A DNA stretch of 64,000 nucleotides, taken from NCBI GenBank assembly GCA_020632555.1, contig JACKFI010000001.1, positions 133,152 to 197,151 of the forward strand, read 5' to 3'. How positions within the stretch are numbered: position 1 is the first letter of the stretch; each line of letters begins with the position of its first letter. The position numbers and the translations under genes were made by a program. The DNA comes from Candidatus Omnitrophota bacterium. GTDB taxonomy: Bacteria > Omnitrophota > Gorgyraeia > Zapsychrales > JANLHA01. Below are positions 1 to 64,000 of the stretch, in pieces. Below the pieces are notes generated by a model. The model saw only the letters and a program-made list of their open reading frames with translations. It did no database searches and was not told the origin of the DNA.

Positions 1-302
1 CCAAGAATCCAAAGGTGACAGCCAAAGCACCAAAATTAAGGCCTACGCATTGGGCCGCCAAAATAATTCCAAAAAAGACAATAGAATAATGGACAATCCG
101 CTGAAATGTATACGTGATACCTGCAGAAAGTTTCAGCTTCTTAGCAATTTGCACAGCAATAATGCGCTGCAGAATCATGGAGGTCAACAAAGCCGTAATA
201 AAAATAAAGACGGCGCTACCGATCCCCCCAAAAGTCACCGGCGTTGTCCCAATGTGCACAATGGGCAAATTGATCCATTGAACAACTTGTTCAAATGTCA
301 TT
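1..302 (-). CDS. Mechanosensitive channel, MscS family (N-terminal ~100 aa only; C-terminus runs off the window start)
   Basis: Hand translation of the minus strand from the ATG at 302: MTFEQVVQWINLPIVHIGTTPVTFGGIGSAVFIFITALLTSMILQRIIAVQIAKKLKLSAGITYTFQRIVHYSIVFFGIILAAQCVGLNFGALAVTFGFL. The TM helix plus Gly/Ala-rich 'LAAQCVGLNFGALA' segment is typical of the MscS pore helix. AGGAGA lies 6 nt upstream. The plus-strand ORF 50..364 covering this region is low-complexity and rejected. Confidence 0.5.
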
Positions 303-313
303 TTATCTCCTGG

Positions 314-2290
314 TTACTGTTTCTTAAAAACAACGATGCCCAAAGGCGGCAAGGTCAACGATAAAGAATGATAAAACCCGTGAATCGCAACCGGGTCACT
401 GTCTTTGCCGCCGCAATTGCCCTGCCCGCTGCCCCCGTATTCTTGCGCGTCAGTGTTGAGAATTTCACGCCAATAACCCGATTGGGGCACACCCACCCGA
501 TACGCTAAACGAACCGCTGGCGTAAAATTACAAACAATCAAAATATCCTCGCTGGAATCCTGCGTTTTTCTTAAAAAACTAATAATACTTTGCTGAGCGT
601 CGCTGGCATCCACACAATGAAAACCCGCAGCAGAGAAATCTGTTTGATACAGCGCCGGTTCTCGTTTATACAAAGCATTCAAGTCTTTGACACACCGCTG
701 CAACCCCGAATGCGCCGGATAACTTAACAAATGCCAATCCAAACTCTTTTCATGATTCCATTCGGTCCATTGCCCTATTTCACTGCCCATAAACAATAAT
801 TTCTTGCCCGGATGGGTAAACATATAAGCAAACAATAAACGCAAATTCGCGAACTTCTGCCAAAGATCGCCGGGCATCTTATTGATCAATGACCCTTTGC
901 CGTGAACCACCTCATCATGCGACAAAGACAAAACAAAATTTTCTGTAAAAGCATACAAATAACTAAACGTCAGCTCACCGTGATGATATTTGCGATAAAT
1001 CGGATCTTGCGCAAAATAACTCAAAGTGTCATGCATCCATCCCATATTCCACTTCATCCCAAAACCCAAACCGCCCAAATACAAAGGCCGCGAAACCGAC
1101 GGCCAAGCAGTAGATTCTTCGGCAATCACTTGCGTATCCGGGAAATATTCATACACCGTTTTATTAAGTTGTTTTAAAAAATCAATCGATTCTAAATTTT
1201 CGCGTCCGCCGTATTTATTGGGAATCCATTCTCCGGCTTTACGTGAATAATCCCGATACAGCATGGAAGCGACCGCGTCAACGCGCAAGCCATCCACATG
1301 GTATTTTTCCAGCCAAAAAATAGCGCTGGAAATCAAAAACTCTTTGACCTCCACTCGCCCGCAATTGAAAATATAACTTTTCCAATCTGGATGAAAACCC
1401 TCTCGCTCATCAGCATGCTCATACAACTTGGTGCCGTCGAAATAAACCAACCCATGCTCATCCGACGGAAAATGCGATGGAACCCAATCCAAAATAACGC
1501 CAATATCATTCTGGTGCAGCATATCAATCAAAAACATAAAATCCTGCGGCGTGCCATAACGATTGGTCGGCGCGAAATACCCAATCGACTGATAACCCCA
1601 AGATCCATAAAACGGATGCTCCATCACCGGCAAAAATTCAACATGCGTGAAACCAATCTCTTTGATGTAATCCACCAACTGTTGCGCCAACTCCCGATAG
1701 GTCAAATACCGGTTGTTTTCTTCAATCACCCGACGCCAAGACCCCAAATGAATTTCATAAATTGACATCGGTTTATCCAAAGCGTTATGTTGATAACGCT
1801 TCTTCATCCACTGCTGGTCATTCCACGTATTATCCAAATCCCAAACGATCGATGCTGTCTTGGGAGGATTTTCATTAAAAAATGCGTATGGATCGCGTTT
1901 CTCTACGGAATAATTTTGATTATTCGAAACAATCGAATACTTATAAAGCGCACCCTTACCTATCCCTTCGATAAACCCTTCCCATATCCCTGAAGAATCC
2001 CAGCGGGCAAATAAAGGATGTTGTCCTTTGGTCCAATAATTAAAATCGCCGACAACCGAAACCGACTGAGCATTGGGCGCCCAAACCGCGAAATGCACAC
2101 CGCGTTTTCCATCTTTCTCAATGCAATGAGAACCCAACTTTTCATAAAGCTTTAAGTGATTACCTTCCCGAAATAAATAAATATCATGATCGGTAATAAA
2201 ACTCTGATTTTCTATCGGTACTTGCATAGTCCTTGTATTGACAATTGGCGCTACAACCGTATTCTTTATTTTGCTTTTCCCTGCCATCAT
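314..2290 (-). CDS. glgB: 1,4-alpha-glucan branching enzyme (GH13)
   Basis: 658 aa. N-terminal CBM48-like region, GH13 catalytic core (HVEFLPVMEHPF..., GFHPDW, LRVDAVASMLY). Globally GlgB-like. Confidence 0.9.
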   Translation of the reverse strand: MMAGKSKIKNTVVAPIVNTRTMQVPIENQSFITDHDIYLFREGNHLKLYEKLGSHCIEKDGKRGVHFAVWAPNAQSVSVVGDFNYWTKGQHPLFARWDSSGIWEGFIEGIGKGALYKYSIVSNNQNYSVEKRDPYAFFNENPPKTASIVWDLDNTWNDQQWMKKRYQHNALDKPMSIYEIHLGSWRRVIEENNRYLTYRELAQQLVDYIKEIGFTHVEFLPVMEHPFYGSWGYQSIGYFAPTNRYGTPQDFMFLIDMLHQNDIGVILDWVPSHFPSDEHGLVYFDGTKLYEHADEREGFHPDWKSYIFNCGRVEVKEFLISSAIFWLEKYHVDGLRVDAVASMLYRDYSRKAGEWIPNKYGGRENLESIDFLKQLNKTVYEYFPDTQVIAEESTAWPSVSRPLYLGGLGFGMKWNMGWMHDTLSYFAQDPIYRKYHHGELTFSYLYAFTENFVLSLSHDEVVHGKGSLINKMPGDLWQKFANLRLLFAYMFTHPGKKLLFMGSEIGQWTEWNHEKSLDWHLLSYPAHSGLQRCVKDLNALYKREPALYQTDFSAAGFHCVDASDAQQSIISFLRKTQDSSEDILIVCNFTPAVRLAYRVGVPQSGYWREILNTDAQEYGGSGQGNCGGKDSDPVAIHGFYHSLSLTLPPLGIVVFKKQ

Positions 2291-2297
2291 GGCCCCC

Positions 2298-5200
2298 TTA
2301 CGTGTCAGTGTTATTAATCGCCAAAATATACTTAATGCCTTTGATCGGAATAATCGTTTTGTCCGGCCGATTATTCAATTCATAACCCAGTTCATAAACA
2401 GCTTTATCCAAAAGGAAAATATCCAATAACAAAGCAATTTCGTCACGATCTTGCGGAATAAAACACAACGGCTGCTCAACATCCAAATAGGATTGAATAA
2501 AAAGCTGGCTGGCCCAAAAGTACCACGCGTGCGCCCACGGTTCGAGAAATTTTAAATCATCCTCCGGCAAGGTTGACTTGAGTAAAAGCGAACTCAACGC
2601 GGCATAATGAAACGACCGAATCATTCCGGCAATATCACGAAACGCTGAGCGTTTCAATTTTCGTTCAGAAACCGAACGGCTGGGCTCTCCTTCAAAATCA
2701 ATCACGGTAAAATCTTTACCGGTAAAAAGAACTTGACCCAAATGATAATCCCCATGAATACGAATTTTGGAAGCAGAAAATTTTTTATCTTTGATGCGCA
2801 TAAAACTTTTGAGAATCAATTTCTCACTGTCCATCACATCCAAAGCTTCTTTTCGCAAATGTTGCGGCAAACGGCTCTGCTGCAACTGTAACGTTTGAAA
2901 CACTCGTTTCAATTGCCCTTGCATCGACTGCAAAACAGAACGTTGATACAAAACGGTGGAATCTTCCGGAGCAAAATCAGGATCATCCTCTGAAGAAATC
3001 GCTTGATGCATCTGGCGCGTCCTTTGTCCTAATAGTTGAATCATCTGCGGGAATATCGGATCCAAAGCTTCTTGCAAAATCTTGGCACTTTCGATAGGCT
3101 CCACCTGCAATAAAGAAACAGGAACAACAGGAACCGCTTGATATTTGTCCTTATTCGACAAAATGTTTTCATAAAACCGACCCAACTGATCCATGAAATA
3201 CGCCCACGCATCTCCCTGATTAGGAACAAAATGACTTAAAAGCGCAACGGTCACCGGCTCAGATTTGGTGGACGCATATTGAATCGCGCCGGCGTACGCG
3301 GAAATATTTTTAAATCGCGTTTTTTCCGTTAAAAACTGCGTGATTTCTAAATCCGGGTTGATACCTTCTTTCACCTGCCGAAAGAACTTGAGAAACAACT
3401 CTTGCCCATAAATGATCGAAGAATTGCTTTGCTCGGCTTTCAGAACCTTTGACCCCAAAGGTTCTGGTTGACTCTTCAGCAAAGCCTTCACCGATTTACC
3501 CGGATAAAACAGCAAACGACCTTCCCGGCCGGTTAATCTTTTGCGATTAGCGATGTATTCTAAAAACAAAATTCGCAATGAAGCGCTATAAATTCCGTCG
3601 TAAAGATAGCCTTGTTCATTGTCAGAAACAACCTGCGCGATCAAACATTGCGGTTGTTCACTCACCAATCCTTCCATACGGCTTTTTTCTTCATACGCCA
3701 AAACCAAAGAATACGCTTGAGTCAACCCGTCAAATAGCACAACATTCACAAACACAAAATAAGCTTTTTGATCGGGAATATCGAAGATATCCATAATCTT
3801 GATGGTTCTAATCGAGCTGGCTTTTTGACCAAACCAGCGGCATTTTTTAAAATATTGCGGCAAAACTTGATTCTCAATTTGATCCTTCAACTCTCTTTCA
3901 AAAATCTCGCTCCAGCGATCATTGACATTCAACGTCGGCATTTCTTGTTCCTGATTAACACCGACAGACGATGTTTCTTGTTTCAACAAAAACCAAAAAT
4001 GCGTATACGAACCTAACGTCACCAGATAGGGAGATTGCGTGATCTTGGGAAACTTGTTCTGGCTAAAGATTTCTTCTGGAATATAACCGGCATAGTCGGG
4101 CAGGTTTAATTCCACTGCCTGCGAGAATCGAGACAAATTGATCACGCACAATATGGTTTCTTCTTCATATTTGCGAATAAATACCAAGACTTTTTTATTA
4201 TCTGTATAAAGAAAATCCACGCTCCCGCGGCTAAACGCTTTAAACTTTTTGCGCATATAAATCACACGACGCATCCACCATAACAAGGATGAAAGATTGG
4301 CATCTTGATTCTCGACATTCACACTGCTGTATTGATATTCTGGATCAATCACAACCGGCAAATACAAGCGCTGCGGATTAGCTTGCGAAAAACCGGCGTT
4401 TTTATCCGGGCTCCATTGCATCGGCGTACGAACCCCATTGCGATCCCCTAAATAAAAATTATCGCCCATCCCGATTTCATCGCCGTAATAAATAATGGGT
4501 GTCCCCGGCAAAGAAAACAACAGCACATTCATCAGCTCGACCTTTTTACGATTATTCCCCAAAAGCGGCACCAGCCGACGACGAATCCCCACATTAATCT
4601 TAGCTTTAGAATCCTTGGCAAAAGAGCTGTACATATAATCTCTTTCCTCATCGGTCACCATTTCCAAAGTCAACTCATCATGATTTCGCAAAAAAATCGC
4701 CCACTGGCAGGGTTCCGGAATAGCCGGTGTTTGTTCCAGAATATCTTTAATGGGAAAACTGTCTTCCATCTGCATGGCCATAAACATTCGCGGCATCAAA
4801 GGAAAATGAAACGCCATTTGGCAAGAATCCCCATCCCCAAAATACGCAGCAGCATCTTCCGGCCATTGATTGGCTTCCGCCAAAAGCATTCTGTTTTTAA
4901 ATTTACTGTCCACATACGCCCGCAACTTTTTTAGAAATGCGTACGTTTCGGGAAGATTTTCACAATTTGTTCCCTCGCGCTCATACAAATACGGCACCGC
5001 GTCCAAACGCATACCGTCGACACCCATGCCCAGCCAGAAATCAACCACTTTAAAAAGCTCTTTATGCACTTGCGGATTATCAAAATTCAAATCCGGCTGA
5101 TGCGAATAAAACCGATGCCAATAATACGATTTGGCCAGCGGATCCCACGTCCAATTGGATGTCTCGAAGTCTTTGAAAATAATGCGGGCTTCTTTGTATT

Positions 5201-5621
5201 TCTTGGGATTATCGCTCCAGACGTAATAATCGCGCAACACAGAACCCGGTTTAGCCAAACGCGCTCTCTGAAACCACGCGTGCTGGTCAGAGGTATGATT
5301 GACAACCAACTCCGTTATCACGCGAATCCCATGAGCGTGAGCGGCATTGAGAAATTCTTTAAAATCTTTAATGTTTCCATATTGCGGATGGACATCAAAG
5401 TAATCGGCAATATCATAGCCATCATCCCGCAAAGGTGACGGATAGAACGGCAATACCCAAATCGCGGTAACCCCTAACTTTTGCAAGTGATCCAATTTCT
5501 GTGTCAGTCCGCGAATATCTCCGATGCCGTCGGCATTGCTATCGTAAAAAGACTTGATATGAACCTGGTAAACAACCGCGTCTTTATACCACAAAGCATC
5601 TTCTTTAAGTTTTTTAATCAT
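2298..5621 (-). CDS. treS: Trehalose synthase / maltokinase fusion protein (TreS-Mak/Pep2)
   Basis: 1107 aa. N-terminal half is a GH13 TreS-type amylase (VYQVHIKSFYDSNADGIGD, GMRLDAVPYL, NHDELT). C-terminal half is an aminoglycoside-phosphotransferase-like maltokinase (RIHGDYHLGQVLF, FEGEP). Fusion sits between glgE and glgB. Confidence 0.88.
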   Translation of the reverse strand: MIKKLKEDALWYKDAVVYQVHIKSFYDSNADGIGDIRGLTQKLDHLQKLGVTAIWVLPFYPSPLRDDGYDIADYFDVHPQYGNIKDFKEFLNAAHAHGIRVITELVVNHTSDQHAWFQRARLAKPGSVLRDYYVWSDNPKKYKEARIIFKDFETSNWTWDPLAKSYYWHRFYSHQPDLNFDNPQVHKELFKVVDFWLGMGVDGMRLDAVPYLYEREGTNCENLPETYAFLKKLRAYVDSKFKNRMLLAEANQWPEDAAAYFGDGDSCQMAFHFPLMPRMFMAMQMEDSFPIKDILEQTPAIPEPCQWAIFLRNHDELTLEMVTDEERDYMYSSFAKDSKAKINVGIRRRLVPLLGNNRKKVELMNVLLFSLPGTPIIYYGDEIGMGDNFYLGDRNGVRTPMQWSPDKNAGFSQANPQRLYLPVVIDPEYQYSSVNVENQDANLSSLLWWMRRVIYMRKKFKAFSRGSVDFLYTDNKKVLVFIRKYEEETILCVINLSRFSQAVELNLPDYAGYIPEEIFSQNKFPKITQSPYLVTLGSYTHFWFLLKQETSSVGVNQEQEMPTLNVNDRWSEIFERELKDQIENQVLPQYFKKCRWFGQKASSIRTIKIMDIFDIPDQKAYFVFVNVVLFDGLTQAYSLVLAYEEKSRMEGLVSEQPQCLIAQVVSDNEQGYLYDGIYSASLRILFLEYIANRKRLTGREGRLLFYPGKSVKALLKSQPEPLGSKVLKAEQSNSSIIYGQELFLKFFRQVKEGINPDLEITQFLTEKTRFKNISAYAGAIQYASTKSEPVTVALLSHFVPNQGDAWAYFMDQLGRFYENILSNKDKYQAVPVVPVSLLQVEPIESAKILQEALDPIFPQMIQLLGQRTRQMHQAISSEDDPDFAPEDSTVLYQRSVLQSMQGQLKRVFQTLQLQQSRLPQHLRKEALDVMDSEKLILKSFMRIKDKKFSASKIRIHGDYHLGQVLFTGKDFTVIDFEGEPSRSVSERKLKRSAFRDIAGMIRSFHYAALSSLLLKSTLPEDDLKFLEPWAHAWYFWASQLFIQSYLDVEQPLCFIPQDRDEIALLLDIFLLDKAVYELGYELNNRPDKTIIPIKGIKYILAINNTDT

Positions 5622-5658
5622 ACCGTCCTCTGAATGTTAACCGGAAAGTTTCATCAAA

Positions 5659-7635
5659 CTAAGCTTGTTGAACACTAAAAATATGTGCTGGCATTTTATA
5701 AGGATTTAACTCAACAAAATTCCATTCTCCCTGCCAGCTGTACTCATCACTGGTCAACAAATCCACGACCTTATAAGATTGATCATAGGCAAAACCCCAC
5801 TGCCCTAAAGGCAACTTGACTGTACCAGCCTGCGTATTGGCGCTATCCAAATTGACAATGACCAAAATAATATTTTTCGAATCATCAGTCTTTTTATAAT
5901 ACGCAATCAGATTATCATTATTCACATCGCAAAATTTCACATTCCATGTTGTTTGCAAAGCTGGATTTCGTTTACGAATACGATTGATGCGCGTCATAAT
6001 ATCTTTAAGATTTTGCGGCTCATTCCAATTCCACTGTTTGATTTCATACTTTTCCGAATCAAAATACTCTTCTTTGCCGGCCACCGGAGTATTAACACAA
6101 AGCTCATAAGCCGGTCCATAAAGACCATAATTCGACGATAATGTCGCCGCTAAAATCAATCGGCTGATAAAAGCCGGACGGCCGCCAGTTTGCAAATGAT
6201 ACGGTAAAATATCTGGAGTATTTGGCCAAAAATTCGGCCGAAAATATTCCCGAGATTCCGTTTGCGTCAATTCGGTCATATATTCAATAAGTTCCGCCTT
6301 ACTGACCCGCCAGGTAAAATATGTATAGGATTGATGAAACCCTACTTTTCCTAATTGCTTCATAATATTCGGACGAGTAAAGGCTTCGGCGAGAAAAACA
6401 ACTTCCGGATGGTTCTTATGCGTTTCTCCAATCATCCATTGCCAAAAAGCAAATGGCTTGGTGTGCGGATTATCCACCCGAAAAATCGTAATCCCCTGGT
6501 CAATCCAAAAATCCACAATACTTTTTAACTCTTGCCATAATTCGAATGAATTCGAACAATAAAAATTGACCGGATACACATCTTCATATTTTTTAGGAGG
6601 ATTTTCGGCATATTGAATCGTGCCATCCGGCCTTTGGTAAAACCATTCGGGATGCTCTTTAACATAAGGATGATCCGGCGAACATTGATAAGCAATATCA
6701 ATCGAAACTTCTAAACCCAGCGAATTGGCTTTTTTGATAAAGCGATGAAAATCATCCATCGTTCCCAAACGAGCGTCAATAGCTTTATGGCCGCCCCCCT
6801 GACCTCCAATAGCCCAGGGACTGCCCGGATCATTGGGCCCGCCGACACGCGCATTATTCTTTCCCTTACGATGCGTTGTCCCGATCGGATGAATCGGCGG
6901 CAAATAAATCACATCAAATCCCATGCGCGCGATTTCCGGTAAAATGGCTTCACAATCTTTAAACGTTCCATGTTTCCCATTCTTGCCAAAGGAACGCGGA
7001 AAAAACTCATACCAACTGCTTAATAAAGCTTTGGGACTGTTGACCTGAACTTTTAAAACTTTGTCATAACAGACATATGAGGCCGTATCTGGTGTTGCTT
7101 GAGTTAAACTCAACAGCTGGGCACTCAATAGCAATGTCTGTTTCTGATTGGAATTGGAAGCCTTTTGTATTTCCTCCAGCAAAGATTTAATACGCTCAAC
7201 CTCTTTACCCTTTTCTTGTTCAACAATATGTTTTAAATAATTGATCCCGATCAGGATATCAACCGTGACATCTTGGCCGGCTTCAATCCGCTTTTTAAAA
7301 TCTTTTTGCCAGGTTTCAAAATGATTAACCCAGGCCTCAATGCAATATTCATGATCAGATTGTTCCGTAATCACAAAATCCGCCCGCCAACGATCATTGC
7401 CCAAACTCGTCATGGGCAATTTCTTCCAAGCTTTTTCTCCCAACTTCCTGTATAAAAGCACCGCGTTGACACTGTCATGCCCTTCGGTATAGATATCCGC
7501 CATTACCGCAACCTGCTCCTGCGGCACACGTTTAATAGGAAACACGCCCCCATCAATCTCAGGCGCAAGATGCTCAATAATCACGCGTTGAAAAGTATGT
7601 TTTGCGTTCGCCGTCTTTAACTGTGTCATAAACAC
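5659..7635 (-). CDS. glgE: Alpha-1,4-glucan:maltose-1-phosphate maltosyltransferase
   Basis: 658 aa. GH13_3 features (FRVDNPHTKP, VFLAEAFT) and an N-terminal GlgE-specific domain. Operon context with treS-mak and glgB defines the GlgE alpha-glucan pathway. Confidence 0.88.
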   Translation of the reverse strand: MFMTQLKTANAKHTFQRVIIEHLAPEIDGGVFPIKRVPQEQVAVMADIYTEGHDSVNAVLLYRKLGEKAWKKLPMTSLGNDRWRADFVITEQSDHEYCIEAWVNHFETWQKDFKKRIEAGQDVTVDILIGINYLKHIVEQEKGKEVERIKSLLEEIQKASNSNQKQTLLLSAQLLSLTQATPDTASYVCYDKVLKVQVNSPKALLSSWYEFFPRSFGKNGKHGTFKDCEAILPEIARMGFDVIYLPPIHPIGTTHRKGKNNARVGGPNDPGSPWAIGGQGGGHKAIDARLGTMDDFHRFIKKANSLGLEVSIDIAYQCSPDHPYVKEHPEWFYQRPDGTIQYAENPPKKYEDVYPVNFYCSNSFELWQELKSIVDFWIDQGITIFRVDNPHTKPFAFWQWMIGETHKNHPEVVFLAEAFTRPNIMKQLGKVGFHQSYTYFTWRVSKAELIEYMTELTQTESREYFRPNFWPNTPDILPYHLQTGGRPAFISRLILAATLSSNYGLYGPAYELCVNTPVAGKEEYFDSEKYEIKQWNWNEPQNLKDIMTRINRIRKRNPALQTTWNVKFCDVNNDNLIAYYKKTDDSKNIILVIVNLDSANTQAGTVKLPLGQWGFAYDQSYKVVDLLTSDEYSWQGEWNFVELNPYKMPAHIFSVQQA

Positions 7636-7671
7636 CTACTTTCTCTAAAGTTAAAACATCGGTGCATTATA

Positions 7672-8268
7672 CTATGCTTGAATCCCACGCAGGAAAATTT
7701 CCCACAAAACTTCGGCTTTATTTAATGGAAATACAGTGTAATTCGTCAAAGAGTACAAAATAATACATGTTTGAATCAGTCCAAAAAAAGCCAAACTCGC
7801 GACTTCCAAATCCGTCTCTGGACGCACTTCTTTCTGTTGCCGAGCTTGCTCAAGAATACTTCTGATCTTAAGCTGATAGCGCCGCACAACATCAAGAACT
7901 TTCTTGGTCAATACCTTATCTTTAAAATGAATCGACTCAGAAGTGATCGCAAAAAAAATGCCTTTTTTACGCTCCGAAAGAAATAAATGCGCCTTCATAA
8001 TTTCTTTGAGCTGCTCGATCGGATCAACAGTTGAAGCAATGGATTGGGCCACGCCATCACTTAAAGTTCCTTCAAAATCTTCAATCAAAGCACCTAAAAT
8101 CGCTCGTTTATTATCAAAATGCCGATACAAAGCCGGCTCAGAAATCTTCATTTTTGAAGAGAGATTCTTCATCGTCAAAGCTTTGATGCCTTGATGAATA
8201 ATCAAATCCCGAGCGGTGTCGATGATTTCTCTCTTGCGAATATCTGTGGGTTTTTTTGTCATAGTCAT
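7672..8268 (-). CDS. TetR/AcrR-family transcriptional regulator
   Basis: 198 aa. N-terminal HTH (REIIDTARDLIIHQGIKALTMKNLSSKMKISEPALYRHFDNKRAIL). Lies directly upstream of glgE in the same orientation. Confidence 0.85.
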   Translation of the reverse strand: MTMTKKPTDIRKREIIDTARDLIIHQGIKALTMKNLSSKMKISEPALYRHFDNKRAILGALIEDFEGTLSDGVAQSIASTVDPIEQLKEIMKAHLFLSERKKGIFFAITSESIHFKDKVLTKKVLDVVRRYQLKIRSILEQARQQKEVRPETDLEVASLAFFGLIQTCIILYSLTNYTVFPLNKAEVLWEIFLRGIQA

Positions 8269-8290
8269 GTTAGTTAATGATAACTAACAT
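8267..8290. promoter_or_regulatory. Perfect palindrome ATGTTAGTTA-ATGA-TAACTAACAT overlapping the TetR start codon (candidate TetR auto-operator)
   Basis: Read directly from the sequence: 10-bp arms with a 4-bp spacer. The arms begin 1 nt inside the TetR ATG (complement of 8266-8268). Confidence 0.55.
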
Positions 8291-8343
8291 AATGTAACAG
8301 AGTCTGATTCATCTGTCAACCACAACCTTAAAAAAGTCTTGCT

Positions 8344-9021
8344 TCACAGCACATTTTCTTTGCGACCTTTTAGGAATTTCTGCAAAACATAGACTCCTGC
8401 TAATAGGACAACAGCGACACCCACCTTCCAAATATGCTGCGGATTAGCAATAACGCTAATAAAAGAAGAGCCAAAATACACCAAAGCAAATGAGCCGGGC
8501 ATAATGCCAAAGAATGTGGCTAAAAAATAATCGCGAAACTTAACCTTGGTCAAACCTAAGCCAAGATTTTGAATATCCCAAGGCAAATTAGGAATCAACC
8601 GTATCAACAACACCGTTACAAACCCCCGTTTCTCAATAGCCACATCTATATTGCCCATTTTGCCTTTGAGCAATTTTTCAACCGCGTCCCGAGCCAGATA
8701 GCGCGCAATAAAAAATTCTCCCACCGCTGACAAATTCGCCGCAATCAATAAATACATAAAACCCTGCACGCCCCAAATCACACCAGCAGAAGCTGACAAT
8801 AGTGAAGCAGGAAAAAGAATCAACGGGCGAGCGATATAAAAAATGATATAAATCACCGGCCCCCAAATCCCGAAACCTTGGATGATTTCCCTGAATCTCT
8901 CCGGCGTCATCCCTGAAAAATCAATATGCAAAGCCCGCACCAAAATAAACATAGCCACCAGCAGATTCATCCCAATCAATAATTTCAACCACGGATTTTT
9001 CTTCATCAAGTCATCTCGCAA
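8344..9021 (-). CDS. DedA/TVP38/TMEM64-family membrane protein
   Basis: 225 aa, polytopic. Conserved DedA core (ARPLILFP..., IRLIPNLPWDIQN). Confidence 0.8.
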   Translation of the reverse strand: MRDDLMKKNPWLKLLIGMNLLVAMFILVRALHIDFSGMTPERFREIIQGFGIWGPVIYIIFYIARPLILFPASLLSASAGVIWGVQGFMYLLIAANLSAVGEFFIARYLARDAVEKLLKGKMGNIDVAIEKRGFVTVLLIRLIPNLPWDIQNLGLGLTKVKFRDYFLATFFGIMPGSFALVYFGSSFISVIANPQHIWKVGVAVVLLAGVYVLQKFLKGRKENVL

Positions 9022-9030
9022 TTTCTCTAT

Positions 9031-10452
9031 TTATTTAAGCAAATAGGTTGCAATCTTAATCAAAGGACTTTGAGCGGCCAAATACGTCCCGCTGACCTTT
9101 TTATTAATCTGTGCCAGCGTCGGATAAACATGCATCGCTTTTTCAATTTTGCCAATGTCAACCTTGGCATGGATTGCCGCAACCCATTCATGAATCAATT
9201 CGCCGGCGTGAAGGCCAACAATTTGTGCTCCAATGATTTTCCGTTTGATATCAGTCAACAATTTGATAAATCCCTGCGTTGCCCCCTCAGCCAAAGCGCG
9301 ATCCAAATGAGCAAAGTCATATTTATAAACCTTGTATTGAATTCCCGCCTGCTGGGCCATGGTTTCATTTAAGCCAACACAAGCGACCTCTGGATCAGTA
9401 AACGTACACCACGGCACAGCAGTATAATCGGTTTTCAACAGCGGCCATGGCAATTTGGCATTTAAAGCGGCAATTCTCGCATCATATTCTGCGACATGCG
9501 TGAATAAAAACCCGCCTTTGCAATCTCCACAGGCATAAATATTTTTCGCCGTGGTTTGCAGGTTCCGATTCACTGTGATGCCCTGCGGTGCGTATTGAAC
9601 ACCCGCTTTTTCTAAATCCAATCCCGCAACATTGGGCTGCCGTCCCGTCGCAACCAGTAATCTTTGGGCTAATACCTTTTTCATATTGCCCTGATATTCC
9701 ATCGTGACTTCGATCCCCTCACCTGCTTTGCACACCTTTTGCGCTTTTGCTTGCACAAAGAACTCAATGCCTTCTTTAGCCAATAGCTCATGGACATAAG
9801 ACGAAACATCCGGGTCTTCCTTGGGCAGAATACAATCGGCAAACTCGATGACGGTGACTTTTGATCCCAAGCGCGAAAACGATTGCGCCATTTCCATACC
9901 AATGGGTCCCCCGCCCAAGACAATCAGAGATGCCGGCAACTTATCCAGCAAGAAAATTTCAACATTGGTGATAAAAGGAACATCTTTTAGTCCTTCAATG
10001 GGCAAGATCCGAGCCGATGAGCCCGTGGCTAAAATAATTTTTTTAGCAGTAATCTTTGCTCCGTTGCATTCAAGCGTGCGACTATCTAAAAATCTTGGCG
10101 AACCAAAGCGTGTTTCAATATTGTATTGCTTTTTAAATGCCTCGGGGGAATCATGCTTTTGTATGCCGGCGATAATGCCCTGAATGCGATCCCGGACCTT
10201 GGGAAAATCCACCGGTTCAATAGGAACTTTCGGCAAACCATACTGCTGGACCTGTTTCATCAAGTGATAAACGTTTGCACTTTTAATCAATGATTTCGAC
10301 GGTATACAACCATAATGCAAACAATCGCCGCCCAATTTTTCTTCTTTTTCAATCAACAATGTTTTGGAACCCAGCTGCGCTGACCAAATAGATGACGTTA
10401 ACCCTGCCGCCCCACCGCCGATCACCACCATATCAAAAGAAAAGTCTGCCAT
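9031..10452 (-). CDS. FAD-dependent pyridine nucleotide-disulfide oxidoreductase (dihydrolipoamide dehydrogenase / mercuric reductase-like)
   Basis: 473 aa. FAD-binding GxGxxG (VVIGGGAAG), redox-active CxxxxC (GGDCLHYGCIPSK), NAD-binding GGGPIGMEMAQ, C-terminal dimerisation domain. This gene is commonly paired with DedA. Confidence 0.85.
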   Translation of the reverse strand: MADFSFDMVVIGGGAAGLTSSIWSAQLGSKTLLIEKEEKLGGDCLHYGCIPSKSLIKSANVYHLMKQVQQYGLPKVPIEPVDFPKVRDRIQGIIAGIQKHDSPEAFKKQYNIETRFGSPRFLDSRTLECNGAKITAKKIILATGSSARILPIEGLKDVPFITNVEIFLLDKLPASLIVLGGGPIGMEMAQSFSRLGSKVTVIEFADCILPKEDPDVSSYVHELLAKEGIEFFVQAKAQKVCKAGEGIEVTMEYQGNMKKVLAQRLLVATGRQPNVAGLDLEKAGVQYAPQGITVNRNLQTTAKNIYACGDCKGGFLFTHVAEYDARIAALNAKLPWPLLKTDYTAVPWCTFTDPEVACVGLNETMAQQAGIQYKVYKYDFAHLDRALAEGATQGFIKLLTDIKRKIIGAQIVGLHAGELIHEWVAAIHAKVDIGKIEKAMHVYPTLAQINKKVSGTYLAAQSPLIKIATYLLK

Positions 10453-10462
10453 AAATCTCTCC

Positions 10463-11209
10463 TCAACGAATATTTTTGTAAAATTTTGCTAATCGCTGTG
10501 TGGACACACCTAAAATAAAACCCCAACTGAGTAAAATATTCATTAAGGTTGTTTTAACAATGCCTCGCTTTTCCCAACGCCGCGGCAAAACAGTGGCTGA
10601 TGAATCGAGAACAATGGTTTTACCTAACTGACGCAACTGTCGAGAGAAAAGCACATCTTCAAACAAAGGCACATTATCAAACCCACCGATTTGCTCAAAA
10701 ATATCTCGGCGGACAAAGATGGCTTGATCTCCATAAAAGATCTTAAATAATTCCGCACGCAAATTCCCAGACGATTCTATCCAACGATAAATCCATTTTC
10801 CAGAGTCAATCTTATGGGTAAAGCAACCGCCAACATAATTTAATAAAACTTGTTTAGCGATAATTCTCAATCCCTCCGCAGCGATGACACAGTCGGCATG
10901 TAAAAAAAGCAAAACATCTCCCTTTGCTGCACAAGCTCCCGCGTTCATTTGCACAGCTCTGCCGCGCGGGGATGTGATAACCTTCACTGAATACTGACCA
11001 ACAATATCCCTAGTCCTATCATTGCTATGACCGTCGACAACAATAACCTCAAGATCCGAAGCATAAGGCAGAGCCTTTAATGTTCTTTCAATCGCGGCCT
11101 CTTCGTTATAAACCGGAATAATAATAGAAATCACTGCAAAGTTCCCTGACAACTGGATCCTGTTCCCGCGGTGCAACCAAAACAATGATTGGCGGTCAAC
11201 ACCTGCCAA
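10463..11209 (-). CDS. Family-2 glycosyltransferase-like 'transferase 2, rSAM/selenodomain-associated' (TIGR04283-like)
   Basis: SIIIPVYNEE and D..D motifs. The ORF as drawn overlaps the upstream radical-SAM gene by 79 nt; the true start is more likely GTG at ~11134 or TTG at ~11152. Confidence 0.7.
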   Translation of the reverse strand: MAGVDRQSLFWLHRGNRIQLSGNFAVISIIIPVYNEEAAIERTLKALPYASDLEVIVVDGHSNDRTRDIVGQYSVKVITSPRGRAVQMNAGACAAKGDVLLFLHADCVIAAEGLRIIAKQVLLNYVGGCFTHKIDSGKWIYRWIESSGNLRAELFKIFYGDQAIFVRRDIFEQIGGFDNVPLFEDVLFSRQLRQLGKTIVLDSSATVLPRRWEKRGIVKTTLMNILLSWGFILGVSTQRLAKFYKNIR

Positions 11210-12111
11210 CTCTCCAAATCTTTTTTGGTAACATCAAAAACAGTAAGCTCATGATCCTTGCGCATTCCCATACCCAACATTTGATTAAAATCACAATCAA
11301 ACAGTTTCCCGTCCCAACCAATACTTAAGGTATTGCGACACATCAGTCCGTCTAAAGTGCCGGGATTAAAACTATTAACCAATAATTCACAATAACTTTC
11401 CAACTGATTAAATGTTTTTAAGAATTTGGCATAACGCGTAATGGGCATATTGGTGATGGTGTAAAGTTTATTAAAAACAATCCCGAAATCATCAGAAAGC
11501 CGCTGCTTGTAATCCTGTTGCAATTTCTCTTGTGCCGGTGGCAAATGCGCTCCGACGGGATTATAAACCAAATTCAACACAAGCCCACTATTGCTCTGCC
11601 CATACCCCAAGCGATTCAACTCTTGCAAAGCTTCAATAGATTTACCAAACACTCCCCTGCCTCGCTGTTGATCAACATTGTCTTGGGTATAACACGGCAA
11701 AGACGCAATCACCTCAACCTGATGCTGTGCCAGAAAATCTCCCAAGTCCTGCATGCCTTGTTCAAAGAGAATCGTTAAATTGCAACGGTCAATAATATGT
11801 ATTGCGCGCTGATGGGCTTGGTGCACCAAATAACGAAAGTGAGGATTCATTTCCGGCGCTCCACCCGTCAAATCCAAAGTCTTAGGATGAAATTCATCCA
11901 TTAACCGGACAATAGCCTGTGCTGTTCTCAAATCCATATTTTCTTTGACTTTGCTCGGCCCAGCCTCGACGTGACAATGAGAACAGGTCAAATTGCACAA
12001 CTTGCCTACATTGACTTGCAAAATGTCAATGCCCGTCTTGCGCAAATCATATTGATGTTGTGTTAATTTTTCTTTAAAGGATTTCATGCATACTACCTGA
12101 TTTAATCTCAT
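11131..12111 (-). CDS. arsS: Radical SAM protein, ArsS-like (arsenosugar-biosynthesis rSAM / rSAM-Cys-rich family)
   Basis: 326 aa. CNLTCSHC radical-SAM cluster motif and a C-terminal Cys-rich tail (CFGCTAGTGSSCQG). Co-located with the two companion transferase genes. Confidence 0.75.
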   Translation of the reverse strand: MRLNQVVCMKSFKEKLTQHQYDLRKTGIDILQVNVGKLCNLTCSHCHVEAGPSKVKENMDLRTAQAIVRLMDEFHPKTLDLTGGAPEMNPHFRYLVHQAHQRAIHIIDRCNLTILFEQGMQDLGDFLAQHQVEVIASLPCYTQDNVDQQRGRGVFGKSIEALQELNRLGYGQSNSGLVLNLVYNPVGAHLPPAQEKLQQDYKQRLSDDFGIVFNKLYTITNMPITRYAKFLKTFNQLESYCELLVNSFNPGTLDGLMCRNTLSIGWDGKLFDCDFNQMLGMGMRKDHELTVFDVTKKDLESWQVLTANHCFGCTAGTGSSCQGTLQ

Positions 12112-12685
12112 CTAAATCTTCTAAAACAGACACTGATTGATATTTTAATTTTAATTTTGTAATTATGTGATATGTCTGAGCTAAAACGTCGCTGGTGCTC
12201 CAACTGATATTCACGAACACTTGCGGATGATTCGCCGATAAACCAATCAAATAATAGCCGCCATCTTTAGCCGGCCCGATCACCACATCAATTTCATTAA
12301 GCAAGGCAAAACCTTGTTGAGCTATTGCAGTGGTCAAATGCAAAGTATCGCTGCCATAAGCGGCTACCCTTTTATACCCCTGAGCAAACGCCCAAGCAAA
12401 AGCCGACGTTAAACGCTGCCCCAAATCATCACCCTGCTGCGGAAGATACTCATCCGCACTGGGCAGCCACTGTTGAATTTTGTCATGATCCTCTGGCGGA
12501 TCAAAGAAAACGATCAAGTCTGTCTGCCCACAGGCCCGCAGAATAGAATAATTCTGCCCAGCCAATTGCCGATAAACTCGCGCGGCCGCTTGATCACCCA
12601 ATGTTTTGGCTAAGCGAGTCTTGACGTGTCCGGCCGTCGGATATTTCACAAAAAACAAAATCGCCTGTTGATTACGGCACGTCAT
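12074..12685 (-). CDS. DUF2064 'transferase 1, rSAM/selenodomain-associated' (TIGR04282-like)
   Basis: 203 aa. FVKYPTAGHVKTRLA N-terminus typical of DUF2064 (nucleotide-diphospho-sugar transferase fold). Overlaps arsS by 38 nt (operon). Confidence 0.7.
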   Translation of the reverse strand: MTCRNQQAILFFVKYPTAGHVKTRLAKTLGDQAAARVYRQLAGQNYSILRACGQTDLIVFFDPPEDHDKIQQWLPSADEYLPQQGDDLGQRLTSAFAWAFAQGYKRVAAYGSDTLHLTTAIAQQGFALLNEIDVVIGPAKDGGYYLIGLSANHPQVFVNISWSTSDVLAQTYHIITKLKLKYQSVSVLEDLDEIKSGSMHEIL

Positions 12686-12887
12686 TTAGTCTCCAATTTT
12701 AGGTAACTAAAAAAGCTCCACCGTCGCAGCGCCTCGCCTCAACCCCAGAACCAAAGATAAAATCAAAAAGATTTAACGCAATAATAAGAAATCCAACAAT
12801 TCAAACGGGAGTTTTTTGAACATAATTCACAAGCATTTGAATTTTTTCCAATTTGATTGTTATATTTTCCACACAAGCTCAAACCGC

Positions 12888-13481
12888 CTACGCGACGGGG
12901 ACAGAATTCTTAACACTGGGGCGCTGAGAAATTTTCTGATACCACTCATTGAGTTTGGAATGTTTTTCTGCGCGATACAAATCCGGTAAACGAAATTGCA
13001 AATAACCCAACGCGCACACAACGGCCACTGATCCCAAATGCCAAGATTCAAGATCAGCAAGGTGGCTATCAAAATATTCCAACACCCGGTCAATGGAAAC
13101 AATGTTAAGATCAATAAACTTCGCATTATAATCCTGAGGATGACGCATTTTTTCCATAACGACGCCAACCGTGATATCCATCAAACCGTCAGCTATTGCG
13201 GCCATATTAAGAACCTTCCAACGCTCAATTGAATCTTGCGGAATAAAGCGCGGCGCCGGCGTCAAAGCGTCAAGATACTCACAAATCAATGGATTATCAC
13301 AAAGACTCATGGTTTCATCGATAACCAAAGCAGGAACCTTACCGACAGGATTGGCTTTTAATAAAACCGAAGATTTATTGGCCAAATCTTCCTCGAACAG
13401 CTCTAATTTGATATTTTTTTCTTCAGCAATAATACGGGCCTTGCGAGCATAAGGCGAACGCTGGGTGTAATAAAGTTTCAT
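12888..13481 (-). CDS. Glutathione S-transferase
   Basis: 197 aa. N-terminal thioredoxin-like GST domain (MKLYYTQRSPYARKARI) and C-terminal helical domain. Confidence 0.8.
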   Translation of the reverse strand: MKLYYTQRSPYARKARIIAEEKNIKLELFEEDLANKSSVLLKANPVGKVPALVIDETMSLCDNPLICEYLDALTPAPRFIPQDSIERWKVLNMAAIADGLMDITVGVVMEKMRHPQDYNAKFIDLNIVSIDRVLEYFDSHLADLESWHLGSVAVVCALGYLQFRLPDLYRAEKHSKLNEWYQKISQRPSVKNSVPVA

Positions 13482-13560
13482 GTTGATCTCCTATTAATAA
13501 GTTATCTAAAAGTATAAAAACTTTAACTGGACATTAACAGAAGCGGTCCTTCTCTTCTAT

Positions 13561-14868
13561 TTACTTTTCGTTACGCCACACAGAACGCAAATACGTTACA
13601 ACTTTTCGCTCTTGCCGCATTAAAGAATCAGTCCCATCACCCAAAGACATAATACCCCACCATTCATCGTGGGCCGTATGATCAGGCGTATTCCAAGACT
13701 TTGTTCCCGAATTATGTTCGGCGGGCGAACCATCCATATACCACCGATCTGTCCAATCAAAAACAACACCGCCAATTGAATTCCCAGCATGCCCGTCCAA
13801 CGAATCACGATGCTTCAAAATATCCTGCCAAGCCCCACGAGTATAATGATCCTGCCAATCTTGATCTTCACCTTTGTTTTTATTATAAGCTTGCGTACCA
13901 AACTCTAGAATAAACATTGGCCGATCAAAGATTTTCTTTGTTTCTGCCCATAAATCCCCAAAACCATACTGCCCCCGATAAGAATTATAAGCCACAATAT
14001 CAATCTCCGGCGCCAACTCGCTGTACAATTCCAAAGTCACTTCATTAAAACCAGCATCACCCTCACTGATAGCAACAGGATGATTTGGATCAAGCTCCTT
14101 AACAATTCTCGCCAATTCACCAACCAGCGTCGCATATTCCCGCGGCTTAGTCTTAGCATTGCACCGAGAAAAATCCGCCATATTATTTTCATTGCCCAAT
14201 AACCACATCAAAACATATGGCTCATCTTTATTATCCAAAACCATGGCCCGTACAGATTTCTTAATATTCTCACGATGAATAGGGTTTGCATAATCTGTCC
14301 CGGCATCCCAGCTAGCACCTGAGCCGATGGTCCAAGACCCCAAGAAATTACCCATAATCACCCTAATCCCATAATCCGAATAAAGCTGACGCAACAAGTC
14401 TTTATTAACAGGATGCGCAAATTGCAAAGCAACGCCAGGATTATTCTTATAAATGTCCCCAACAATTTTATTATTCGAAGCCACGTGATAAAGACGAATC
14501 GTATTGACCCCTAAATCTTTCATCAAAGAAAAATCGCCAATCGCCTTTTCATCGACATCCTGAACATTATTGTGATTCTTATCTAGCCAAGATTGATAAG
14601 CAAAATCATTCTGGCCATCATGATCATCATCATAATCCATCCAATTTCGCATCGTCAGCTGCTTAGGGTCTTCCCCAATCTTAACCGGAGTATACGTCAT
14701 ACCTTTGATAAAATACGGCTGGTCATCAACCAATAATTGCCAATTTCCGCTTTTATCTTTAACAACTTTGACAAAACCTTCTGTAGGTTTTATAACATCC
14801 TGACTCGATGCGTAAAAAACCTGAAAAAAAATCATCACCACCACAGACATTAGAATTCGGATCTTCAT
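13561..14868 (-). CDS. Secreted clan GH-A (GH5-like) glycoside hydrolase
   Basis: Signal peptide. TIM-barrel signatures: putative acid/base LLGNENN and putative nucleophile ILEFGTQ. Family assignment is uncertain. Confidence 0.55.
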   Translation of the reverse strand: MKIRILMSVVVMIFFQVFYASSQDVIKPTEGFVKVVKDKSGNWQLLVDDQPYFIKGMTYTPVKIGEDPKQLTMRNWMDYDDDHDGQNDFAYQSWLDKNHNNVQDVDEKAIGDFSLMKDLGVNTIRLYHVASNNKIVGDIYKNNPGVALQFAHPVNKDLLRQLYSDYGIRVIMGNFLGSWTIGSGASWDAGTDYANPIHRENIKKSVRAMVLDNKDEPYVLMWLLGNENNMADFSRCNAKTKPREYATLVGELARIVKELDPNHPVAISEGDAGFNEVTLELYSELAPEIDIVAYNSYRGQYGFGDLWAETKKIFDRPMFILEFGTQAYNKNKGEDQDWQDHYTRGAWQDILKHRDSLDGHAGNSIGGVVFDWTDRWYMDGSPAEHNSGTKSWNTPDHTAHDEWWGIMSLGDGTDSLMRQERKVVTYLRSVWRNEK

Positions 14869-14929
14869 ACTATCTTACCTCCCACAACATCGACGAGAAT
14901 ATTACGGGTTGAAAATGTCTTATAAATTT

Positions 14930-16165
14930 CTAGAACTTAATCCCAACATCCAAGATGACTTTTTGCGTATCTGTCAAAAAATCATCAGCATTATAGTACG
15001 CATACTTGACGGAAGTTGTAACATACTGATTGATCGGCTTTTCCAAAAAGAGACCCCACTCTTGGCCATAATCCATTGGGCCATATTCCGCCGAGAAATA
15101 ATGATACTGTGCATTAACAAGCAACCCGTTGATCATTTTAAGATTTCCTGCCAAATCCTTCACTTTATAATTTAAATCAACATAAATATCTTCCAGCCCC
15201 GCAGCGGGTGTCGTTAAAAATTTATCCGCCCATCCATTAAATTTATGTCCTGTAGCCAAAGGCGTTCTAAACGCAAACTTGCCATGATCACTGCCCAAAA
15301 CTTCATAGCCTACTGTCGTGGTTAAACCTTGCCAAACAATAGCAGGAGCAATGTGAAAATAATTAGCTCCATAATTCGTTGGATTGTCGGCAAAATCCAA
15401 TTGATGCGCATATTCTCCATAATATTTGAATTTGATATCCTCACTTAAGTCAACATCTCCGGCGAGACTTGCGCCAAATGTTTGACTGGAATTCGCAGCT
15501 GAATCACTGCCAAAATCAAAAAGATAACCATAGGTCGTAAGTTTGCCGATTGACAAACTTGTATTTGAAATATTATAGAAATGACTTTTGGAGCCCCAAT
15601 CTCCAACTAAGGATTGTTCACCAAAAATACGATTAACATTATAAATGTAACCATATTTTATTTCGGTAGCGACGATGGACTTATTCGCAATGGTCGCTGC
15701 ATCAAAGACCTGATTATTTTGCCGCCATCCCACCGCGCCAATAAACCGCTGATTATCCACGACAATCACTTGCCGCCCGCCACGAAGAGTTGTATCTGGA
15801 ATCCCGGTATACTGACCATAAGCTTGATTGACCTGTATGTTTTCGGGATCGGCCACAACTGGATAATTTGTCCGTCCGTTGACGGTATCATTATAATTAT
15901 CCTTCCCTAAATAATTGACGGATTCTCCCTCAATCACAGCAGAGACGCCATAAAATTCCCCGGTCTTCAAACCCAAAAGAGTACGCAGTGTTGAAGAATT
16001 GGCTCGTTTGACTATTGCATCTTGGTCAACATACTCATAACGCATTCTCATTTGGGCATAAAACTGGCTCTCTTTAATCGCTTCTTTTACGGTGTCACCG
16101 GCATTAGCTGGGATTGCCATGAACAACACCGCCCCAACAACCAAACCTCGTAATAATAATCTCAT
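14930..16165 (-). CDS. Outer-membrane beta-barrel protein (porin-like)
   Basis: Signal peptide MRLLLRGLVVGAVLFMAIPANA. Alternating amphipathic strands, Tyr/Gly-rich, C-terminal ...GIKF with terminal Phe. Confidence 0.6.
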   Translation of the reverse strand: MRLLLRGLVVGAVLFMAIPANAGDTVKEAIKESQFYAQMRMRYEYVDQDAIVKRANSSTLRTLLGLKTGEFYGVSAVIEGESVNYLGKDNYNDTVNGRTNYPVVADPENIQVNQAYGQYTGIPDTTLRGGRQVIVVDNQRFIGAVGWRQNNQVFDAATIANKSIVATEIKYGYIYNVNRIFGEQSLVGDWGSKSHFYNISNTSLSIGKLTTYGYLFDFGSDSAANSSQTFGASLAGDVDLSEDIKFKYYGEYAHQLDFADNPTNYGANYFHIAPAIVWQGLTTTVGYEVLGSDHGKFAFRTPLATGHKFNGWADKFLTTPAAGLEDIYVDLNYKVKDLAGNLKMINGLLVNAQYHYFSAEYGPMDYGQEWGLFLEKPINQYVTTSVKYAYYNADDFLTDTQKVILDVGIKF

Positions 16166-16224
16166 AAACTCCTCCGTATTATTTCTATTTAAAAATTAAC
16201 TCTGCTCAAAAGTGGGAGCTGTCG

Positions 16225-17034
16225 CTACTTTTGAACGAAATATTTCATTGCTTGCGGCATCAACTCTTTAATATTATTAATGCGGGTTTGGTCTGAAGGA
16301 TGCGAGCTTAAGAATTCTAAGTTGAAATTCCCTTGCTTTAATTTGGCCATTCTTTCCCAAAAGGCAATGGCAGCATGCGGATCATAGCCAGCCATAGACA
16401 TAAAAATCAAACCCAAGTGGTCGGCTTCGCTCTCTTGCAGACGGCTATAAGGCAATTGCACTCCATATTGGGCACCCACATTAAAAGTGGTCATCCAAAG
16501 TTTTTTTGTCTCTTCTGGTTTGTCTTTCAAGGCGATAGACAGAGCTTGACCACCCAAACTCGAAAGCACTCCCTGACTCATCCGCTCATTTCCATGCTGA
16601 GCAATTGCGTGCGCAATCTCATGAGAGAGAACAACGGCTAATCCCTTGTCATCCTCAGCGACGGGTAAAATACCGGTATAAACAACAACCTTGCCTCCCG
16701 GCATACACCAGGCATTGATCTCTTGGCTCTCCACCACATTAAATTCCCACTGATAATTTTTCAACCGATCTGACATATTATTTTCAGCCATGTATTTCTC
16801 AACAGCCGTTTGGATCTGTCGTCCAACAGTCTTAACAGATTGAACTTTAGCTGCATCCTTACTGATTGTATTCGATTTAAGAAAATCGCCATATTGTTGA
16901 AAACTTATGGAAAGCATAACGTCCGCCGGAACAATATCAAGCTGTCTTCGTCCAGTCAACGGCACCGTCGCACAAGAGGAACACGCAACACACAAGATGA
17001 ATAAAACAATAATAAATCTAAATTCATTTTTCAT
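16225..17034 (-). CDS. M48-family zinc metalloprotease lipoprotein
   Basis: Lipoprotein signal (…LCVACSSC) and HExxH motif (SHEIAHAIAQH). Confidence 0.8.
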   Translation of the reverse strand: MKNEFRFIIVLFILCVACSSCATVPLTGRRQLDIVPADVMLSISFQQYGDFLKSNTISKDAAKVQSVKTVGRQIQTAVEKYMAENNMSDRLKNYQWEFNVVESQEINAWCMPGGKVVVYTGILPVAEDDKGLAVVLSHEIAHAIAQHGNERMSQGVLSSLGGQALSIALKDKPEETKKLWMTTFNVGAQYGVQLPYSRLQESEADHLGLIFMSMAGYDPHAAIAFWERMAKLKQGNFNLEFLSSHPSDQTRINNIKELMPQAMKYFVQK

Positions 17035-17061
17035 ATAATCCTGACTGTTTTGAATTTTTTA

Positions 17062-17616
17062 TTAAACGGTTTCATCTTCCACCGAGGCCTCGATATCAAT
17101 CACCTCATCAGATCGATCATAATTTGGCGGCACTCTTTCTTGTAATTTTGCCGACATCTTTACCCCATAAAGACGCATGCCATAAGTAAATACTACGCCA
17201 ACACATAGCAAGAATGCTGATCCTATTTGCCCCTTAAGCAACAGCCCAATCATAGCTATGGGCGCAACCAAATGAAACATAAACATAAAAAATATCGCAA
17301 TCCATCCTAAATAATAGAATATTGTCAGAAATGAATACATAAAAACTGATGCCCCGACGATATAAGACAATATAAACGACAATCCCGCCAAACGTCCCCG
17401 CAGATTTTCAAACAAAGATAATGGCAAAATGATCAACAAAAACGCGACAATCGACGCACCCGCCAATACTGAGATAACCGGATAAAGAAATTCCGAAACT
17501 TTGAGAATTCCGAAAATCAAAATAAACGGAATCAGGAGAAACCCCAAAAACAATAAGAAACCCAAAACCCTCAAACCAAAACCTTGGGCATTATTCATTA
17601 TATTTATTCTAATCAT
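17062..17616 (-). CDS. Hypothetical integral membrane protein (4-5 TM)
   Basis: 184 aa, highly hydrophobic, no recognisable motif. Confidence 0.4.
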   Translation of the reverse strand: MIRINIMNNAQGFGLRVLGFLLFLGFLLIPFILIFGILKVSEFLYPVISVLAGASIVAFLLIILPLSLFENLRGRLAGLSFILSYIVGASVFMYSFLTIFYYLGWIAIFFMFMFHLVAPIAMIGLLLKGQIGSAFLLCVGVVFTYGMRLYGVKMSAKLQERVPPNYDRSDEVIDIEASVEDETV

Positions 17617-17860
17617 GAAACTTCCTTAAGTTAATTCTTAAACAGGCTGGAACACTATCGAATAATTTTAAACGGCATAATCTTTCTTTTACAATATCAA
17701 AAATCTTAACCTGGTCTTCTTAATTAATTTTGGAAACCCTTATGATATTTTTAATGGTCTCTAATTTTCCCTTACGAAAATACACACATCCTGAGGACAC
17801 TTCCGCCGCAACTTACGCAATATAAGAGGCCAATAAAAAACGGTTCAAGTTATGGCTGAT

Positions 17861-18415
17861 CTAGAACTTGCGGCTATCATAGGCCCAATGCAACAATGCC
17901 TGACGCTGTTTACGACGACATGCTAAATCTCGAGGTTTACAATTTCTCTTTATTTGGGTGACATGGCGTTGCATAGCCCGCCAACGCTTGATCTGACGAA
18001 CATCCTCATCTGGTATGCGCCGGCCCATATAATAGCGACAATACCACTGAAACCAACCTCTGGGATCAGCTGGATGAATCCACCCTTTCATGCGCCAGGT
18101 ATGTAACGATTGACTAGCCTTTACCCCAAAAAAATTCGACTTTGAATCGTGACGCAAAGGACATAATTTCGCCTTCTTAAACCAAGTCGATGGAAACTCC
18201 TTGACACAATCGGTCATATACTTTCCACCAAAAACACCCAAAGATAACATCTGTTGTGGACTCAATTCAGGTTTGAATGCTTGATCAAAGTTCTTTCCCA
18301 TCGGTTGGACGAGTTGATAGTGGTAATTCTTTTGCATATGATCGTTTACAATAACAATCCTATGTCTCATCGCTAATCCATTGACTGACGACAAACACAT
18401 ACCAAAGATTGGCAC
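17861..18415 (-). CDS. Hypothetical Trp/Arg-rich protein (start uncertain)
   Basis: ORF overlaps the upstream NUDIX gene by 55 nt. Internal Met codons at ~18337 and ~18301 are alternative starts. The conserved-looking GWFQWYCRYYMGRR segment was not recognised. Confidence 0.35.
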   Translation of the reverse strand: MPIFGMCLSSVNGLAMRHRIVIVNDHMQKNYHYQLVQPMGKNFDQAFKPELSPQQMLSLGVFGGKYMTDCVKEFPSTWFKKAKLCPLRHDSKSNFFGVKASQSLHTWRMKGWIHPADPRGWFQWYCRYYMGRRIPDEDVRQIKRWRAMQRHVTQIKRNCKPRDLACRRKQRQALLHWAYDSRKF

Positions 18416-18923
18416 TAATCACCACTGCTTGCTTTATGGAGTTTAATAAAAATTGTTTTATTTCATTGACCGGGATAATAATCACTTCGATATCTTCCAA
18501 TGCCCCCAAATGCTGTTTTGGATTTTGATTCACCTGAGCATTTTCATCAATATAAACAAACACAACCCGTCCAGAATCATTGATGATTCCTGCTTGTGAT
18601 TTGATTAAAGGCCCCTTGTGTTTTATAAATCCAGTATATCCCGTTTCTTCCTTAAGTTCTTTGATAATTTGGGAATCGGAATGATTGTCTATTCCGGCCG
18701 GAAATCCGAGAATATAACCATTTATCGCAGGTCGGAATTGTTTAATCAATACAAATCTCCGAGATGGAATTAATTTTGCAATTATGACCACGCTAGAAGT
18801 ATTATTTTTACGAGCAACACTTTCCCAGCGTACTAAATCACCGTTTTTATTTTCATAAACGGTCTCTTTCAGCGATAACCAGCGGCCAGAATACAAATTA
18901 TTCTCAGTTATTCTTCTCATCAT
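18360..18923 (-). CDS. NUDIX hydrolase (ADP-ribose pyrophosphatase-like)
   Basis: Nudix box GFPAGIDNHSDSQIIKELKEETGY (G-x5-E-x7-REuxEExGu-like). Confidence 0.75.
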   Translation of the reverse strand: MMRRITENNLYSGRWLSLKETVYENKNGDLVRWESVARKNNTSSVVIIAKLIPSRRFVLIKQFRPAINGYILGFPAGIDNHSDSQIIKELKEETGYTGFIKHKGPLIKSQAGIINDSGRVVFVYIDENAQVNQNPKQHLGALEDIEVIIIPVNEIKQFLLNSIKQAVVISANLWYVFVVSQWISDET

Positions 18924-19470
18924 TAACCAGTTCCCCAGATTGTTTTTGCCAGAGTTGAGGAACTTTACGTACTTTGCTCATATCATAACCCTGGTCTTTT
19001 AACATACTGATCAGACGCTGATAATCAGCCTCAGGAATTTCGGGAGTGCGCGCCATGATCCAAAAATAATCACGTTTATTGCGGCCAATAATGGTTTGAC
19101 TATAATCCGCGTTTAAATAGGTAATCAGATACTCCGCTTTAAAAGGCCAAATAAACTGCATCGCCCAGGTTGAGTTGTTGACCTTATCGACAACAAAACC
19201 ACGCGGATTGTATCGTTTAGCCGGTCCATCAAAACCGCCTTGATTAAAAGTAAAAATCGTGTCAATCGAACCATCGTCCAGCAGCCGGTATTCTTCAATG
19301 CCGTTATAAGCTTTGGTTTCTATAAAGGTGGGAATCGCCGCCAAAACATACCAAGGCCCCATAAATCTTTTCAAATCAACTTTCTCGGCAGTCTTCAACC
19401 GAGGCAGCGAACTGGCACAGCCGGTCACAAAAAAGGTGCACATTAAAATCAATATCGCTTGTATTCTCAT
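18904..19470 (-). CDS. blc: Bacterial lipocalin (Blc-like outer-membrane lipoprotein)
   Basis: Lipobox (FFVTGCAS). Lipocalin SCR1 motif FMGPWYVLA. Confidence 0.8.
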   Translation of the reverse strand: MRIQAILILMCTFFVTGCASSLPRLKTAEKVDLKRFMGPWYVLAAIPTFIETKAYNGIEEYRLLDDGSIDTIFTFNQGGFDGPAKRYNPRGFVVDKVNNSTWAMQFIWPFKAEYLITYLNADYSQTIIGRNKRDYFWIMARTPEIPEADYQRLISMLKDQGYDMSKVRKVPQLWQKQSGELVNDEKNN

Positions 19471-19525
19471 ATTTCTCCTTTTGGTTTTAAAATCATTCTT
19501 AATTTATTGATCGTTCTCTTTATCA

Positions 19526-20311
19526 TCATCGCCGCTTTGGCAAGGGGATAAAGAAACTTGTTGTCCGCATATATTCTTTAAAGGCCTCTCCTTTATTCTT
19601 CAAAGCTCGTGTTTCCATCAGCGGGATTCCTGTCACTTTCATTAAAAGAAAGAGCATCAATGCTGGTGCGATGAAACCCCACCATCCCTGAGGACTGCCT
19701 AAAGCGAAGATAAAATAGGCCACCCACATCAGCCATTCAAAAAAGAAATTAGGATGTCGTGAATAATTCCATAATCCTTGCTGACAAATCTTGCCTTTGT
19801 TGTTTGAATCCGCTTTAAATTTTCTTAATTGTTCATCCGCTACCGATTCGCCGATCAGACCAATCAACCATATCACCACCGCGATAAGTTCAATCACCTT
19901 AATGGTTGGATCAGTATTGAGAAACGCAATAAAAAACGGGACGGACAGCACAACATTAAAAATTGGCTGCAGTTGGAAGATCACAAAAAAATTCCGCCCA
20001 GCTTGGCGCCCCCAATCTTCTCTAAATTGAGCGTAACGACTGTCCTCGCGTCCATCATGAATGATTCGCCGCAGCAAATGCGAGGACAAACGCAAGGTCC
20101 AAATGAAAATAGGCAGCAAAATCAACCACTTCCTTAATAGAAACCCATCTAAGTTGATCGCATACCAACCAACTAAAACAGACATGCCAATACTCCAACC
20201 CACATCAGCTGTTGACGCATCTTTGGTGCGCATTTGTATGCCCCACAACACCGTCTGCATCAAGACAAGCATCAGGTACCCTTTAAAAATGATGTCAAAG
20301 TTTTCGCTCAT
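19526..20311 (-). CDS. DUF1295 / steroid 5-alpha-reductase-like membrane protein
   Basis: Polytopic. C-terminal NYSRHPNFFFEWLMW motif typical of DUF1295 / ICMT-like proteins. Confidence 0.7.
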   Translation of the reverse strand: MSENFDIIFKGYLMLVLMQTVLWGIQMRTKDASTADVGWSIGMSVLVGWYAINLDGFLLRKWLILLPIFIWTLRLSSHLLRRIIHDGREDSRYAQFREDWGRQAGRNFFVIFQLQPIFNVVLSVPFFIAFLNTDPTIKVIELIAVVIWLIGLIGESVADEQLRKFKADSNNKGKICQQGLWNYSRHPNFFFEWLMWVAYFIFALGSPQGWWGFIAPALMLFLLMKVTGIPLMETRALKNKGEAFKEYMRTTSFFIPLPKRR

Positions 20312-20754
20312 TGTGGTTTATGATGGTTCGCCATTTTGTTTTTAACAAAACGCACCATCCCTCCTAAAATTGGTATACCTTCGTAGACAAACTCACCCAG
20401 ATCAAAATAATCCCGGTGATAAATAGCTTTGCCTTCTTTTCCTCCGAATTTAATAACCGATACGCCATCAACGATAACCGGTTGACCTTTATTAAAGTTT
20501 TTGGCTATCAATGTCATCTTCCAGACCAAACTGCAACTGTTGCCATCTCTGATCTGATCAGGAATATCCCAATGGATTGATTGAACATTGTTATACATGT
20601 TCCGATAATAATCCTTCATTTGCTGGCGATTGTTGACGGCGACTAAAGGATCAAGAAATTTGATATTCTCGTCGTAAAATTGATCAACCAGATGCATGGT
20701 ATCCTTGTTGAGTGCTTCAAAAAATTCTTTGGGTGTTAAGATTTCAGCAGCCAT
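20308..20754 (-). CDS. NTF2/SnoaL-like fold protein (ketosteroid-isomerase-like)
   Basis: 148 aa. Pattern FYDENIKFLDPLVAV... Confidence 0.6.
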   Translation of the reverse strand: MAAEILTPKEFFEALNKDTMHLVDQFYDENIKFLDPLVAVNNRQQMKDYYRNMYNNVQSIHWDIPDQIRDGNSCSLVWKMTLIAKNFNKGQPVIVDGVSVIKFGGKEGKAIYHRDYFDLGEFVYEGIPILGGMVRFVKNKMANHHKPQ

Positions 20755-20777
20755 AGATAACTCTCCTTATCAGCTGA

Positions 20778-21773
20778 TTAAATAAGATTGTTGACCTTTA
20801 GTAAACCACACAACTGTTTTAATGTAAATCGCTTATTAACTGCCAAATACGTCTGCTGTTTATTCGCTTTGTAATGATCTTTATGCTGACCAATGGTCTG
20901 ATAATTGTAAAATAAACTTGTCCGATAAATCAGTTGAAATATCTTTTCTGCGAATTGTGAATATGGGAATGATTGATTGTTCCTTTGATATAAGGGCGCC
21001 AATCCTAATGATATCTGTTCGAATCCTTCTTGTTTAAATTGAAACAAAGCATTGAGTATTAAAAAATCCTGGGATCCTAAAGGCGCTTTATCAGATACCC
21101 GAAGATGTTGAAGGGTGTAACTTAACACCTGACCTGTGTTCATTTTAGAAAAAATTGGATCAAAAGTGCAAAATCCAATGATATCTTTGTTTTTGACCAT
21201 ATAGAAATATCTAACCCCTGGCTCTTTGGTCCCATTAAAGGGCCGAGCCATAAACCGCAATTCTTTAGAACCCGGTTTTACTTTGAGCCATTGATCATTG
21301 ATGTCCCAGACTTTTTGAGCGTCAGCGTTATACTCAAAAACAAAATACTTTTGATTATTCAATTTTGAAAGATAACTCTTTAAACATTTTCTTTTTTTCC
21401 AAGACACCTCAAAATCTTGAGTATTGATCACATGCTCAACACCAAACCCATTGATTGTATAATTTAAACATTTTAATACTGTTGCATAGTCATAAGAAAT
21501 CTGACAATAAACAGCATTTTTGTGCTTTTGCTCAAACAAAACGGTTGCTTTTAACATTTCACTTTTGGGTGTTATCGGATCAGAAAGCACAAAATCAACA
21601 CCCCAAACAGATGTATAAGGAATAAAGCCTTGAAACGACGGATGACGAAATTCTCGAATGTCTTTCTGAAGAGCTGAATAAGACATGCTATTGGTACCGT
21701 ATTTCAAGATATTTTCAATCTTTATATGATTGTCAAAATTTACCAATGATTTATTTAAGGTTTGTCCGCTCAT
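20778..21773 (-). CDS. DUF2156-like protein (phosphatidylglycerol lysyltransferase C-terminal-domain family)
   Basis: 331 aa. Resembles the MprF C-terminal (acyltransferase-fold) domain (…FEQISLGLAPL…). No TM flippase domain. Confidence 0.5.
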   Translation of the reverse strand: MSGQTLNKSLVNFDNHIKIENILKYGTNSMSYSALQKDIREFRHPSFQGFIPYTSVWGVDFVLSDPITPKSEMLKATVLFEQKHKNAVYCQISYDYATVLKCLNYTINGFGVEHVINTQDFEVSWKKRKCLKSYLSKLNNQKYFVFEYNADAQKVWDINDQWLKVKPGSKELRFMARPFNGTKEPGVRYFYMVKNKDIIGFCTFDPIFSKMNTGQVLSYTLQHLRVSDKAPLGSQDFLILNALFQFKQEGFEQISLGLAPLYQRNNQSFPYSQFAEKIFQLIYRTSLFYNYQTIGQHKDHYKANKQQTYLAVNKRFTLKQLCGLLKVNNLI

Positions 21774-21945
21774 GATAAATTCCTCTCTGGTCTAGGCATA
21801 ATTGGGCCAAGGTCCCCCTACCAAAAAATAATTGGGTCCCATCTTTTCCTTATTGATTGTTCTCTTTGAAGGCTCTTGCTCAACAAAACAATCTTTGCAA
21901 TTTATACCGTGCAACTTTGCATAAATTGTTTGCGCTAATCTTTTT

Positions 21946-23214
21946 TTATCCAATAGTGTTTGTGCACACATGATTCATCTCCCTTTTTAGTTTATGTGTT
22001 CTTCCGTATTTCTTATGGGCTTGAGTAAAGTGTCCGGCCGCAATGGCAGCCGCAATTGAGATTTCTCCTGCCAGAACAGTGGCGGCACAAATTTCAGCAA
22101 ACTTTTTTGATTTATCTTTTCCATAACAATCCATCAGTTCTAAACATTCTTTCTGAGTGGGAAGATGCGTTCCTCCACCCACAGTGCCCACAATCAAATT
22201 GGGCAATGAAATGGAGATATAAAGATCCCCTTGTTTGGTTAACTCCGCCCTGGAGGTCCCTGTTGAGGACTCAGCAACACAAGCAGCATCTTGACCACAA
22301 GCAATAAAAAGAGCTGTCAAAGCATTGGAGAAATGCGCATTGACCCCAATAGAACCACTGTGAATGCCGCCGACCATAGCCATATTGCTATACTCAACAA
22401 ATTCTTCAGGCGTTGTATGCAAAAACTTTTTGACTAGCAATTTATTGATAGTAACTTCGGCCAACATATTTTTTCCTCTACCTGCATATTGAGATAGCCT
22501 AGTGGCCTTTTTATCTCCAGAAAGATTGGCATCGATATACCATTTATTGGGTTTAATGGGACTGAACTTTTCAATATAGTGACAAATCGCGTCGGTGGCG
22601 ATAGTCACCATATTCTGCCCAGCCGCATCCCCGCTAACAAACTTAAAGTTAATCCAAACATATTTACCGTCTATCTTAGAATCAAAATCTTCAAGGTGAC
22701 CATAACGGGTTGTTGTTGTAACGATATCTCTTAAAATAGTAAAATGCTCTGATACCCAAGCCACAAATTGCGCGGACTCAAAAATACTATTAAAAATAAA
22801 TCCAGGCGAGCGCGTTATCGTTTCGGAAATACACAAAACATTCGCTCCACCACTGAGTGTTATAATCTTTGCTCCTCTGTTATAGGAGGCCACCAAAGCC
22901 CCTTCAGTGGTCGCTAATGGGACGTGCCATGAGCCACCCGCATAAGCCCCATTGACTCTCAAGGGACCAATCAATCCAATTGGAATCTGAGCCATACCAT
23001 AAAAGTTCTCTATATTCCCATCAAAAATACTGGGATCTTGAATCTTCTTGATTCCAGCCAAATAAGGCCCAGCTGGCGGTTGCTGATTTTTCATAGGTTT
23101 TACCCCAATCCCGTGATTCTTAATGTTATTTTTTATTTGACCTAAAACTTCCGAATCAATGATTGTATTTAACCTCGTTTTCATTTGACTTTTTGATATA
23201 TACATTTCGCTCAC
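21946..23214 (-). CDS. hmgR: Hydroxymethylglutaryl-CoA reductase, class I
   Basis: 422 aa. ENFYGMAQIPIGLIGPL (ENxxGxxxxPxG), DAAGQNM (DAMGxN), GTVGGGT. Soluble catalytic domain only. Confidence 0.88.
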   Translation of the reverse strand: MSEMYISKSQMKTRLNTIIDSEVLGQIKNNIKNHGIGVKPMKNQQPPAGPYLAGIKKIQDPSIFDGNIENFYGMAQIPIGLIGPLRVNGAYAGGSWHVPLATTEGALVASYNRGAKIITLSGGANVLCISETITRSPGFIFNSIFESAQFVAWVSEHFTILRDIVTTTTRYGHLEDFDSKIDGKYVWINFKFVSGDAAGQNMVTIATDAICHYIEKFSPIKPNKWYIDANLSGDKKATRLSQYAGRGKNMLAEVTINKLLVKKFLHTTPEEFVEYSNMAMVGGIHSGSIGVNAHFSNALTALFIACGQDAACVAESSTGTSRAELTKQGDLYISISLPNLIVGTVGGGTHLPTQKECLELMDCYGKDKSKKFAEICAATVLAGEISIAAAIAAGHFTQAHKKYGRTHKLKREMNHVCTNTIG

Positions 23215-23847
23215 CTACCTTTCCACTCGCATGGCGAGTTGCTCTTGACGAAAGTTCTGGTCATTTTTTAACCCTAGGATTTGATTTTTTAAATTCTGAT
23301 CAAATGGTTTTTCCCCAATCCATACCGAAAATAAAGCCTTGGCAAAATCATTGCCTTGAATAACTCCGGTGAGTTGATCATTATGAGCAAACTTTGTACC
23401 AACTCCGGGAATATACGTTAATGAAAATCTATCGCCGGGTTTTAAATCAACAAAATATTGGCCCATTAAATCAACTTCTGCGGCAATGCTGTTGAATTGC
23501 TCATTGGTTATATTTTCTTTCATCGTATCAATTGTAAAATTGTTGAGTTTTTTGCCAGGGATTTTAACGAAATACTCAACTTCAATTCTTTTTGCTGTCT
23601 GGCCGAGAACAATTTCTTGATCAATCGCATCTGTATAAAAACCAGCAACAAAGGCCTTAAAAAAGACCACGGTCTTTAAACCTGTTCCTTGAAGAGTCAT
23701 GCTAATGCCTTCGTCTTGATAAGTCTCTTCAAAATTAACGCCAACAATCTGTGCCGCATTGGCATTGAATGAAATAAAAATGCTGCACAAAAAAGTTGTG
23801 ACAAAAATATTAATTTTCTTCATTTGACCTCCCCTGACTATTGGCAC
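23215..23847 (-). CDS. Chalcone-isomerase-like (fatty-acid-binding-type) secreted protein
   Basis: Signal peptide, then GVNFEE...LQGTGLKTVVFFKAFVAGFYTD, matching the bacterial CHI-like family. Confidence 0.6.
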   Translation of the reverse strand: MPIVRGGQMKKINIFVTTFLCSIFISFNANAAQIVGVNFEETYQDEGISMTLQGTGLKTVVFFKAFVAGFYTDAIDQEIVLGQTAKRIEVEYFVKIPGKKLNNFTIDTMKENITNEQFNSIAAEVDLMGQYFVDLKPGDRFSLTYIPGVGTKFAHNDQLTGVIQGNDFAKALFSVWIGEKPFDQNLKNQILGLKNDQNFRQEQLAMRVER

Positions 23848-24361
23848 TGTTTAAGATGGATGAAGTCGTATAATTAAAAGCAACTCCTAAATAACCCATG
23901 CTCTTGGACTGCATAGAACCTTTGAAATAATTTTGGCTTTGTTGATACTCTAGCTGGTCGGGGAAAAACATAGCCGCGATATATTGACAGCTTATGGTAA
24001 ATTTTCTTTTTGGAGAGACCAGAACACTAAAATATCTATCCGTCAAATCCGGCACTATCCGACTTTCCTCAATATCCCAAAAAAGGAAATTATTAACCAT
24101 CACGGGAAAGTCATTGGGATTAAATATCGTTATTAATATGTCGTGGCGTGTTCTCAGTTCACCATGCTGATCTGTAGTTCCACAAATAAAATCAGCCCGA
24201 TTCTCATACTCAATAGGATCTTGAATATATGCTTGGACGCTGACAACAGTGCTGGCCGCAATGATTGCAGCAAAAAGTAGAATTTTGATAAGTTGATTGA
24301 TTTTGACTGTCATTGCTCTGCTCTCCTTTATGTTGCTAGAATAGCAGGCTCCAAAAAACAA
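23810..24361 (-). CDS. Hypothetical secreted protein
   Basis: 183 aa. N-terminal signal/TM, no recognised domain. Confidence 0.35.
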   Translation of the reverse strand: MFFGACYSSNIKESRAMTVKINQLIKILLFAAIIAASTVVSVQAYIQDPIEYENRADFICGTTDQHGELRTRHDILITIFNPNDFPVMVNNFLFWDIEESRIVPDLTDRYFSVLVSPKRKFTISCQYIAAMFFPDQLEYQQSQNYFKGSMQSKSMGYLGVAFNYTTSSILNSANSQGRSNEEN

Positions 24362-24431
24362 TCAACGCCGCATGATACACTACATAACATGTATATAAAA
24401 GTAAGTGTTTAGTATATTTCTTGAAATCTTC

Positions 24432-25325
24432 TTAAAGCGTTTGAAGATAAGTGGTTAGGTTAACATCCTTGTTTGTTATACCTAATTTATTGCGGATTCT
24501 GTTCCGATGAGTCTCTACAGTCTTGGAAGAAATGTTTAACATTTCTACAATTTCTTTGCTGCTAACTCCGTTTTTAATGAGATTGGCGATCTCGACTTCA
24601 CGTGGGGATAATTTCAACTGCTGCTCAGAAACCTTAATGCCAAAAGTTGAAGTTAAGTCTTTCAAGTTCTTCTCTAAAATGTCAATATACTTTTTGTCTA
24701 AGCGGGTTCCTTTTCGCTTGATTTTCTTTAAAGCGGGAATCAAAACTTCCTCGACATTCATCACAACCCCTTCTTTGATTCTTTTTTTCTCTAATTCTAT
24801 TTGCTCCAAAATCTCCTTCAATGCCCCATTTTTTTGCTCGATAGCTTGCTCTGATTTCTTGCGATCGGTTATGTCATGCTGAATAGCGATATAATGAGTC
24901 AAATTCCCCGATTCATCCTTGATGGGCTCAATATGCCACTCATTCCAAAACTCGGAACCATCTTTGCGATAGTTAATGGCTTGCCCATAAAACACTTCTC
25001 CGGCTTCTAATGCTGCTCTAAGCCTGCGGGTAACAGATTGATCTGTCTTTGGCCCTTGTAGGATGCGAGGCGTCTTTCCCAGCACGTCCTCGGGCAAATA
25101 GCCGGTCATCCTTGTAAAACCCGGATTCACATAAAGAATTTTAGGGCCGGGCGGATCCAAATCTTTTGTTGTGACAATAATCGAATCTTGAGTAAAGTGA
25201 ACCACAGAGGCCAGAAGCTTTTCATCTGCTTGATATTTTGAATTGTATTGACTCATGCTTGTGAAATTTCCTAAAGTTTTAATCACTTTTCCCCTAATTC
25301 TACGTTGACTTGTGCAACATGACAA
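24432..25325 (-). CDS. PAS-domain / LuxR-type HTH transcriptional regulator
   Basis: N-terminal PAS (…YVNPGFTRMTGYLPEDVLG…). C-terminal LuxR/FixJ HTH (LSPREVEIANLIKNGVSSKEIVEMLNISSKTVETHRNRIRNKLG). Confidence 0.8.
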   Translation of the reverse strand: MSCCTSQRRIRGKVIKTLGNFTSMSQYNSKYQADEKLLASVVHFTQDSIIVTTKDLDPPGPKILYVNPGFTRMTGYLPEDVLGKTPRILQGPKTDQSVTRRLRAALEAGEVFYGQAINYRKDGSEFWNEWHIEPIKDESGNLTHYIAIQHDITDRKKSEQAIEQKNGALKEILEQIELEKKRIKEGVVMNVEEVLIPALKKIKRKGTRLDKKYIDILEKNLKDLTSTFGIKVSEQQLKLSPREVEIANLIKNGVSSKEIVEMLNISSKTVETHRNRIRNKLGITNKDVNLTTYLQTL

Positions 25326-25497
25326 GTGAATTTACGAGCCTGAAAACATCCCTTGATCATTCTTTTCTCATGACTATTAATAGTGGTTTTATTGTCAAAA
25401 GGCGGGATAGAACTATCTTCGATAGGTTCAGGTTATGAAAGGTCTAGCCTGATTCCCAACCTGTTTAATAACAATATGTTGCGTGATGGTCAAAAAA

Positions 25498-25515
25498 ATG
25501 TGCCAGATTTGTGCC
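25498..25515 (-). promoter_or_regulatory. Repeated 18-bp motif copy 1 (minus strand reads GGCACAAATCTGGCACAT; sigma54-like -24/-12 spacing), ~173 bp upstream of the PAS-LuxR gene
   Basis: Identical core at 29995-30012 and 35935-35952. The motif extends to ~37 bp of similarity with copy 2. The GG and GC dinucleotides are 12 nt apart as in TGGCAC-N5-TTGC. Confidence 0.4.
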
Positions 25516-25556
25516 TATCCTAAAGAGCTACTTTTTTTGATGATAAGCCGACCTGA

Positions 25557-26690
25557 TTAAGTGTCCTTCAATGCGTAACTTGTGCTGCGCCCACCCGCGG
25601 TTTCTTTTACTAAAATACCCTTTTCAACAAGATCGAGAATATCGCGCAACGCCGTGTCCTGTGAACACTGGGTGATCTTCGCCCATTTAGAAGAAGTGAG
25701 CTTGCCTTCAAAACCATCAAACAACTTATTGATGATCATCTTCTGCCTCTCGTTAAGGGATTGGGCAGGATGAGATTCCCAAAAACGCGCTTTCTTAAAT
25801 ACACCCGACAAAGTATTTTCAGTTGCATCCAACGCCCGACCCAAACAGCTCAGGAACCACACAAGCCATGGCGTAATATCAATGCCGTCTTTTGTGGCAC
25901 GGTTACTTTTCTGTGTTTTTTCAAGAATATCATAATAGGCATTCCGTTCCTGCCGGATCTGATTCGACATGCTGTAAAAACGCTCCCGGCTGCCGTCGGC
26001 ACGTGCCAGTTGCATATCGGCAATAGCCCGGGCAATTCTTCCGTTACCATCATCAAAAGGATGAAGTGTCACAAACCACAAATGCCCAATACCAGCTTTG
26101 AGCACAGGATCTAAATCCTTTGTGAGCGAAATCGAAGTGTTAAACCATTTCAGAAATTCCTTCATTTCACTTTTAAGACGGTTGGCCTGCGGTGCTTTAT
26201 AATGAACCTTCTCCCGGCCGATAGGACCAGACACAACTCTCATGGGACCATGCTTATCGTCGCGCCAATCAGCCACTGTAATTTTATGCATTCCGCTTCT
26301 ACCGGTTGGGAATAAACTGGCATGCCAGCCAAACATTCGATCCTGCGTAAGGGGCTTGTCAAATTTCTGTGTGGCATCGAGCATCATTTCCACCACTCCA
26401 TCCACATGACGATCAGAAGGCACAAGTCCACCGATGTCCATGCCCAGCCTGCGTGCAATGGATGACCGCACTTTGGCAGGGTCAAGAATCTCACCTTCAA
26501 TTTCACTACTTTTTAAAACATCAAGGGTGAGAGTCTGCAGGATTGCCTCGGAACGCAAAGAAAAACCCAATGCTTCCATTCTTCCAATCAGTCGCCCTTG
26601 GCGATTGCGGACAGTCCCCAAGATAGACGCGACCTTTTCGTGATCCCATGTCAATTTAGGCCAAATGGTTAATTCATGAATGTATTTCAT
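25557..26690 (-). CDS. fic: Fic-family protein (AMPylase/phosphocholine-transferase-type, Fic/DOC)
   Basis: Canonical Fic motif HPFDDGNGRIARA. C-terminal winged-helix-like segment. Confidence 0.88.
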   Translation of the reverse strand: MKYIHELTIWPKLTWDHEKVASILGTVRNRQGRLIGRMEALGFSLRSEAILQTLTLDVLKSSEIEGEILDPAKVRSSIARRLGMDIGGLVPSDRHVDGVVEMMLDATQKFDKPLTQDRMFGWHASLFPTGRSGMHKITVADWRDDKHGPMRVVSGPIGREKVHYKAPQANRLKSEMKEFLKWFNTSISLTKDLDPVLKAGIGHLWFVTLHPFDDGNGRIARAIADMQLARADGSRERFYSMSNQIRQERNAYYDILEKTQKSNRATKDGIDITPWLVWFLSCLGRALDATENTLSGVFKKARFWESHPAQSLNERQKMIINKLFDGFEGKLTSSKWAKITQCSQDTALRDILDLVEKGILVKETAGGRSTSYALKDT

Positions 26691-26720
26691 GGCAAATTCC
26701 TGCGGTGAATAGTCTCATTA

Positions 26721-26765
26721 TTCTACGCATACTATGCGGAGAATATACCATGTTTTCTCCGCATA
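26721..26765. promoter_or_regulatory. Three-half-site operator-like element upstream of fic: TTCTACGCATA-c-TATGCGGAGAA-(11 nt)-TTCTCCGCATA
   Basis: 26733-26743 and 26755-26765 are a perfect 11-bp inverted repeat. 26721-26731 is a 10/11 direct copy of the right arm. Located 31-75 bp upstream of the fic ATG. Confidence 0.5.
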
Positions 26766-26877
26766 CACAAGAGAGATTTAAATCTATATTGCTCCCTACT
26801 AAAAGAAAGCGTCATTGGATATAACGGCTATGTCCAATCATATCCAATTATTGAATCTTTCCATGAGATTTGAAACG

Positions 26878-26895
26878 ATGTGCCGGATTCCTGCC
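26878..26895 (-). promoter_or_regulatory. Degenerate 4th copy of the repeated 18-bp motif (ATGTGCCGGATTCCTGCC, 15/18), ~190 bp upstream of fic, fused to hairpin CCTGCC-TACC-GGCAGG
   Basis: Read directly from the sequence. Same orientation as the other copies. The hairpin core CCTGCCTACCGGCAGGCA recurs at 38564-38581. Confidence 0.3.
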
Positions 26896-26918
26896 TACCG
26901 GCAGGCAGGTGTGCCAAG

Positions 26919-27866
26919 TTATAATCGATCTGAATATTGTGAGATTGTACTTAAAATTTCATCAAACGATATTTGCCCCTGATAATACAATGTTGCAGTT
27001 TTTAGGCACTCCTTCTTAAATTGATCTCTTATCTTCGTATCTTTCAGCAAAAAAGCCTCCTGCTTTGCAATAGGAAACTTTTGATCTGCGACGGGAAATC
27101 TCTTCTTCTTATGCTCGTTGTATTCTGAAGTCCCGATAAACTTCTGAACCGTATCGTTTTGCAAAAGGCAAGCAACATCGTAATAATGCCGGATAAAATT
27201 AGCAGGCATCTTTCCGGACTCTTGCAGTTTCCGAAACTTTGTTGCGATTGTTTGCAATTTCTCAACAAACGTATAACCCAGATGATAGCACAAAACACCA
27301 CCAGCTCTATTATCCTTAACCTTGAGTCCATTCTGCAATGCAAAATCAAGCGCCCAAGAGCTAATATCCATCGGGCTGTTGGGCGTCACCTCATCAAACC
27401 CAACTTCGAGCAATACACCCTCTTTTATGCCGCCGGCAACAGAGAAAGCACTTTTGTAAAAAAGCCGTATTCCACCGCTAAAGAATTTTTCATTATCAAA
27501 TTCCGTGTCACGAATAATTCTTTGTATCCCATCAATATTAATTTTCTTCGCCAACCAGTCATAGTATTTCTTACGGCTTGCACAATGATCTGGTTTTATA
27601 TGGTTTGGACCTGTCTTGACTTCCATGCCGGCAGGCGGTTCGATACGAATATCAATGTCCTCAGAAAATCGATGAATAATGCCATACCCTTTTGAGAGCG
27701 ACGTACCTCCTTTGAGCTCGAAGGTAAATCCCCCTTGTTGCAAACCATATAAAACATGCATGATCCAATAATCTTTTTCAACCAGACTACGCTCTATCTT
27801 TTTTTCATGCTCTACAGCTCGCAAGAGTTCTTTAAATTCAGCGTGGTTATGTAAATAATCAGACAT
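26919..27866 (-). CDS. AbiEii/AbiGii-family nucleotidyltransferase toxin (type IV TA / abortive infection)
   Basis: 315 aa, DUF1814-type nucleotidyltransferase (…GGTSLSKGYGIIHRFSEDIDI…). Overlaps the upstream partner by 8 nt. Confidence 0.8.
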   Translation of the reverse strand: MSDYLHNHAEFKELLRAVEHEKKIERSLVEKDYWIMHVLYGLQQGGFTFELKGGTSLSKGYGIIHRFSEDIDIRIEPPAGMEVKTGPNHIKPDHCASRKKYYDWLAKKINIDGIQRIIRDTEFDNEKFFSGGIRLFYKSAFSVAGGIKEGVLLEVGFDEVTPNSPMDISSWALDFALQNGLKVKDNRAGGVLCYHLGYTFVEKLQTIATKFRKLQESGKMPANFIRHYYDVACLLQNDTVQKFIGTSEYNEHKKKRFPVADQKFPIAKQEAFLLKDTKIRDQFKKECLKTATLYYQGQISFDEILSTISQYSDRL

Positions 27867-28452
27867 GTGCTAAGTTTCCCTCTAACATCCATTGATTAAA
27901 TAAAGTTTTTGTTCTTTCTCCTGCATAAACATTGACCGCGCGCTTCATCTGAGATTCTGGTTCTTTCAGCACTTTTTCCTTAACACTTCGCAAAACACTT
28001 TCCCGATCTTCCGCTAACTCATTTAAATTGTTCAGTAAATCAACCAGTAGAAATTCTTCGGACAATTCTCTGGGGAATTTATGCTTTAATCGAAAATCAA
28101 ACTCCTTTCCACCAAGAACGAATTGACCATGCCGTTTATGATTATAAACAAAGCGCGTATTGTACAACTGCGTAGTTCCCACTCCTAAAGAATTGTAAAG
28201 GTTAGGCGAGGTTAAAAGAAAATCATCGCTTTTTAAGAAGGCCCGTACCAATTTTTCGTCTTCCGGTGGCACAGAGCCAAACGAGGCTTTTGCAGGATAA
28301 TAGTACAATCCCTGTGACATTTTTTGCAAGGTCCCCTCATCAACCAGTTGCTTTAAATGCCGATCAACCGCGGTTGACCATTGCTCCAGATCAACCCTGC
28401 GATAAACCTGTCCCGGTTTTAAATGCCTTTTAAGTTCGCTAAGCGCGTCCAC
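27859..28452 (-). CDS. AbiEi-family antitoxin / transcriptional regulator
   Basis: 197 aa. N-terminal wHTH-like region. Position and size are typical of AbiEi partners of AbiEii. Confidence 0.65.
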   Translation of the reverse strand: MDALSELKRHLKPGQVYRRVDLEQWSTAVDRHLKQLVDEGTLQKMSQGLYYYPAKASFGSVPPEDEKLVRAFLKSDDFLLTSPNLYNSLGVGTTQLYNTRFVYNHKRHGQFVLGGKEFDFRLKHKFPRELSEEFLLVDLLNNLNELAEDRESVLRSVKEKVLKEPESQMKRAVNVYAGERTKTLFNQWMLEGNLAHV

Positions 28453-28568
28453 GTCTTCTGCCTCCTACTTACCTCAAGTATAAAGAGTTTTCTCTAAGAA
28501 TGCAACAATATTAATTTAAAATTCATGCAAATAAAGTGGAAGGACGCACCCAAGATGCTGATATAAAT

Positions 28569-29918
28569 CTAATTGTGATGATTAGCCATCATCCAATCAA
28601 GCACCCCTTTAACACGACGCCAGACAGTAGCCATCTCATGGGCATAATACCGAGCCTCATCCTCTCCGCCCATAGATAAATAATCAGGAATCGCCTTCAA
28701 ACGGAAACCTTTGACAAGATAATTAGGAATAAATTTATTTGTTTTAAAAGCGCGCGCCATCATTTCCCTTGATTGCAACGAATCACCTTCTTTAATAAAC
28801 CACACCAACGCCCTCGTGTAGCACCATGGCGCGGAGCAATCATTCGCATACGGCCCATCCTCCATGAATTGTTCAAGTTCCGCAAATTTCGATCTCTTTG
28901 CCAGATAGCCTGCAAGAACATAGCGCATTCCCTGATTGTCATTCTCATTCAAACACAGCATATCGCGACACACCTCAATCGCTTCGGCATGCTTACCAAG
29001 CTCCCATAAAATTTCCTGAAGTCCAGCCAAAGCGCGCATATACGGCCTTGATTCCAGCAAAGCCCAAAATTGTCCGGCATTCTCTATAAAAAATTTTTGC
29101 CCTAATGCTTCTTTGCCAACCCTAACCCCTTGTAAAAAGTAGGTTGCGGCTTCGTCAAGATACTCTGCTGAATCACCTAAAACAACGTAGGCATCCGTGC
29201 AATTCGGATCAAGATTTAAAGCTTTTTGAGCCAAACCAACACGCTCATCAGAATCAGCCCGCTCCCATGCTTCATAAATCAACTCTTGAGCGATACGTGC
29301 AGGCGACGCATCTGCGAGCTCAGAGGCGGCTTCACCCAATTCTCTTCTTAAGTAAGTCTTCAAATCTTCCTCTTTTGGAATACCCCAAAGAATATTTCTA
29401 AGATCTGGTGGGACCTTGTAACCGTAAAGTGCCGAAAACGTCTCGATCGGAAACCCGTATTTCAGCGCTCCCATGGGCATGCCATTCAATTGAGCGGCTA
29501 CGACGGCCGCAGGATCCTCGTCCTTCTTAGCTTTACTCAGCCACCAGCGGGAATTTAAGACCATCTGGTTCATGGAGGCAAGCACACTGCGATCATTGGC
29601 TTTATCGACGACAATCTCGTCACAGCCTTGCAAAACTTTCTGCATCATTTCACTTGGACAATGCGTATGAAACATAGCACGCGAAAGCCCTTTGTAAAAA
29701 AGTTCACGAAGGTTTTTGAGATCCTTTTTCTTCACTCCCGCGACAAGGAAAGAAAACAGCGTCGATCGATGAGTAAAAAGCAGCTGCTTCTTGTGCTCAT
29801 GATAAAATAAATTCACGAACCATTCTGAAACAGATGGACTATCAGTGTTCAAAGATAAAGACTGAGGCTTGATACCGCTAAACAATAAAAACTTTTGTGT
29901 CCCACGTAAAAGAATCAT
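28569..29918 (-). CDS. Hypothetical protein with C-terminal TPR-like helical repeats
   Basis: 449 aa. No catalytic motif recognised. Preceded at -77 by motif copy 2. Confidence 0.4.
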   Translation of the reverse strand: MILLRGTQKFLLFSGIKPQSLSLNTDSPSVSEWFVNLFYHEHKKQLLFTHRSTLFSFLVAGVKKKDLKNLRELFYKGLSRAMFHTHCPSEMMQKVLQGCDEIVVDKANDRSVLASMNQMVLNSRWWLSKAKKDEDPAAVVAAQLNGMPMGALKYGFPIETFSALYGYKVPPDLRNILWGIPKEEDLKTYLRRELGEAASELADASPARIAQELIYEAWERADSDERVGLAQKALNLDPNCTDAYVVLGDSAEYLDEAATYFLQGVRVGKEALGQKFFIENAGQFWALLESRPYMRALAGLQEILWELGKHAEAIEVCRDMLCLNENDNQGMRYVLAGYLAKRSKFAELEQFMEDGPYANDCSAPWCYTRALVWFIKEGDSLQSREMMARAFKTNKFIPNYLVKGFRLKAIPDYLSMGGEDEARYYAHEMATVWRRVKGVLDWMMANHHN

Positions 29919-29994
29919 TTTTTAATAACCTAACGTTGTTAAATCACCTACAAGCGCCCTCGTTTTGTCATACACTGCGTAATGGTCAATAAAA

Positions 29995-30012
29995 ATGTGC
30001 CAGATTTGTGCC
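29995..30012 (-). promoter_or_regulatory. Repeated 18-bp motif copy 2 (GGCACAAATCTGGCACAT on the minus strand), 77 bp upstream of the 449-aa TPR protein gene
   Basis: 37-bp stretch 29975-30012 matches 25479-25515 with 2 mismatches. Confidence 0.4.
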
Positions 30013-30017
30013 ACATG

Positions 30018-30443
30018 CTATATGAGTTTTTCCATTTTTTCTATAGCAGCATAGTAAATACTCAAAAACTTATCTTTTATTGTAAAAAGCTCGTCCATCA
30101 TTTTTTCAGAATGGGACTTATTCTCATATTCAAAAGGATAAAACCGAATACCCTTTTTATAAAATCCGCCTTCATAATTAATTTGAAAAAAATAATCTCG
30201 GTCAACAAGAGATCGATGCTTACTCAAGTTACAAAAACTCCTCACGTAGCCAAACTCATCTGAGTCAATCCATTCTCCTATAGCATTCTCTAAATCCGGA
30301 GCGATACCTTTCAATTGTTTACTCACTTTATAAATTGTAACTTTGCTTCGGGGCAGCGTAGAAGATAGGATTACCATATTGATTACCTGTGCGCAAATAT
30401 CAGGAGCCAAAGAGAATATTTCCAAACGTGCCATATTCAGCAC
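30018..30443 (-). CDS. Hypothetical protein
   Basis: 141 aa, no recognisable domain. Alternative Met start 3 codons in (MARLEIF). Confidence 0.35.
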   Translation of the reverse strand: MLNMARLEIFSLAPDICAQVINMVILSSTLPRSKVTIYKVSKQLKGIAPDLENAIGEWIDSDEFGYVRSFCNLSKHRSLVDRDYFFQINYEGGFYKKGIRFYPFEYENKSHSEKMMDELFTIKDKFLSIYYAAIEKMEKLI

Positions 30444-30546
30444 AAACCTGCCGAAGGACGAGCAAGTCCGCCAGAAGCAAATGAACCCGACACTCCTGGA
30501 AATGTTCTCTTTTACTCTCTTTTGAGTTTCTTTAGAATTTTATTTT

Positions 30547-31560
30547 TCATATTGAAACGTGGCATTGCCCATTGCCAAGATCAACAAAATTAATTTTAAC
30601 ATCCATGAACTTCTCAATAATCTCGGCATTGGTAAGGCTGTGCAGCGTCAGGGCCGTAGTTTTAAATTCTCCACCTTTGGCCAAAGCAAACGGGATCAAA
30701 AGCTGATCAGCCAAATACGTCCCCACCGGAGCATCGATTTGTAAATATTTCTTTACTTGTTCAATGGCTTCATGCGCTACTGCTTCCGCGCTTTTACGCA
30801 ATTCTCCGAAACCCACAAACATTTCCCTGATATTTTCACTATCAACCTCAACCGTAAAAATATTTCCCGGACCTTGAGAATCCATGGCTTGAAAAATCTC
30901 ACTTTGATCATCTTCCAGAGAAAAATGTTTTTTAGCGACCGCGATTTCTCTGACAGCAACATTGCCAGGGATTTGGGCAAAGAGTGATCTTGCCTTTATG
31001 CCTTTAAGTTTGCCGCGCTCTAACAAAAATATGGGTTTTAATTTCTTTATAGGCACAATTTTAGCTTCGATCTTTCCGCCGCCGGCCGGGTAAAAACCGT
31101 GGCGATGCAAAGTCACTTCTAAATCCACACCCATTTGTTTGAGAATCGGCGCAAAAACTATTTTTAAAAAATCCACCGGGGGTGCGAAAGGATTATGCGT
31201 TCCTCCTTCGATCACAATTATGGATGGTGAGTCCGCGATCATCAAAGCCGGTAAAATGGTTTGCAAAACAAGAGTCGCGCTACCCGCCGTCCCAACTGAA
31301 AAATGGTATTCCCCTGCGGTGACTTCTCCCGGATAGAAAGTCAGCTTTTGCGAGCCGATAACATTCCCATCGACCTTTGCATCTCCAATCTTCGTAGCTG
31401 CTTCGACAGCCGTTAAATGCTGGCGTAAAAGCCCCGGCTTACTACGCTTAGCGCGGATATTCTCAATCGTAAACGGCTCGCCCGTTACTAAGGACAACCC
31501 GAGAGCTGTCCTTAGTATTTGGCCCCCGCCTTCACCGATTGAACCGTCGATTTTAATCAT
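30547..31560 (-). CDS. rtcA: RNA 3'-terminal phosphate cyclase
   Basis: 337 aa. N-terminus IDGSIGEGGGQILRTALGLSLVTGEPFTIENIRAKRSKPGL is diagnostic of RtcA. Confidence 0.88.
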   Translation of the reverse strand: MIKIDGSIGEGGGQILRTALGLSLVTGEPFTIENIRAKRSKPGLLRQHLTAVEAATKIGDAKVDGNVIGSQKLTFYPGEVTAGEYHFSVGTAGSATLVLQTILPALMIADSPSIIVIEGGTHNPFAPPVDFLKIVFAPILKQMGVDLEVTLHRHGFYPAGGGKIEAKIVPIKKLKPIFLLERGKLKGIKARSLFAQIPGNVAVREIAVAKKHFSLEDDQSEIFQAMDSQGPGNIFTVEVDSENIREMFVGFGELRKSAEAVAHEAIEQVKKYLQIDAPVGTYLADQLLIPFALAKGGEFKTTALTLHSLTNAEIIEKFMDVKINFVDLGNGQCHVSI

Positions 31561-32306
31561 TTGACCTCTTTGGTTCTCACCGGAACGACTTGACCCGATA
31601 CTCCTAAGACAATCGTACTTCCCGGTGATTGTAAAGCTCGCAATTGCAATAACGCAGGATTGTCTTCCAACACTTTAGAAACATTGGCCAAATTGCGCAA
31701 AGACGCGGTTTCTCCGCGGGCACGTTCCAATGCCGCCAACCCTTCTTTTTGCGCCTCAACAACCTTAGCAAAGATTTTCTTTAATTCACCCGGAAACATA
31801 ACGTCCTTAACGCCGATGAGCGTAATTTTTAAACCGATTTCCTTCGCTTTGGCAACCGTCGCTTCCATCAACTTTTGATTAATCGTTGCTCGCTGTGCCA
31901 AAACCTCATCGATCGCTAAAGAGCCAATGATGTCACGAACTGCCAATTGTACCACCGCGTATAAAGCCTCGGTGTAACTAGCGATCTTATTAACGGCGAT
32001 GTTGGCATCTTCGATCTCATATTGCGCCGTAATGCTGACCTTTAAGGACACATTGTCCGAACTTAAGACTTCCTGCCCCGGGATCGTGATGACTCGAGGA
32101 CGAACATCGATCTTAACGATGATCGTATTCTGAGAAAACTTAAAATAACGACCCGGTTCCAAAATTCCGACAAATTTTCCCTTGCGATATTTTAAACCCT
32201 TCTCATATTCAAGAATAGTGACAAAATATTTTGCACTAAAAACCGCAATGACGACCCAACCGATAAAGCCGAGCACCGCCATGCTTACTAATGTTGATAA
32301 TGTCAT
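31557..32306 (-). CDS. SPFH/band-7 (stomatin/slipin-like) membrane protein inserted between rtcB and rtcA
   Basis: N-terminal TM followed by an SPFH domain and a coiled-coil-like tail (…QKEGLAALERARGETAS…). Overlaps rtcA by 4 nt. Confidence 0.8.
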   Translation of the reverse strand: MTLSTLVSMAVLGFIGWVVIAVFSAKYFVTILEYEKGLKYRKGKFVGILEPGRYFKFSQNTIIVKIDVRPRVITIPGQEVLSSDNVSLKVSITAQYEIEDANIAVNKIASYTEALYAVVQLAVRDIIGSLAIDEVLAQRATINQKLMEATVAKAKEIGLKITLIGVKDVMFPGELKKIFAKVVEAQKEGLAALERARGETASLRNLANVSKVLEDNPALLQLRALQSPGSTIVLGVSGQVVPVRTKEVK

Positions 32307-32602
32307 TTCTTTCTCCTTTTGTTTTTAAAAGTTCTGTCTTAAAAAAATTGTAGAATCGCAGTGGAGGTTGTTGACCTGCAAGACGGCTTTTCTACGAGCA
32401 ACTTTCTTAAGACAGAACGTGGGGATTTGAACCCCTCGGATTACTCCTTGACCAGGGCGAGCGTTTATCTGCAAAATGATATGGCCGATGCCATGTCATC
32501 GCACTGGATTCGCTCGCATATTTTTTTATCCCAATTTTTGCTAAAGGATTTTGCTTTTGGTAAATTGGGATTACGCAAATTTTTTCTATCGAAAATCTGC
32601 CT

Positions 32603-34120
32603 TTAAGCTGCTCCTTTTAAACTTTTATCTTCATCTTTAATAACAAACCGCGCTTTTAACTTTGCCACAGGACTCGCCAGCCCGGCGCTCTCGATTGATC
32701 TCAAAACTTCTTTGAAATCTTTATAAGCCGCAGGGGCTTCATCCAAAGGATATTGCCGGCAATTAGACAGAATGTCATTGTCTTTGAAACTCTGGTCGAC
32801 TTCCTGTTGGACCAAAGTTCTCATCGCCGCCTTCCGTCCCAACGCACGACCAGCGCCGTGATTAACGCTGTAACAACTTTTTTCTGCGCCCGGATCAGCA
32901 ACCATAACAACCGAGCCATCTTTAGGATTACCCGGAAGCAAAATCGGATGTCCGGTATCAGCAAACAAAGTGTCCTTTAATGCAAAGTGTCCCGCCGGGA
33001 AAGCCCGCGTCGCCCCTTTGCGGTGGACCCAGACTTTTTGATTGTCCACCACTTCCTGCCGGGCAATGTTATGGCTGATAAAATAAACCAACTGCCCTTT
33101 TGTTCCAGGAACCACCTCTTGAAACGCTTCTAAAACCAAAGCATTGATTAACAGATGATTGATCGTCGCAAAATTAGCGCCCAAGGCCATGTCATTCAAG
33201 TAGGCATCTGCTTCGGGCGTTCCCAAGGGCGCATACACCAACTCCTTATCCTCGCCCGGCAATGGAATATCCCAAACCGAGAATTTATTTTGCAAGGTCT
33301 TGAATTGATGCTGCGCTAAATGATAACCAAAACCGCGCGAACCGCAATGCGAGAGAAAGGCTACCTTGTTATCTTGAAGCCCAAAGACTTCGGCCACCTT
33401 CTTGGCGCGCTCATCATTCTCGATTTCAACAACTTCGCATTCTCCAAAGTGATTTCCACCACCATAAGAACCCAATTGCGAAATCTTTTTCTCAAAATTA
33501 TCGAACAATCCCGTATCGATCAAAAATTGCAATCTTTGACCTAAGGCATCGGCTGTTCCATCATGCCCGACGTGAAAAGCATCTTCGCAACGCAAAGCCC
33601 AATCCACAGGAATGCCTAATTGCTCGCAGACCGAAGCCGAAGCACCCTGGATAGCGACTTGTTTACCCAGGATTTCATTGACCCGTCTCGCCTTCTTAAC
33701 TGAACGCTGCCCCTGCCCCGCACCCGTCGGGGTTCTTTCAAGGATCGCGTTAATTAAAGCCCGACGGGTGCTTTGATCAATGACGGCATTTGCCGGCAAA
33801 TCCATTTGCAATAAACTCATCGAACACTTAATGTCCACACCAACCGGACCAGGATATATATGAGTAGGTGACACCAGAACACAACCAACCGGTGCGCCGT
33901 ACCCGCAGTGAGCATCTGGGTTCAATACTAAATCGGTAACCCCGGGAGCGCCGCGAGAATTTAAAGCTTGTTGAATACAAAGGTCATCAAAAGTTTTTCT
34001 GATCGCCTCGGTTCCAATCACCGTGATTGGTTTTCCTTCACTATTATGCATAGGAAGAAAACCCGTTGCTTCCCCGGTGGCATGAATTCTTGAAGTTGAT
34101 TCGTTCGTTTGTTCTGACAT
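32603..34120 (-). CDS. rtcB: RNA-splicing ligase RtcB (3'-phosphate/5'-OH RNA ligase)
   Basis: 505 aa. Conserved RtcB metal-binding/GTP motifs (…YGGGNHFGECEV…, …HGAGR…). Confidence 0.88.
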   Translation of the reverse strand: MSEQTNESTSRIHATGEATGFLPMHNSEGKPITVIGTEAIRKTFDDLCIQQALNSRGAPGVTDLVLNPDAHCGYGAPVGCVLVSPTHIYPGPVGVDIKCSMSLLQMDLPANAVIDQSTRRALINAILERTPTGAGQGQRSVKKARRVNEILGKQVAIQGASASVCEQLGIPVDWALRCEDAFHVGHDGTADALGQRLQFLIDTGLFDNFEKKISQLGSYGGGNHFGECEVVEIENDERAKKVAEVFGLQDNKVAFLSHCGSRGFGYHLAQHQFKTLQNKFSVWDIPLPGEDKELVYAPLGTPEADAYLNDMALGANFATINHLLINALVLEAFQEVVPGTKGQLVYFISHNIARQEVVDNQKVWVHRKGATRAFPAGHFALKDTLFADTGHPILLPGNPKDGSVVMVADPGAEKSCYSVNHGAGRALGRKAAMRTLVQQEVDQSFKDNDILSNCRQYPLDEAPAAYKDFKEVLRSIESAGLASPVAKLKARFVIKDEDKSLKGAA

Positions 34121-34243
34121 TTGTTTTTCCCTTATATTGCCCCTTTCCTTTATCGTTGCTTAAAGCATACCCTATCCAAAGCCAAATGTCAAATTTATTT
34201 TTATTTTCTTGTATAAATGTTTATCCTGTGATATATTTATACC

Positions 34244-35842
34244 ATGAATACAAAAATTGCTATTGGGCTACTTGGGACAACCCTCGATCAAGGGAAAGAT
34301 GAAAATCGCTGGAACAAGTGGCGTCCGACCATCTCCCTTTTTCAGCACGAAGACCTCTTGATCCATCGTTTTGACTTGCTATACGAAAAAAAATTTCAAG
34401 ATCTTGCCGAGCAAGTTATTTCTGACATCAAATCCATCTCCCCTGAAACCAGAGTTGTGCCCCACATTATTGAAGTGAAAGACGCGTGGGATTTTGAGAA
34501 TATGTACAGCGTCCTTTTTGACTTTGCCCGCAATTATCCTTTTAATATAGAGAAAGAAGAATATCTCATCCACATCACCACCGGATCGCACGTAGCGCAA
34601 ATTTGTGAATTTCTTTTAACTGAAAGCCGATACTTCCCAGCTAAACTCATCCAGACCTCCCCTTCCAAAACCGAAGGCTTTAAAGGCGAATACCGCATCA
34701 TTGATCTTGACCTTTCTAAGTACGACAACATCGTCAAGCGATTCCGTAAAGAACAAAGAGAAAATTTATCATTTCTTAAATCCGGGATAGCGACTCGCAA
34801 TAGTAAATATAATCGGCTCATTGAACAAATCGAACGCGCGACGATCAACTCTAATGCCCCGCTTCTTCTCACCGGCCCGACCGGTGCCGGAAAATCACAT
34901 CTTGCCCGACAAATTTTTGAACTCAAAAAGATTCACAACCAAATCAAAGGCCAATTTATCGAAGTCAACTGCGCGACTCTGCGCGGAGAAATGTCGGCCT
35001 CCACCCTTTTTGGGCATGTCAAAGGAGCATTTAACTGCGCCATCAAAGACCGAATGGGATTATTACGCGAAGCCAATGAAGGGGTTTTATTTCTCGACGA
35101 GATTGGAGAATTAGGGATCGATGAGCAAGCCATGCTTCTTAAAGCATTGGAAGAACAAAAATTCTTGCCCATCGGCAGCGACGAGGAAGTTGAAAGTAAA
35201 TTTCAGTTAATTGCCGGGACGAATTTAGACCTTGGCATTGAAGTTGATAAAGGCAATTTTCGCACCGACCTCTACTCCCGAATCAATCTTTGGACATTCT
35301 CATTGCCTTCTCTTAAGGACCGTCCTGAAGATATCGATGCCAACATTGAATTTGAATTAGAAAAGTTTTCACAAACACACAATATCAACGCCACCATCAA
35401 TAAAGAAGCCAAAGATGCCTATTTGAAATTTGCGACATCAGAGAAAGCATTATGGAAAGCGAACTTCCGTGACTTGAATGCCTCCATCATTCGCATGACC
35501 ACATTAGCCGACGGCGGGAGAATCAATATTGAACTTGTGCAGGAAGAAATTGACCGGTTAAATAAACTTTGGAAGAGAAGCGAAGATACTCAAGAAGCGG
35601 AGATACTCGAACGTTTACTAACTCAAGAACAACTGCAAAAGCTAGACCGGATTGAAAAAATCCAATTGATTGAAGTTATAAAGATTTGCCGCGAATCACG
35701 CAACCTGTCTGAAGCCGGCCGCATTTTATACAATGCTTCCCGCACACTCAAATCAAGCACCAATGACGCCGATCGACTTAAAAAACTTCTCGCCCGCCAC
35801 GATCTATCCTGGGACCAAATTAAAAACGCTTCCGTACTATGA
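34244..35842 (+). CDS. rtcR: RtcR: CARF-domain sigma54-type enhancer-binding transcriptional regulator
   Basis: 532 aa. N-terminal CARF-like domain (~180 aa), AAA+ sigma54-interaction domain (Walker A GPTGAGKS, Walker B VLFLDEIGEL), C-terminal Fis-type HTH. The GAFTGA loop reads GAFNCA. Confidence 0.85.
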   Translation: MNTKIAIGLLGTTLDQGKDENRWNKWRPTISLFQHEDLLIHRFDLLYEKKFQDLAEQVISDIKSISPETRVVPHIIEVKDAWDFENMYSVLFDFARNYPFNIEKEEYLIHITTGSHVAQICEFLLTESRYFPAKLIQTSPSKTEGFKGEYRIIDLDLSKYDNIVKRFRKEQRENLSFLKSGIATRNSKYNRLIEQIERATINSNAPLLLTGPTGAGKSHLARQIFELKKIHNQIKGQFIEVNCATLRGEMSASTLFGHVKGAFNCAIKDRMGLLREANEGVLFLDEIGELGIDEQAMLLKALEEQKFLPIGSDEEVESKFQLIAGTNLDLGIEVDKGNFRTDLYSRINLWTFSLPSLKDRPEDIDANIEFELEKFSQTHNINATINKEAKDAYLKFATSEKALWKANFRDLNASIIRMTTLADGGRINIELVQEEIDRLNKLWKRSEDTQEAEILERLLTQEQLQKLDRIEKIQLIEVIKICRESRNLSEAGRILYNASRTLKSSTNDADRLKKLLARHDLSWDQIKNASVL

Positions 35843-35934
35843 TCAATCCCTAATTTAATCATCCGTGATAGTTTATTTGAGAATTTATTGTAACCCCAAG
35901 AAGTGGCGTCAGGGGGGATTTTTGGTGCCAAAAC

Positions 35935-35952
35935 ATGTGCCAGATTTGTGCC
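35935..35952 (-). promoter_or_regulatory. Repeated 18-bp motif copy 3 (GGCACAAATCTGGCACAT on the minus strand), between rtcR 3' end and the HEPN gene
   Basis: Core identical to copies 1 and 2. The flank also carries a TGGTGCC variant. No obvious downstream minus-strand gene (would be antisense to rtcR). Confidence 0.3.
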
Positions 35953-35976
35953 ATAGCAAAATGCCATCTTTTTGTA

Positions 35977-36384
35977 TCACTTTCCCATCATCTCTCTGAC
36001 CCATTGATAAACCCGGGTAGTCACCTTGACCATTTCATCAGCATCGGCTCGATTAACACTACGGCATTCATACTGGATCACATTCTTTCGGGCAATGATT
36101 TTGCGTAATTGCTTGGCTTTTTCAGCAGCGCCATCAATCGGCAATTTTGAAACCAGCTCACAGACATCCAAGTGATCTTGGGAAATTGACCGAACACCTT
36201 TTTCATTCACACAAATCGCATCCGCCGAAGAAATCGCACATTGCAATGCCAACGTTGCCGCGGCGTTCCAATTCTCAGCATGAAAAGCAATGAGCATTTG
36301 ATCGTAATTGTCCGATGCCTTTTTCAGATATTCACTAGCGGCAGATTTGCTCTCTTCTCTCACCTTCATTTCACGCGCTGTCAC
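35977..36384 (-). CDS. HEPN-domain protein (toxin of a HEPN/MNT pair)
   Basis: 135 aa, all-helical. R-x5-H-like motif (VRSISQDH). Directly downstream (1-nt gap) of the MNT gene. Confidence 0.6.
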   Translation of the reverse strand: MTAREMKVREESKSAASEYLKKASDNYDQMLIAFHAENWNAAATLALQCAISSADAICVNEKGVRSISQDHLDVCELVSKLPIDGAAEKAKQLRKIIARKNVIQYECRSVNRADADEMVKVTTRVYQWVREMMGK

Positions 36385-36385
36385 A

Positions 36386-37015
36386 TCACACCTCCAAAGG
36401 TTCTTTTCCGTATAAAACTGAATAGGATTTCATTAATGTTGATATCGGCGGAAGATTCTTTTTAAGACGTTCACGAAATTCAGCCGCTGACTTTACATAA
36501 AAATCCAAATGAATACCAAAATATGACTTAAACCGATCCGCAATGCTTGAATTAAAAACCTCCGCAACCTGCTTCGTATGGCTTGCCTTATCGACAACAA
36601 CGGCCACATCAACATCGCTTTTTTTATTTGCTGTACCTTGCTGAACACTTCCATAAAGGATCAAAGAAACAATATCCGTCTTGATCCCGCCTTTCTTTAT
36701 CTCCTCCAAGAGCAGATCGCGGATCTCTCCCTTATAATTACTCTCCGCCTCGAACATCGGGCGAATAATTTTTTGAACGATGCGGTCCTCTTCATTCAAA
36801 GAATAGATATGCTGTTTTCCGATGACTTCGACATTAAGAATATTGTGTGCCTGAAGATTCTTTAATGATTCGTGGGTAGCAGGCACAGAAAAACCAGACA
36901 ATTTAGCAATCTCGCGGCCCGTGGCTCTTAATCCTTTACGGATAGTCAGAACACGCAGGATGGCCACCGCTGACTGCGTCCCAACAATTTCACTGATTTG
37001 GAAAGGAGAATCCAT
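36386..37015 (-). CDS. Nucleotidyltransferase (MNT-type antitoxin) with N-terminal winged-helix DNA-binding domain
   Basis: N-terminal wHTH (…GREIAKLSGFSVPATHESLKNLQAHNIL…). C-terminal Pol-beta NTase motif (LYGSVQQGTANKKSDVDVAVVVD). Confidence 0.7.
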   Translation of the reverse strand: MDSPFQISEIVGTQSAVAILRVLTIRKGLRATGREIAKLSGFSVPATHESLKNLQAHNILNVEVIGKQHIYSLNEEDRIVQKIIRPMFEAESNYKGEIRDLLLEEIKKGGIKTDIVSLILYGSVQQGTANKKSDVDVAVVVDKASHTKQVAEVFNSSIADRFKSYFGIHLDFYVKSAAEFRERLKKNLPPISTLMKSYSVLYGKEPLEV

Positions 37016-37022
37016 AAACTTT

Positions 37023-37057
37023 ACCTAACATATGTAAGGTTAACCTAACACGTAAAG
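37023..37057. promoter_or_regulatory. Near-palindrome ACCTAACATATGTAAGGT plus direct repeat TAACCTAACACGTAAAG just upstream of the MNT/HEPN operon
   Basis: 16/18 palindrome centred on CATATG, 8 nt from the MNT start codon. Plausibly the auto-operator of the wHTH-MNT protein. Confidence 0.3.
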
Positions 37058-37149
37058 TATAACATTGTTTCCAGAACTGTCAAATTTATACTGCTCCACG
37101 GTGATATACCGTATTGTGTGTAAATTAACTGTCATCCCCGAAATTTTTT

Positions 37150-38545
37150 ATCGGGGAACCATTTAAAAGTAGTAAAAAAAGGCGTATCTTTCTGTTTGGA
37201 AATGTTTAACCGGGTTGACCCATGTCAGCCCAGAACAGAAAGGATACGCCCATGTACCAAACATTTGATACTTTAAAACATCGCGGAGCCGGGTCAAGGA
37301 TTTCATTAATTATACCCAACCGAAAGATTTTTGGATCGATATTAATATGCATCTTAGAAAACTAACCAAAAGTTTTATTGAAGAAACTCTCGACGAAGAA
37401 ATGACCCAATATCAACAACGAGAAAAACATCAGCGGTTAAAGAAAATGATCGATTACCGAAACGGACATTATCAACGCAACCTCGATACGACCATCGGCC
37501 CTCTTGATAATATTGCCGTTCCGCGTTCACGAAGCGGACTATTTAAACCTACGGTTTTTAAGCGTTACCAAAGACGCCAAGAAGCTGTTAACACCGTCAT
37601 CTGCAATGCCTTCCTGCGCGGCATATCCACCCGTGAAGTCGCTGGCGCTTTAAAACCAATCCTTGACACCAACATCTCCGCTTCCGCCGTCTCACGAATA
37701 ACAAAATCTTTAAATGCCCAAGTTAAAGCATTCCATCAACGTCAACTGCTCGACGAATATCAGTTTTTATTCCTAGACGGTATTGCTATCTCAGTCAAAG
37801 GAGCGCTTAAAGCCAAGAAAATTCTTGTCCTAACTGCTTATGGCATTACGATCTTCGGTAAAAAAGAGCTCATCGCCTTTAGAATCTCTAACAGCGAGTC
37901 AAATCAAGCCTGCGAAGGATTTTTAAATGATCTATTTAAACGCGGCCTGCAAGGCAAAAACCTTAAATTGATTATCACCGACGGGTCCAAAGGCTTTATT
38001 AACGCCGTCGACCTCGTTTACCCTCACGTCAAACATCAGCGCTGCTGGGTTCATAAACTTCGTAATTGCACTAAACATCTTAAGAAATGCGATATTGATG
38101 CATTTAAAAATGATGCCCGCAAGATTTACAATGCCTCGACTCATCGAGATGCTGTCGCGGCTTTTAAGAGTTTACGCCAACATTGGGTCAAAGATTATCC
38201 GCAAGTTGTCAAACTCATCGAACAGGATTTAGATAGTCTTTTGGCTTTTTTAGAAATTCCAATCAAGGAACAATACCGCGAATTTATCCGTCGTCGAATT
38301 CGTACAACCAACATCATCGAGCGTTCATTCCGGGAAATCAGACGCCGCACCAGACCCATGGGATGTTTTGCAAATATTGATAGCGTCAGCAGGATTATTT
38401 ATGCGATATTTAATCGCTTAAACACCAAATGGCAGGAGAAACCTTTAACCCAATTTACACAATTTATTTGACATTACCGCAAATTGAAAGGTGCGGTTAA
38501 AACAAGAAAACCCCGTCTCTCCTCGACGGAAAACAGGGTTTTATA
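37150..38545 (+). mobile_element. IS256-family insertion sequence (boundaries approximate; terminal inverted repeats not resolved)
   Basis: The transposase CDS has ~190 bp of upstream and ~70 bp of downstream non-coding flank. A 16-bp-stem long hairpin (GGCGTATCTTTCTGTT…AACAGAAAGGATACGCC) lies at 37196-37257. Confidence 0.4.
37347..38471 (+). CDS. tnp: IS256-family (Mutator-type) transposase
   Basis: 374 aa. Typical IS256 transposase N-terminus (…IEETLDEEMTQYQQREKHQRLKKMIDYRNGHYQRNLDT…) and DDE core. Confidence 0.85.
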   Translation: MHLRKLTKSFIEETLDEEMTQYQQREKHQRLKKMIDYRNGHYQRNLDTTIGPLDNIAVPRSRSGLFKPTVFKRYQRRQEAVNTVICNAFLRGISTREVAGALKPILDTNISASAVSRITKSLNAQVKAFHQRQLLDEYQFLFLDGIAISVKGALKAKKILVLTAYGITIFGKKELIAFRISNSESNQACEGFLNDLFKRGLQGKNLKLIITDGSKGFINAVDLVYPHVKHQRCWVHKLRNCTKHLKKCDIDAFKNDARKIYNASTHRDAVAAFKSLRQHWVKDYPQVVKLIEQDLDSLLAFLEIPIKEQYREFIRRRIRTTNIIERSFREIRRRTRPMGCFANIDSVSRIIYAIFNRLNTKWQEKPLTQFTQFI

Positions 38546-38548
38546 TTG

Positions 38549-38562
38549 GTTGCGGGGACAGG
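38549..38562 (-). repeat. 14-nt direct copy (TTGCGGGGACAGGA) of the tRNA-Met 3' end, att-like
   Basis: Exact match to 38731-38744 (tRNA acceptor/T-stem 3' strand), ~170 bp downstream of the tRNA 3' end. Confidence 0.45.
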
Positions 38563-38695
38563 ACCTGCCTACCGGCAGGCAAGTTTGAATGGTTTCGCGG
38601 CTTCGCTTACGCTCAACCATTTCCTCGCCTAACGGCTCGGTCACCTGCGCTCGCTTTCGCTCGCTGCACGTCCATTCACCCATCCCACTAATAAA

Positions 38696-38725
38696 TTAAG
38701 AAGGCCCCAATTGGGGCCTTCTTAA
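38696..38725. terminator. Perfect 13-bp-arm palindromic hairpin TTAAGAAGGCCCC-AATT-GGGGCCTTCTTAA immediately 3' of tRNA-Met
   Basis: Read directly from the sequence. GC-rich stem flanked by A/T runs on both sides (bidirectional terminator-like). Confidence 0.55.
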
Positions 38726-38730
38726 TTTAA

Positions 38731-38804
<74 letters not shown>

Positions 38805-38834
38805 GCTATTCTTAGTAATAATATCTTGAGGTAG

Positions 38835-39050
38835 CCGCGGCACTTCCTCGGGTATTAAGCGTCTGTCGGCCTCGCCACGGTGGGCTCGGCACTCCTTCGC
38901 ACTTTACGTGCTCAGTCGCCCGCTTTGGTACTAAATACATCTTAATATAACGGCGGCACTTCCTCGGGCATTAAGCGTCTGTCGGCCTCGCCACGGTGGG
39001 CTCGGCACTCCTTCGCACTTTACGTGCTCAGTCGCCCGCTTTGGTACTAA
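38835..39050. repeat. 2 x 100-bp near-identical GC-rich tandem repeat (16-bp spacer) between tRNA-Met and the ftsB-eno operon
   Basis: 38835-38934 and 38951-39050 differ at 2 positions. Unit: CGGCACTTCCTCGGG(T/C)ATTAAGCGTCTGTCGGCCTCGCCACGGTGGGCTCGGCACTCCTTCGCACTTTACGTGCTCAGTCGCCCGCTTTGGTACTAA. Confidence 0.6.
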
Positions 39051-39230
39051 TGCTATCTTTTGATACTATAAATATCTTTAAATCTTTATGCAGATCCCCA
39101 ATAAAATCCTTCGGGGATGACAACTAATTAGGATTGCCGCGCCCCTTCGGGGCCCGCAATGACAAATCTTTTCGATTTGGTTCTCGTCGAAAAGGGACTC
39201 ACTGCGTTCGCAATGACAACACTTCTAATT

Positions 39231-39512
39231 CTATCTTTTCTCGCTATTAGCGGGTTGGTTGATTCGATAAACCACTTCACCATTGCGAATCAGGCCCATC
39301 TTTTCGCGGCCTACTTTTTCTAAATAAATCGGGTCTTCTTCCAAGCGCCGCTTTTCTTCTAACATCTTAATTTTACGCAACTTAAGCGCCTCAATCTTGT
39401 CGCTATACTCCACATTCTTCTGTCGCAAATCTTGAAGTTTTGTATAAGACGGCAAAAAAATATAAAGAGCGAGAATCGCAAAACCAAAAAGCCAAAGGGC
39501 GTTTTTTATCAT
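39231..39512 (-). CDS. ftsB: Septum-formation initiator FtsB/DivIC-like
   Basis: 93 aa. N-terminal TM plus coiled coil. Lies downstream of eno, a common arrangement. Confidence 0.7.
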   Translation of the reverse strand: MIKNALWLFGFAILALYIFLPSYTKLQDLRQKNVEYSDKIEALKLRKIKMLEEKRRLEEDPIYLEKVGREKMGLIRNGEVVYRINQPANSEKR

Positions 39513-39579
39513 CGTAATCAGAAGTTAGAATTTAGTGGAAAATATTTTTTCCCAACTAGCCGCTAACCACCCGTTGCTA

Positions 39580-40854
39580 TTAATATATCTTGCCCCACAA
39601 AGCGCCGGCATAAACTGCTTTTTTGCCAAGCTGTTCTTCAATACGCAAAAGTTCATTATACTTGCAAAGCCGATCGGTGCGCGATAAAGATCCGGTCTTA
39701 ATCTGCCCAACGCCGGTGGCAACAGCCAAATGCGCAATGGTGGTGTCTTCTGTCTCGCCTGAGCGATGAGAAATAATCGATGTATATTTGTTCTTTTTAG
39801 CCAAATTCACGGTATCCAATGTTTCGGACAAACTGCCGATCTGATTGACTTTAACCAAAATCGAATTGGCAACGCCCCTATTAATACCGTCTTTTAAACG
39901 TTTGACATTGGTCACAAACAAATCATCTCCAACCAGCTGAACTTTCGCAGCTAATTTATCAGTCATAACCTTCCAACCGTCCCAATCATTTTCATCCAAA
40001 CCATCTTCGATAGAAACAATCGGATAATTCTTGAGCATGCTGGCATATACCGCGATCATTTCGTCAGCGGTATTAATTTTGCCATTGTAATTGTAACCAC
40101 CTTTTTTATCAAAAAAGGAAGCCGCCGCGCAATCTAACGCGATAGAAATATCTTTGCCTGGTTTATAACCGGCTTTGCTGATCGCGTCGATAATCAAAGA
40201 CAAGGCTTCTTCATTCTTGCCCAAGTTCGGCGCGAAACCACCTTCGTCACCGACGGAGGTAGAAAGTTTTTTGTCATGCAAAATTTTCTTTAAGTTATGA
40301 AAAACTTCGGTCGCCATGCGAATCGCTTCGCTAAACGTTGGTGCGCCGATGGGAGCGATCATAAATTCTTGAATGTCCAGATTATTGTCCGCGTGCAAAC
40401 CGCCGTTTAAAATATTCATCAAAGGCACCGGCAAGATGCTGGCCCGATTGCCACCCAAATAACGATACAGCGGTTCTTCCTTATCTTCTGCGGTCGCCTT
40501 GGCAACAGCCATCGAAACGCCCAAAATCGCATTGGCGCCCAATTTGGATTTGTTTTCAGTGCCGTCTAAATCTAATAAAATTTGATCGATATCTTGGAAG
40601 TCAGCCTTTTGGCCTTTGATTTTTTTAGCAATCAAGGTGTTCACATTGTCAACAGCTTTGGTAACGCCTTTGCCCATCCAACGGCTTTTGTCCCCGTCGC
40701 GCAATTCGATAGCTTCGTATTCTCCCGTCGATGCGCCTGATGGAACCGCTGCGCGTCCGAAAGCGCCGCTGCCCAAAAGAACGTCAACCTCAACGGTTGG
40801 ATTACCACGAGAATCAATGATCTGTCTTGCTTTCACTGCTTTAATTTTTGCCAT
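39580..40854 (-). CDS. eno: Enolase (phosphopyruvate hydratase)
   Basis: 424 aa. N-terminus [25 protein letters not shown] and full enolase signature. Confidence 0.95.
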
Positions 40855-41031
40855 GTCGCTATCCTTTTGAAAAATAATTTATAATGAACTCTAAAAGTGG
40901 AGAAAACTGCGATTTACCTGCTTTAAGAATATGGACAAGTTATCATAGTTCCTTTTTAAAGTCAAGGTTTGTGAACTTTATGCTATACTTTAACCTGCAA
41001 TCTTAAGAGAACTTTTACCCAAGGACACGCT

Positions 41032-42720
41032 ATGAAGCGCCTCGTTATCTATCTTAAACTTTATTGGTTAAGAATCATTTTTGCCACAATCATCCTCATT
41101 GGAATATATTTCACAATACAATTTTTAATTTATTGCGTTCACAACTTTAATATGCTGGAAGATTTCAGTAAACGGCAGATTTCTGGTCAAATGGCGCTGC
41201 TTTTGCCGATGTTTGTTCTGGTCAACCTGATCGCACTACCTATTATGCTCGGGATGCAATATTATTTTATGCAAGGCGGATTGGCTGGCTCAATGGGCCG
41301 GGAAAAATTAGATCGCGAAAAAGTCAATGTTCATTGGTCAGAAGTTATTGGCATGGAAAGTGCCAAACGCGAGGCCTGGGAATTGGTCAAACTTCTCAAA
41401 GACCGTCATCTAGTCAAAGTCATTGGCGGAAAAATCATCAAAGGAACCATGATGATCGGCCCGCCGGGCTGCGGAAAAACTTATCTGGCCAAAGCCATTG
41501 CCACCGAATGCGGTTTCCCTTTTTTATCTGCCGTCGGTAGTGAATTCGTCGGAATTTTTATCGGCGTTGGTGCCGCACGCATGAAATCAATGTTTAAGCA
41601 AGCTCGCGCCTTGGCGAAGATGGAAGGCGGATGTCTCATTTTTATCGATGAAATTGATTCTTTTGCTCGACCACGCCAAGCTGAACGCGGATTCGGCGGA
41701 GCAACAGATCACAATGCCACCATCAATCAGTTTTTAACTGAACTCGATGGTTTACGAAAAACAGAAAACAATGTCGTTGTCATCGCGGCAACCAATGTGC
41801 CTGAAAATGAATTAGACCCAGCTATTATGCGGTCTGGACGCTTTGACCGCAAAATCCATATCACGCTCCCAAATCTCGAAGAACGCGTCGAGCTTTTTAA
41901 ATTTTATTTAAACCGTATCAAATGCGATGCCTCCGTCGATGCCCAACTCTTGGCAAGAAAAGCTTTATGGTTTACTCCATCGGATATTGATTCCATGGTG
42001 CGTGAAGCCGTTTTAATCGCCTTGCGAGATATCCGTGATGTTATTTCAACAAAAGACATTTCCGAAGCTTATGATCGAGTCACCTTTGGATTGAAAGCCA
42101 ATATCACTTTATCTGAAAAAGAAAAAATCTGGACCGCCTATCACGAAGCTGGTCACGCTGTCATTTCTTATCTGACGCATCCTTCTAACGACGTTATTAA
42201 AGCTTCTATAATTCCTCACAAAGGAAACCTAGGTTTTGTTTTTCAACGCCCAACGGAAGAACTGCATTCTTCTAACCGCGAACACTTACTAGCAAATATT
42301 AAAGTCAGCGTTGCCAGTTTTGTCGCCGAACAAATGAAATTCAACTCCACCTCCAGTGGTGTCGGCGGCGGCCGCGGCAGTGACTTTGATACGGCCATGC
42401 GCATTGCCCACGCGATGGTTTGGCAATACGGCATGGGCAAATCTGGCTTGCTGGGCGATTTTCATGCCATCAGCACTCAGCAAGAACTTCCCTTGGTATC
42501 CGAAAAAACAAAAGAAATTCTCGACCACGACGTACAAGACATTTTACAATCCTGCATCAAAGAGGTTCGCGAAATCCTGACAGCCAAAAATGAAATTCTT
42601 GAACACTTTGCCCAAGAACTTTTACGCAAAGGCGAATTAGAATACGATGAGATTGAAGCTATTTTCAATAAGTTCGGCGCCCGAGCGGCATCACGACCAA
42701 TACAAAGCAATGAAATATAA
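41032..42720 (+). CDS. FtsH-like AAA+ ATP-dependent zinc metalloprotease (short paralog)
   Basis: 2 N-terminal TMs, AAA+ Walker A GPPGCGKT / Walker B IFIDEID, M41 zinc motif HEAGHAV. At 562 aa it is shorter than canonical FtsH. Confidence 0.8.
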   Translation: MKRLVIYLKLYWLRIIFATIILIGIYFTIQFLIYCVHNFNMLEDFSKRQISGQMALLLPMFVLVNLIALPIMLGMQYYFMQGGLAGSMGREKLDREKVNVHWSEVIGMESAKREAWELVKLLKDRHLVKVIGGKIIKGTMMIGPPGCGKTYLAKAIATECGFPFLSAVGSEFVGIFIGVGAARMKSMFKQARALAKMEGGCLIFIDEIDSFARPRQAERGFGGATDHNATINQFLTELDGLRKTENNVVVIAATNVPENELDPAIMRSGRFDRKIHITLPNLEERVELFKFYLNRIKCDASVDAQLLARKALWFTPSDIDSMVREAVLIALRDIRDVISTKDISEAYDRVTFGLKANITLSEKEKIWTAYHEAGHAVISYLTHPSNDVIKASIIPHKGNLGFVFQRPTEELHSSNREHLLANIKVSVASFVAEQMKFNSTSSGVGGGRGSDFDTAMRIAHAMVWQYGMGKSGLLGDFHAISTQQELPLVSEKTKEILDHDVQDILQSCIKEVREILTAKNEILEHFAQELLRKGELEYDEIEAIFNKFGARAASRPIQSNEI

Positions 42721-43693
42721 CTTTCTTTTTCTTTGTTTGCTCAGCGGACTCATTTGCACGCCTTTGGCTTGTGCACCCCAAAACGTACCCCAAAAAGTTT
42801 CACTGACCTCTGCGCAGGAAAAATTTCTTAAACTCTGCCATGAAGAGCTCAAGTACGAGGTCTCCGTGTTTCCCAAGGGCAAAACGCTGTGGGTTTATGT
42901 TCCGCTGTCTGATAATATCAGCATTCTCAAAGCGGCACCCAAAAACCAAACACCGCCGGCGGATACCATAGAAAGCTGGTCCATCAATTTTCTAAAAAGC
43001 ACGTTTGAAAACAAAACATTTGTGATCAGCTATGACATTACGCCGACTAAGAAATATGATCAACCCCTAACATATAAAAATAGCTATTCCGATGAATATT
43101 CGAAGAAACAAAGAGAAGTCTTAACCGCTTTGACGCGCGCGTATTTTGATGTCGGGCAAAAGAACATCGACAGTTCTTTGACCGTTGGCAATCAAGCCGA
43201 TACGACCAGCGATAAACCCCTAGTCAAAAACATTGCCGAGGGCATTTTGCCGCCAGAGAAAGAAGCCGCGCCTCCCGAATTCTTTGTCACAATCTTTGCC
43301 GACATCAAAAACGGGGTCGCGGTAAAAACCACCAACTATTTTGAAGATATGCGCATGGCTCTCTCAAACCCGCCGGCTATTTCTAACGACGAATATGCCA
43401 AACGTTTTGTTTATGAAATATTGGGAGATGAGAAGATGATTGGCAATACAACCGGTACCAATCTAGAAATGAATGAAATCATTTTGAGCGATTTTTTGGC
43501 CAAACAAATCGAAACCCGCATCAAATACCAGTTCACGCAAAGTAATTTTCCTCCCACGGGACAAGTGCTAGATGAGATTTGGACTATCGTCGGAGAAACC
43601 TGCCGTTTGTATCAATTCAAGGATTTCGAGAAAATCAAACTCATTGACCTGCAGACTCAAAAAGAATCAACTTTCGATAAAAGCCAACTTTAG
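42710..43693 (+). CDS. Hypothetical secreted protein / lipoprotein
   Basis: Signal peptide MKYNFLFLCLLSGLICTPLACAPQ. The start was moved to the internal Met at 42710 to avoid a 74-nt overlap with the FtsH-like gene. Confidence 0.45.
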   Translation: MKYNFLFLCLLSGLICTPLACAPQNVPQKVSLTSAQEKFLKLCHEELKYEVSVFPKGKTLWVYVPLSDNISILKAAPKNQTPPADTIESWSINFLKSTFENKTFVISYDITPTKKYDQPLTYKNSYSDEYSKKQREVLTALTRAYFDVGQKNIDSSLTVGNQADTTSDKPLVKNIAEGILPPEKEAAPPEFFVTIFADIKNGVAVKTTNYFEDMRMALSNPPAISNDEYAKRFVYEILGDEKMIGNTTGTNLEMNEIILSDFLAKQIETRIKYQFTQSNFPPTGQVLDEIWTIVGETCRLYQFKDFEKIKLIDLQTQKESTFDKSQL

Positions 43694-44535
43694 AACTCCA
43701 CGCCCACTTTCATGCCGACGATAATTGAAGTATTCTCGAATTCTTGCTGTGATTTAGCCGCTTGCACGCCGGTGTGGAAAACGGGCTTCACCTCCGAGCT
43801 GTCGATGCTCCAATAATCCACGTAAGGCTCAAAAATATAATTTTTGTCACTCATTTCTTTACGAATTTGGATAGAAATTTTAAAACCATACCCGGAATCT
43901 TGGTCATTATCAACATCACCAAATAAAGGGTCCAAATCACTCAAATAGGTCGTTTGTTTGCCAGACCAAAAGAAATCATATTCTGCCTTGACTCCAGCCG
44001 ACCAACCTTTGGCTAATGGGGTATTGGTTTCAAAACCCAACGGCGTGTACAAATATTCAGAAACTCGTCGATATCCCGCATTAACTTTTTGCAATTGATC
44101 TTTCAAATAACGATAACCAATCCCGGCAAATGGCGTGATCGTCGTGTCTGAAAATATCGAAAAATCATAGCCAGCCAAACCGCGAAATTCACTGATAAAG
44201 TTTTTAACATCCTGAATCTCATAATAACGATCATCATAAAGATAACCGTTAAAATCAACTCTGCCGAAGATAATGCGGCCATCAACTTTGAGCATAACCT
44301 TGGAAAATTGTTCCACCCACGATTCTCCCCGATACGTGTACGAACCCGACAAACCATACAAAAATCCATTTTCTTCCATAGCTGTTTCTTTAAAATCGTA
44401 ATAGCCCGCCTCGGGACTTAAAGTGATGGTATGTGTTTTAGGTTCCAAAGCGTCGACCGCACCAGGAGCCAAAGCACAAACTAAAAATAATACAACAATC
44501 AATATCGCAAACCTTGGCATAATCAACCTCCTCAA
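43690..44535 (-). CDS. Outer-membrane beta-barrel protein (MipA/OmpV-like)
   Basis: Signal peptide (MPRFAILIVVLFLVCALAPGAVDA), Tyr/Gly-rich strands, C-terminal ...VGVEF. Confidence 0.55.
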   Translation of the reverse strand: MRRLIMPRFAILIVVLFLVCALAPGAVDALEPKTHTITLSPEAGYYDFKETAMEENGFLYGLSGSYTYRGESWVEQFSKVMLKVDGRIIFGRVDFNGYLYDDRYYEIQDVKNFISEFRGLAGYDFSIFSDTTITPFAGIGYRYLKDQLQKVNAGYRRVSEYLYTPLGFETNTPLAKGWSAGVKAEYDFFWSGKQTTYLSDLDPLFGDVDNDQDSGYGFKISIQIRKEMSDKNYIFEPYVDYWSIDSSEVKPVFHTGVQAAKSQQEFENTSIIVGMKVGVEF

Positions 44536-44568
44536 AAATTAAAATAAAACATACGTTGCCGTCCCATT

Positions 44569-44982
44569 TTATTGCCTGGGCAGAACAAAAAGCGGTAAAG
44601 ACGCACAATTGATTCCGTCAACGGCCAAATCAATAGAATACTCGCCGATCCTTTCAACTTTTAATCCATGAATATTAAGAATCAAATTGGCTGAACCTGT
44701 CCGTTGTTGATCAGGAAAATTCACATGAATCACTCCTGTTGTAGACGGAATAATGTGCTTGCCGTCGATATCCACAAAATTGACCGTAATGCGATGCTCT
44801 CCGCGCTCCTGATTATTAAATCGAATGCGCAAAACAACCGCGCATTGAGGATGAACTCCAGGAACTTGCTTAATCCACAACGTGTCAAACGCGCCTAAAA
44901 TATTTAATTTGCCGGTATCATTGGTCGCGGCATCACAAAGAGAAAACACTTCAATATTCATAAGCCCAAACCCTTTCTTCAA
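44569..44982 (-). CDS. Hypothetical protein
   Basis: 137 aa, no recognised motif. Confidence 0.35.
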   Translation of the reverse strand: MKKGFGLMNIEVFSLCDAATNDTGKLNILGAFDTLWIKQVPGVHPQCAVVLRIRFNNQERGEHRITVNFVDIDGKHIIPSTTGVIHVNFPDQQRTGSANLILNIHGLKVERIGEYSIDLAVDGINCASLPLFVLPRQ

Positions 44983-45234
44983 AAGTCACGGCTTGGATTA
45001 TAGCATTGAAACGAATATGAGAAAATTATTTGATCCCAAATTTTGCATTACAACACAGTGCGCGACGATACGTTGCGCACAAAAAAGTGAAATGCAAAAT
45101 TTGCCTTCGGTTCTGGTTTTTCTCGAGACATGCGGCCCTTTGGGCGAAGTTTGCTTGGCCTCGCAGAGGCGAGGCTAATGCAAAATTCGGGTTAATTACG
45201 ACAAGCATCAGGAAGAATCAACGTGCATGAGAAT

Positions 45235-45870
45235 TTATTGCGAGTTTTCTGCTTTAACTTCGGGCTTTTCTAAAATTGTGACGCGTCGGCCTTTGACTTT
45301 CAACCGCTGATCAGCCATCAAAACCACAGCTTGTGGATAAATTCGATGCTCGACACGATGGATTTTGGCTTCCAAAGTTTCTAAGGTGTCCTCTTCATTG
45401 ATCTTAACAGTATCCTGTAAAATAATCGGGCCATTGTCCATTTTTTCATTGACAAAATGCACAGTCACGCCGGTCTGCTTGACACCGTAAGTAAACGCGT
45501 CTTTAATGCCGTGAGCGCCTTTAAATGATGGCAGCAATGACGGGTGGACGTTAATAATTTTATTGGGGTACTCTTTGATAAAATACGGGGTCAATAAGCG
45601 CATATAACCGGCTAAAACAAGAAAATCAATTTTATGCTCTTTGAGCGCGATCACAATATCACGGTCAACACTTTGTCGATTGGTGTAATTGTCAGGAGAG
45701 AAGACCAGAGTTTTGATGCCAGCTTTTTCAGCACGCTTGAGACCAAAGGCTTTATCAGTGCTGGAAATGACCAAAGACAATTCAGCTTTGATCTCACCGT
45801 TTGCGACGCTATCAATAATCGCTTGCAAATTGCTGCCATTGCCTGAAATAAAAACCGCAAACTTTTGCAT
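45235..45870 (-). CDS. purN: Phosphoribosylglycinamide formyltransferase
   Basis: 211 aa. Motifs FISGNGSNLQAI and HPSLLP. Confidence 0.88.
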   Translation of the reverse strand: MQKFAVFISGNGSNLQAIIDSVANGEIKAELSLVISSTDKAFGLKRAEKAGIKTLVFSPDNYTNRQSVDRDIVIALKEHKIDFLVLAGYMRLLTPYFIKEYPNKIINVHPSLLPSFKGAHGIKDAFTYGVKQTGVTVHFVNEKMDNGPIILQDTVKINEEDTLETLEAKIHRVEHRIYPQAVVLMADQRLKVKGRRVTILEKPEVKAENSQ

Positions 45871-45974
45871 ATCAATCTCTTGTCCTTTTTGCTGACTTAC
45901 TTAAAGTACGTCAATTATGCCCTGTTTTGGTCGAAAAATCAAGGTAAGCGGATAAAAGAACTTAAAAAGAACAA

Positions 45975-47996
45975 TTAAGGACGATGTTGAAGTTTTTTCT
46001 CGAGGGTTTGCAATTGCAGTTCAATTTTTTCAAAGGTCTGATCTTGTAAGCGCATTTGATTGTTCTGCTCTTTGAGCGCGCCGGTTAGAACCGCGGTAAT
46101 GCCCATCGGATCAACACTTCTGCGACCTTCTTCAGCGACGAACTCCGGAACATCTTCGGCAATAAACCCGACGTGATGTTCCTCATGATTGACTTTATAA
46201 TTATAAGTCACAGGCTGCAATTCTTTGACCACTTCTAAAGCTTGGCGGGTATCTAATGGATAGATATGCTCTTTATACTCGCGGCTGGATAAAGTCATCC
46301 ACGTTCCAACATCGTCCAAATGCGCATTATTACCAAAATGCAAAGGGTAGGCCGGATCAGGTCGTCCAACACCAATTCGACCATTATTTTTAACCATAAA
46401 AATATCTCCAGCGGTTGCGGAGTTCTGTGAAGTCACAGCAAAAAAATCGTCCCCATTATTAATTTTTATATCTAAAATCGCACTGGGCGCAGTGTTACGA
46501 ATACCGAATTTGGGATTATTGGTACTGGGCGCAATAATAAACGCATCCGAGGCTGAAATCGAAACAGCTGATATGGAATACCCCCACACAAAAGATCGAT
46601 TTGCGCTATTAATCAAATTCATATAACGTCCTCCTGCCCATGAATAATCGCCCAAAACCGTATTATTTCGACCATTGCTAATGACTGAATAATTTCCTGA
46701 AACATCATTATTCACACCACCAACAACTATTGAAGAACGTCCAGCCCTATTATTAGCCCCTCCCCAAATAACCGCATAATCCCCAGATGTCACATTTCCT
46801 GTTCCACCCATAATCGCCGACCAAGAGCCATTAACTGTATTGCTCCTGCCTCCATCAATCACTGAATACAAACCATTCGCGGTATTGGTCAATCCTCCCG
46901 CAATAAATGAATAACTCGCCAACGCATTATTTGATTGCCCCCCGCCGACCACAGCATAAGGACCAGCTGAATTTTGACAACCGCCACTGACCACAGAATA
47001 AATACCGGGATCGTGATGCAATGTGCCGCCGGAAATAGTAAAATAATCGGCCGCAACAGTTTTGGTCGGATCCGTTAAACAATTTGGAAAAACCCATTGC
47101 GCATTATTACTACTGCCGCCGGTGATCGTCGCACCGACTCCTGCCGCAACATTACAAGAACCACTAAAAACAACATTATAATCATTTCGTGTTTGGCTTG
47201 ATTCTCCACCGACAACAGAAGCTCTCCCCTGCACATCACTTCGCTCACCCCAATTGACAGCATACTGACTGAAAACATCTGTTTTTAAACCGCCCAAATT
47301 AGCTGAATAATCTCCGGAAGCTTTTGAATACCGTCCAAATGCAACTGCAGCTAACCCACTGGCCTTAATATTGTCTTTACCTAAAGCAATTGAATAATCG
47401 CCAATATTGCCATCATTCCAAGCATCGGAAAAATCTTCTTCCCCCCAAAAATGCGTTAAATGTCCAACACGAAAAGCCGCTTTACGAGGATACCAAATCA
47501 TTTGCACCGCCCCTTCAAAACTAGACTCAGCAATAGCAGGCAAGTCAGGCAAAAGTTGGCCACTGCCCAATTGCCCCATCGCTAAAATACCGCCATCATT
47601 TTCTAAAGTCAGCTTGAATTCCGGAACAGTCGTGCCAATACCCACAAAAATATTGGGATTGGTGACTATCGCAGTTGGAAAAACATCATTGCCCGACTGG
47701 GTCCAAGAGCTTTCCAACAATGTCCATTGTCCATTTCCACTGCCATCATCAAAACAATAATGCAATTGATCTGTCCCCTGCTTAACAGACAATGTCCCAA
47801 GCGCACAAGGGGTGGATAATACTTGCGGCAATAAAGTCACTCGATCATAAGCGCCTTGCGGTGCCGGATAATATGTCGTTAATGTAAGACTCTCAGCCAA
47901 CGCAGACAAAGAACTCAATACAATCAAAGCGACGCTGATCGCCCCAATTTGAATTGAGCGTAAAAAACCATCGTCTCTGTGCTGAGCCTTTTGCAT
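45975..47996 (-). CDS. Secreted phage-tail-fibre-like protein, paralog 1 (N-terminal YYPAP module, ASGxYS/GG beta-repeats, C-terminal S74-type intramolecular chaperone domain)
   Basis: Signal peptide. N-terminal TYYPAPQGAYDRVTLLPQ…YC…VGIGT…KLTL…WYPRKAAFR. Over 15 tandem (A)SGxYSxxxGGxxN repeats. C-terminal SSREYKEHIYPLD…VTYNYK…HVGFIAEDVPEFV…MGITAVL plus a coiled-coil tail. Confidence 0.7.
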   Translation of the reverse strand: MQKAQHRDDGFLRSIQIGAISVALIVLSSLSALAESLTLTTYYPAPQGAYDRVTLLPQVLSTPCALGTLSVKQGTDQLHYCFDDGSGNGQWTLLESSWTQSGNDVFPTAIVTNPNIFVGIGTTVPEFKLTLENDGGILAMGQLGSGQLLPDLPAIAESSFEGAVQMIWYPRKAAFRVGHLTHFWGEEDFSDAWNDGNIGDYSIALGKDNIKASGLAAVAFGRYSKASGDYSANLGGLKTDVFSQYAVNWGERSDVQGRASVVGGESSQTRNDYNVVFSGSCNVAAGVGATITGGSSNNAQWVFPNCLTDPTKTVAADYFTISGGTLHHDPGIYSVVSGGCQNSAGPYAVVGGGQSNNALASYSFIAGGLTNTANGLYSVIDGGRSNTVNGSWSAIMGGTGNVTSGDYAVIWGGANNRAGRSSIVVGGVNNDVSGNYSVISNGRNNTVLGDYSWAGGRYMNLINSANRSFVWGYSISAVSISASDAFIIAPSTNNPKFGIRNTAPSAILDIKINNGDDFFAVTSQNSATAGDIFMVKNNGRIGVGRPDPAYPLHFGNNAHLDDVGTWMTLSSREYKEHIYPLDTRQALEVVKELQPVTYNYKVNHEEHHVGFIAEDVPEFVAEEGRRSVDPMGITAVLTGALKEQNNQMRLQDQTFEKIELQLQTLEKKLQHRP

Positions 47997-48011
47997 ATTT
48001 TTATCCCTGTC

Positions 48012-50006
48012 TTATTTCTCTAACCTTGTCCGCAATACTTTAATTCTTTCTTCAATCAGCTGAATCTTGTGTTCCCGTTGTTCAATTTCAGATTGTTGAT
48101 TTTGAACAACCTTGGTTAAAACGGCAACAATATCCATTGTGCTCAAAGTTTTGCGGTCTTTAACCGCAACTAAACTCGGAACATCTTCGGCAATAAATCC
48201 AATATTCGTATGATCAGGATCATTTTTATATTCAAATGTAACCGGATTTAATTGCTCAAAAGCTTGCTGGGCATCTGCTCCTGTCAGCGGAATAATATTT
48301 TCTTTAAGCTTGCGGCTAGATCCATTTTCCCAGGATCCTCCAGAACTCACATAAGCCCCATTGCCAAACTCCATTGCATAAGTAGGATTTGTTGGCATTA
48401 TTTTTTGGCTGCCAATATAACCATTTCTTTTCACAATAAAAACATCCCCAGAAGTTATTTTTCCCAAAGCCAAGAAATTATCAGCAGTTCCGTTGGCATT
48501 AACTTCTAAAACACCAACCGGATTAGTATCCCTGATCCCAACTCTGGGATTCCAAACAACTCCGCCAATCGTTCCCGGCGCAATAATAAATGCATCCGGC
48601 ACAACAATAGAAACCGCTGTATCAGAATATCCCCACGCAAAAGTTCGCTGCGCGGTACTTGTCAAATTCATAAAACGTCCCCCAGCCCAAGAATAATCGC
48701 CATCTACTATATTGTCCGTCCCACCCATGATCGTAGAATACCCGCCGTAAGCTCTGTTTCGCTCACCCCCCGCGATCACAGAATAATTATAGCTAGCATC
48801 ATTTTGCCACCCACCACCTATAATCTGGCCGAAACCTCCGCGAATCACATTCGTGCGTCCACTAGAAATAAACGAATACCTATTACCAGTTAAAATGGAA
48901 TTGCTGTCCCCACCGGAAATTCGCACATATTCACCAGCTGGACTAAACACAGAAACGTATTCACCGGTTTTATTCGCCAAGCCACCGCCAATGCTTGAAT
49001 AAGGTCCCTCAACAATATTGCCCTCACCCCCCAAAACAATAGAATAATCAGATCTGACTTTATTGTCCTTACCCCCACCAATCAGCGAATACCCCGTCGG
49101 AACACCAAAATCAGTAAAATCAATTAAATTATTAAAACCACCATTGATGTTTGAATATGGAATTGTGACACGATTTTGTGCCCCGCCGGCAACAACACTA
49201 TAAATCGCAGTGGCCTGATTATCTAAACCCCCAAGAATCGCAGAAAAATCTCCGGAAACCACATTGTTTTCTCCACCCCAAAGTGCCGCATATCGACCAC
49301 TGGCCATATTGTCCTTGCCACCGCCAACCGCTGAAAAATCCGCACTGGCCGTGTTCCTAAATCCACTGCCAACCACAGAATATAATGCACTGGCAATATT
49401 TCCATCGCCGCCGCCGATAGCTGAATAATGTCCACTGGCCCTTGTATTCTTTCCAAAAGCCGTGGAATAATTGCCGATATTCCCATTGTCCCATTGAGCC
49501 CCATCAACATAACCGGCGCGAATCGCGGCTTTACGCGGATACCAAATAAACCGGCTGCCCGCTCCTAAATTCGGCAAGGTCGCGCCACTGCCAAATGTCC
49601 CCTTAGCCATAATCCCGCCATCTTTTATTAAAGTCAGTTTTGAATCCGGCGTGTTGGTCCCAATCCCAACACGCAATAAAGGATTGCTCAAAGTATCTTT
49701 CAAATAAATATCATCATTCGTTTGCATCCAAACATCACTAAGCGCTTCCCACGCACCATTACCGCTGCCATCATTGTGACAATACTGAAGACTCCCCAAA
49801 GAATTCACATACAAAGATCCAATCGGACAAGCCGCAGTCAAGTCTGCGCGTGGCAGTAAACGAAAAGTGTCATATTCCCCTACCAATGAAGGATAATAAA
49901 TATCCATTTTCATTTCTGGGCTCGCCTGCGCAACGGGGACAAACACAAATCCCGTACAAATGAGGAGAAGAATTAGGAAAAGTTTTTTTGAATTATTTAT
50001 CATCAT
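48012..50006 (-). CDS. Secreted phage-tail-fibre-like protein, paralog 2
   Basis: Same architecture: DIYYPSLVGEYDTFRLLPR N-terminal module, beta-repeats, C-terminal SSRKLKENIIPL…NIGFIAEDVPSLV…MDIVAVL. 15-bp gap to paralog 1. Confidence 0.7.
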   Translation of the reverse strand: MMINNSKKLFLILLLICTGFVFVPVAQASPEMKMDIYYPSLVGEYDTFRLLPRADLTAACPIGSLYVNSLGSLQYCHNDGSGNGAWEALSDVWMQTNDDIYLKDTLSNPLLRVGIGTNTPDSKLTLIKDGGIMAKGTFGSGATLPNLGAGSRFIWYPRKAAIRAGYVDGAQWDNGNIGNYSTAFGKNTRASGHYSAIGGGDGNIASALYSVVGSGFRNTASADFSAVGGGKDNMASGRYAALWGGENNVVSGDFSAILGGLDNQATAIYSVVAGGAQNRVTIPYSNINGGFNNLIDFTDFGVPTGYSLIGGGKDNKVRSDYSIVLGGEGNIVEGPYSSIGGGLANKTGEYVSVFSPAGEYVRISGGDSNSILTGNRYSFISSGRTNVIRGGFGQIIGGGWQNDASYNYSVIAGGERNRAYGGYSTIMGGTDNIVDGDYSWAGGRFMNLTSTAQRTFAWGYSDTAVSIVVPDAFIIAPGTIGGVVWNPRVGIRDTNPVGVLEVNANGTADNFLALGKITSGDVFIVKRNGYIGSQKIMPTNPTYAMEFGNGAYVSSGGSWENGSSRKLKENIIPLTGADAQQAFEQLNPVTFEYKNDPDHTNIGFIAEDVPSLVAVKDRKTLSTMDIVAVLTKVVQNQQSEIEQREHKIQLIEERIKVLRTRLEK

Positions 50007-50008
50007 AT

Positions 50009-51943
50009 TTACTCAAAGTGCCTGTTTAATTGCTCTAGCTCATTTAATAAATCTTCACTTTTTTGCTTCTGTTGCTCAATTTTCTCTTGTTGATAAGCAA
50101 CAACCTTGGTTAAAACCGCAGCAATATCCATTGGGGCTAATCCTTGGCGTTGTTTTTGAACAACCAAAGCAGGAACATCTTCGGCAATAAAACCAACATA
50201 TTCTTCATCTTTTTGTAATTTATAATTAAACCGTACCGGATTTAAACCACGCAATGTTTCTAAAGCTTGATCCAGGTCCAAAGCCGTAATATTTTCTTTA
50301 TATTCACGACTTGATGAAGGCATGAATTTACCACTGGCATCAACATAGGCACCGTTACCAAAATCCATAATGTATTGCGGATTACTCTTATTAACCCCAA
50401 TGCAACCATTGCAACTGCCGCCTTTCTTGATGGTAAAAATATCACCCACAACAGAACTAGAGTTGCTGGTAAAGTTTAAATAATCATCCGCAGAATTATT
50501 GCCATTAATTTCCAACCCAGCGGCAGGAGTTATATCGCGAATACCCATTCTGCCAGAATAAATGATAAAAGCATTGGCTGTCGAAATATCTGCAGGCGCT
50601 GCAGAATATCCCCACAAAAAAGTATTATTAGCCCCAGTGGTCAATCTCATATTTCGACCAGCAACAAATGAATATGGGCCAACAATAGAATTATCAGCCC
50701 CACCGGCAATCATCGAACAATCAGAAGCCGCCTCAACCCTATTGAGCTTACCCCCCATAACCGTTGCATAAGGACTCAAAACGCCATTGTCTTCTCCTGC
50801 GCCAATCACAGAATAATCCTGACTCACAGTATTTCTATGCCCACCACCGACGACCGAATAAAGACCCTGAACAAGATTATCACTGCCGCCGGCAATAACC
50901 GAATACTGTCCAGAAATAACATTTGACTTCCCACCGGAATTAACAGAATATGAAGCGCTGGACGAATTTAAATGCCCCCCCGCAATAACAGTCCGATCCG
51001 TTACATTGACAAAGGTGTTGGCCCGACCGCCGCTAATGACCCCATAACTGCTAACCTGACTTGGCGAAAAAGAATTATCCCCACCACCTGAAATTATTTG
51101 ATAATCATAATAAGTCTTATTATTGTTCCCACCCGCAATAATTCTAAAACGAGAATAATTATCCGACCCGCGCGGGTGAGAATTATCTCTCCCTCCGCCG
51201 ATATCAGACCACACGTCCCCCGCACTATTATTAAAACCGGCTAGTCCTCCCTCCCAACAATCATCACGGCAAACATTGTTTTCTCCACCAAGAATAATTC
51301 CGCCCTTAGCTGCATTCGATTTACCTCCTAAAATCATTCCCCATCTGGCATCGTTATTCTCGCCACCTAAAACAAACATCCCTCTGCTGCCATATCCCAT
51401 AACTACACTGCCTGGATCAATATTCCCAACATCCCATTCATTCCCGGCAGCATACCCGGAACGAAAAGCTTTTTTCGATGGAATCCACATCAAGCGCGTA
51501 CCGGCTCCCGCAGTAACTAAGGCTGTCCCACTGGCCCAACTGGGCGTAAACCATCGCGATAAAATTCCACCATCACCGGCGAGCGTTAACTTAAACTGCG
51601 GCATCATTGTTCCAATCCCAACTTTTTTAGCTGCTGGATTCGTCGTATCGGCAAGATGGAGATTGTCTCCTGTCAATACCCACGTACCAGAGACAAGCAC
51701 GTATTTAGAAAACGGAGTGTCCTTAACACAATAATAAAGTCTGCCTAGGTCTGTCGCATTGGCATACAATGTACCAACAGGACAATTTGTATTTGGAGTA
51801 ATAGCTGGCTGAGGATTTAATCTGAGTTTGCTGTAATTTCCCGTTGGAGCAGGATAGTAGGACGTCATTTCCAAACCGCTGCAAGCTGCACAGGCGATAA
51901 ACGCGAACGAAAAAAACAAATATGCTGAAAATATTCTTCGCAT
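50009..51943 (-). CDS. Secreted phage-tail-fibre-like protein, paralog 3
   Basis: Same architecture: TSYYPAPTGNYSKLRLNPQ module, repeats, C-terminal SSREYKENITALD…YVGFIAEDVPALV…MDIAAVL. 2-bp gap to paralog 2 (operon). Confidence 0.7.
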   Translation of the reverse strand: MRRIFSAYLFFSFAFIACAACSGLEMTSYYPAPTGNYSKLRLNPQPAITPNTNCPVGTLYANATDLGRLYYCVKDTPFSKYVLVSGTWVLTGDNLHLADTTNPAAKKVGIGTMMPQFKLTLAGDGGILSRWFTPSWASGTALVTAGAGTRLMWIPSKKAFRSGYAAGNEWDVGNIDPGSVVMGYGSRGMFVLGGENNDARWGMILGGKSNAAKGGIILGGENNVCRDDCWEGGLAGFNNSAGDVWSDIGGGRDNSHPRGSDNYSRFRIIAGGNNNKTYYDYQIISGGGDNSFSPSQVSSYGVISGGRANTFVNVTDRTVIAGGHLNSSSASYSVNSGGKSNVISGQYSVIAGGSDNLVQGLYSVVGGGHRNTVSQDYSVIGAGEDNGVLSPYATVMGGKLNRVEAASDCSMIAGGADNSIVGPYSFVAGRNMRLTTGANNTFLWGYSAAPADISTANAFIIYSGRMGIRDITPAAGLEINGNNSADDYLNFTSNSSSVVGDIFTIKKGGSCNGCIGVNKSNPQYIMDFGNGAYVDASGKFMPSSSREYKENITALDLDQALETLRGLNPVRFNYKLQKDEEYVGFIAEDVPALVVQKQRQGLAPMDIAAVLTKVVAYQQEKIEQQKQKSEDLLNELEQLNRHFE

Positions 51944-52033
51944 AAGCGGTTTTGAAAAAGACCAACTGATATAAAAAAAACACTTTTTTATACTATAGGA
52001 GAAGTATACCTGAAAAAATGACTAGTCACAATG

Positions 52034-53317
52034 TCAAGAATGCATCTTTTCAGTCAAAAAGGCAAGATCGCCGCCGTGGCGATAACGAATCATACCGGCA
52101 ATGCCTACAATGGTAAAAATCGCGCCCACCGAAACCAAAATCCAAAACGCGTCAATACGTTCAGCTAGCCATGAACTGATCAACATGGAGGTCAAAAACG
52201 CAAAATGAATAACGATTTCCAACGCGCTAAAAACTTTTCCTCGCATCGCCTCATCACTGGCCACATGAACAATCGTATTAGACGCGATAAAAATCGGACC
52301 AATCACAATACCCAATAAAAACGCCAGAATCCCAGCCAAAAAAACACTTGGGTATTGCTGGACGGTCGTCGCGAAAACAATAACCATCGCTCCGCCAGCC
52401 ATCAAGCTCAAAAAAATCGTACGCGACCACAAAACTTTTTTGCCCCAACGCCCATAAAGCAAAGCGCCAATAAAGAGCCCCACACCTAAGCAAACAGCCA
52501 AAACACCCAAGTCCCGCGTGACCGTGTTAAAAGCTTTTTGAATAAAAACGATAATGACTACATAAATAGCACCAGCTGCGGACAAAAGAATAAAAAACAT
52601 ATTCATCACGAAACGAATCTGACGCTGGCTAAACAAATACTGCAAGCCTTCTTTGATTTCTGAAAAAAAAGATTTCTCAATCGCAAGAAATTCCTTGCCC
52701 TTATCAATGATTTGTTTTTTACTCAATTCGACATGAAACTTAGCACCCATTGATCCAATTAATAACGCTGAAAAAAAGTATGTTGCTCCATCACCAAAAA
52801 AACCTGCTTTCACGCCAACTTTATCAACCAAAAAACCACCTAATGCACAACCCAAGACAAAAGCCAACATACCTGTGGTCGTCAAAAGCGAATTGGCCAT
52901 CAAAATATTTTCGGCGGGAACAAGTTCAGGAACAATAGACATTTTAGCGGGCACATAAAAACGGCTAAAACAAAAAATCAGAAAAACAATAATATAAATT
53001 TCGATCATGGATTGTTTATACAAAAAGAAAAAAGGAATGATCAAAACCAGAAGTCCACGAACCAAATCACATACAAATAATGTCTTGCGTTTGTCCCAAC
53101 GATCCACATAAACGCCGGCAATAGGCCCGACGATAAAAACGGGAATAATCGTAAACGACAACAGTTTGGCCAAGCTGTAAGCTGAACCAGGTTCACGCTG
53201 GGCAATCAAACCAATCAAGGCCATTTGATTTAAGCGATCTCCAAACTGCGAAATCAGCTGTGCCCACCACAGACGCATAAACTGCTTATTTTTTTTATCA
53301 AAAATAAAACGCAACAT
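52034..53317 (-). CDS. MFS-family transporter
   Basis: 427 aa, ~12 TM, MFS motif-A-like GVYVDRWDKRKT. Confidence 0.75.
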   Translation of the reverse strand: MLRFIFDKKNKQFMRLWWAQLISQFGDRLNQMALIGLIAQREPGSAYSLAKLLSFTIIPVFIVGPIAGVYVDRWDKRKTLFVCDLVRGLLVLIIPFFFLYKQSMIEIYIIVFLIFCFSRFYVPAKMSIVPELVPAENILMANSLLTTTGMLAFVLGCALGGFLVDKVGVKAGFFGDGATYFFSALLIGSMGAKFHVELSKKQIIDKGKEFLAIEKSFFSEIKEGLQYLFSQRQIRFVMNMFFILLSAAGAIYVVIIVFIQKAFNTVTRDLGVLAVCLGVGLFIGALLYGRWGKKVLWSRTIFLSLMAGGAMVIVFATTVQQYPSVFLAGILAFLLGIVIGPIFIASNTIVHVASDEAMRGKVFSALEIVIHFAFLTSMLISSWLAERIDAFWILVSVGAIFTIVGIAGMIRYRHGGDLAFLTEKMHS

Positions 53318-53320
53318 AAT

Positions 53321-55126
53321 TTAAAGCTTCTCAATACGCCGGGCCATATCGGCCAAATGCATAGTCGCCAGACGATCCAATTCATCAGGACCGGACTTGA
53401 GCAACAAAACACGCTCATAAAACGCGATCGCTTTTTCCCGTTGCCCCAGCATTTGATACGTTGAAGCGAGGTTAAATAAAGCTTCTTTCAAATTTCCATC
53501 TAATGAAATTGCTTTTTCGTAATACTCAATGGCCCGCCGGGGATCAGATAATTTCGAATACAAAATCCCCAAACTATGGTAACCGCGCGCATTATCGGGT
53601 TTTTCTCTCATCAAACGTTCATAATGTGAAACCAAAAACAATTCCGTAGACTTGATATTATCGTCAAGCAAGTTCTTCAAATCGCCCGGATCGGTAATCT
53701 TATCATATTCGCGCAAACCTTCCCAAAACTTACCTTGATCACATAAGGATTTACCCAAACCAATGCGCGCCCGGATATTAAAAGGTTCAACATCCAAAAC
53801 TTTTCGAAAATTATGTTCAGCCAGATCAAACCGATTGCGCTTAGCATAAGATAAAGCCAAAGAATTGCGAATACGCGTATTGGTCGGATTAATGGACAAA
53901 GTGCGCTCGAACATTGCGATTTCATTGCTGGAATAAATGTTGTATTGAATCGTTAAAAGAATCAAAAATAAAGAAAACCCTATCACACCAGAGCGAATCA
54001 TGAAAGGAGAAATCAATTTACGGCGCGCACAGGCTTTTTTGTAATGCTCAAAGAGCACCATGGCTAAAACAAAAATACCAATGCTGGGCACATATAAAAA
54101 ATGCTCCGCTGTTGAAATATAGCCCGGCTGGACTCCCACTGTTGTAATAATCTGAGAAACAGGTAAAAGTTCAATAAAAAACCAGCTCACACAAAAAGCT
54201 TGCAACCCTGTGATTTTCTCGCGCTTAATCCAAGCCATCGCCATTAAGGCCAAGAAAAATAGCACAGTCAGAATCACCTGAGTGTCCATGAAACTAATAA
54301 AAATCGGCTGAGAACGATCAAAATAAAGATCAACCGGAAAAATGAAAAGGCGCAAATCGATGATCACACTTTTTAAAAATGTCAAAAAACCCAAAACCAT
54401 TTCACTCGCCGATCGCCACGGAAAAGTTCTCGTAATGCCTAAAATATGGCGTATCCCCAAATAAACTCCGGCGACAGCAGCGTAAGGAACAAGGCCAACG
54501 AAAAGTTTTTTAAAATGAAAGCTTTGTTTTTCCTTAATAAAATAAGAATAACTTAAAAACACCAATGGAAGAATACCCGCGGATTCTTTGCACAGCAGCG
54601 CCAAAGCAAACGCGATCAGTGAAAAATACGAATAATATTTCCGGCGGTCGGAATAAATAAAAAAATAAAATGACGCCAGCCCATAAAAAGCGCACAAAAG
54701 AATAGAACGCCCGGGAATATTAGACACCGCCTCCCATTGAATCGGATGCAAAGCAAACAAAAATGCCGCTCCCAAGGCCATGGCTCGTCGATCTGTCAAA
54801 GCAAAAACAATCGCAAAAACCCAGAAAGCGTTGAGAATATGAATAAGAATATTGTCTACATAATACGGAACGGGATCGAGTTTAAAAAAATGGTATTCCT
54901 TCATAAAACTCAGCGTAACCAATGGCCGATAATAAGCCTCCCCACTAAAAAAAGCGCTGGTCATCACTTTGGGAATATTACGAAAACTGCGAACATCTTC
55001 ATTGCGGACAATTGAATAATCATCATCCAGCGTCTTAAAAGCGCCATTAATGCTAAACGAATAGACAAAACATGTCATAAACGCCAACAAAATCAACCCA
55101 ACAAGTGTTTTACGTTTTTCAATCAT
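53321..55126 (-). CDS. TMTC-like membrane glycosyltransferase (GT-C/PMT_2-like polytopic N-domain + C-terminal TPR repeats), paralog A
   Basis: 601 aa. ~10 N-terminal TMs with a DUF1736-like region. C-terminal 5-6 TPR units (…ALSYAKRNRFDLAEHNFRKVLDVEP…). Confidence 0.65.
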   Translation of the reverse strand: MIEKRKTLVGLILLAFMTCFVYSFSINGAFKTLDDDYSIVRNEDVRSFRNIPKVMTSAFFSGEAYYRPLVTLSFMKEYHFFKLDPVPYYVDNILIHILNAFWVFAIVFALTDRRAMALGAAFLFALHPIQWEAVSNIPGRSILLCAFYGLASFYFFIYSDRRKYYSYFSLIAFALALLCKESAGILPLVFLSYSYFIKEKQSFHFKKLFVGLVPYAAVAGVYLGIRHILGITRTFPWRSASEMVLGFLTFLKSVIIDLRLFIFPVDLYFDRSQPIFISFMDTQVILTVLFFLALMAMAWIKREKITGLQAFCVSWFFIELLPVSQIITTVGVQPGYISTAEHFLYVPSIGIFVLAMVLFEHYKKACARRKLISPFMIRSGVIGFSLFLILLTIQYNIYSSNEIAMFERTLSINPTNTRIRNSLALSYAKRNRFDLAEHNFRKVLDVEPFNIRARIGLGKSLCDQGKFWEGLREYDKITDPGDLKNLLDDNIKSTELFLVSHYERLMREKPDNARGYHSLGILYSKLSDPRRAIEYYEKAISLDGNLKEALFNLASTYQMLGQREKAIAFYERVLLLKSGPDELDRLATMHLADMARRIEKL

Positions 55127-56927
55127 TTTTTTTCTCTGCCTGGTTAAGGTAATTTTCTACCGCTTTTAAATTCATATCCCCATCAAACTTTTCTTGAGCT
55201 TTTGCCAATACCGTCCGCGCTTGCGGCAAATCACCGGCCTCAATGTTAATATGTATCACAAAAACATAAGCCAGTACCGATTGAGAATCAACTGCCATGG
55301 CCTGCAAAGCACAATCTTTTGCCGACACATAATCTTTTTTAATCAAATAATTCCTCGAAAGCTCCAAATACAATCCCGAAAAACCGGGAGCCAACTCAAT
55401 GGCTTTCTTCAAATAACCAATCGCGGCGTCGGGAGTAGCAGCCGCTTTACTTAGAAGATGATAAGTCATAAATTTTTCTTTGTCACTGGAAATAAACGGA
55501 TTATTCATCGCGACTTTAAGATGTTGTGTAAGATATTTAACCGCCTGCGGCGAATGACCTGCCAAATAACTATCCAAGCCTAAAATCCAATACGGGCGAG
55601 AACTATCCGGATACCGGCGAATCATTTCGCGGCAAGCCACAAAATTATTTCTAAAGAAATCATTATTGGCAATGGTTAAAATAATCAAAAACCCTGTCCA
55701 AACTCCTGGCAATATCAATCTCATGTTCAACGTAATATGTCGTCGAGTAAACCACTGCGCAAGATGGTCTATACCAATCGCAAATAACAAAAAAAATCCA
55801 ATCGACGGCAAATACAAGAAACGAAATGCTAAAGGATTAAGCAAAGGAAAGATCCCAGAAGCCGGGAAATAATTGACAAAAAACCACACAAACCCAAAAG
55901 TAATAATTTTATCGCGTCGAAAAAAATTAACGGCTAAAATTATGGACAATAAGCTAACAACCAACGGCACCATCAATTCCCAAATCGGCATTGGAAAAAT
56001 TGGCGGGGCATACAAGGGAGGAAGAACAGAAACTTTAAACGGCAAAACCAGCGCCACGCAGTACTGTAAGAAAAGTTTAAGCATCAAGACAATTTGCGCT
56101 AAACCTTTTAAAGCATAAGGCGAAGGCTGTAAATAAAATACATTAGGAATTAAAATGAAGTACACACATAAATAAAAGATCGTGATTCCAGCCAAAACCG
56201 CGTAAAGCCCCTTCTTTTGACCAAGAATCTGTCGACCCTTTTGCGCTGAAAGAAAGAACCAGTCGACAATAAAAATAATAAATGGAAAAGTTACTGCTGT
56301 TTCTTTTGAAAACAAAGCCAAAAAATATGACACTCCGACAAGACCAAACCAGAGGCCTTTTCTTTTAGCCTCACTAAAGCGCGCATAAGCTAAAACCGCG
56401 CACAAATAAAACATCGTCATCAAAATATCCGAACGATACCCGCTGGCATTGACAACTTCCGACTGAATTGGATGGACTGCGAAAAAACTTGCCGCCCAAA
56501 AAGCTATTTTTTTATTGCCGGAAATCCGCAGGATAAAATAAAAAACCAAAATGCAGGTCAAAAAATGAAGAAATATATTACTAAAATGATGCCCCGTCGG
56601 ATTGTTCTTCCATAAAGCGTAATCTATAAAAAAGGTCGCAGCGCTAACCGGACGATAAGAAACGCACCCGGAAAAAGATTGAGTCTTTTGTGAAGCATCA
56701 TAAGTCGACGGATTCATGACCAAATCTTGTGAGAAAATCTTTGGGAAATTGGTCAGACTTTTATAAAATTCATTGCCGCTAAAAAGAGCCTTGTCGTCGC
56801 CAACAAAGTCATTTTGCAAACAATTGTGAAAAGCGGCTGCAACAAAAAGCGCTAAAAGAAAAATAATTAATCGATTGGTGAAGGGAATTTTTGTGAAGGA
56901 AAAATTTTTCAAGGCACGAAGAATCAA
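55119..56927 (-). CDS. TMTC-like membrane glycosyltransferase (GT-C + TPR), paralog B
   Basis: 602 aa. Same architecture as paralog A. Overlaps it by 8 nt (operon). Confidence 0.65.
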   Translation of the reverse strand: MILRALKNFSFTKIPFTNRLIIFLLALFVAAAFHNCLQNDFVGDDKALFSGNEFYKSLTNFPKIFSQDLVMNPSTYDASQKTQSFSGCVSYRPVSAATFFIDYALWKNNPTGHHFSNIFLHFLTCILVFYFILRISGNKKIAFWAASFFAVHPIQSEVVNASGYRSDILMTMFYLCAVLAYARFSEAKRKGLWFGLVGVSYFLALFSKETAVTFPFIIFIVDWFFLSAQKGRQILGQKKGLYAVLAGITIFYLCVYFILIPNVFYLQPSPYALKGLAQIVLMLKLFLQYCVALVLPFKVSVLPPLYAPPIFPMPIWELMVPLVVSLLSIILAVNFFRRDKIITFGFVWFFVNYFPASGIFPLLNPLAFRFLYLPSIGFFLLFAIGIDHLAQWFTRRHITLNMRLILPGVWTGFLIILTIANNDFFRNNFVACREMIRRYPDSSRPYWILGLDSYLAGHSPQAVKYLTQHLKVAMNNPFISSDKEKFMTYHLLSKAAATPDAAIGYLKKAIELAPGFSGLYLELSRNYLIKKDYVSAKDCALQAMAVDSQSVLAYVFVIHINIEAGDLPQARTVLAKAQEKFDGDMNLKAVENYLNQAEKKND

Positions 56928-56951
56928 ATTTTAATGAAACATCAAAAAACA

Positions 56952-57024
56952 AGCTGGCGGTCAGGGTTGAACTGACGGCCTGCGCATTACGAATGCGCTG
57001 CTCTACCGACTGAGCTACGCCAGC
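56952..57024 (-). tRNA. tRNA-Thr (anticodon CGU)
   Basis: Minus strand reads GCTGGCGTAGCTCAGTCGGTAGAGCAGCGCATTCGTAATGCGCAGGCCGTCAGTTCAACCCTGACCGCCAGCT. Anticodon loop TTCGTAA. No encoded CCA. Confidence 0.85.
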
Positions 57025-57490
57025 GAATTACCTTAAAATAATCAAAACAAACCTTAAGAAAAATTCGCCAGTACTGTTTTCCTTATATCTTTTTACAGAA
57101 AAAACAGTGCGCCAGCAAACTTCCACTAAACTTACAAAATTTACCCTTAGAACAGTTTGCCAGTACTGCCTTCTACTTTTACTATCTTGAGAAGGCATGT
57201 ACGCCAGCGAATTACCTTAAAATCATCAAAACAACCTTAAGAAAAATTTGCCAGTACTGTTTTCCTTATATCTTTTTACAGAAAAAACAGTGCGCCAGCA
57301 AACTTCCACTAAACTTACAAAATTTACCCTTAGAACAGTTTGCCAGTACTGCCTTCTACTTTTACTATCTTGAGAAGGCATGTACGCCAGCGAATTACCT
57401 TAAAATCATCAAAACAAACCTTAAGAAAAATTTACCAGTACTGTTTTCCTTATATCTTTTTACAGAAAAAACAGTGCGCCAGCATTTACA
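57017..57490. repeat. ~183-bp tandem repeat x 2.6; each unit begins with the first 8-10 nt of tRNA-Thr (ACGCCAGCG)
   Basis: Unit starts at 57017, 57201 and 57384, >95% identical. Each unit contains the internal inverted repeat ACTGTTTT…AAAACAGT and two GCCAGTACTG boxes. Confidence 0.7.
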
Positions 57491-57503
57491 TCAAATTTTT
57501 CGC

Positions 57504-57650
57504 GGGAAACCGGGACATCACCCACCGAACAACATTGCACCAAACTAAAAAAAAAGAATGGTGCCGAGACTAAGGGATTGTTGTGGGAAACCGGGATTTC
57601 ACCCACCGAACAACAAAGCACCAAACTAAAAAAAAGAATGGTGCCGAGAC
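57504..57650. repeat. ~81-bp tandem duplication; each copy ends with the last 12 nt of tRNA-Phe (TGGTGCCGAGAC, i.e. ...GTCTCGGCACCA)
   Basis: 57504-57570 vs 57585-57650. The second copy's end is the genuine tRNA 3' end. Confidence 0.65.
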
Positions 57651-57714
57651 CCGGAATTGAACCGGGGACGCACGGCTTTTCAGGCCGTCGCTCTACCGAC
57701 TGAGCTATCTCGGC
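57639..57714 (-). tRNA. tRNA-Phe (anticodon GAA), CCA encoded
   Basis: Minus strand reads GCCGAGATAGCTCAGTCGGTAGAGCGACGGCCTGAAAAGCCGTGCGTCCCCGGTTCAATTCCGGGTCTCGGCACCA. Close to E. coli tRNA-Phe. Confidence 0.88.
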
Positions 57715-57973
57715 ACAACTGCTGCTACAAATAAAAGGTTGCTACCTTAGAAGTTTTGCTTTGAATAGCTTTTGTCCCGCTTGCGGGACTGAGCTACTCA
57801 AGCGTTTGCATCTAAATCTTTTCTGAGAAAACGCCAGTGCCGCACAATTAGCGGCGCTCGGCACAACTATCTTTTAAGATATTAAATCCAAATCAAAGAC
57901 CAGTGATTCTATCCAACCTCATCCCAAATGTCAACCGCGAAAGCCCACAACGACCACCGCGACACAATCACAA

Positions 57974-58375
57974 CTACGGATGCGACCGTTGAACAATCTT
58001 GGTATAAATATCCTGAGCTAATTTAATTCTTGGCATCATGCCCCGACGAGCTTTGACTCGTAGTTTTACAGTATCTGCGACCGGTTCAGCCACTGTCACC
58101 GTAATATGAGCCCCAGAAACCTTAGCAACAACCACTCCGGCAATTTCATTCTTCTCTTCAATCAGCCCCATAATGGATACTGTATCAACCGCGGCCTGCC
58201 AAATATCCTGCATGGTATATCCACTGACCATGCCCTCAACCGTGTCTGGACTAATCGCATAACCGCCCAAAGCCCCGACGCCGCCAATTACCAAATAAAA
58301 ACAGCCACTGCCGGTCAATAAAAATAAAACCAACGCTATCGAAAAAAAACTTTTCTTAACAGAAAACCTTTCCAC
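57974..58375 (-). CDS. Small lipoprotein (DUF3568-like)
   Basis: Lipobox LLTGSGC. 133 aa. Confidence 0.45.
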   Translation of the reverse strand: MERFSVKKSFFSIALVLFLLTGSGCFYLVIGGVGALGGYAISPDTVEGMVSGYTMQDIWQAAVDTVSIMGLIEEKNEIAGVVVAKVSGAHITVTVAEPVADTVKLRVKARRGMMPRIKLAQDIYTKIVQRSHP

Positions 58376-58562
58376 CCTTTATCTCCCAACCAAATGAGCA
58401 ATCCATTACAGCGTCAAGATTTTTGCTTATCCCTTGCAAGGCTTACGGCCATGATTGGCTTTTTTTGATCGCCAATTCAATTTGCCAACTTTACTTTTAC
58501 GTCCCATTCTGATCCCCTCCTTAATAATTTAAGGTACCATCGTACTACGCGACACGAAAAAA

Positions 58563-59216
58563 TCAAAGCAAAAATTTTCTCACCTGATAAACATTCTCAA
58601 CTACGGCCAAAGGCTTTAAAGCTGTTAATTCTGCAATTGTACTGGAACCTGTTGCTACCGCTACGGTTTTAACTCTCGCCCGCCGGCCGGTCAAAACATC
58701 AATCCCCATATCTCCCACATAGAGAGCTTGAGACGGCTTGAGCTTAAACTTCTTTAAAATCGCCTTAAGAATATCCGCCGCCGGCTTAGGACGCGCCACC
58801 TTATCCCCACATAAAACATAATCGAAGAAAATATTGATTTTTAAATACCTTATCGCAATCAGCGAAAACTTAGTCGGGCGATTGCTGGCCACTGCGATTC
58901 TTAATCCTTGCGCCTGCAAATATTGTAGAATTTTCAACGCGCCCGGCAATAGCTTGGTATCTTTGCGCAAAGCTAAAGCATGATGCTGTCGATAAACACT
59001 CAGCGCTCGGTCAATATCTTTGTCTCCGATTTTGTCCCCCAGAAAAGACTGCAACAAATGCCGGTCACCCCAACCCACTGTGCGTTTAATCGTCGAGTGC
59101 GCAATTGGGGCAAAACCAAATTTATCGACGGTATAATTGACACTGCGATAAACCGCCGGATAAGCGTTCATCAAAGTCCCATCAAGATCAAAAACAACAA
59201 GTTTGATTTTTTTCAT
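58563..59216 (-). CDS. HAD-superfamily hydrolase (subfamily IA, phosphoglycolate-phosphatase-like)
   Basis: Motif I VVFDLDGTL, motif III/IV …VGDMGIDV…. Confidence 0.8.
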   Translation of the reverse strand: MKKIKLVVFDLDGTLMNAYPAVYRSVNYTVDKFGFAPIAHSTIKRTVGWGDRHLLQSFLGDKIGDKDIDRALSVYRQHHALALRKDTKLLPGALKILQYLQAQGLRIAVASNRPTKFSLIAIRYLKINIFFDYVLCGDKVARPKPAADILKAILKKFKLKPSQALYVGDMGIDVLTGRRARVKTVAVATGSSTIAELTALKPLAVVENVYQVRKFLL

Positions 59217-59376
59217 AGTCGAATATTATAATTTAGAAATATTTTAGAAACTCATCTTATCATCGATTAACTAAATTGCTTGCCTTAGTGCTACAATTTT
59301 ATTTCGATGCTAAGACAAAAAAATCCCGCATGCCGATTTTCCAACATGCGGGATTGTGACGCAATGACTAATGAAC

Positions 59377-62300
59377 TTACAACTTGGGCGAAAGAACAAT
59401 AACGCCAGATTTTACAGTACTGGTATCCTGATCTTGCGGATAAGCCGCAACAACCGTATCTCCACTTAAAGCAATACTCTGCCCAAAATTGAGAATACCG
59501 GCTCCTGCTAAATTATACGCCCAGGCAAAAGAATTATTGGCCTGACGTTTAAAAACAATCACTGAATCCGTTGTATGTATCGAACCTAACGAGAAGGTTT
59601 TAGGATGCATCGCAACGGCGACAGTATTGTCTTTGGCCGTAAGGCTGATAATCGCACTGCTCGAATGCCACGGCAAGCTTAAGCGAGAATACGATGTATT
59701 CCACGTGCTAACCGGCGCTCCATACGGAGCATTGCGCATTTCATTAAAAATAAAAACATTACTCAAAAGAGTAATATCAGGAACAGCACTCAACGCAACA
59801 ATAAGCTGATGACCAACAACCTTGGTTGCCGTCAAAACAGCCTCAGCATTCTGCGGCGTTAATAACCCTATCTCTTGACCAAAATTAGCTATATCGTTTT
59901 CATACGTTTTTTCTAATGTCCAGAGACCTTGTCCTTTGTAACGATAGATAAAGATTTTACTCTTTTCGGTTTCCGAAGCTTTGGGCGCGCCAACTGCAAT
60001 AATCCCATCACCGACAGCTACCGATTGAGCAAATTGAACTTTACCAGCTTCCACTCCAGACAACTTCAATGTGGCCGCATAAGCCCATGCACCATTGTTA
60101 CGACTGATCACATACACAACTTTAGCCGACGGTAAAGAAACCGCCAAGCTGTCTGACGAAAGAGCCAGTTTCATATTACTAACTAAAGCTGGATCTAAAT
60201 TATCAATTTTACTAAGATCCAATTTATTGCCAGCTTGAACCCAAGCATTATTAACTTTGGAGAAAAAATAAAGACTGCTCTGCGCTTGCACAACCAACGC
60301 ATCTTTATTAGCCGCCAAAGTCTTGCCAAACTGATCACCATCTGCCAAACCTACAGGCGCGATAATCGCGGGCACAGGCACAGACTGTGTTGCATCAACA
60401 GGCATGCTCTTATATTGATAAACAACACCTTTGCCATTAACACTAGGGGCTCCGACGAATAATTCATTGCTCTCTTGCAAAACAGCAACGCTTTGCGCAA
60501 AACCAATGTTAAACTGCGGCGTTGCCAAACGGCCTGCTGACAGATTATCCAAATTGCTATAATACTCACCAACCGTGATTTTATCAGCTGGCTTTTTTAT
60601 AGCAGCAATAAATGAATCCATCACAAATTTTGCTTTCGCAGGATCTTTTAATGCCCAAATATTTTGAAAATACTTATTCATTGCATACTTTGTGTTCCAA
60701 AGCATTTTACTATCATAATAGTTACCAACGTTTGTTTTATCTGCCGGATTAAGAACTACGGCTATAATGGATTCCATCACAAACTTCTCTTTGGCAGGAT
60801 CCTTCGCCTGCGCCAAAATCGAAACATAACTATTGATTGCCGCTTGAGCTTTAAGCACAGCCGTTTGATCATAATACTGCCCAATTGTGGTTTTATCCGC
60901 AGGATTTAAAACTGTGGCCAACAATGATGTCATCACAAACTTCGCCTTAGCTGGATCTTCGTTCCCAGCCGATAAAACTGTGAAATAATTGTCAATCGCG
61001 ACTTTCGCTTTTGTCACCGCCACTTGATCCAAATACTGACCAATTGCGGTTTTGTCGGCAGGATTTAAAACTGTGGCCAACAATGATGTCATCACAAACT
61101 TCGCCTTAGCTGGATCTTCGTTCCCAGCCGATAAAACTGTGAAATAATTGTCAATCGCGGCTTTCGCTTTTGTCACCGCCACTTGATCCAAATACTGACC
61201 AATTGCGGTTTTGTCGGCAGGATTTAAAACTGTGGCCAACAATGATGTCATCACAAACTTCGCCTTAGCTGGATCTTCGTTCCCAGCCGATAAAACTGTG
61301 AAATAATTGTCAATCGCGGCTTTCGCTTTTGTCACCGCCACTTGATCCAAATACTGACCAATTGCGGTTTTGTCGGCAGGATTTAAAACTGTGGCCAACA
61401 ATGATGTCATCACAAACTTCGCCTTAGCTGGATCTTCGTTCCCAGCCGATAAAACTGTGAAATAATTGTCAATCGCGGCTTTCGCCTTTGTCACCGCCAC
61501 TTGATCCAAATACTGACCAATCGCGGTTTTGTCGGCGGGATTTAAAACCGTCGCAATCACTCTATCCATAACCAATTTTGCATTAACTGGATTTTGTACC
61601 GCAGCCAATAAAACCTGAAAATAATTATCAATTGTAATTTTAGAATTTGTTACCGCAGATTGATTGTAATAATCTCCAACAATCGCTTTTTCTGCAGGAT
61701 TCAAAACTGCAGCAATAGCCGAATCCATCGCCAGTTTTGCTTGCGCTGGATTTTTGGTAACAATCAACAATGTCGCAAAATAATCATCAATCGCAGCTTT
61801 AGCTTTATTAACAGCCATCTGAGACATTCCAATGCTGTAATAATTTGCAACAATGGTTTTGTCAGCAGCATTAAGAACCGTCGCCATTACAGCCTCCATA
61901 ACAGCTTTTGCCGTTGCTGGATTTTGCCCAGCGGCCAAAGCAGAAAAATAATTATCAATCGCAACTTTGGCCTTCACAATAGCTGTTTGGCCGTAATAAT
62001 TATTAACAATAAGTCTATCCGATGGATTAAGAACCGCCGCCATAGCGGCTTCCATGACAGTTTTCGCTATTGCTGGATTTTGCGCAGCCATCAAAGCAGA
62101 AAAATAATTATCAACCGCAGCTTTGGCCTTCACAATAGCCGTTTGGCCGTAATAATTATTAACAATAAGTTTATCTGATGGATTAAGAACCGCCGCCATA
62201 GCGGCTTCCATGACAGTTTTCGCTATTGCTGGATTTTGCGCAGCCATTAAAGCAGCAAAATACTTATCAATCGCCGCTTTGGCCTTCACAATAGCCGTTT

Positions 62301-63051
62301 GGCCGTAATAATTATTAACAATAAGTCTATCTGATGGATTAAGAACCGCCGCCATAGCGGCTTCCATGACAGTTTTCGCTATTGCTGGATTTTGCGCAGC
62401 CATCAAAGCAGCAAAATAATTATCAACCGCCGCTTTGGCCTTCACAATAGCTGTTTGGCCGTAATAATTACTAACAATAAGTTTATCTGATGAATTAAGA
62501 ACCGCCGCTATAGCGGCTTCCATGACAGTTTTCGCTATTGCTGGATTTTGCGCAGCCATCAAAGCAGCAAAATACTTATCAATCGCAGCTTTGGCCTTCA
62601 CAATAGCTGTTTGGCCGTAATAATTACTAACAATAAGTTTATCTGATGGATTAAGAACCGCCGCCATAGCGGCTTCCATGACAGTTTTCGCTATTGCTGG
62701 ATTTTGCGCAGCCATCAAAGCAGCAAAATAATTATCAACCGCCGCTTTGGCCTGAATAATAGCTGTTTGACCATAATAATTATTCACGATAGATCTATCT
62801 GCCGTGTTAACTACGGCAGCCATGGCCTGATCCATTGCAACCTTAGCTGCTGATGGATTCTGTCCACTCAACAAGACGCTAAAGTAATTGTCAATAGCCA
62901 CTTTAGCAGCTTCGACAGAAGTCAACTGCACTGCTGTCCCCACACTTGAACTTTGAGCATACACCATACTGGGCAATGCCAGCATGCCAAAACCAGCGCA
63001 CGCTCCCAACAATACAACAACAACCTTCTTAACCAAACTCTTTCGATTCAT
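59377..63051 (-). CDS. Large secreted repeat protein: ~20 tandem 48-aa alpha-helical repeats + C-terminal FG-GAP (integrin-alpha-like beta-propeller) repeats
   Basis: Signal peptide. Repeat unit NYYGQTAIVKAKAAVDNYFAALMAAQNPAIAKTVMEAAMAAVLNPSDKLIV. C-terminal QFGKTLAA, FAQSVAVGDG, FGQEIGL, FGQSIALSGD (FG-GAP-like). Confidence 0.7.
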   Translation of the reverse strand: MNRKSLVKKVVVVLLGACAGFGMLALPSMVYAQSSSVGTAVQLTSVEAAKVAIDNYFSVLLSGQNPSAAKVAMDQAMAAVVNTADRSIVNNYYGQTAIIQAKAAVDNYFAALMAAQNPAIAKTVMEAAMAAVLNPSDKLIVSNYYGQTAIVKAKAAIDKYFAALMAAQNPAIAKTVMEAAIAAVLNSSDKLIVSNYYGQTAIVKAKAAVDNYFAALMAAQNPAIAKTVMEAAMAAVLNPSDRLIVNNYYGQTAIVKAKAAIDKYFAALMAAQNPAIAKTVMEAAMAAVLNPSDKLIVNNYYGQTAIVKAKAAVDNYFSALMAAQNPAIAKTVMEAAMAAVLNPSDRLIVNNYYGQTAIVKAKVAIDNYFSALAAGQNPATAKAVMEAVMATVLNAADKTIVANYYSIGMSQMAVNKAKAAIDDYFATLLIVTKNPAQAKLAMDSAIAAVLNPAEKAIVGDYYNQSAVTNSKITIDNYFQVLLAAVQNPVNAKLVMDRVIATVLNPADKTAIGQYLDQVAVTKAKAAIDNYFTVLSAGNEDPAKAKFVMTSLLATVLNPADKTAIGQYLDQVAVTKAKAAIDNYFTVLSAGNEDPAKAKFVMTSLLATVLNPADKTAIGQYLDQVAVTKAKAAIDNYFTVLSAGNEDPAKAKFVMTSLLATVLNPADKTAIGQYLDQVAVTKAKVAIDNYFTVLSAGNEDPAKAKFVMTSLLATVLNPADKTTIGQYYDQTAVLKAQAAINSYVSILAQAKDPAKEKFVMESIIAVVLNPADKTNVGNYYDSKMLWNTKYAMNKYFQNIWALKDPAKAKFVMDSFIAAIKKPADKITVGEYYSNLDNLSAGRLATPQFNIGFAQSVAVLQESNELFVGAPSVNGKGVVYQYKSMPVDATQSVPVPAIIAPVGLADGDQFGKTLAANKDALVVQAQSSLYFFSKVNNAWVQAGNKLDLSKIDNLDPALVSNMKLALSSDSLAVSLPSAKVVYVISRNNGAWAYAATLKLSGVEAGKVQFAQSVAVGDGIIAVGAPKASETEKSKIFIYRYKGQGLWTLEKTYENDIANFGQEIGLLTPQNAEAVLTATKVVGHQLIVALSAVPDITLLSNVFIFNEMRNAPYGAPVSTWNTSYSRLSLPWHSSSAIISLTAKDNTVAVAMHPKTFSLGSIHTTDSVIVFKRQANNSFAWAYNLAGAGILNFGQSIALSGDTVVAAYPQDQDTSTVKSGVIVLSPKL
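60600..62940. repeat. Intragenic 144-bp tandem DNA repeats (two subfamilies; several copies 100% identical)
   Basis: e.g. identical 144-bp units through 60990-61500 and a second subfamily through ~61930-62760. Confidence 0.7.
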
Positions 63052-63402
63052 ATAAACTCTCCTGTAAAATTAGTTTTCATTGAATATTTAAAAAAACTTA
63101 AGCATCAAAGGTTAATGCTTGGTCGCCAAACCACGCCAGATCCATCGATTGTTATATAGGGAAGGGTGCAACAGGTGATTTAGCTTGAAGGCTCCATTTA
63201 AGGAAGCTTGAATCTTAACCAATGATCCTAAAGTCTTACTAGAAGCACAGGACTCTGAAAAAGAGCATTGAAATCATTACGTCAAATGTAACATGCCAAT
63301 TGAAAATTGGCAAATTAATTTGACTAACCCAAAAATCTGATATTAAGTGATTAATTAACACAAAAAACAACCCTAGAAAAGGGCTGAGAAATGGGTGCTT
63401 TG

Positions 63403-63588
63403 CTACTTTTGCAGCAAATACAAAATCAACAAACCGCCCAGAGCCAACAAAACGCCAATAAATCCGCGAAAAACGACCATTACATCATTCCACCACAACA
63501 AAACCAAGGTTATACCCGCAATCATCACTGATAACCCAAGAATAAAACGCAGAATCTTGCCAAATGTGGATGATGACTTAGGCTGCAT
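63403..63588 (-). CDS. Small membrane protein (2 TM), start placed at internal Met
   Basis: MQPKSSSTFGKILRFILGLSVMIAGITLVLLWWNDVMVVFRGFIGVLLALGGLLILYLLQK. The longer ORF would overlap the acyltransferase gene. Confidence 0.35.
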   Translation of the reverse strand: MQPKSSSTFGKILRFILGLSVMIAGITLVLLWWNDVMVVFRGFIGVLLALGGLLILYLLQK

Positions 63589-64000
63589 AATCAGACTCCT
63601 TATCCGTCTGTCGATTTTCAGGCACCTGCGTCTTCCACCGCCTGTGCATCCAGCCCCATTCATGCGGATATTTGCGAATATATCCTTCAATGATTTTTGT
63701 AATCTTGGCGACATTGGCAACAATCATCTCTTGGCTATCTTCACGCTGTTCCAATTGCATTTCCGGTTCAATGGCAATTTTATTAACATCATCTTCTTGA
63801 CGGCGAATAAAAATCGGCACAATCGGAGCCCCGGCTCTTTGCGCTAAAACAATCGGACCCGGCGCGGTTGCCGCTTTTTGTCCAAAAAAATCAACAAAAA
63901 CTCCGCCGCTGCTGCCAAAATTTTGATCCATTAAAATAAACACAATCTCATTATTACGCAAAGCTTTGAGCGTATCCATCACGGCTTTTTTGCGCGGCAA
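63578..64000 (-). CDS. Lysophospholipid/lipid-A-type acyltransferase (LPLAT family), C-terminal part; N-terminus beyond window
   Basis: Partial CDS running off the window end. C-terminal …IRKYPHEWGWMHRRWKT… resembles LpxL/HtrB-type acyltransferases. Confidence 0.5.
   Translation of the reverse strand: MPRKKAVMDTLKALRNNEIVFILMDQNFGSSGGVFVDFFGQKAATAPGPIVLAQRAGAPIVPIFIRRQEDDVNKIAIEPEMQLEQREDSQEMIVANVAKITKIIEGYIRKYPHEWGWMHRRWKTQVPENRQTDKESDYAA

Follow-up and report, generated by a model that had tools for sequence, protein, structure and literature searches.

A natural RtcR variant with an altered sigma-54 contact loop and a predicted sigma-70-type rtcB promoter in Candidatus Omnitrophota

Described RtcR systems and the locus of this study

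The closest described systems are those of E. coli and Salmonella, where a three-domain RtcR is encoded divergently from the operon for the enzymes RtcB and RtcA (rsr-yrlBA-rtcBA). Salmonella RtcR recognises tRNA fragments that carry a 2',3'-cyclic phosphate end (PMC7790460). The sigma-54-contacting loop of these regulators (loop L1) reads GAFTGA, as the original prediction had stated and as E. coli RtcR from NC_000913 confirms, and E. coli rtcBA has a -24/-12 promoter, TGGCACGACGGTTGCA, that scores 12/12 (positive controls overall, 11-12/12). The Thr of GAFTGA makes contact with sigma-54 region I (PMC4005640), and Thr (or Ser) is the sole residue found at loop position 4 of functional sigma-54 activators. 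In PspF, substitution of this Thr has given engineered loss-of-function variants without a new promoter: T86A keeps ATP hydrolysis and loses sigma-54 engagement (PMC4005640), and T86pBpa shows 0% sigma-54 interaction with 146% ATPase (PMC3467059). The available papers contained none on the effect of Thr to Asn, rather than Thr to Ala, on the sigma-54 contact.

A second group of interest is formed by the atypical enhancer-binding proteins, in which a defective GAFTGA accompanies sigma-70 dependence (PMC3162934, PMC6158489, bioRxiv 10.1101/2023.06.06.543975). It includes Rhodobacter capsulatus NtrC, Caulobacter NtrC, TyrR, PhhR, HupR, DhaR, VpsR, NtrX and HsfA, some of which keep nucleotide binding. 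These proteins belong to other orthologous groups, their loop is deleted or wholly replaced and Walker B is often altered. No sigma-70-type RtcR, and no described RtcR binding sequence, was found in the literature searched.

The locus analysed here lies in a stretch of 64,000 nucleotides from a Candidatus Omnitrophota bacterium (the window). Its genes and the relevant protein motifs are as follows:

30547..31560, minus strand: rtcA (RNA 3'-phosphate cyclase), by profile match
31557..32306, minus strand: SPFH/band-7 gene inserted between rtcB and rtcA, by profile match
32327..32521, minus strand: conserved structured RNA between rtcB and the SPFH gene, by alignment
32603..34120, minus strand: rtcB (505 aa), heading the operon, by profile match
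34244..35842, plus strand: full-length rtcR, with CARF-like N-terminal domain, AAA+ domain and C-terminal HTH, by profile matches
34874..34897, plus strand: intact Walker A, GPTGAGKS, by alignment
35024..35041, plus strand: L1 loop codons, GAFNCA (residues 261-266), at the position of GAFTGA
35087..35113, plus strand: intact Walker B, LFLDEIGEL (D285, E286), by alignment

The 532-aa product of 34244..35842 (+) scores 755 bits against the NCBIfam RtcR equivalog NF038308 (cutoff 650) and matches PF06956 (RtcR) over residues 4-181 and PF00158 (Sigma54_activat) over residues 184-350, with the HTH motif NDADRL at residues 507-512. It has the three domains of E. coli RtcR, to which it is 55% identical, and its gene is opposite in strand to rtcB (34120..32603) and rtcA (31560..30547), as in every member of the clade defined below. 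The divergent layout, the type of palindrome beside rtcR and the two enzymes are thus common to E. coli and the window; the SPFH gene and the structured RNA between rtcB and rtcA are a difference. The latter has a tRNA-like module and a long hairpin and is Y-RNA-like; RNAalifold gave -62.7 kcal/mol for its alignment, with compensatory changes in 9 pairs, and an Rfam search of the window for YrlA or Y RNA returned no match at E <= 0.1.

The nearest relatives with a Thr loop are two metagenomic sister loci, L008 (P0003, 73% identity) and L009 (P0004, 70% identity). They share with the window the order rtcR <> (Ro60) rtcB-SPFH-rtcA, the AT-rich genome type, an extended -10 and leaderless-looking start for rtcR and the conserved RNA after rtcB; the order rtcB-SPFH-rtcA recurs also in L014 and L015. 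Unlike the window, both sisters keep GAFTGA and a textbook TGGCACG-N4-TGGCT promoter (TGGCACGcttcTGGCT in L008 and TGGCACGgtttTGGCT in L009) about 143 nt from the palindrome, and their intergenic regions measure 187-205 bp against 123 bp.

Loop L1 in an otherwise canonical regulator

Residues 255-268 of the window RtcR read LFGHVKGAFNCAIK, so that Thr264 is replaced by Asn and Gly265 by Cys. The GAFNCA loop reported originally is therefore real, and its supposed lineage specificity stands in one half: Asn at the Thr position is confined to a clade of five, all from uncultured bacteria (the window, L014, L001, L002 and L015), whereas Cys for Gly (GGC to TGC) occurs in the window only, the other four loops reading GAFNGA. 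The lineage trait is the change from Thr to Asn. Thr occupies this position in 119/119 database homologues and in all 74 metagenomic RtcR loci outside the clade, and the Asn loop is shared by none of the RtcRs with a known or predicted sigma-54 promoter. The Thr (or Ser) expected of a sigma-54-dependent activator is consequently absent from the window and from the whole clade, and the window RtcR, being a homologue of sigma-54 activators with a defective GAFTGA, has the character that defines atypical enhancer-binding proteins. The G-A-F-x-G-A frame is otherwise kept in 4/5 clade members, which is unexpected for a wholly functionless loop.

The remainder of the protein is that of a canonical RtcR. 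The columns of Walker A, Walker B and the arginine finger contain zero clade-specific changes, the last region reading FRTDLYSR/RINLW in the window with the FRxDLYxR/RINLW pattern unchanged. The 532-aa reading frame is intact in all five members, and dN/dS of rtcR within the clade is 0.014-0.047 at dS values from 0.34 to more than 4 (saturated). By these estimates the Asn-clade RtcR is under strong purifying selection, including its signal-sensing and ATPase modules. The low dN/dS at saturated dS, the intact Walker motifs and the use of both AAC and AAT for the loop Asn within the clade indicate that the loop variant is functional and old; on the same comparative grounds, the change is lineage-specific and kept by selection.

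With the atypical enhancer-binding proteins the window RtcR thus shares the sigma-54-activator AAA+ family, a defective GAFTGA and a sigma-70-type promoter (predicted, in its case). It differs from them in that a single residue is changed throughout the clade and comparable sigma-54-type orthologues exist at 70% identity. As regards the PspF T86 mutants, the same Thr is affected, but the substitution in the clade is natural, fixed and coupled to a change of promoter class.

Degenerate L1 loops are also present in more distant proteins for which RtcR is the best-matching family (P0134, P0138, P0140, P0186, P0193, P0232, P0262 and P0264). Their loop is destroyed or deleted and no longer reads G[AS][FY]TGA, they score below the RtcR equivalog cutoff, and they are far more diverged than the window protein, with Walker A or B altered in several. 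One of them, P0134 (locus L097), combines a destroyed loop with a position divergent from rtcB and no -24/-12 promoter, and is one independent parallel to the association of loop and promoter described below. The five clade members themselves represent one evolutionary event, and in them this association is a single co-occurrence.

The rtcB-rtcR intergenic region

The 123 bp between rtcB and rtcR (34121-34243) contain the following elements:

34157, minus strand: predicted transcription start of rtcB, at an A located 7 nt past the -10 hexamer
34164..34169, minus strand: -10 hexamer TATGCT (TAAGCT in L015), 17 nt after the -35 hexamer
34187..34192, minus strand: -35 hexamer TTGACA of the predicted sigma-70-type rtcB promoter, invariant in the five Asn-loop genomes
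34193..34211, no strand assigned: conserved A/T-rich tract ATTTATTTTTATTTTCTTG (plus-strand letters) between the divergent promoters
34212..34225, no strand assigned: palindrome TATAAATGTTTATC (GATAA-N4-TTATC type), putative RtcR box, by motif enrichment
34229..34237, plus strand: TGATATATT, extended -10 of the promoter of rtcR, with 6 nt between it and the ATG

The near-consensus minus-strand sigma-70 promoter that had been proposed is present (TTGACA at 34192..34187, a 17-nt spacer and TATGCT at 34169..34164) and agrees with the consensus at 10/12 positions. Matches of at least 9/12 arise 2.2 times per 1.1 kb in shuffled AT-rich sequence, so that a single match is not rare; this one is significant because it is conserved across five genomes with saturated synonymous sites. 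The spacer length of 17 nt is invariant in the clade even where the spacer sequence is not (8/17 identical between the window and L015), and the offset of the promoter from the rtcR ATG is identical in all five genomes. An operon-sense match of at least 10/12 was found at 0/72 Thr-loop loci against 4/5 Asn-loop loci, the fifth of which carries TTGACA-17-TAAGCT. The A at the predicted start is also kept in the five genomes, and the leader predicted from it is 37 nt long with a Shine-Dalgarno-like AAGGGA. The A/T-rich tract at 34193..34211 may act as an UP-like element for rtcB, judging from its composition and position. The rtcB promoter looks intrinsically strong, and constitutive or repressed expression fits it at least as well as activation.

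On the other strand, the extended -10 geometry of rtcR is common to L001, L002, L014, L015, L008 and L009, and, given its distance from the ATG, rtcR is probably transcribed without a leader. Another palindrome, shorter than the one listed (GATATATTTATA, 34230-34241), was weighed as an extra RtcR site and set aside, as it coincides with this extended -10.

The motif GATAA-N4-TTATC, which was defined in the present analysis and not taken from the literature, occurs in the 70 nt that precede rtcR at 40/79 loci across phyla (0.0013 expected per 70 nt; enrichment about 380-fold), and the palindrome beside E. coli rtcR is GATAATGAAATATC. It is probably the RtcR box. Within the clade its half-sites are invariant and its centre is variable. 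Relative to the predicted rtcB start, the palindrome of the window is centred at about -61.5, and relative to the rtcR ATG at -25.5, whereas palindrome and sigma-54 start are separated by 131.5 nt in E. coli and by 98.5-156.5 nt (median 143.5 nt) overall. The combination of a predicted -35/-10 promoter with a nearby regulator site would fit an atypical enhancer-binding protein.

As for sigma-54 elements, 47 of the 73 Thr-loop loci score at least 10/12 for a -24/-12 promoter and 59 at least 9/12, almost all of them divergent from rtcR. In the Asn clade the best matches reach 7-8/12 and are not conserved, and the search upstream of rtcB for a cryptic sigma-54 promoter found no conserved -24/-12 element. 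It had been stated that the gap held no in-phase GG-N10-GC. This was wrong, since there is a sole instance, GGGTATGCTTTAAGCA at 34157..34172 (-); as a sigma-54 promoter it was rejected, for it scores 7/12 and its GC is absent from L001, L002 and L015. An ancestral TGGCAC...TGGCT promoter might survive in collapsed form as TTTGGC/TTTGGATA in the spacer, and TTGAGG of L008 might be a proto -35, both being speculations made by eye on five sequences. Six-frame motif scans of the window, L001, L002, L014 and L015 for an RpoN box or further activators gave only RtcR, in 127 kb of clade sequence, which is too little for concluding absence.

A repeated element, TGGCACAAATCTGGCACAT, which occurs three times in the window, four times in L001 and five times in L002, was considered as a sign of sigma-54 use. 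It was likewise rejected: this 19-mer is kept whole, spacer included, and reads as two tandem 11-mers.

Control of the operon and its significance

The loop, the lost -24/-12 element and the clade-only TTGACA-17-TAWGCT bear out the suggestion that the control logic of rtcBA differs from the E. coli paradigm. We consider it probable that an atypical, sigma-54-independent RtcR controls a sigma-70 promoter at this rtcB-SPFH-rtcA RNA-repair locus, regulator and promoter having left sigma-54 together. Because the closest relatives keep the sigma-54 arrangement, the comparison looks like a natural switch between two modes of transcription start. Under this proposal the housekeeping (sigma-70-type) holoenzyme would transcribe the operon from near 34157, and RtcR would still bind the palindromic box at 34212-34225. 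The ancestral spacer between enhancer and promoter would have lost about 80 bp, so that the box, once at about -143, now stands at about -61.5. At this position RtcR could modulate the sigma-70 promoter much as TyrR/PhhR and Rhodobacter NtrC do, most likely by activation on ligand-induced oligomerisation. Being also placed at -25.5 in the extended -10, leaderless promoter of rtcR, the box would allow autorepression. If the Salmonella protein is a guide, the CARF-like domain would probably bind tRNA fragments with 2',3'-cyclic phosphate ends as its signal.

An unlikely alternative is that the operon is constitutive and RtcR no longer acts on rtcBA, being kept for autoregulation, for unlinked genes or for an RNA-binding or ATPase role. 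With its consensus -35, optimally spaced hexamers and UP-like A-tract, the rtcB promoter should need no activator, the palindrome overlaps the promoter of rtcR, whose autoregulation alone could explain its conservation, and the degenerate-loop proteins that adjoin unrelated genes (MMPL, HIT/HNH) show that the family takes other jobs. Constitutive expression does not account so easily for the divergent linkage of rtcR to the operon, kept in all five clade genomes despite rearranged flanks and Ro60 being lost or present, for a box-to--35 distance free of indels across saturated divergence, or for the strong purifying selection on both the signal-sensing and the ATPase modules.

It is also conceivable, at a still lower probability, that the Asn-loop RtcR works as an ATP-dependent AAA+ ring on the sigma-70 holoenzyme from -61.5, with GAF-N-GA repurposed as the contact and Thr to Asn as the key step.

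We regard it as very unlikely that RtcR has remained sigma-54-dependent, the Asn being tolerated, perhaps by a co-adapted sigma-54, and the target being a cryptic or non-canonical -24/-12 element. The conserved G-A-F-x-G-A frame and ATPase motifs would agree with this, as would a candidate element, the TGGCACAAATCTGGCA copy at 35953..35938 (-), which shares the strand of rtcB and lies 1.8 kb upstream of it. This sigma-54-like 16-mer stands just 3' of rtcR in the window, L001 and L002, where it is directed towards rtcB, and its TGGC at -12 is similar to that in the promoters of L008 and L009. But the repeat concerned, the 19-mer described above, is missing beside rtcR in L014 and L015, which both have the Asn loop and the sigma-70 promoter. 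Its copies are dispersed at the borders of cassettes; they are frequently joined to a partial tRNA-Met copy (the 3' 42 nt, in the manner of an att junction), and most have no gene start downstream. Moreover, the upstream region of rtcB nowhere exceeds the 7-8/12 given above, and the restriction of that loop position to Thr (or Ser) in functional sigma-54 activators speaks against retention as well.

Finally, a sequencing or assembly error, or decay of the regulator into a pseudogene, is extremely improbable: the Gly-to-Cys change does occur in one sequence only, and L1 contains two of the four residues that are unique to the window (Poisson P ~0.004), which could mean relaxed constraint there, but Thr to Asn, for which this view is largely refuted, is found in five independent assemblies with two codons, and the intact frames and a dN/dS of at most 0.05 contradict decay.

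Activation of transcription is mechanistically different for sigma-54 and sigma-70, and the crossing of an activator from one class to the other has so far been inferred from old and heavily diverged proteins (TyrR, NtrX, Rhodobacter NtrC and VpsR). Here one orthologous regulator and its operon appear in both states among close relatives, the protein differing essentially by a single loop residue and the promoter region being remodelled, with the -24/-12 element and the ~80 bp spacer gone and a -35/-10 promoter adjoining the same putative binding box. This provides a small, testable system for the minimal changes that turn an enhancer-dependent switch into a conventional one, in which it could also be asked whether the induction of RNA repair by damaged tRNA persists. 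If the AAA+ ring did act on sigma-70, the clade and its 70%-identical sigma-54-type sisters would be a natural before/after pair for a change of sigma class. As regards annotation, degenerate loops occur in several RtcR-family lineages, and the labels "RtcR" or "sigma-54-interacting regulator" are no guarantee of sigma-54 dependence.

RtcR and its L1 loop

The window contains a divergent RNA-repair locus, with the regulator gene rtcR on the plus strand and an rtcB-SPFH-rtcA operon on the minus strand, separated by a gap of 123 bp.

Features of the rtc locus (window coordinates)
34244..35842, plus: rtcR, regulator gene
34212-34225: palindrome (putative RtcR box)
34229-34246: from the extended -10 of rtcR to the ATG, the -10 ending 6-7 nt before the ATG
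34192..34187, minus: TTGACA on the rtcB strand, in the gap
34169..34164, minus: TATGCT on the rtcB strand, 17-nt spacer after TTGACA
34120..32603, minus: rtcB
32327-32521, minus: conserved structured RNA (~195 nt) between rtcB and the SPFH gene
32306..31557, minus: SPFH/band-7 gene, between rtcB and rtcA
31560..30547, minus: rtcA

The regulator is a genuine RtcR: its score of 755 bits exceeds the cutoff of 650 for the NCBIfam equivalog NF038308, and it carries the Pfam domains RtcR (residues 4-181) and Sigma54_activat (residues 184-350). Its sigma-54-contacting L1 loop is LFGHVKGAFNCAIKD, with the predicted non-canonical GAFNCA at nt 35024-35041. In the best 120 database homologues the loop reads GAFTGA, GSFTGA or GAYTGA, once GAFTSA, save for the two closest (97% and 89% identity), which have GAFNGA; so do two MAG contigs with 93% identity, L001 (labelled Planctomycetales) and L002 (labelled Omnitrophota). 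When 124 sequences were aligned, including E. coli RtcR from NC_000913, the Thr was invariant outside this group (119/119) and the following Gly was kept in 118/119. Thr was also found in 74/74 further RtcR loci from metagenomes, and no Asn was present outside the group among 150 representatives of 50%-identity clusters. Since Asn is confined in all comparison sets, the Thr-to-Asn change defines a five-member clade (window, L014, L001, L002 and L015). The substitution proposed in the original prediction is thus real and lineage-specific as regards Asn, whereas the window alone has the Gly-to-Cys change (GGC to TGC), the other members having GAFNGA.

Within the clade, pairwise dN/dS of rtcR is 0.014-0.047, with dS from 0.34 to above 4 (saturated); three of the genomes use AAC for the Asn and the other two AAT, and no clade-specific change affects Walker A (GPTGAGKS), Walker B (LFLDEIGEL) or the FRxDLYxR/RINLW region. 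The variant is therefore functional and old. Set against four concordant relatives, the window RtcR shows four private substitutions only; two of them, G265C and T267I, fall in the L1 loop (Poisson P ~0.004), which hints at relaxed or shifted constraint there in the window lineage.

The SPFH gene overlaps rtcA by 4 nt (31557-31560, ATGA-type coupling); it is common to the clade and the Thr-loop sister loci L008 and L009, and is absent from E. coli. The structured RNA, also found in L014, L001, L015 and L009, combines a tRNA-like module, whose T-arm is GGGGTTCAAATCCCC, with a long hairpin, GTTCTGTCTTAAG...CTTAAGACAGAAC; nine pairs are compensatory. Rfam does not recognise it; despite the lack of a Ro60 gene in the window, it looks similar to a divergent YrlA/Y RNA. 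Ro60 is completely lost from the window, L014, L001 and L002; in L015 (6302-7844 and 5850-6302) it is broken into two ORFs of 207 and 294 aa, possibly decaying, and three tRNA-like repeats come after it. L008 has a genuine YrlA at 3838-4242 (Rfam RF02553, 71 bits).

Promoters and palindrome

The sigma-70-like TTGACA-17-TATGCT predicted ahead of rtcB was confirmed on the minus strand at 34192..34164. The original prediction describes the locus correctly but for one point, that the gap holds no in-phase GG-N10-GC; one does exist, GGGTATGCTTTAAGCA, which matches only 7/12 consensus positions. The -24/-12 scan covered 400 nt upstream and 300 nt downstream of rtcR, GG and GC being required, and the E. 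coli positive control, TGGCACGACGGTTGCA, matched the consensus at 12/12. Scores of at least 10/12 were obtained in 47/73 Thr-loop loci and of at least 9/12 in 59/73, nearly all matches being divergent from rtcR. The nearest Thr-loop relatives, L008 (73% identity) and L009 (70%), share the clade layout, rtcR <> (Ro60) rtcB-SPFH-rtcA, and carry TGGCACGCTTCTGGCT and TGGCACGGTTTTGGCT, respectively, upstream of the operon. Asn-loop loci reached 7-8 of 12 at best, or gave no candidate whatever.

A sigma-70-like match of at least 10/12 in the operon sense occurs in 0/72 Thr-loop loci. TTGACA-17-TATGCT is present in four Asn-loop loci and TTGACA-17-TAAGCT in the fifth, at an identical offset from the rtcR ATG in 5/5. 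Across the five aligned genomes the -35 does not vary, the -10 retains T-A-x-G-C-T, and an A is situated 7 nt after it in every genome; the spacer is fixed in length, its sequence being 8/17 identical between the window and L015. Such a pattern is the footprint that selection on a sigma-70-type promoter should leave. The promoter class changed along with the loop, and the shared ancestry of the five genomes means that one evolutionary event is counted, not five.

The palindrome [GT]ATA-N6-TAT[CA], i.e. GATAA-N4-TTATC, was surveyed in the 70 nt upstream of rtcR in 79 RtcR loci (L001-L096, with E. coli as L016). It occurs in 40/79, from many phyla, against a background of 0.0013 per 70 nt (~380-fold enrichment); the E. 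coli copy is GATAATGAAATATC, and clade members differ in the centre but not in the half-sites. Other loci seem to have a different variant, e.g. ...GATAAGCTAGC...TTAGAGATTATTC. Conservation and a near-invariant HTH make the palindrome a likely RtcR box, and GATAA-N4-TTATC a candidate universal one; the assignment is inferential because the literature searched yielded no published RtcR binding sequence, nor any description of this palindrome. In sigma-54-type loci its centre precedes the predicted start by a median of 143.5 nt (range 98.5-156.5), a normal distance for an enhancer. In the Asn clade ~80 bp have been lost from the intergenic region, and only ~61.5 nt separate the centre from the predicted sigma-70 start (34157) downstream of it.

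The position of the palindrome centre, 25.5 nt before the rtcR ATG, suggests autorepression. The putative extended -10 promoter of rtcR reads TGnTATATT (TGATATATT) or, in L015, TGGTATAAT, with the same geometry in L001, L002, L014, L015, L008 and L009. As this element lies so near the ATG and no Shine-Dalgarno sequence precedes rtcR, its mRNA is probably leaderless.

Proposed regulation and genomic surroundings

Contact with sigma-54 region I is made by the Thr of GAFTGA, and PspF T86A keeps ATP hydrolysis and loses sigma-54 engagement (PMC4005640; PMC3467059). Homologues with defective GAFTGA are sigma-70-dependent, namely TyrR, DhaR, HupR, PhhR, VpsR, NtrX and the NtrC of Rhodobacter and Caulobacter (PMC3162934, PMC6158489, bioRxiv 10.1101/2023.06.06.543975). 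From this literature and the sequence findings we infer that the clade operon would be transcribed by the housekeeping holoenzyme, and that RtcR, bound at ~-61.5, would modulate the sigma-70-type promoter (activation or repression) as an atypical enhancer-binding protein and repress its own gene. The main rival is a largely constitutive operon, since the promoter appears strong in itself. Sigma-54 dependence is unlikely to have persisted, no -24/-12 element being conserved; the one tempting candidate, a copy of TGGCACAAATCTGGCA, lies just 3' of rtcR and is oriented towards rtcB, but it is a dispersed 19-mer of cassette borders, often fused to partial tRNA-Met, most copies have no downstream gene, and it is absent beside rtcR in L014 and L015. 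The dN/dS values and the presence of Thr-to-Asn in five independent assemblies exclude an artefact or decay as its source.

The rtc locus lies within a variable island (window ~25400-38810) beside tRNA-Met, with toxin-antitoxin and defence-type cassettes; its flanks are unlike among the window, L014, L001 and L002.

Island features (window coordinates unless stated)
25557-26690: Fic/DOC cassette
26919-28452: AbiEii with DUF6088, cassette
28569-29918: DUF6933 cassette
35977-37015: HEPN with nucleotidyltransferase, cassette
37347-38471: IS256/Mutator-type transposase
38731-38804, minus: tRNA-Met, adjoining the island
35935-35953, 29995-30013, 25498-25516, minus: 19-nt core TGGCACAAATCTGGCACAT, cassette borders
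L001 at 229, 5596, 11618, 17616: same core, cassette borders
L002 at 4205, 5517, 11814, 15332, 17604: same core, cassette borders

The core recurs on the gene strand; it has the look of a sigma-54 promoter but can equally be read as a tandem pair of 11-mers. After its long form (~110 nt) come the 3' 42 nt of tRNA-Met, an arrangement that resembles an att junction. Two tandem GC-rich copies of 116 nt (91% identical; 38813-39044) lie directly upstream of tRNA-Met, and similar GC-rich sequence of GCGA/GGAG type precedes partial tRNA copies in the window (38541-38700) and L001.

Altered loops in the RtcR family

The representative search also revealed destroyed GAFTGA loops in the diverged RtcR-family proteins P0134, P0138, P0140, P0186, P0193, P0232, P0262 and P0264. 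The altered loops include GRFTHV, SHLGVAGT and a GAFPGA accompanied by a Walker B change, and others are deleted outright; the Walker motifs are altered too in some. The P0134 gene (locus L097) is divergent from rtcB and has no -24/-12 promoter. These ruined loops, together with L097, make escape from sigma-54 seem repeated within the family; no description of it was found in the literature searched. As for neighbours, P0134 and rtcB adjoin a Cas3 gene in L097, an MMPL transporter gene occurs in L098, and HIT and HNH genes in L099.

The Asn clade, classified here as an RtcR system acting as an atypical, sigma-70-type enhancer-binding-protein system, is the mildest of these cases: one residue is changed, the rest is canonical, and sigma-54-type sisters exist at 70% identity. 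Its value would lie chiefly in offering a clean, naturally occurring model of a switch in sigma-factor class.

Follow-up and report, generated by a model that had tools for sequence, protein, structure and literature searches.

REP and BIME elements, the spacers of stable-RNA operons with their IVS, integrase att duplications, and the t-elements of plant mitochondria together with mascRNA and pseudo-tRNAs were considered as the closest described systems. REP and BIME elements are short, GC-rich, imperfect palindromes, intergenic after a stop codon and transcribed, which cluster, vary in copy number between relatives and form stable stem-loops without U-tracts, of a kind protecting upstream mRNA (PMC6061677); in E. 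coli, mRNA 3′ ends are both defined and protected by such stem-loops, against PNPase and RNase II (PMC6061677). Stable-RNA operon spacers and IVS are dispensable, lineage-variable and strongly structured inserts in a stable-RNA precursor, presumably removed at maturation. Duplications of the att type are recognised as a direct repeat of a tRNA 3′ end bracketing foreign DNA, and the tRNA-like elements act as processing signals. The repeat described here is built from a ~44-nt module and shares traits with each of these systems, and no described family fits it; in kind, it adds one more family to the structured intergenic repeats that are specific to a lineage, and its restriction to one tRNA locus is unusual.

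The window, i.e. the whole stretch of 64,000 nt (64 kb) that was analysed, derives from an Omnitrophota genome. We infer that positions 38805-39230 form the spacer within a transcription unit, eno-ftsB-tRNA(fMet), encoded on the minus strand. The strand that matters is the one carrying eno-ftsB, in agreement with one candidate named in a first reading of the DNA (the earlier note). The spacer is a modest curiosity and no new gene. It is framed by the following features, given in minus-strand order.

39231-39512, minus strand: ftsB (DivIC family), last protein gene in the eno-ftsB unit (Pfam PF04977, E 3.9e-13)
38805-38836, minus strand: AT-rich linker from the last module to tRNA +1 (relatives' spacers compared)
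38731-38804, minus strand: tRNA-Met (CAU) with initiator features (ARAGORN; Rfam tRNA, 64.5 bits)
38695-38726, minus strand: terminator-like hairpin immediately after the tRNA (hairpin/T-run detector; palindrome)

The FtsB protein was 100% identical to one from an NCBI 'Candidatus Omnitrophica' MAG. Because of its C1/A72 mismatch (5′ CGCGGGG), the tRNA-Met after ftsB was read as a putative initiator tRNA; the encoded CCA is gone from the window copy, and relatives encode 77 nt including CCA. Species-representative genomes were scanned with an FtsB alignment, yielding 61 Omnitrophota loci (L numbers). Same-strand tRNA-fMet followed ftsB in about 50 of the 61, with the same tRNA 5′ sequence, CGCGGGGTGGAGCAGCC, and the distance from ftsB stop to tRNA ranged from 4 to ~560 nt across related loci, being only 4-30 nt in many of them. 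Using a simple hairpin-plus-T-run detector, a terminator-like site was found inside the ftsB-tRNA spacer in 3 of 46 related loci (43 without), and a hairpin with T-run 2-14 nt 3′ of the tRNA in 30 of 44. Sites with sigma-70 consensus (-35/-10, 16-18 nt spacing; non-consensus promoters fall outside the test) numbered 0 in 38400-39700 on both strands, at 1.8 expected. Since terminators follow the tRNA and rarely ftsB, and since no sigma-70 consensus was present, eno-ftsB-tRNA(fMet) was treated as one transcription unit, and the spacer is therefore probably transcribed and dispensable.

The earlier note had described two 100-bp tandem units with two mismatches. Near-identical cores are real, but the true period is 116 and the cores measure 95 nt with one mismatch. 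TRF returned a single array (38837-39050, period 116, 1.8 copies, 98% matches). The full copies A (38813-38928) and B (38929-39044) are 91% identical across 116 nt; of the 10 mismatches obtained by direct count, 9 fall in the AT-rich linker, and the GC-rich cores (38837-38931 and 38953-39047) differ in one base. Core GC is 63-64% versus 42% window-wide, which bears out that the units are GC-richer than their surroundings, and a 36-mer from the unit occurred 2 times in the window with 0 occurrences expected. The Logan assembly of SRR12358676 matches 39021-39230 and stops within copy B, where a break is expected because of the repeat, so that the number of exactly two copies comes from the window assembly alone. 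No ORF accounts for the region, the sole one being 42 aa in copy A with no counterpart in copy B; ORF scan, folds and covariation agree with its description as non-coding and structured.

A covariance model, R1, was built from seven relatives without the window sequences. Because this relatives-only model matches each window unit twice and at full model length (E 5e-7 and 2e-4 / 0.026), each 100-bp unit is read as a dimer of a ~44-nt module, the dimer having apparently been duplicated recently in tandem at period 116 to give four upstream copies. Scores for a model R2 are from a run with filters off on the 64-kb window.

39048-39093, minus strand: AT-rich linker with box TAAAGATATTTATAGTA (39064-39080), GC 21%
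38999-39042, minus strand: module a of copy B, GCGGGC-GA-CU-GA-GCAC-GUAAA-GUGC-GA-AG-GA-GUGCC (R1 37.6 bits, E 5e-7; R2 63.7 bits)
38981-39008, minus strand: bridging GA-hairpin of copy B, GUGCC-GA-GCC-CACCGU-GGC-GA-GGCCGAC (parsed architecture; fold)
38950-38992, minus strand: module c of copy B, degenerate, ...GCUUAAUGCCCGAGGAAGUGCCGCCG (R1 28 bits, E 2e-4; R2 19.4 bits, E 0.003)
38883-38926, minus strand: module a of copy A, identical to module a of copy B (R1, R2)
38834-38876, minus strand: module c of copy A, degenerate (R1 20.4 bits; R2 14.4 bits, E 0.08)

The single core difference between copies A and B sits in module c of copy A. In each window unit, a third GA-hairpin bridges both halves; in copy B its flanks are common to modules a and c, and the L012 homologue has another loop. 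The sub-repeats GGCACTTCCTCGGG and GGCACTCCTTCGCAC, already noticed in the first reading, are real and correspond, as reverse complement, to the 3′ flanks of the two half-modules per unit. That reading had overlooked the apparent dimeric make-up of the unit, the presence of a module also 3′ of the tRNA, and the fact that this tRNA is of the initiator type and sits at a hot spot for insertions.

The architecture was parsed from 16 module instances in minus-strand sense and is that of a predicted rod-like RNA hairpin with two tandem G·A loops. An outer stem, GCGGG(C/U) ... GU(A/G)CCGC, encloses a 2x2 purine loop in which GA faces AA or GA, followed by a 2-bp helix (CC/GG, CU/AG, AU/AU or GC/GC), above it a tandem GA/GA loop (G·A / A·G), an inner stem of 2-6 bp found in nine different sequences, every one paired, and a terminal loop UUAAU, GUAAN or GNRA. 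Tandem protein-binding sites, a candidate of the earlier note, would be compatible with the conserved flanks GCGAC(C/U)GA ... GA(G/A)G(A/G)AGU. The G·A motifs were also compared with hammerhead, k-turn and C/D-box cores; the sequence does not fit these and Rfam gave no match, so that such readings were rejected.

Folded as whole 100-nt units, the sequences were no better than shuffles (z -0.2 to -0.9), whereas individual 44-nt modules were (z -2.4 to -4.0); the apparent lack of structure was thus resolved once units were split into modules. Module a of copy B folds with -15.3 kcal/mol (z -2.4), the L058 instance reaches z -4.0, and the short module gave -18.8 kcal/mol in sense (z -3.2) versus -14.5 in antisense (z -1.9). 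By RNA thermodynamics, tandem G·A loops stabilise on the sense strand of the module only, and every covariance model (CM) match, whether from the window or from relatives, is on the tRNA strand. For covariation, ten 44-nt instances, several of them close kin and some paralogues from one locus, were aligned gap-free to a twelve-pair structure. In this 10-sequence alignment, 86.7% of the cells were paired, two-sided changes affected 5 pairs (15 cells), and one G·U pair was invariant. The covariation score was 0.413 versus 0.146 in column shuffles, a control that relatedness may inflate (0/500 reached the score), and ≤0.17 with partners slid. Towards the outside, the last four pairs of the structure show poor conservation, with 40-80% paired. 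Because the sample is small and partly paralogous, the structure was accepted for the inner eight pairs only, for which the modelled pairing is well supported. Covariation in a palindrome could also be kept at the DNA level, by hairpin-templated repair or single-stranded DNA recognition.

R2 gave five matches in 64 kb, four upstream and one downstream of the tRNA and all within ~430 nt, with no further match below E 0.4 in the 64-kb window, so that a search for the unit elsewhere, as far as the window reaches, led back to the surroundings of tRNA-fMet. On ~345 kb of related loci, every R2 match was within ~1 kb of tRNA-fMet, including those outside the training set (L094 / L095, E 3e-6; L064, 1e-4; L058, 0.07). 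One module is located at the same place and strand in L010 / L002 / L092, L093, L094 and L089, two tandem modules in L090 / L091, one long and one short module in L007, one long module in L012, and a distant copy in L064, where FtsB is 49% identical. Related genomes that have the module thus possess one to three of them at the same site; the unit is conserved among relatives, which supports the first reading on this point. Module number is 0-4 among close relatives; because many relatives carry none, any function of the module must be dispensable or lineage-specific.

On present data, the module appears tied to the tRNA-fMet locus and does not behave as a genome-wide REP. It has the traits of REP and BIME elements given above, being a short GC-rich imperfect palindrome, intergenic after a stop codon, probably transcribed, clustered, variable in copy number and free of U-tracts. 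It differs in that it lies around one tRNA gene only, dispersed copies not being found in the 64 kb, in that all copies are on one strand and do not alternate, and in its elaborate, conserved architecture with two G·A loops; no RAYT transposase was noticed either, short of a genome-wide search. What had been an unexplained GC-rich repeat is now a defined object, a 44-nt hairpin module that covaries, has no counterpart in Rfam and, in several lineages of Omnitrophota, has so far been encountered only beside the gene for the initiator tRNA. Searches with Rfam 15 at E up to 10 matched only the tRNA in 37500-40500 and no family within 38805-39230, the units included, on either strand; at gathering score, just tRNA and group I intron were returned for 18 related loci. 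ARAGORN and the Rfam tRNA model found no cloverleaf in the units, and a metagenome scan for GGAARTNCCGC-N{20,50}-tRNA start produced only two unrelated chance matches. A GA-stem-loop-GA regex was discarded as a genome-wide detector for lack of specificity (24 matches in 329 kb versus 7-20 simulated) and helped only to find L058.

The tRNA is flanked by a second structured segment on its 3′ side.

38564-38694, minus strand: GC-rich structured segment 3′ of the tRNA, part of a 181-bp insertion (fold z -3.65, 0/200 shuffles as stable)
38511-38563, minus strand: displaced original tRNA 3′ end (38550-38563, TCCTGTCCCCGCAA), CCA, native flank and ancestral terminator (38531-38511) (direct repeat, spacing 181)

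In the window, a 181-bp segment consisting of terminator and GC-rich structured part has been inserted after tRNA A73. The 14-nt TCCTGTCCCCGCAA is present twice, once as the 3′ end of the tRNA and once as 38550-38563, the flank CCAATA after the displaced end matches L002, and the ancestral terminator resembles those in L016, L025, L053 and L059. Insertions of the same kind are present in L047 and L053; no integrase was found inside the 181-bp insertion. The structured segment holds a further module (38610-38651, R2 E 0.005) as well as GNRA-capped GA-hairpins and has homologues in L061, L066 and L089, and modules downstream of the terminator also occur in L058 and L089b. A MAFFT alignment of the units with 38564-38700 showed weak, uninformative similarity.

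The surroundings of the tRNA reflect intensive use of one tRNA gene as a landing site, be it for islands and an IS, for group I introns and GIY-YIG genes or for miniature insertions. L002 and L092 each have an integrase after the tRNA, and L004 has a restriction-modification island there; GIY-YIG and four-helix-bundle ORFs, the latter presumably '23S rRNA IVS protein'-like from reading the translations, are located in the ftsB-tRNA spacer of L014, L023, L032, L037 and L089 and are flanked by long inverted repeats; group I introns interrupt the tRNA of L012 and L031; in several lineages, the first letters of upstream units reproduce tRNA nt 1-12 exactly; and an IS256-type transposase is encoded at window positions 37347-38471. 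The repeated tRNA 3′ end and the integrase and islands adjoining the tRNA in relatives are shared with att duplications, which, in contrast, account for the downstream side only: it is the 181-bp insertion that is enclosed, as foreign DNA, by two copies of the tRNA 3′ end in direct orientation, and the upstream modules are on the other side, 5′ of the tRNA. An integrase-type duplication 5′ of a tRNA is not a known pattern in the classification of integration sublocations, and the window contains no exact repeat of the tRNA 5′ end. With stable-RNA operon spacers and IVS, the locus has in common the inserts into a precursor and, in relatives, the IVS-protein-like and GIY-YIG ORFs; it differs in that the modules lie outside the mature RNA, the window copy is without ORF and removal is presumed. 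Like t-elements, mascRNA and pseudo-tRNAs, the module has a 5′ end that may resemble that of the tRNA, with the exact nt 1-12 copies of relatives alongside, and a placement in which RNase P cleavage of the tRNA would define its ends; unlike these, it is a single rod hairpin with no cloverleaf.

The best reading of these data is that of cis-acting or selfish structured RNA modules, with an sRNA gene and a terminator array disfavoured. In its cis-acting form, which we hold tentatively and rate at somewhat less than an even chance, the modules are structured RNA in a transcribed and processed spacer, as pre-tRNA leader or ftsB 3′ tail, and were tandemly duplicated recently; here we infer transcription, processing and a stabilising role. 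Read-through from ftsB would transcribe the modules, RNase P cleavage would free the tRNA and part it from them, and they would then stay as stable 3′-terminal structures on the eno-ftsB mRNA or else insulate or process the tRNA precursor. REP-type stem-loops would serve as the model, i.e. protection of transcripts against 3′ exonucleases. Because module number shifts by local duplication and loss, no single copy can be essential, and because one module also sits downstream of the terminator, a pure role as ftsB 3′ tail is insufficient. A module that is indeed processed or bound would make a small addition to bacterial cis-acting RNA structures and bear on the maturation of mRNA-tRNA co-transcripts in an uncultured phylum; if the modules are merely selfish hairpin repeats, the finding is an ordinary one.

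The strongest competitor, in our estimate rather unlikely, regards the modules as DNA-level debris or miniature mobile elements, left behind by, or travelling non-autonomously with, elements that enter the initiator tRNA gene again and again. With termini like the ends of a tRNA and amplified by slippage, they would be without host role, and any significance of their hairpins would lie in recognition of the single-stranded DNA by a recombinase. It draws on the insertion hot spot with the integrases, the restriction-modification island, the spacer ORFs of five relatives, the transposase, the 181-bp insertion bounded by the 14-nt repeat and its counterparts in two other loci, on the units of other lineages that begin with tRNA nt 1-12, and on the copy number of 0 to 4. 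In addition, the 5′ end of the L089 module with its flank, aatagcCGCGGG-TGA, may resemble the tRNA 5′ end with its own flank, aatagcCGCGGGGTGGA, by a comparison of letters, the window module reading GCGGGCGAC. However, one G·U pair is invariant, the G·A loops are conserved and orientation relative to the tRNA is uniform, all of which points to RNA or to one specific strand; a recombinase is not consistently adjacent, and the upstream modules are without target-site duplications. Also against it, the flanks are conserved and the stems vary where FtsB is only ~50% identical (L058, L064), and because flanks stay while stems vary across such distant lineages, selection on the modules is suggested.

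A further, more novel reading is considered improbable: the double G·A rod hairpin would constitute a structured motif not yet described, of RNA or of a single strand, with a specific tie to the initiator-tRNA loci of Omnitrophota. It would offer a recognition platform, used either by a factor in the processing of the eno-ftsB-tRNA(fMet) precursor or by miniature elements that carry tRNA-end mimics and enter the tRNA gene at its two ends. If this were true, the tandem copies would represent functional dosage, not debris.

Tandem regulatory DNA was weighed as well, with unit and AT-rich box forming a promoter or activator-binding module whose duplication raises initiator tRNA expression, comparable to the tandem promoters of stable-RNA operons. 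A conserved AT-rich box, AAGAT(A/G)T(A/T)T, follows every unit and is seen again in three relatives, L007, L010 and L090; boxes resembling TAAAGATATTTATAGTA are found at 38929-38945 and 38813-38829; moreover, the distance from ...GAGGAAGUGCCGC to the tRNA start is 33 nt in the window and equal in L007 and L010 (30 nt in L064). This reading is nevertheless highly doubtful: the -35/-10 consensus was missing on both strands where 1.8 sites were expected, stem covariation and a G·U pair are unexpected in a duplex DNA site, and a separate tRNA promoter is unnecessary because in many relatives the tRNA lies so close to the ftsB stop.

The earlier note had offered a duplicated small RNA gene, in which the unit or the pair would be released as an independent trans-acting sRNA. 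The conserved, covarying structure and the lack of an ORF agree with this, and the GGA-rich 3′ flanks would faintly resemble CsrA-titrating RNAs. We nonetheless regard it as very unlikely, as no promoter or terminator consensus brackets any unit, Rfam is silent up to the permissive E value used, and copy number and internal make-up vary among close relatives; many relatives have no module, and many have a spacer of just 4-30 nt; furthermore, the GGA motifs are paired or in internal loops, never in hairpin loops. A CsrA sponge was dismissed on this same position of the GGA motifs outside loops. ToxI-type antitoxin repeats and CRISPR were set aside in view of the absence of an adjacent toxin or cas gene and of the unfitting period and architecture.

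A terminator array for the eno-ftsB operon, also proposed at the outset, is scarcely credible, for although hairpins stand directly 3′ of the ftsB stop and one weak terminator-like site is present (39216-39199), such sites are no more numerous than chance would give (3 found, 1.9 expected), the modules are without U-tracts, and terminators in the window and in relatives come after the tRNA, not after ftsB, nearly all relatives' spacers being free of them.

Between copy B and ftsB, the spacer contains a second set of hairpins.

39199-39218, minus strand: hairpin 1, TG-TCATTGC-GAAC-GCAGTGA, 7-bp stem including one U·G pair (sequence; TGTCATYSCSR motif); matched in the terminator-like scan as the weak site
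39168-39194, minus strand: A/U-rich hairpin, CUUUUCGA ... UCGAAAAG, absent from the earlier note (MFE fold of 39085-39230, both strands)
39133-39164, minus strand: hairpin 2, TGTC-ATTGCGGGCCCC-GAA-GGGGCGCGGCAAT (sequence, fold, TGTCATYSCSR motif)
39094-39122, minus strand: hairpin 3, TGTC-ATCCCCGA-loop-UGGGGAU (35-nt inverted repeat, 83%)

Three GC hairpins with UUCG-type loops had been reported here; hairpins are indeed present, but they number four owing to the A/U-rich one, and C(UUCG)G caps the middle one only, on the plus strand. The three ATGACAA(C/A) sites are in place (39117, 39159, 39213). By itself, the ATGACAA(C/A) 8-mer showed no enrichment across the window (9 found, 7 expected), whereas the extended minus-strand motif TGTCATYSCSR was (5 found, 0.5 expected, 0/100 shuffles), and the fold of 39085-39230 beats shuffles with z -2.85 on the minus and z -1.73 on the plus strand. 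ATTGCGAG...GCAAT hairpins related to hairpin 2 are located at the same place in L011, L006 and L039. The family of hairpin 3 also occurs at window positions 37123-37157 (plus strand) and directly 3′ of ftsB in L033 and L043, and its element at one site in L004 and L006 shows a compensatory A:T to C:G change. An interpretation as IS ends, suggested by the inverted repeat 37123-37157 / 39095-39129, was not taken up: a look-up of the transposase led back to this locus only, and the same hairpin is found in relatives without transposase within the ±3-5 kb covered; for this reason the hairpins were treated as a separate family, to which three of the four spacer hairpins belong by their shared motif. 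In L089, a TGTCATTGCGACCGAG... copy merges the TGTCAT hairpin type with the module, so that TGTCAT hairpins and module may constitute one superfamily.

At the tRNA-fMet locus an insertion lies behind the initiator tRNA gene itself, next to which a transposase is encoded:

37347-38471, plus strand, IS256 / Mutator-family transposase (Pfam E 1e-89)
38511-38744, 181-bp insertion after A73 of tRNA-fMet, with flanking repeat

The tRNA-fMet 3' end recurs as a 14-nt direct repeat on both sides of the insertion. The encoded CCA is gone from the functional tRNA-fMet of the window; CCA, native flank and ancestral terminator are retained at the displaced 3' end. The insert folds strongly (z = -3.65, relative to shuffled sequences) and ends with the hairpin GCCUGCCGGUAGGCAGG, which is also present in the related locus L053, and an analogous insertion of 150 nt was found in L047. 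The only inverted repeat at the transposase was a weak 18-nt pair (37068-37085 / 38466-38483), and the Logan contig carrying this gene ends 3 nt past the stop codon.

The transposase is placed between the tRNA-fMet locus and putative islands, which may be delimited by a motif present in the window in three copies, spaced 4.5 and 5.9 kb apart:

25493-25536, first copy of AAATGTGCCAGATTTGTGCC
29990-30033, second copy of AAATGTGCCAGATTTGTGCC
35930-35973, third copy of AAATGTGCCAGATTTGTGCC

The same motif (other strand: TGGCACAAATCTGGCACA) is located immediately downstream of tRNA-fMet in the related loci L089 and L090, and the copies may be the borders of tandem islands integrated beside tRNA-fMet.

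Initiator tRNA genes split after GGCTCA, in the anticodon loop, were found in several Omnitrophota and in other metagenomic bacteria. Besides L012 and L031, interrupted genes are carried by L039, L095 and L088.

L012:2237-2433, initiator tRNA interrupted by a group I intron (Rfam)
L031:3312-3511, initiator tRNA interrupted by a group I intron (Rfam)
L089:1990-2522, pseudo 5' half of tRNA-fMet, GIY-YIG ORF and intact tRNA-fMet, in this order

The pseudo 5' half in L089 comprises nt 1-36 of tRNA-fMet and is broken by a hairpin and three 36-nt repeats containing GUGAUGAGCGAAGCGAA; the arrangement looks like the relic of an intron-bearing tRNA-fMet copy ahead of an intron-less one.

Many MAG contigs in the table of loci L007-L067 stop 60-400 nt past ftsB (for example L007, L009, L015, L019, L020, L024, L054 and L055), as would be expected if the tRNA-fMet locus were rich in repeats or variable between strains and broke assemblies of short reads.

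Elsewhere in the window, the stretch from tRNA-Thr to tRNA-Phe (56952-57714) has two tandem arrays between the tRNA genes:

56952-57024, minus strand, tRNA-Thr
57016-57484, tandem array, period 183
57497-57635, tandem array, period 81
57639-57714, minus strand, tRNA-Phe

Sub-units of about 91 nt make up the period-183 array; GCTGGCG(T/C)A, which corresponds to the first 9 nt of tRNA-Thr, opens each of them, and an A/U-rich hairpin comes next. In the period-81 array, the 3' end of tRNA-Phe (TGGTGCCGAGAC, plus strand) is copied at the end of every unit. This architecture of tRNA-end copy, hairpin and AT linker matches that of the units upstream of tRNA-fMet in other Omnitrophota. A further, long array lies at higher coordinates and is most likely the gene for a repeat-domain protein:

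60556-62913, about 15 copies of 156- and 159-nt repeats, 61-100% identical

Follow-up and report, generated by a model that had tools for sequence, protein, structure and literature searches.

A conserved three-gene set in Candidatus Omnitrophota predicted to encode the chains of a secreted, S74-processed trimeric fiber, possibly a heterotrimer

Phage tailspikes, endosialidases, MyRF, Bdellovibrio mosaic adhesive trimeric (MAT) fibers, and trimeric autotransporter (TAA) heads are textbook homotrimers, and all folds that make up the proteins described here, TAA heads and the S74 chaperone among them, are obligate trimers in known proteins. To our knowledge, all characterized S74 fibers, MAT fibers, and TAA heads are homotrimers, and no counter-example was found in the literature searched. 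The closest described system is the S74 subgroup of the MAT fibers of Bdellovibrio bacteriovorus, including Bd3182 (Caulton et al. 2024, PMC10769870). In MAT proteins, the signal peptide is followed directly by a conserved beta-rich N-terminal domain of ~130 aa, and a capping-loop motif, V-G-G/N-pi-x-x-P-x-x-x-L, flanks the tip, with the family described as homotrimers encoded by scattered genes and with no mention of an operon or heterotrimer (PMC10769870). The bacteria of the phylum Omnitrophota are uncultured, ultra-small, and probably predators or parasites; until now, accounts of how they attach have been limited to pili and giant ORFs (PMC10066038).

We identified 3 adjacent genes, A, B, and C, in a 64-kb window (the whole stretch of DNA that was analyzed) from the chromosome of a Candidatus Omnitrophota MAG; the window also encodes an enolase with 100% identity to one from an Omnitrophica MAG. 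A first-pass annotation of this DNA had described 3 tandem paralogs of 644-673 aa separated by gaps of 15 and 2 bp, and all of them are present on the minus strand, with 37-38% identity between paralogs over their full length.

50009-51943, minus strand: gene A, 644 aa, first of the triplet, position clade A (NCBI MCB9756963.1)
48012-50006, minus strand: gene B, 664 aa, second of the triplet, clade B, starting 2 nt past the stop codon of A
45975-47996, minus strand: gene C, 673 aa, third of the triplet, clade C, starting 15 nt past the stop codon of B (NCBI MCB9756961.1)
52003-52031, minus strand: candidate sigma-70-like promoter, TTGTGA-17-TATACT, a consensus match of presumed function

The gene B model at NCBI is 31 aa shorter, and the promoter candidate, found by a consensus scan, sits in the 90-bp gap between an MFS gene and gene A. 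The triplet is flanked by housekeeping genes, and the 64-kb window showed no phage or eCIS genes, in line with the earlier description of the locus as chromosomal with no phage structural genes nearby. The descriptive part of the first-pass annotation was thus confirmed, far beyond chance.

The N-terminal part of each chain comprises a candidate signal peptide and a small domain, named YYP here, with the following layout:

49923-50006, minus strand: predicted signal peptide of B, residues 1-28 (...VAQA before SP), from the sequence and an AF2 helix at residues 6-22, cleavage site putative
51878-51943, minus strand: predicted signal peptide of A, about residues 1-22, equivalent of that of B, cleavage site putative
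47895-47996, minus strand: predicted signal peptide of C, residues 1-34, equivalent of that of B, cleavage site putative
49671-49922, minus strand: YYP subdomain of B, residues 29-112, with YYPSLxGEY, 2 conserved Cys, and a small beta-sheet
51620-51874, minus strand: YYP subdomain of A, equivalent of B 29-112
47643-47894, minus strand: YYP subdomain of C, equivalent of B 29-112

Signal peptides, already proposed in the first reading, were judged by eye in A, B, and C from a basic n-region, a hydrophobic h-region, AxA-type sites, the AF2 helix at 6-22 in the model of B, and conservation in orthologs; the proteins are probably secreted. After the signal peptide, all 3 chains have a conserved beta-rich domain, and their shared N-terminal motifs include YYP(A/S)(P/L)xGxY, 2 invariant Cys, VGIGT..P..KLTL..DGGI, and W(Y/I)P(R/S)K(A/K)A(F/I)R. 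Although every motif of the conserved N-terminal module proposed earlier was found, this region is not a single module, since it is a composite of the ~75-aa YYP domain and a widespread capping-loop/head-start cassette. The YYP family comprises 1378 representative clusters and was seen only in Omnitrophota-type MAGs within the scans made here, with no relatives found in Pfam, PDB, or viral structures and no occurrence in the viral contigs scanned. YYP is a previously uncharacterized N-terminal domain family.

The central part of each chain is a beta-roll head followed by a neck and tip:

48642-49670, minus strand: B residues 113-455, made up of capping loop 1 (VGIGTNTPDSKLTL), a head-start cassette reading GSG..LP..GAGSRFIWYPRKAAIRAGY, and a left-handed beta-roll of the UspA1/YadA type with ~16 rungs
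50621-51619, minus strand: capping loop 1, cassette, and beta-roll of A, equivalent of B 113-455
46593-47642, minus strand: capping loop 1, cassette, and beta-roll of C, equivalent of B 113-455
48321-48641, minus strand: B residues 456-562, neck (FAWGYS..AFIIAPG) and tip with capping loops 2 and 3 (VGIRDTNPVGVLEV; IGSQKIMPTNPTYAMEF)
50315-50620, minus strand: neck and tip of A, equivalent of B 456-562
46290-46592, minus strand: neck and tip of C, equivalent of B 456-562

The 14-15-residue repeats match the UspA1 head (PDB 3pr7) by sequence (E 2.4e-15), and the AF2 model of B (md37ad24e908a; pLDDT 79.7 and above 90 in region 113-455) matches the same structure by Foldseek (E 3e-7, TMt 0.69). 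YadA_head was over the Pfam cutoff in 2 relatives (L018 and L045). Capping-loop motif copies were identified in each chain (VGIGTNTPDSKL, VGIRDTNPVGVL, and a third degenerate copy), and the Bd3182 tip (8ojn) gave a weak profile match at its capping loops. Among orthologs, conservation is lowest in the head, in keeping with the variable region noted at first; its repeats are not of a phage-fiber type, however, but form the head beta-roll of UspA1/YadA trimeric autotransporters. The tip (B 456-562) is predicted to form the distal end of the fiber once cleaved.

The C-terminal part of each chain is an S74 domain:

48015-48320, minus strand: S74 intramolecular chaperone of B, residues 563-664, with predicted nucleophile Ser563, Lys568, a predicted scissile bond between Gly562 and Ser563, and C-terminal coiled-coil helix 623-663
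50012-50314, minus strand: S74 chaperone of A, Ser544/Lys549, equivalent of B 563-664
45978-46289, minus strand: S74 chaperone of C, Ser570/Lys575, equivalent of B 563-664

Peptidase_S74 (PF13884) scored 38.4-43.2 bits in all 3 proteins against a gathering cutoff of 22, with the match beginning exactly on the SSR serine in each, and the motifs SSR(E/K)(Y/L)KE, GFIAEDVP, and M(D/G)I.AVLT are shared. The Ser-x4-Lys dyad is intact and aligned to the nucleophile position of MyRF (7dc3) and T5 pb1 (8hqz), and across 36 family members the only changes at its two positions are 1 Ser-to-Ala, 1 Ser-to-Thr, and 1 Ser-to-Cys. The AF2 monomer model, in which residues 623-663 of B form the C-terminal coiled-coil helix, matches the MyRF ICA domain (7dc3) with a Foldseek probability of 1.00 and TMt of ~0.5. 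The profile score, the intact dyad, and the ICA fold of the model uphold the S74 chaperone recognized in the first-pass annotation, and self-cleavage would be expected.

Triplication of these genes had been taken to suggest receptor-binding diversification. This was not supported in that form, as the triplication is an ancient, ordered, and conserved A-B-C unit across genomes, which argues for obligate co-function and against local diversification; this conserved triplet is the new finding here. The 6 context loci (L001, L002, and L004-L007) have 3 or 6 genes each, ordered A-B-C, with intra-triplet gaps or overlaps of -4 to +4 nt (2 and 15 nt in the window) and 159-334 nt between triplets, and the A-B-C order is kept in all of L008-L016. 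The position clades had bootstrap values of 100% (A), 97.5% (B), and 100% (C), with orthologs 52-59% identical compared with 38-41% for paralogs. Arrays of the form ABCABC indicate duplication by whole triplet, and complete YYP-gene arrays had 3 genes in 12 loci, 6 in 3, 4 in 2, 2 in 1, and 1 in 4. Further, separate triplets, each monophyletic by locus (93-100%), are present in 6 other, more divergent lineages of Omnitrophota. Shared lineage-specific indels, and not independent triplication, could account for part of this by-locus grouping. The members of a triplet also match in architecture: S74 is missing from all 3 members in L018 and likewise in L028, and it is present in all 3 in L045, starting at residues 484, 484, and 482. 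Domain lengths in the family are nearly equal across the A, B, and C chains (head 292/299/298 aa), and clade-invariant asymmetries occur in the trimerizing tip and chaperone helix, with 1 core position being Thr/Ser in A, Ile in B, and Leu in C.

Our best reading, with a probability of about 0.5, is that A, B, and C are the chains of an A:B:C heterotrimer, an adhesin fiber that is secreted and then processed by S74. The ordered sets of 3 in related genomes suggest one mixed three-chain fiber, a form undescribed for such proteins, and it is the conserved A-B-C order together with the three-gene sets in many lineages that leads us to favor 1:1:1 co-assembly over 3 homotrimers. A, B, and C would form one translationally coupled operon for the 3 chains of a surface fiber, either an adhesin or a spike. 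Sec would export each chain, and the C-terminal S74 domains would trimerize and template the folding of the tip and the 3 UspA1-like beta-roll heads. Each chain would then cleave itself between X and Ser-Ser-Arg through the Ser/Lys(+5) dyad and shed the ~100-aa chaperone, after which the YYP domain would hold the mature fiber (~515-530 aa per chain) at the cell, with head and tip displayed for binding another cell or surface. The identity of the domains, the intact dyad, the chromosomal setting, and the conserved and recurring triplets are observed, and export, cleavage, surface anchoring, adhesion, and heterotrimer formation are predicted. The wider proposal is that Omnitrophota repeatedly evolved obligate A:B:C heterotrimers from a homotrimeric S74 fiber, with the chains expressed from a translationally coupled three-gene operon and carrying a YYP anchor; this would be the first heterotrimer among phage-type S74/TAA-head fibers, and it is plausible but tentative.

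The main rival to the heterotrimer is 3 co-expressed homotrimers, in which one operon would encode 3 separate S74-processed adhesins with differing binding surfaces and a shared anchor, derived from an ancient split; this is the diversification idea of the first-pass annotation with an older origin, and we consider it possible but less likely. All solved relatives are homotrimeric, and Omnitrophota also have singleton relatives with this architecture (L134, L139, L020, L022, and L024), so homotrimerization is possible in the family. Separate homotrimers would also fit the head being the most variable domain among orthologs, the lack of positive covariation among A, B, and C head lengths across triplets (n = 5), which can be as much as 35 aa apart in one triplet, and the lack of consistent charge complementarity among the chaperone helices. 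However, separate homotrimers leave unexplained the concentration of array sizes on 3 and 6 and the scarcity of pairs relative to triplets, the monophyletic sets of exactly 3 in separate lineages, the joint gain or lack of S74 with cleavage sites at the same residue, and duplication always by whole triplet. It is improbable that the 3 chains tile the ultra-small cell surface as an envelope coat or S-layer-like array: the proteins appear co-expressed and secreted, and the triplets lie in housekeeping neighborhoods and are widely conserved in the phylum, but the TAA head, capping loops, and S74-released tip are the architecture of elongated adhesins or spikes, no lattice-forming domain was detected in the chains, and the number of these genes at a locus ranges from 0 to 6. 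Least probable of all are fibers of a tailocin or eCIS particle, or a prophage remnant, whose N-terminal domain docks on a baseplate encoded elsewhere; for although PHROG tail-fiber families match the C-terminal half, the head-start cassette is present in 11 viral contigs, and the NCBI name of the proteins is 'tail fiber domain-containing protein', a phage or prophage tail fiber is argued against by the predicted signal peptides of A, B, C, and their orthologs (phage and eCIS fibers assemble in the cytoplasm) and by the absence of any capsid, tail, baseplate, or sheath gene in the window or beside the arrays in 7 annotated contexts (the window and 6 other loci), which are differing housekeeping neighborhoods, with YYP having no viral contig or viral structural match.

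If the A:B:C heterotrimer is true, each fiber would have 3 different binding faces, and the system would reveal how chain choice and register can be set by a self-cleaving chaperone. It would also provide a clear example from nature of paralogs that became tied to one hetero-oligomer, apparently on several independent occasions. If the genes instead encode 3 homotrimers, they would represent a new, well-conserved MAT-like adhesin subfamily with a new N-terminal domain. The predicted fibers are strong candidates for host- or prey-recognition organelles of Omnitrophota.

Among known systems, the comparison with the fibers of predatory bacteria made at the outset was apt, because Bdellovibrio MAT fibers share the capping-loop motif and S74. 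Like MAT fibers, A, B, and C are encoded on the chromosome outside any prophage and belong to a lineage that is predatory or depends on hosts. Their layout is also alike, with a Sec signal peptide (predicted in A, B, and C), a conserved N-terminal domain that presumably anchors the protein at the cell surface, a rod (here presumably trimeric), capping loops with V-G-G/N-pi-x-x-P-x-x-x-L, and a C-terminal S74 whose self-cleavage is predicted for A, B, and C. In contrast, YYP has no detectable similarity to the N-terminus of the sole Pseudobdellovibrionaceae MAT-like protein compared (L043), a single-chain beta-roll head of UspA1/YadA type forms the rod in place of a long intertwined beta-helix, the chains have ~650 aa compared with ~1000 aa, the catalytic motif is S-S-R-x-x-K and not S-D-x-x-x-K, and conserved ordered triplets take the place of a homotrimeric fiber from a single gene. 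The Ser-Lys(+5) chaperone, with a Pfam match starting at the nucleophile, the same fold, and a C-terminal coiled coil, is shared with phage S74/ICA proteins (K1F endosialidase, the T5 L-shaped tail fiber pb1, and phi29 gp12) and eukaryotic MyRF, whose known examples are homotrimers; unlike the phage proteins, A, B, and C are not virion parts, have signal peptides, and carry a differing N-terminal adaptor. The 14-15-residue GG..N repeats and left-handed parallel beta-roll are those of TAA heads (Moraxella UspA1, Yersinia YadA, Fusobacterium CbpF, and Acinetobacter AtaA). Nevertheless, A, B, and C are not TAAs (type Vc), because no YadA-type C-terminal beta-barrel anchor was hit in them, their C-terminus being S74 and a coiled coil; attachment polarity is predicted to be reversed, with an N-terminal anchor and a C-terminal free tip, and folding would be aided by S74 where TAAs use the type Vc barrel. 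C1q A/B/C and the heterotrimeric collagens offer a functional analogy only, with unrelated folds and lineage: in these, 3 paralogous chains from adjacent genes build a 1:1:1 trimeric fiber by C-terminal nucleation, as A, B, and C may do in Omnitrophota.

The 3 fibre-protein genes, with the MFS transporter and enolase genes of the window, are placed as follows:

39580-40854: enolase gene
45975-47996, minus strand: gene C, 673 aa
48012-50006, minus strand: gene B, 664 aa
50009-51943, minus strand: gene A, 644 aa
52034-53317, minus strand: MFS gene, on the upstream side of the fibre operon

The proteins share 37-38% pairwise identity in full-length alignment, with intergenic gaps of 2 nt (A-B) and 15 nt (B-C), and every motif quoted in the first-pass annotation, which had described 3 tandem secreted paralogs with self-cleaving chaperone C-termini, is present. 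The chaperone domain, Peptidase_S74 (PF13884), was identified in all 3 proteins at 38-43 bits against a Pfam gathering score of 22 bits, each match beginning exactly at the conserved SSR serine, and the C-terminal halves match PHROG tail-fibre families. The NCBI records of A, B, and C (MCB9756963, MCB9756962, and MCB9756961) are all titled "tail fiber domain-containing protein." In MCB9756962.1 (633 aa), the start of B lies 31 codons late and the signal peptide is lost; we prefer the longer start because it fits the 2-nt gap after A and the orthologs. Two plus-strand ORFs inside the fibre genes (47407-47760 and 51276-51734) were judged by eye to be probably not genes but artefacts that the repeats produce on the antisense strand.

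The order MFS, A, B, C, purN was also found in an independent SRA-run assembly. The remaining gene content of the window includes glgB, treS-mak, glgE, a TetR regulator, oxidoreductases, HMG-CoA reductase, RtcA/RtcB/RtcR, an IS256-type transposase, 3 tRNAs, an FtsH-like protease, and 2 TPR/PMT_2 membrane proteins. This 64 kb is ordinary chromosome, in which no genes for a capsid, tail, baseplate, sheath, or secretion system were found; the locus is therefore not a prophage, in agreement with the first-pass annotation, and assignment of the proteins as prophage fibres was rejected. Long DNA repeats and inverted repeats were searched for in the A-B-C array and none were found, giving no sign of recent gene conversion or of shufflon/invertible switching. 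GC skew is negative in all 2-kb bins (1-64000) and the minus strand holds nearly all genes, so the entire window lies on one replichore.

The domains of a chain, in B numbering, are as follows:

B 1-28: signal peptide with basic n-region, hydrophobic helix, and VAQA↓S, judged from sequence, as in all orthologs
B 29-112: YYP subdomain, with YYP(A/S)(P/L)xGxY 6-8 residues from the mature N-terminus
B 113-185: capping loop VGIGTNTPDSKLTL and "head-start" cassette GSG..LP..GAGSRFIWYPRKAAIRAGY
B 186-455: left-handed beta-roll of about 16 rungs
B 456-562: neck and tip with 2 more capping loops
B 563-664: S74 chaperone

After the YYP motif come 2 almost invariant cysteines and a beta-sheet that has 5 strands in the structure model (pLDDT about 84); the YYP segment proper is of low confidence in the monomer. 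The beta-roll matches the head of Moraxella UspA1 (3pr7) both in sequence (E 2.4e-15) and in fold (Foldseek E 3e-7, TMt 0.69), with further fold matches to the heads of Fusobacterium CbpF and Acinetobacter AtaA. When aligned with MyRF (7dc3) and T5 pb1 (8hqz), SSR(E/K)(Y/L)K has its first Ser at the nucleophile position and its Lys at +5; the S74 domain matches the fold of the MyRF intramolecular chaperone domain with a probability of 1.0, and the long C-terminal helix (B 623-663) carries conserved Gln core layers. The chain thus joins the head of a trimeric autotransporter to a self-cleaving chaperone of phage type, in a chimera without the barrel anchor of trimeric autotransporter adhesins.

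A single conserved N-terminal module had been described for the 3 proteins; the YYP domain and its cysteines are indeed conserved, but the module is composite, with the YYP domain joined to a widespread capping-loop/head-start cassette. Among the GTDB species genomes scanned, MAGs of Omnitrophota type, some carrying the label "uncultured Planctomycetales," were the sole source of the module in full (residues ~7-190), whereas residues ~90-190 were also found in Bacteroidota, Patescibacteria, Pseudobdellovibrionaceae, Gammaproteobacteria, Ignavibacteria, and 1 DPANN archaeon. The cassette was further identified in 11 viral contigs, and a MAT-like protein of Pseudobdellovibrionaceae (L043, 907 aa) shares it internally at 110 bits, with a different N-terminal domain. 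A homologue search with the module returned short fragments only and is no guide to distribution. We rejected homology of the YYP domain to a Bacteroidota-type N-terminus ("PRMT..QR..I..P..GLLVY"; hhalign probability 0.9%), which is probably the PF26696 annotated on distant matches.

The lineages with the cassette include host-dependent ones (CPR, DPANN, Bdellovibrio-like, and Omnitrophota) along with Bacteroidota. The DPANN protein (L052, 8304-11546; 1081 aa), from a Candidatus Aenigmatarchaeota MAG, has 57% identity over ~120 aa in the cassette and a marginal YYP match (E 9e-4). A few giant proteins, P0145 (1614 aa), P0148, P0160, and P0186, have 7-22 tandem matches to YYP profile positions ~20-62 (the C..G.LY....L.YC hairpin), which suggests that part of the YYP domain can serve as a repeat unit. 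In the 708-aa clade C ortholog of L007 (12022-14148), and in no other ortholog, a 54-aa cysteine-rich insert containing CNPDPRCQVCVPPKNGACLDVMPPNWCYC separates the YYP subdomain from capping loop 1.

Among 6 related loci, we identified arrays of exactly 3 genes in L001, L006, and L007 and of 6 in L002, L004, and L005, with spacings of -4 to +4 nt inside triplets and 159-334 nt between them, in at least 3 distinct chromosomal neighbourhoods. A neighbour-joining tree resolved 3 clades corresponding exactly to positions 1, 2, and 3, that is, A, B, and C (bootstrap 100, 97.5, and 100%), with identities of 52-59% between orthologs and 38-41% between paralogs. The A-B-C order is kept in 8 more GTDB loci wherever contig extent shows it (L008-L012 and L014-L016; L013 was left out, being on the same contig as L001). 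The six-gene arrays read ABCABC and each half has its own orthologs in other genomes; duplication or acquisition has therefore proceeded by whole triplet. Across complete arrays in all fetched loci, scored with the YYP-domain HMM, 12 loci have 3 genes, 3 have 6, 2 have 4 (3 genes plus 1 extra), 1 has 2, and 4 have a single gene. Gene B of the L008 triplet (2892-5058) is split by a frameshift, which may mark a pseudogene or stem from misassembly.

The more divergent Omnitrophota triplets L017, L018, L019, L025, L028, and L045 each cluster by locus (bootstrap 93-100%), as does L081 at only 45%; thus, either triplets arose several times or their 3 chains co-evolve. S74 is missing from all 3 proteins of both L018 and L028, and is present in 3 of 3 in L045, where it begins at residue 484, 484, and 482 although the proteins are about 38% identical in the alignment columns they share. 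Relatives of these genes outside Omnitrophota stand alone, and often they are giant ORFs. Metagenome loci, gathered by a hand-made DNA pattern, added 2 triplets (L103, L116) and 2 clear singletons (L134, L139), their short flanks leaving many array sizes not scorable. A conserved 209-aa ORF, consisting only of a signal peptide and a YYP domain, follows one divergent triplet lineage (L019, 10161-10787; L114, 3898-4524; L121, 10101-10727).

In the proteins characterised so far, each component fold is, to our knowledge, obligately trimeric. Given this, the ordered and translationally coupled threes, and the recurrence of 3 with pairs rare, the simplest reading, at a probability of about 0.5, makes A, B, and C the 3 chains of one heterotrimeric fibre. 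The S74 domains would nucleate its assembly and set the register, then cut themselves off. Asymmetries that hold throughout each clade fall precisely in the trimerising regions, the tip and the chaperone, and are compatible with a heterotrimer: a 12-16-aa insert preceding capping loop 2 is absent from clade A, some indels are particular to clade B, and at one core position the C-terminal helix has Thr/Ser in A, Ile in B, and Leu in C. Head lengths differ by up to 35 aa, with no positive correlation between A, B, and C across triplets (n = 4-5 complete sets), and no charge complementarity was found between their chaperone helices. The singleton relatives indicate that homotrimers are viable in the family, and it is a real, if somewhat doubtful, possibility that A, B, and C form 3 co-expressed homotrimers. 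Particle-associated and coat roles, even taken together, are very unlikely. We found no published heterotrimeric S74, tail-fibre, or trimeric autotransporter assembly in the literature, and the Omnitrophota survey (PMC10066038) makes no mention of these fibre proteins.

The first-pass annotation is correct in its description and in reading these as secreted, chromosomally encoded S74 proteins. It had also proposed a variable repeat region and diversification by triplication. The former agrees with ortholog identities, which are lowest in the beta-roll head (44-54%) and higher in the tip (59-66%), YYP domain (54-62%), and head-start cassette (59-72%). The latter gives way to a conserved three-chain unit of ordered A-B-C sets duplicated as whole triplets; diversification is slow and located on the head surface, not in the triplication itself.

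Several other genes of the window deserve description. Immediately upstream of the fibre operon, and like it on the minus strand (53321-56927), are 2 tandem ~600-aa membrane proteins with a PMT_2-like (GT-C glycosyltransferase) N-terminal region and C-terminal TPR repeats, an architecture resembling eukaryotic TMTC O-mannosyltransferases; they may glycosylate secreted proteins. In L001, L002, and L007, the triplets likewise have a TPR protein (781 aa) two genes away. A 281-aa signal-peptide protein 1.4 kb downstream of C (43690-44535, minus), without a Pfam match and not kept beside triplets elsewhere, looks like a small outer-membrane beta-barrel from its alternating pattern and aromatic C-terminus (...KVGVEF). 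Omnitrophota are noted for large adhesin-like ORFs, and a 1224-aa ORF (59377-63051, minus) matches Pfam families only faintly and at scattered positions (HCBP_related, FG-GAP_2, and others). A mobile/defence-type cluster (25557-38804) comprises a Fic/DOC protein, an AbiEii toxin, a DUF6933-ST7 protein, RtcA-RtcB with the sigma-54 activator RtcR, and an IS256-family (Transposase_mut) transposase adjoining tRNA-Met. The gene for HMG-CoA reductase, a mevalonate-pathway enzyme (21946-23214, minus), is flanked by chalcone-isomerase-like, DUF1295/steroid-reductase-like, and lipocalin genes, a lipid/isoprenoid set unusual for a bacterium.

The fibre proteins belong to a known class, the bacterial S74-terminated trimeric fibres; membership of the trimeric autotransporter adhesins was rejected, as there is no barrel. 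Their nearest known system, judged apart from the N-terminal domain, is the mosaic adhesive trimeric (MAT) fibres of Bdellovibrio. The tip capping loops of B fit the motif V-G-G/N-pi-x-x-P-x-x-x-L set out for MAT fibres (PMC10769870), a paper that makes no mention of operons or heterotrimers, and the B tip matches the Bd3182 tip (8ojn) weakly. New within this known class are the YYP domain and a triplet that is ordered and recurs.

Follow-up and report, generated by a model that had tools for sequence, protein, structure and literature searches.

Two tandem membrane glycosyltransferase genes on an Omnitrophota contig lie beside three genes for secreted fibre proteins, which raises the question of whether these enzymes serve the neighbouring fibres or act more broadly in the cell envelope. 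The Omnitrophota are an uncultivated and partly predatory phylum. We examined a stretch of 64,000 nucleotides from contig JACKFI010000001.1 of a Candidatus Omnitrophota bacterium (assembly GCA_020632555.1), referred to here as the window, with positions counted from its first letter. Our best explanation, which we favour as a whole with some reserve, is that the two enzymes (GT1 and GT2) are inner-membrane glycosyltransferases with a GT-C fold that arose from an ancient duplication, and that they probably act in the periplasm as housekeeping enzymes dependent on polyprenyl-phosphate sugars, with a general role in the envelope that is not fibre-specific.

Every gene between 45.2 and 63 kb of the window is on the minus strand. 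The order in the direction of transcription begins with a 1,224-amino-acid repeat protein, a HAD phosphatase, a 133-amino-acid protein (p133), tRNA-Phe, a 614-nt spacer and tRNA-Thr, and continues with GT1, GT2, an MFS permease, the three fibre genes and purN. The 614-nt spacer between the two tRNA genes is filled with repeats. The features discussed below are as follows.

57639-57714, minus strand: tRNA-Phe, by gene assignment in the window
56952..57024, minus strand: tRNA-Thr(CGT), from ARAGORN and Rfam, directly upstream of GT1, a position kept in relatives
55119..56927, minus strand: GT1, TMTC-like GT-C glycosyltransferase, 602 aa, TTG start
56793..56798, minus strand: GT1 codons D44-D45, first-loop acidic motif; in alignments D44 is invariant and D45 variable
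53321..55126, minus strand: GT2, TMTC-like GT-C glycosyltransferase, 601 aa
55022..55027, minus strand: GT2 codons D34-D35, DD motif of the first periplasmic loop, invariant family-wide in alignments
52034..53317, minus strand: MFS permease, 427 aa, DHA3/LplT-like, from Pfam MFS_1/MFS_3, NCBIfam and synteny
45871..52033, minus strand: insertion of 6.16 kb (6,163 nt) with the three fibre genes, from nucleotide alignment with the relative L086
50009-51943, minus strand: FIB1, Peptidase_S74 domain, PHROG tail-fibre families
48012-50006, minus strand: FIB2, Peptidase_S74 domain, PHROG tail-fibre families
45975-47996, minus strand: FIB3, Peptidase_S74 domain, PHROG tail-fibre families
45235..45870, minus strand: purN, from tblastn synteny and Formyl_trans_N in relatives; conserved downstream neighbour of the MFS gene

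The initial annotation described the glycosyltransferase genes as contiguous with the fibre genes and the MFS gene, and in the window this same-strand contiguity is real, with a gap of 3 nt between GT2 and the MFS gene. It also placed the pair downstream of the fibre genes; since all genes lie on the minus strand and GT1, GT2 and the MFS gene precede FIB1-3, transcription in fact reaches the pair first, on the 5' side of the fibre genes.

GT1 and GT2, read initially as paralogues of about 600 residues encoded by genes with an 8-nt overlap, do overlap by 8 nt, and their membrane domains are 29% identical over 422 residues (E = 5e-31). Both consist of an 11-TM N-terminal domain and a C-terminal TPR domain, which starts at about residue 428 in GT1 and occupies residues 400-601 of GT2 (N-domain, residues 1-399); the TPR part contains only about 5 to 6 hairpins. 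AlphaFold models built from the family alignments reached a pLDDT of 90.1 and a pTM of 0.82 for GT2 and of 89.9 and 0.88 for GT1, and the AF2 secondary structure, a positive-inside analysis of the loops and the TPR matches in Pfam agree on the 11-TM plus TPR layout. The resulting topology model predicts a cytoplasmic N-terminus, with the long loops 1, 4 and 5 and the TPR domain in the periplasm.

No Pfam glycosyltransferase family reached its threshold in either protein. GT2 gave strong TPR matches, a PMT_2 score of 21.6 bits, under the cutoff of 26.1, and a DUF1736 (PF08409) match below threshold at residues 236-294 (E = 0.65), while GT1 gave only a marginal TPR_19 match and none to PMT or PMT_2. 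Sequence searches of the PDB returned TPR proteins only with the full-length family profile and no match at E<=10 with the N-domain alone, so a comparison of folds was needed. This identified polytopic membrane domains with a GT-C fold, matching ALG12 (19.5 and 16.6), STT3B (19.2 and 16.6), AglB (17.8 and 15.2), Pmt4 (17.7 and 15.8), Pmt2 (16.9 and 15.5) and ArnT (16.0 and 16.0), where the brackets give the two scores recorded for each match. The TMTC-like GT-C plus TPR architecture proposed at the outset is thus borne out by fold and topology, as well as by the following motif evidence.

Seven motifs have been described for TMTCs (PMC7801869), and these served as our comparison set for family alignments of 27 and 26 sequences (GT2) and of 16 and 30 sequences (GT1). 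Residues D34, D35, R67, P68, N92, H96, H127, P128, R140, K180, E181 and Y345 are invariant in both GT2 alignments, with Y65, E132 and H342 invariant or nearly so; the corresponding invariant set of the GT1 family is D44, R92, P93, N117, H121, H152, P153, E157, R165, K208, E209, R369 and Y372, with Y91 and D167 invariant or nearly so. The first Asp of the DD motif is common to all GT-C enzymes (PMC7801869), and conservation of this presumed catalytic residue in the first periplasmic loop, suggested earlier as a check, holds in both families: GT2 retains the full, invariant DD (motif 1, D34/D35), and GT1 the first Asp only (D44), its second Asp, D45, being variable. In motif 2 (SHKSYRP, loop 1), GT1 reads SYRP and GT2 YYRP, the His and Lys being missing from both. 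Motif 3 (RxD, loop 2) is present in GT1, where R165 is invariant and S166-D167 at least nearly so, and is partial in GT2, which has R140 and a gap at the Asp position. Motif 4 (KE(T/Q)xxT, loop 3) is an exact KETxxT in GT1 (K208-E209-T-A-V-T) and reads K180-E181-S in GT2, with the KE pair invariant in both families. The DW motif of loop 4 was not found in GT1. Before TM10, motif 7 (ERxxY) reads F-R369-F-L-Y372 in GT1, with Arg and Tyr invariant, and E341-H342-F-L-Y345 in GT2, where His replaces the phosphate-binding Arg of TMTCs; a bona fide PMT/DUF1736 protein from our searches (P0326) likewise has His at this position. The missing RxD Asp and the His-for-Arg replacement in GT2, together with the missing second Asp and DW motif in GT1, set the pair apart from TMTCs and count against the function that we propose, as do the sub-threshold Pfam scores and the matchless PDB search with the N-domain alone, but neither protein looks like a dead enzyme, because the universal GT-C Asp and most of the donor-phosphate-binding residues appear to be kept.

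Homologues of GT2 come nearly all from Omnitrophota MAGs, where they are annotated merely as 'tetratricopeptide repeat protein'. When GT2-type N-domains were scanned singly, 11 of 26 matched PMT_2, weakly to moderately (best 5e-8), and 5 of 26 matched TMTC_DUF1736 at the loop-4 position, all under threshold (best 2e-4). Distant homologues of GT1 from other phyla (P0317, P0319, P0326 and P0344) carry TMTC_DUF1736 above the Pfam gathering threshold, and three of them are also above threshold for PMT and/or PMT_2. Against P0326, the N-domain alone aligned with 32% identity over 370 aa for GT1 (E = 2e-37) and 34% over 392 aa for GT2 (E = 5e-37), and a search of 1.84 billion cluster representatives gave 53,091 relatives of the GT2 N-domain at E<=1e-3 and 17,805 at E<=1e-10. 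By these sequence comparisons, GT1 and GT2 appear to belong to a large bacterial branch that resembles the animal TMTC O-mannosyltransferases. The GT-C plus TPR architecture itself is already known and common, since full-length homologues of TMTCs with both parts have been reported from many poorly characterised prokaryotes (PMC7801869). What the window pair adds to these numerous bacterial homologues is a well-defined and near-universal Omnitrophota subfamily, with a paralogue, conserved motifs and a fixed chromosomal position. No characterised bacterial TMTC homologue appeared among the titles and abstracts of a literature search, and a search by terms in one Omnitrophota genomics preprint gave no mention of the TMTC-like family.

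Comparison with characterised systems places the pair closest to the animal TMTC1-4 proteins and their prokaryotic homologues (PMC7801869), with which it shares an 11-TM GT-C domain followed by TPR on the active-site side, the first-loop DD, the loop-1 YRP, the RxD of GT1, a KE(T)xxT-like motif (KETAVT in GT1, KES in GT2) and, ahead of TM10, an (E)RxxY-like motif; TMTC_DUF1736 is present in bacterial homologues that match at E of about 1e-37. Unlike TMTCs, the window proteins fall under the Pfam thresholds for DUF1736 and PMT and have a short TPR arm, and their host has no cadherin substrates. The PMT family (GT39; yeast Pmt1/2/4 and actinobacterial Pmt) differs in having a DE rather than a DD motif and a MIR beta-trefoil in loop 4, for which Pfam gave no match in GT1 or GT2, whose loop 4 has just about 52 residues and which carry C-terminal TPR instead. 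The mechanistic model that we adopt for GT1 and GT2 comes from streptococcal GtrB/PgtC2 and PgfS/PgfM1, GT-C enzymes that use Und-P-sugar to add a monosaccharide to extracytoplasmic protein regions rich in Ser/Thr (PMC11092751), with the difference that PgtC2 is a YfhO-family GT-C protein without TPR.

We hypothesize that a polyprenyl-phosphate sugar would be built at the cytoplasmic face and flipped across the inner membrane, and that, on the model of TMTC, PMT, ArnT and GtrB/PgtC2, each enzyme would then take a single sugar from this lipid-linked donor on the periplasmic side. The polyprenyl-phosphate-sugar mechanism has been proposed for TMTCs and shown for PMTs. In GT1 and GT2, the invariant first-loop Asp may be a catalytic or acceptor-binding residue, and the loop-3 Lys-Glu, together with the residue that precedes TM10 (Arg in GT1, His in GT2), may hold phosphate and metal. 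The TPR arm could recruit exported proteins, the sugar being passed to their Ser/Thr hydroxyls. Our analysis shows the genes, their paralogy, fold, topology, motif conservation, family relationship and synteny, and the insertion described below; the lipid-linked donor, the protein acceptor and what the TPR domain and, if anything, the MFS permease contribute are inferred.

A serious alternative, if on balance an unlikely one, is that the acceptor is a lipid or glycan, with GT1 and GT2 acting like ArnT. The enzymes would then modify a non-protein envelope molecule (lipid A or LPS core, peptidoglycan or another glycan), as do ArnT and the three-component GT-C systems, and the TPR domain would merely dock to envelope machinery. 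ArnT (GT83), the undecaprenyl-P-L-Ara4N:lipid A transferase, is an equally good structural match that modifies a lipid, which is a further point against a protein acceptor. The motif set and TPR domain of GT1 and GT2 nevertheless resemble the protein-acting TMTCs more than the TPR-less ArnT, and their homologues carry TMTC_DUF1736 and PMT domains. Nor were partners of the kind found with ArnT in the arn operon (ArnC and ArnE/F) found in the conserved neighbourhood of the GT genes. An LpxL-like acyltransferase does occur there, but it carries no weight, because the same syntenic block also holds unrelated housekeeping genes.

That neighbourhood was defined from 80 loci encoding GT2 relatives, nearly all from Omnitrophota, with up to 10 kb of flank per side, which we searched with all proteins of the window. 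The recurrent order is HAD, p133, tRNA-Phe, tRNA-Thr, GT1 where present, GT2, MFS and purN. The MFS gene follows GT2 in about 66 of the 72 loci with enough downstream sequence (62 counted by script, plus L047, L066 and L073, with small coordinate overlaps, and L071), at a median gap of about 85 nt in the related loci as against 3 nt in the window. Locus L071 has extra paralogues between GT2 and the MFS gene. purN comes after the MFS gene in 48 of 54 loci and straight after GT2 in four Omnitrophota loci; of 68 loci, 18 have a GT1 orthologue ahead of GT2. Clustering of the ORFs of the 80 loci delineated a long syntenic backbone of the LpxL-like acyltransferase, HAD, p133, the GTs, MFS, purN, a 340-aa gene, FtsH, enolase and DivIC. 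Neither a polyprenyl-P-sugar synthase nor a flippase of the GtrA/SMR type turned up among the conserved neighbours, which counts against our explanation. From its synteny, the GT locus is a core part of Omnitrophota chromosomes. This position argues for a general envelope function of the two enzymes, and the subfamily offers a clean target for work on envelope glycosylation in the phylum.

The gene order also bears on an improbable arrangement in which GT1 and GT2 would work only as a heterodimer, as in Pmt1-Pmt2, their active-site residues complementing each other, and the co-transcribed MFS protein would be the flippase of the lipid-linked sugar. The start/stop overlaps of 4 to 8 nt in the window and relatives are in keeping with it, as are the complementary motif losses (GT1 keeping RxD and the Arg, GT2 the full DD) and the frequency with which the MFS gene follows GT2. 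The MFS protein, moreover, matches TIGR00900 (DHA3 group, 1e-58) and the LplT-type lipid-flipping domain of PRK08633 (1.7e-30) in NCBIfam, with scores under every curated cutoff; phmmer against the PDB gave nothing useful for it. Against the arrangement, most Omnitrophota loci have GT2 without GT1 beside it, so GT2 probably works alone, and the His of P0326 at the ERxxY position shows that this replacement also occurs in a bona fide PMT/DUF1736 protein. purN is as well conserved beside the MFS gene, the whole region being syntenic backbone, and because the GT2-MFS adjacency, though tight, is no better conserved than MFS-purN, it supports a shared function only weakly. Outside the phylum, TMTC-like genes (L081, L082 and L087-L089) have no MFS neighbour. 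After one deltaproteobacterial TMTC-like gene comes one for a family-2 glycosyltransferase of 312 aa, a length like that of polyprenyl-phosphate-sugar synthases.

We consider it highly improbable that GT2 and the DHA3/LplT-like MFS protein constitute a phylum-wide module, in which the permease would be a flippase of a long-sought kind, bringing a polyprenyl-phosphate-monosaccharide to a TMTC-like O-glycosyltransferase, and GT1 would add a second subunit or specificity in some lineages. If it were so, the TMTC pathway and the flipping of lipid-linked monosaccharides could be studied in the Omnitrophota as a tractable prokaryotic model.

The fibre genes encode three exported, Gly/Ser-rich proteins of about 650 aa each with a C-terminal Peptidase_S74 domain, and none of the three had a match in any of the 80 related GT loci. 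The closest database relative, L086, shares 92% (GT2), 96% (MFS) and 98% (purN) amino acid identity with the window, and about 86% nucleotide identity for GT2. In nucleotide alignment, positions 1-4970 of L086 correspond to window positions 57006-52034, running from tRNA-Thr to the end of the MFS gene, and positions 5070-5749 to window positions 45870-45192, from the start of purN. The spacer between the MFS gene and purN is thus 99 nt in L086 versus 6,163 nt (45871-52033) in the window, and because the MFS gene of L086 directly precedes purN, this segment of the window is an insertion, one peculiar to this genome. The three fibre genes are a recent insertion between the MFS gene and purN and not conserved partners of the GT pair. 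No direct repeats of at least 8 nt were found flanking the insertion, and the gap between the MFS gene and FIB1 contains a promoter-like candidate site (52003-52031).

Elsewhere in the phylum, three fibre loci were examined (L083, L084 and L085); in each, the triplets are flanked by acpP/SMC and fabV, with no GT1, GT2 or MFS homologue nearby. Two assemblies have the GT and the fibre genes on separate contigs, MAG HK-STAS-OMNI-2 with its GT locus at L008 and its fibre locus at L083, and Kpj58rc with the two at L002 and L084. A 781-aa TPR protein near the fibre triplets of relatives, considered as a possible relative of GT1 and GT2, has no similarity to either.

It is accordingly very doubtful that the GT pair and MFS permease form a dedicated O-glycosylation system for the three adjacent fibre proteins on the model of the Streptococcus mutans Pgf cluster: contiguity on one strand in the window, export and Gly/Ser-rich composition of the fibres and the precedent of adhesin-linked GT-C clusters (PMC11092751) speak for it, but the 0/80 count, the 99-nt spacer of L086, the separate acpP/SMC-fabV location of the triplets in both relatives with the two gene sets and again in L085, and the promoter-like site ahead of FIB1 all speak against it. 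Pgf genes cluster with their adhesin substrates, whereas the GT-fibre clustering in the window is not conserved. Of the initial annotation, the architecture and the catalytic Asp stand; its proposal of periplasmic O-glycosylation of the fibre proteins rested on contiguity with the fibre genes and has lost its genomic support, the pair being unlinked to fibre genes in relatives, the very outcome that the initial annotation had named as refuting it. What looks like a 'glycosyltransferase plus fibre' operon is the chance result of a recent 6-kb insertion. In annotation, this contiguity should therefore not be taken to mean that the fibres are glycoproteins or that the GT pair is fibre-specific. 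A literature search combining Omnitrophota and tail fiber found no paper. Fibre homologues in other Omnitrophota always occur as ordered FIB1-, FIB2- and FIB3-type triplets, either single or two in tandem.

The region just upstream of GT1, the first of the two adjacent TMTC-like GT-C/TPR membrane glycosyltransferase paralogues, looks from its sequence like an integration hot spot. The spacer between the tRNA-Phe and tRNA-Thr genes measures 17 to 22 nt in some relatives and 4 to 6 kb in others, and the following features were located in the glycosyltransferase loci of three relatives (L002, L015, and L012) and in the window:

L002, 3781-8101: long tRNA-Phe/tRNA-Thr spacer, holding ParE/Fic/HTH genes
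L015, 1311-7540: long tRNA-Phe/tRNA-Thr spacer, holding a third glycosyltransferase paralogue
L012, 2082-7995: tRNA-Phe/tRNA-Thr spacer region
Window, 57016-57484: tandem repeat, period 183 bp, 2.6 copies, 98% match, sub-period 92 bp
Window, 57504-57668: duplication of the tRNA-Phe 3' end, 81 bp × 2

The duplicated tRNA-Phe 3' end resembles what would be expected of an att-site remnant. The 183-bp tandem repeat lies directly 5' of tRNA-Thr, and each of its 92-bp sub-units opens on the minus strand with GCTGGCG, a motif resembling the acceptor stem of tRNA-Thr, and continues with a hairpin. An Rfam search returned the two true tRNAs and nothing else.

The three fibre genes belong to a unit in which the FIB1, FIB2, and FIB3 types keep a fixed, conserved order, present as one triplet or as two in tandem:

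Window, 45975-51943: fibre triplet
L083, 8068-13925; L084, 8000-20024; L085, 1785-14095: fibre triplets in relatives

The three types are paralogues with a mutual identity of 33 to 37%, and every fibre protein has a signal peptide, an N-terminal YYPxP motif, Gly-rich repeats that are YadA/ice-binding-like, and a Peptidase_S74 chaperone domain; it is possible that the three build a heterotrimeric fibre. The window fibre proteins share only 42 to 58% identity with their best homologues, and the backbone genes flanking the block share 68 to 98% with the same relatives. The GC content of the fibre block (45871-52033) is slightly raised (0.43 to 0.44 versus 0.40), and no flanking direct repeats of at least 8 nt were found. 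The block may be fast-evolving, or its source may have been a more distant lineage.

Some Omnitrophota carry at least three tandem GT-C/TPR paralogues at the glycosyltransferase locus, and the family has therefore expanded locally. A TMTC_DUF1736-positive gene in a deltaproteobacterial MAG (L089) has a secretin-containing cluster on one side and, on the other, a 312-aa family-2 glycosyltransferase, which is a candidate partner for making a lipid-linked sugar.

L015, 1448-3184; L020, 1798-3456; L027, 6178-7863; L071, 10001-14906: additional GT-C/TPR paralogues
L089, 3718-7187: deltaproteobacterial GT-C/TPR locus
Window, 56912-56927: putative GT1 start, where a TTG opens the ORF 25 nt past tRNA-Thr

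The start of GT1 is uncertain, with two candidate TTG positions 5 codons apart: an identical protein in the database (P0241) has its start called at the downstream one, and the ORF has no ATG ahead of residue 70.

Three other features of the window were recorded:

10463-12685: trio of DUF2064, radical-SAM DUF3641, and 248-aa family-2 glycosyltransferase genes
314-7635: complete alpha-glucan (GlgE) pathway block, with GlgB-like branching enzyme, TreS-Mak fusion, and GlgE maltosyltransferase
59377-63051: 1224-aa secreted repeat protein

The trio is conserved and bears no relation to the glycosyltransferase pair. The 1224-aa protein contains many tandem Ala-rich repeats of, by eye, ∼60 aa (AKAAIDNYF...NPADK...YYGQTAIVK), with a weak FG-GAP match in its C-terminal region, and it weakly resembles the LIC_10421 family of Leptospira.
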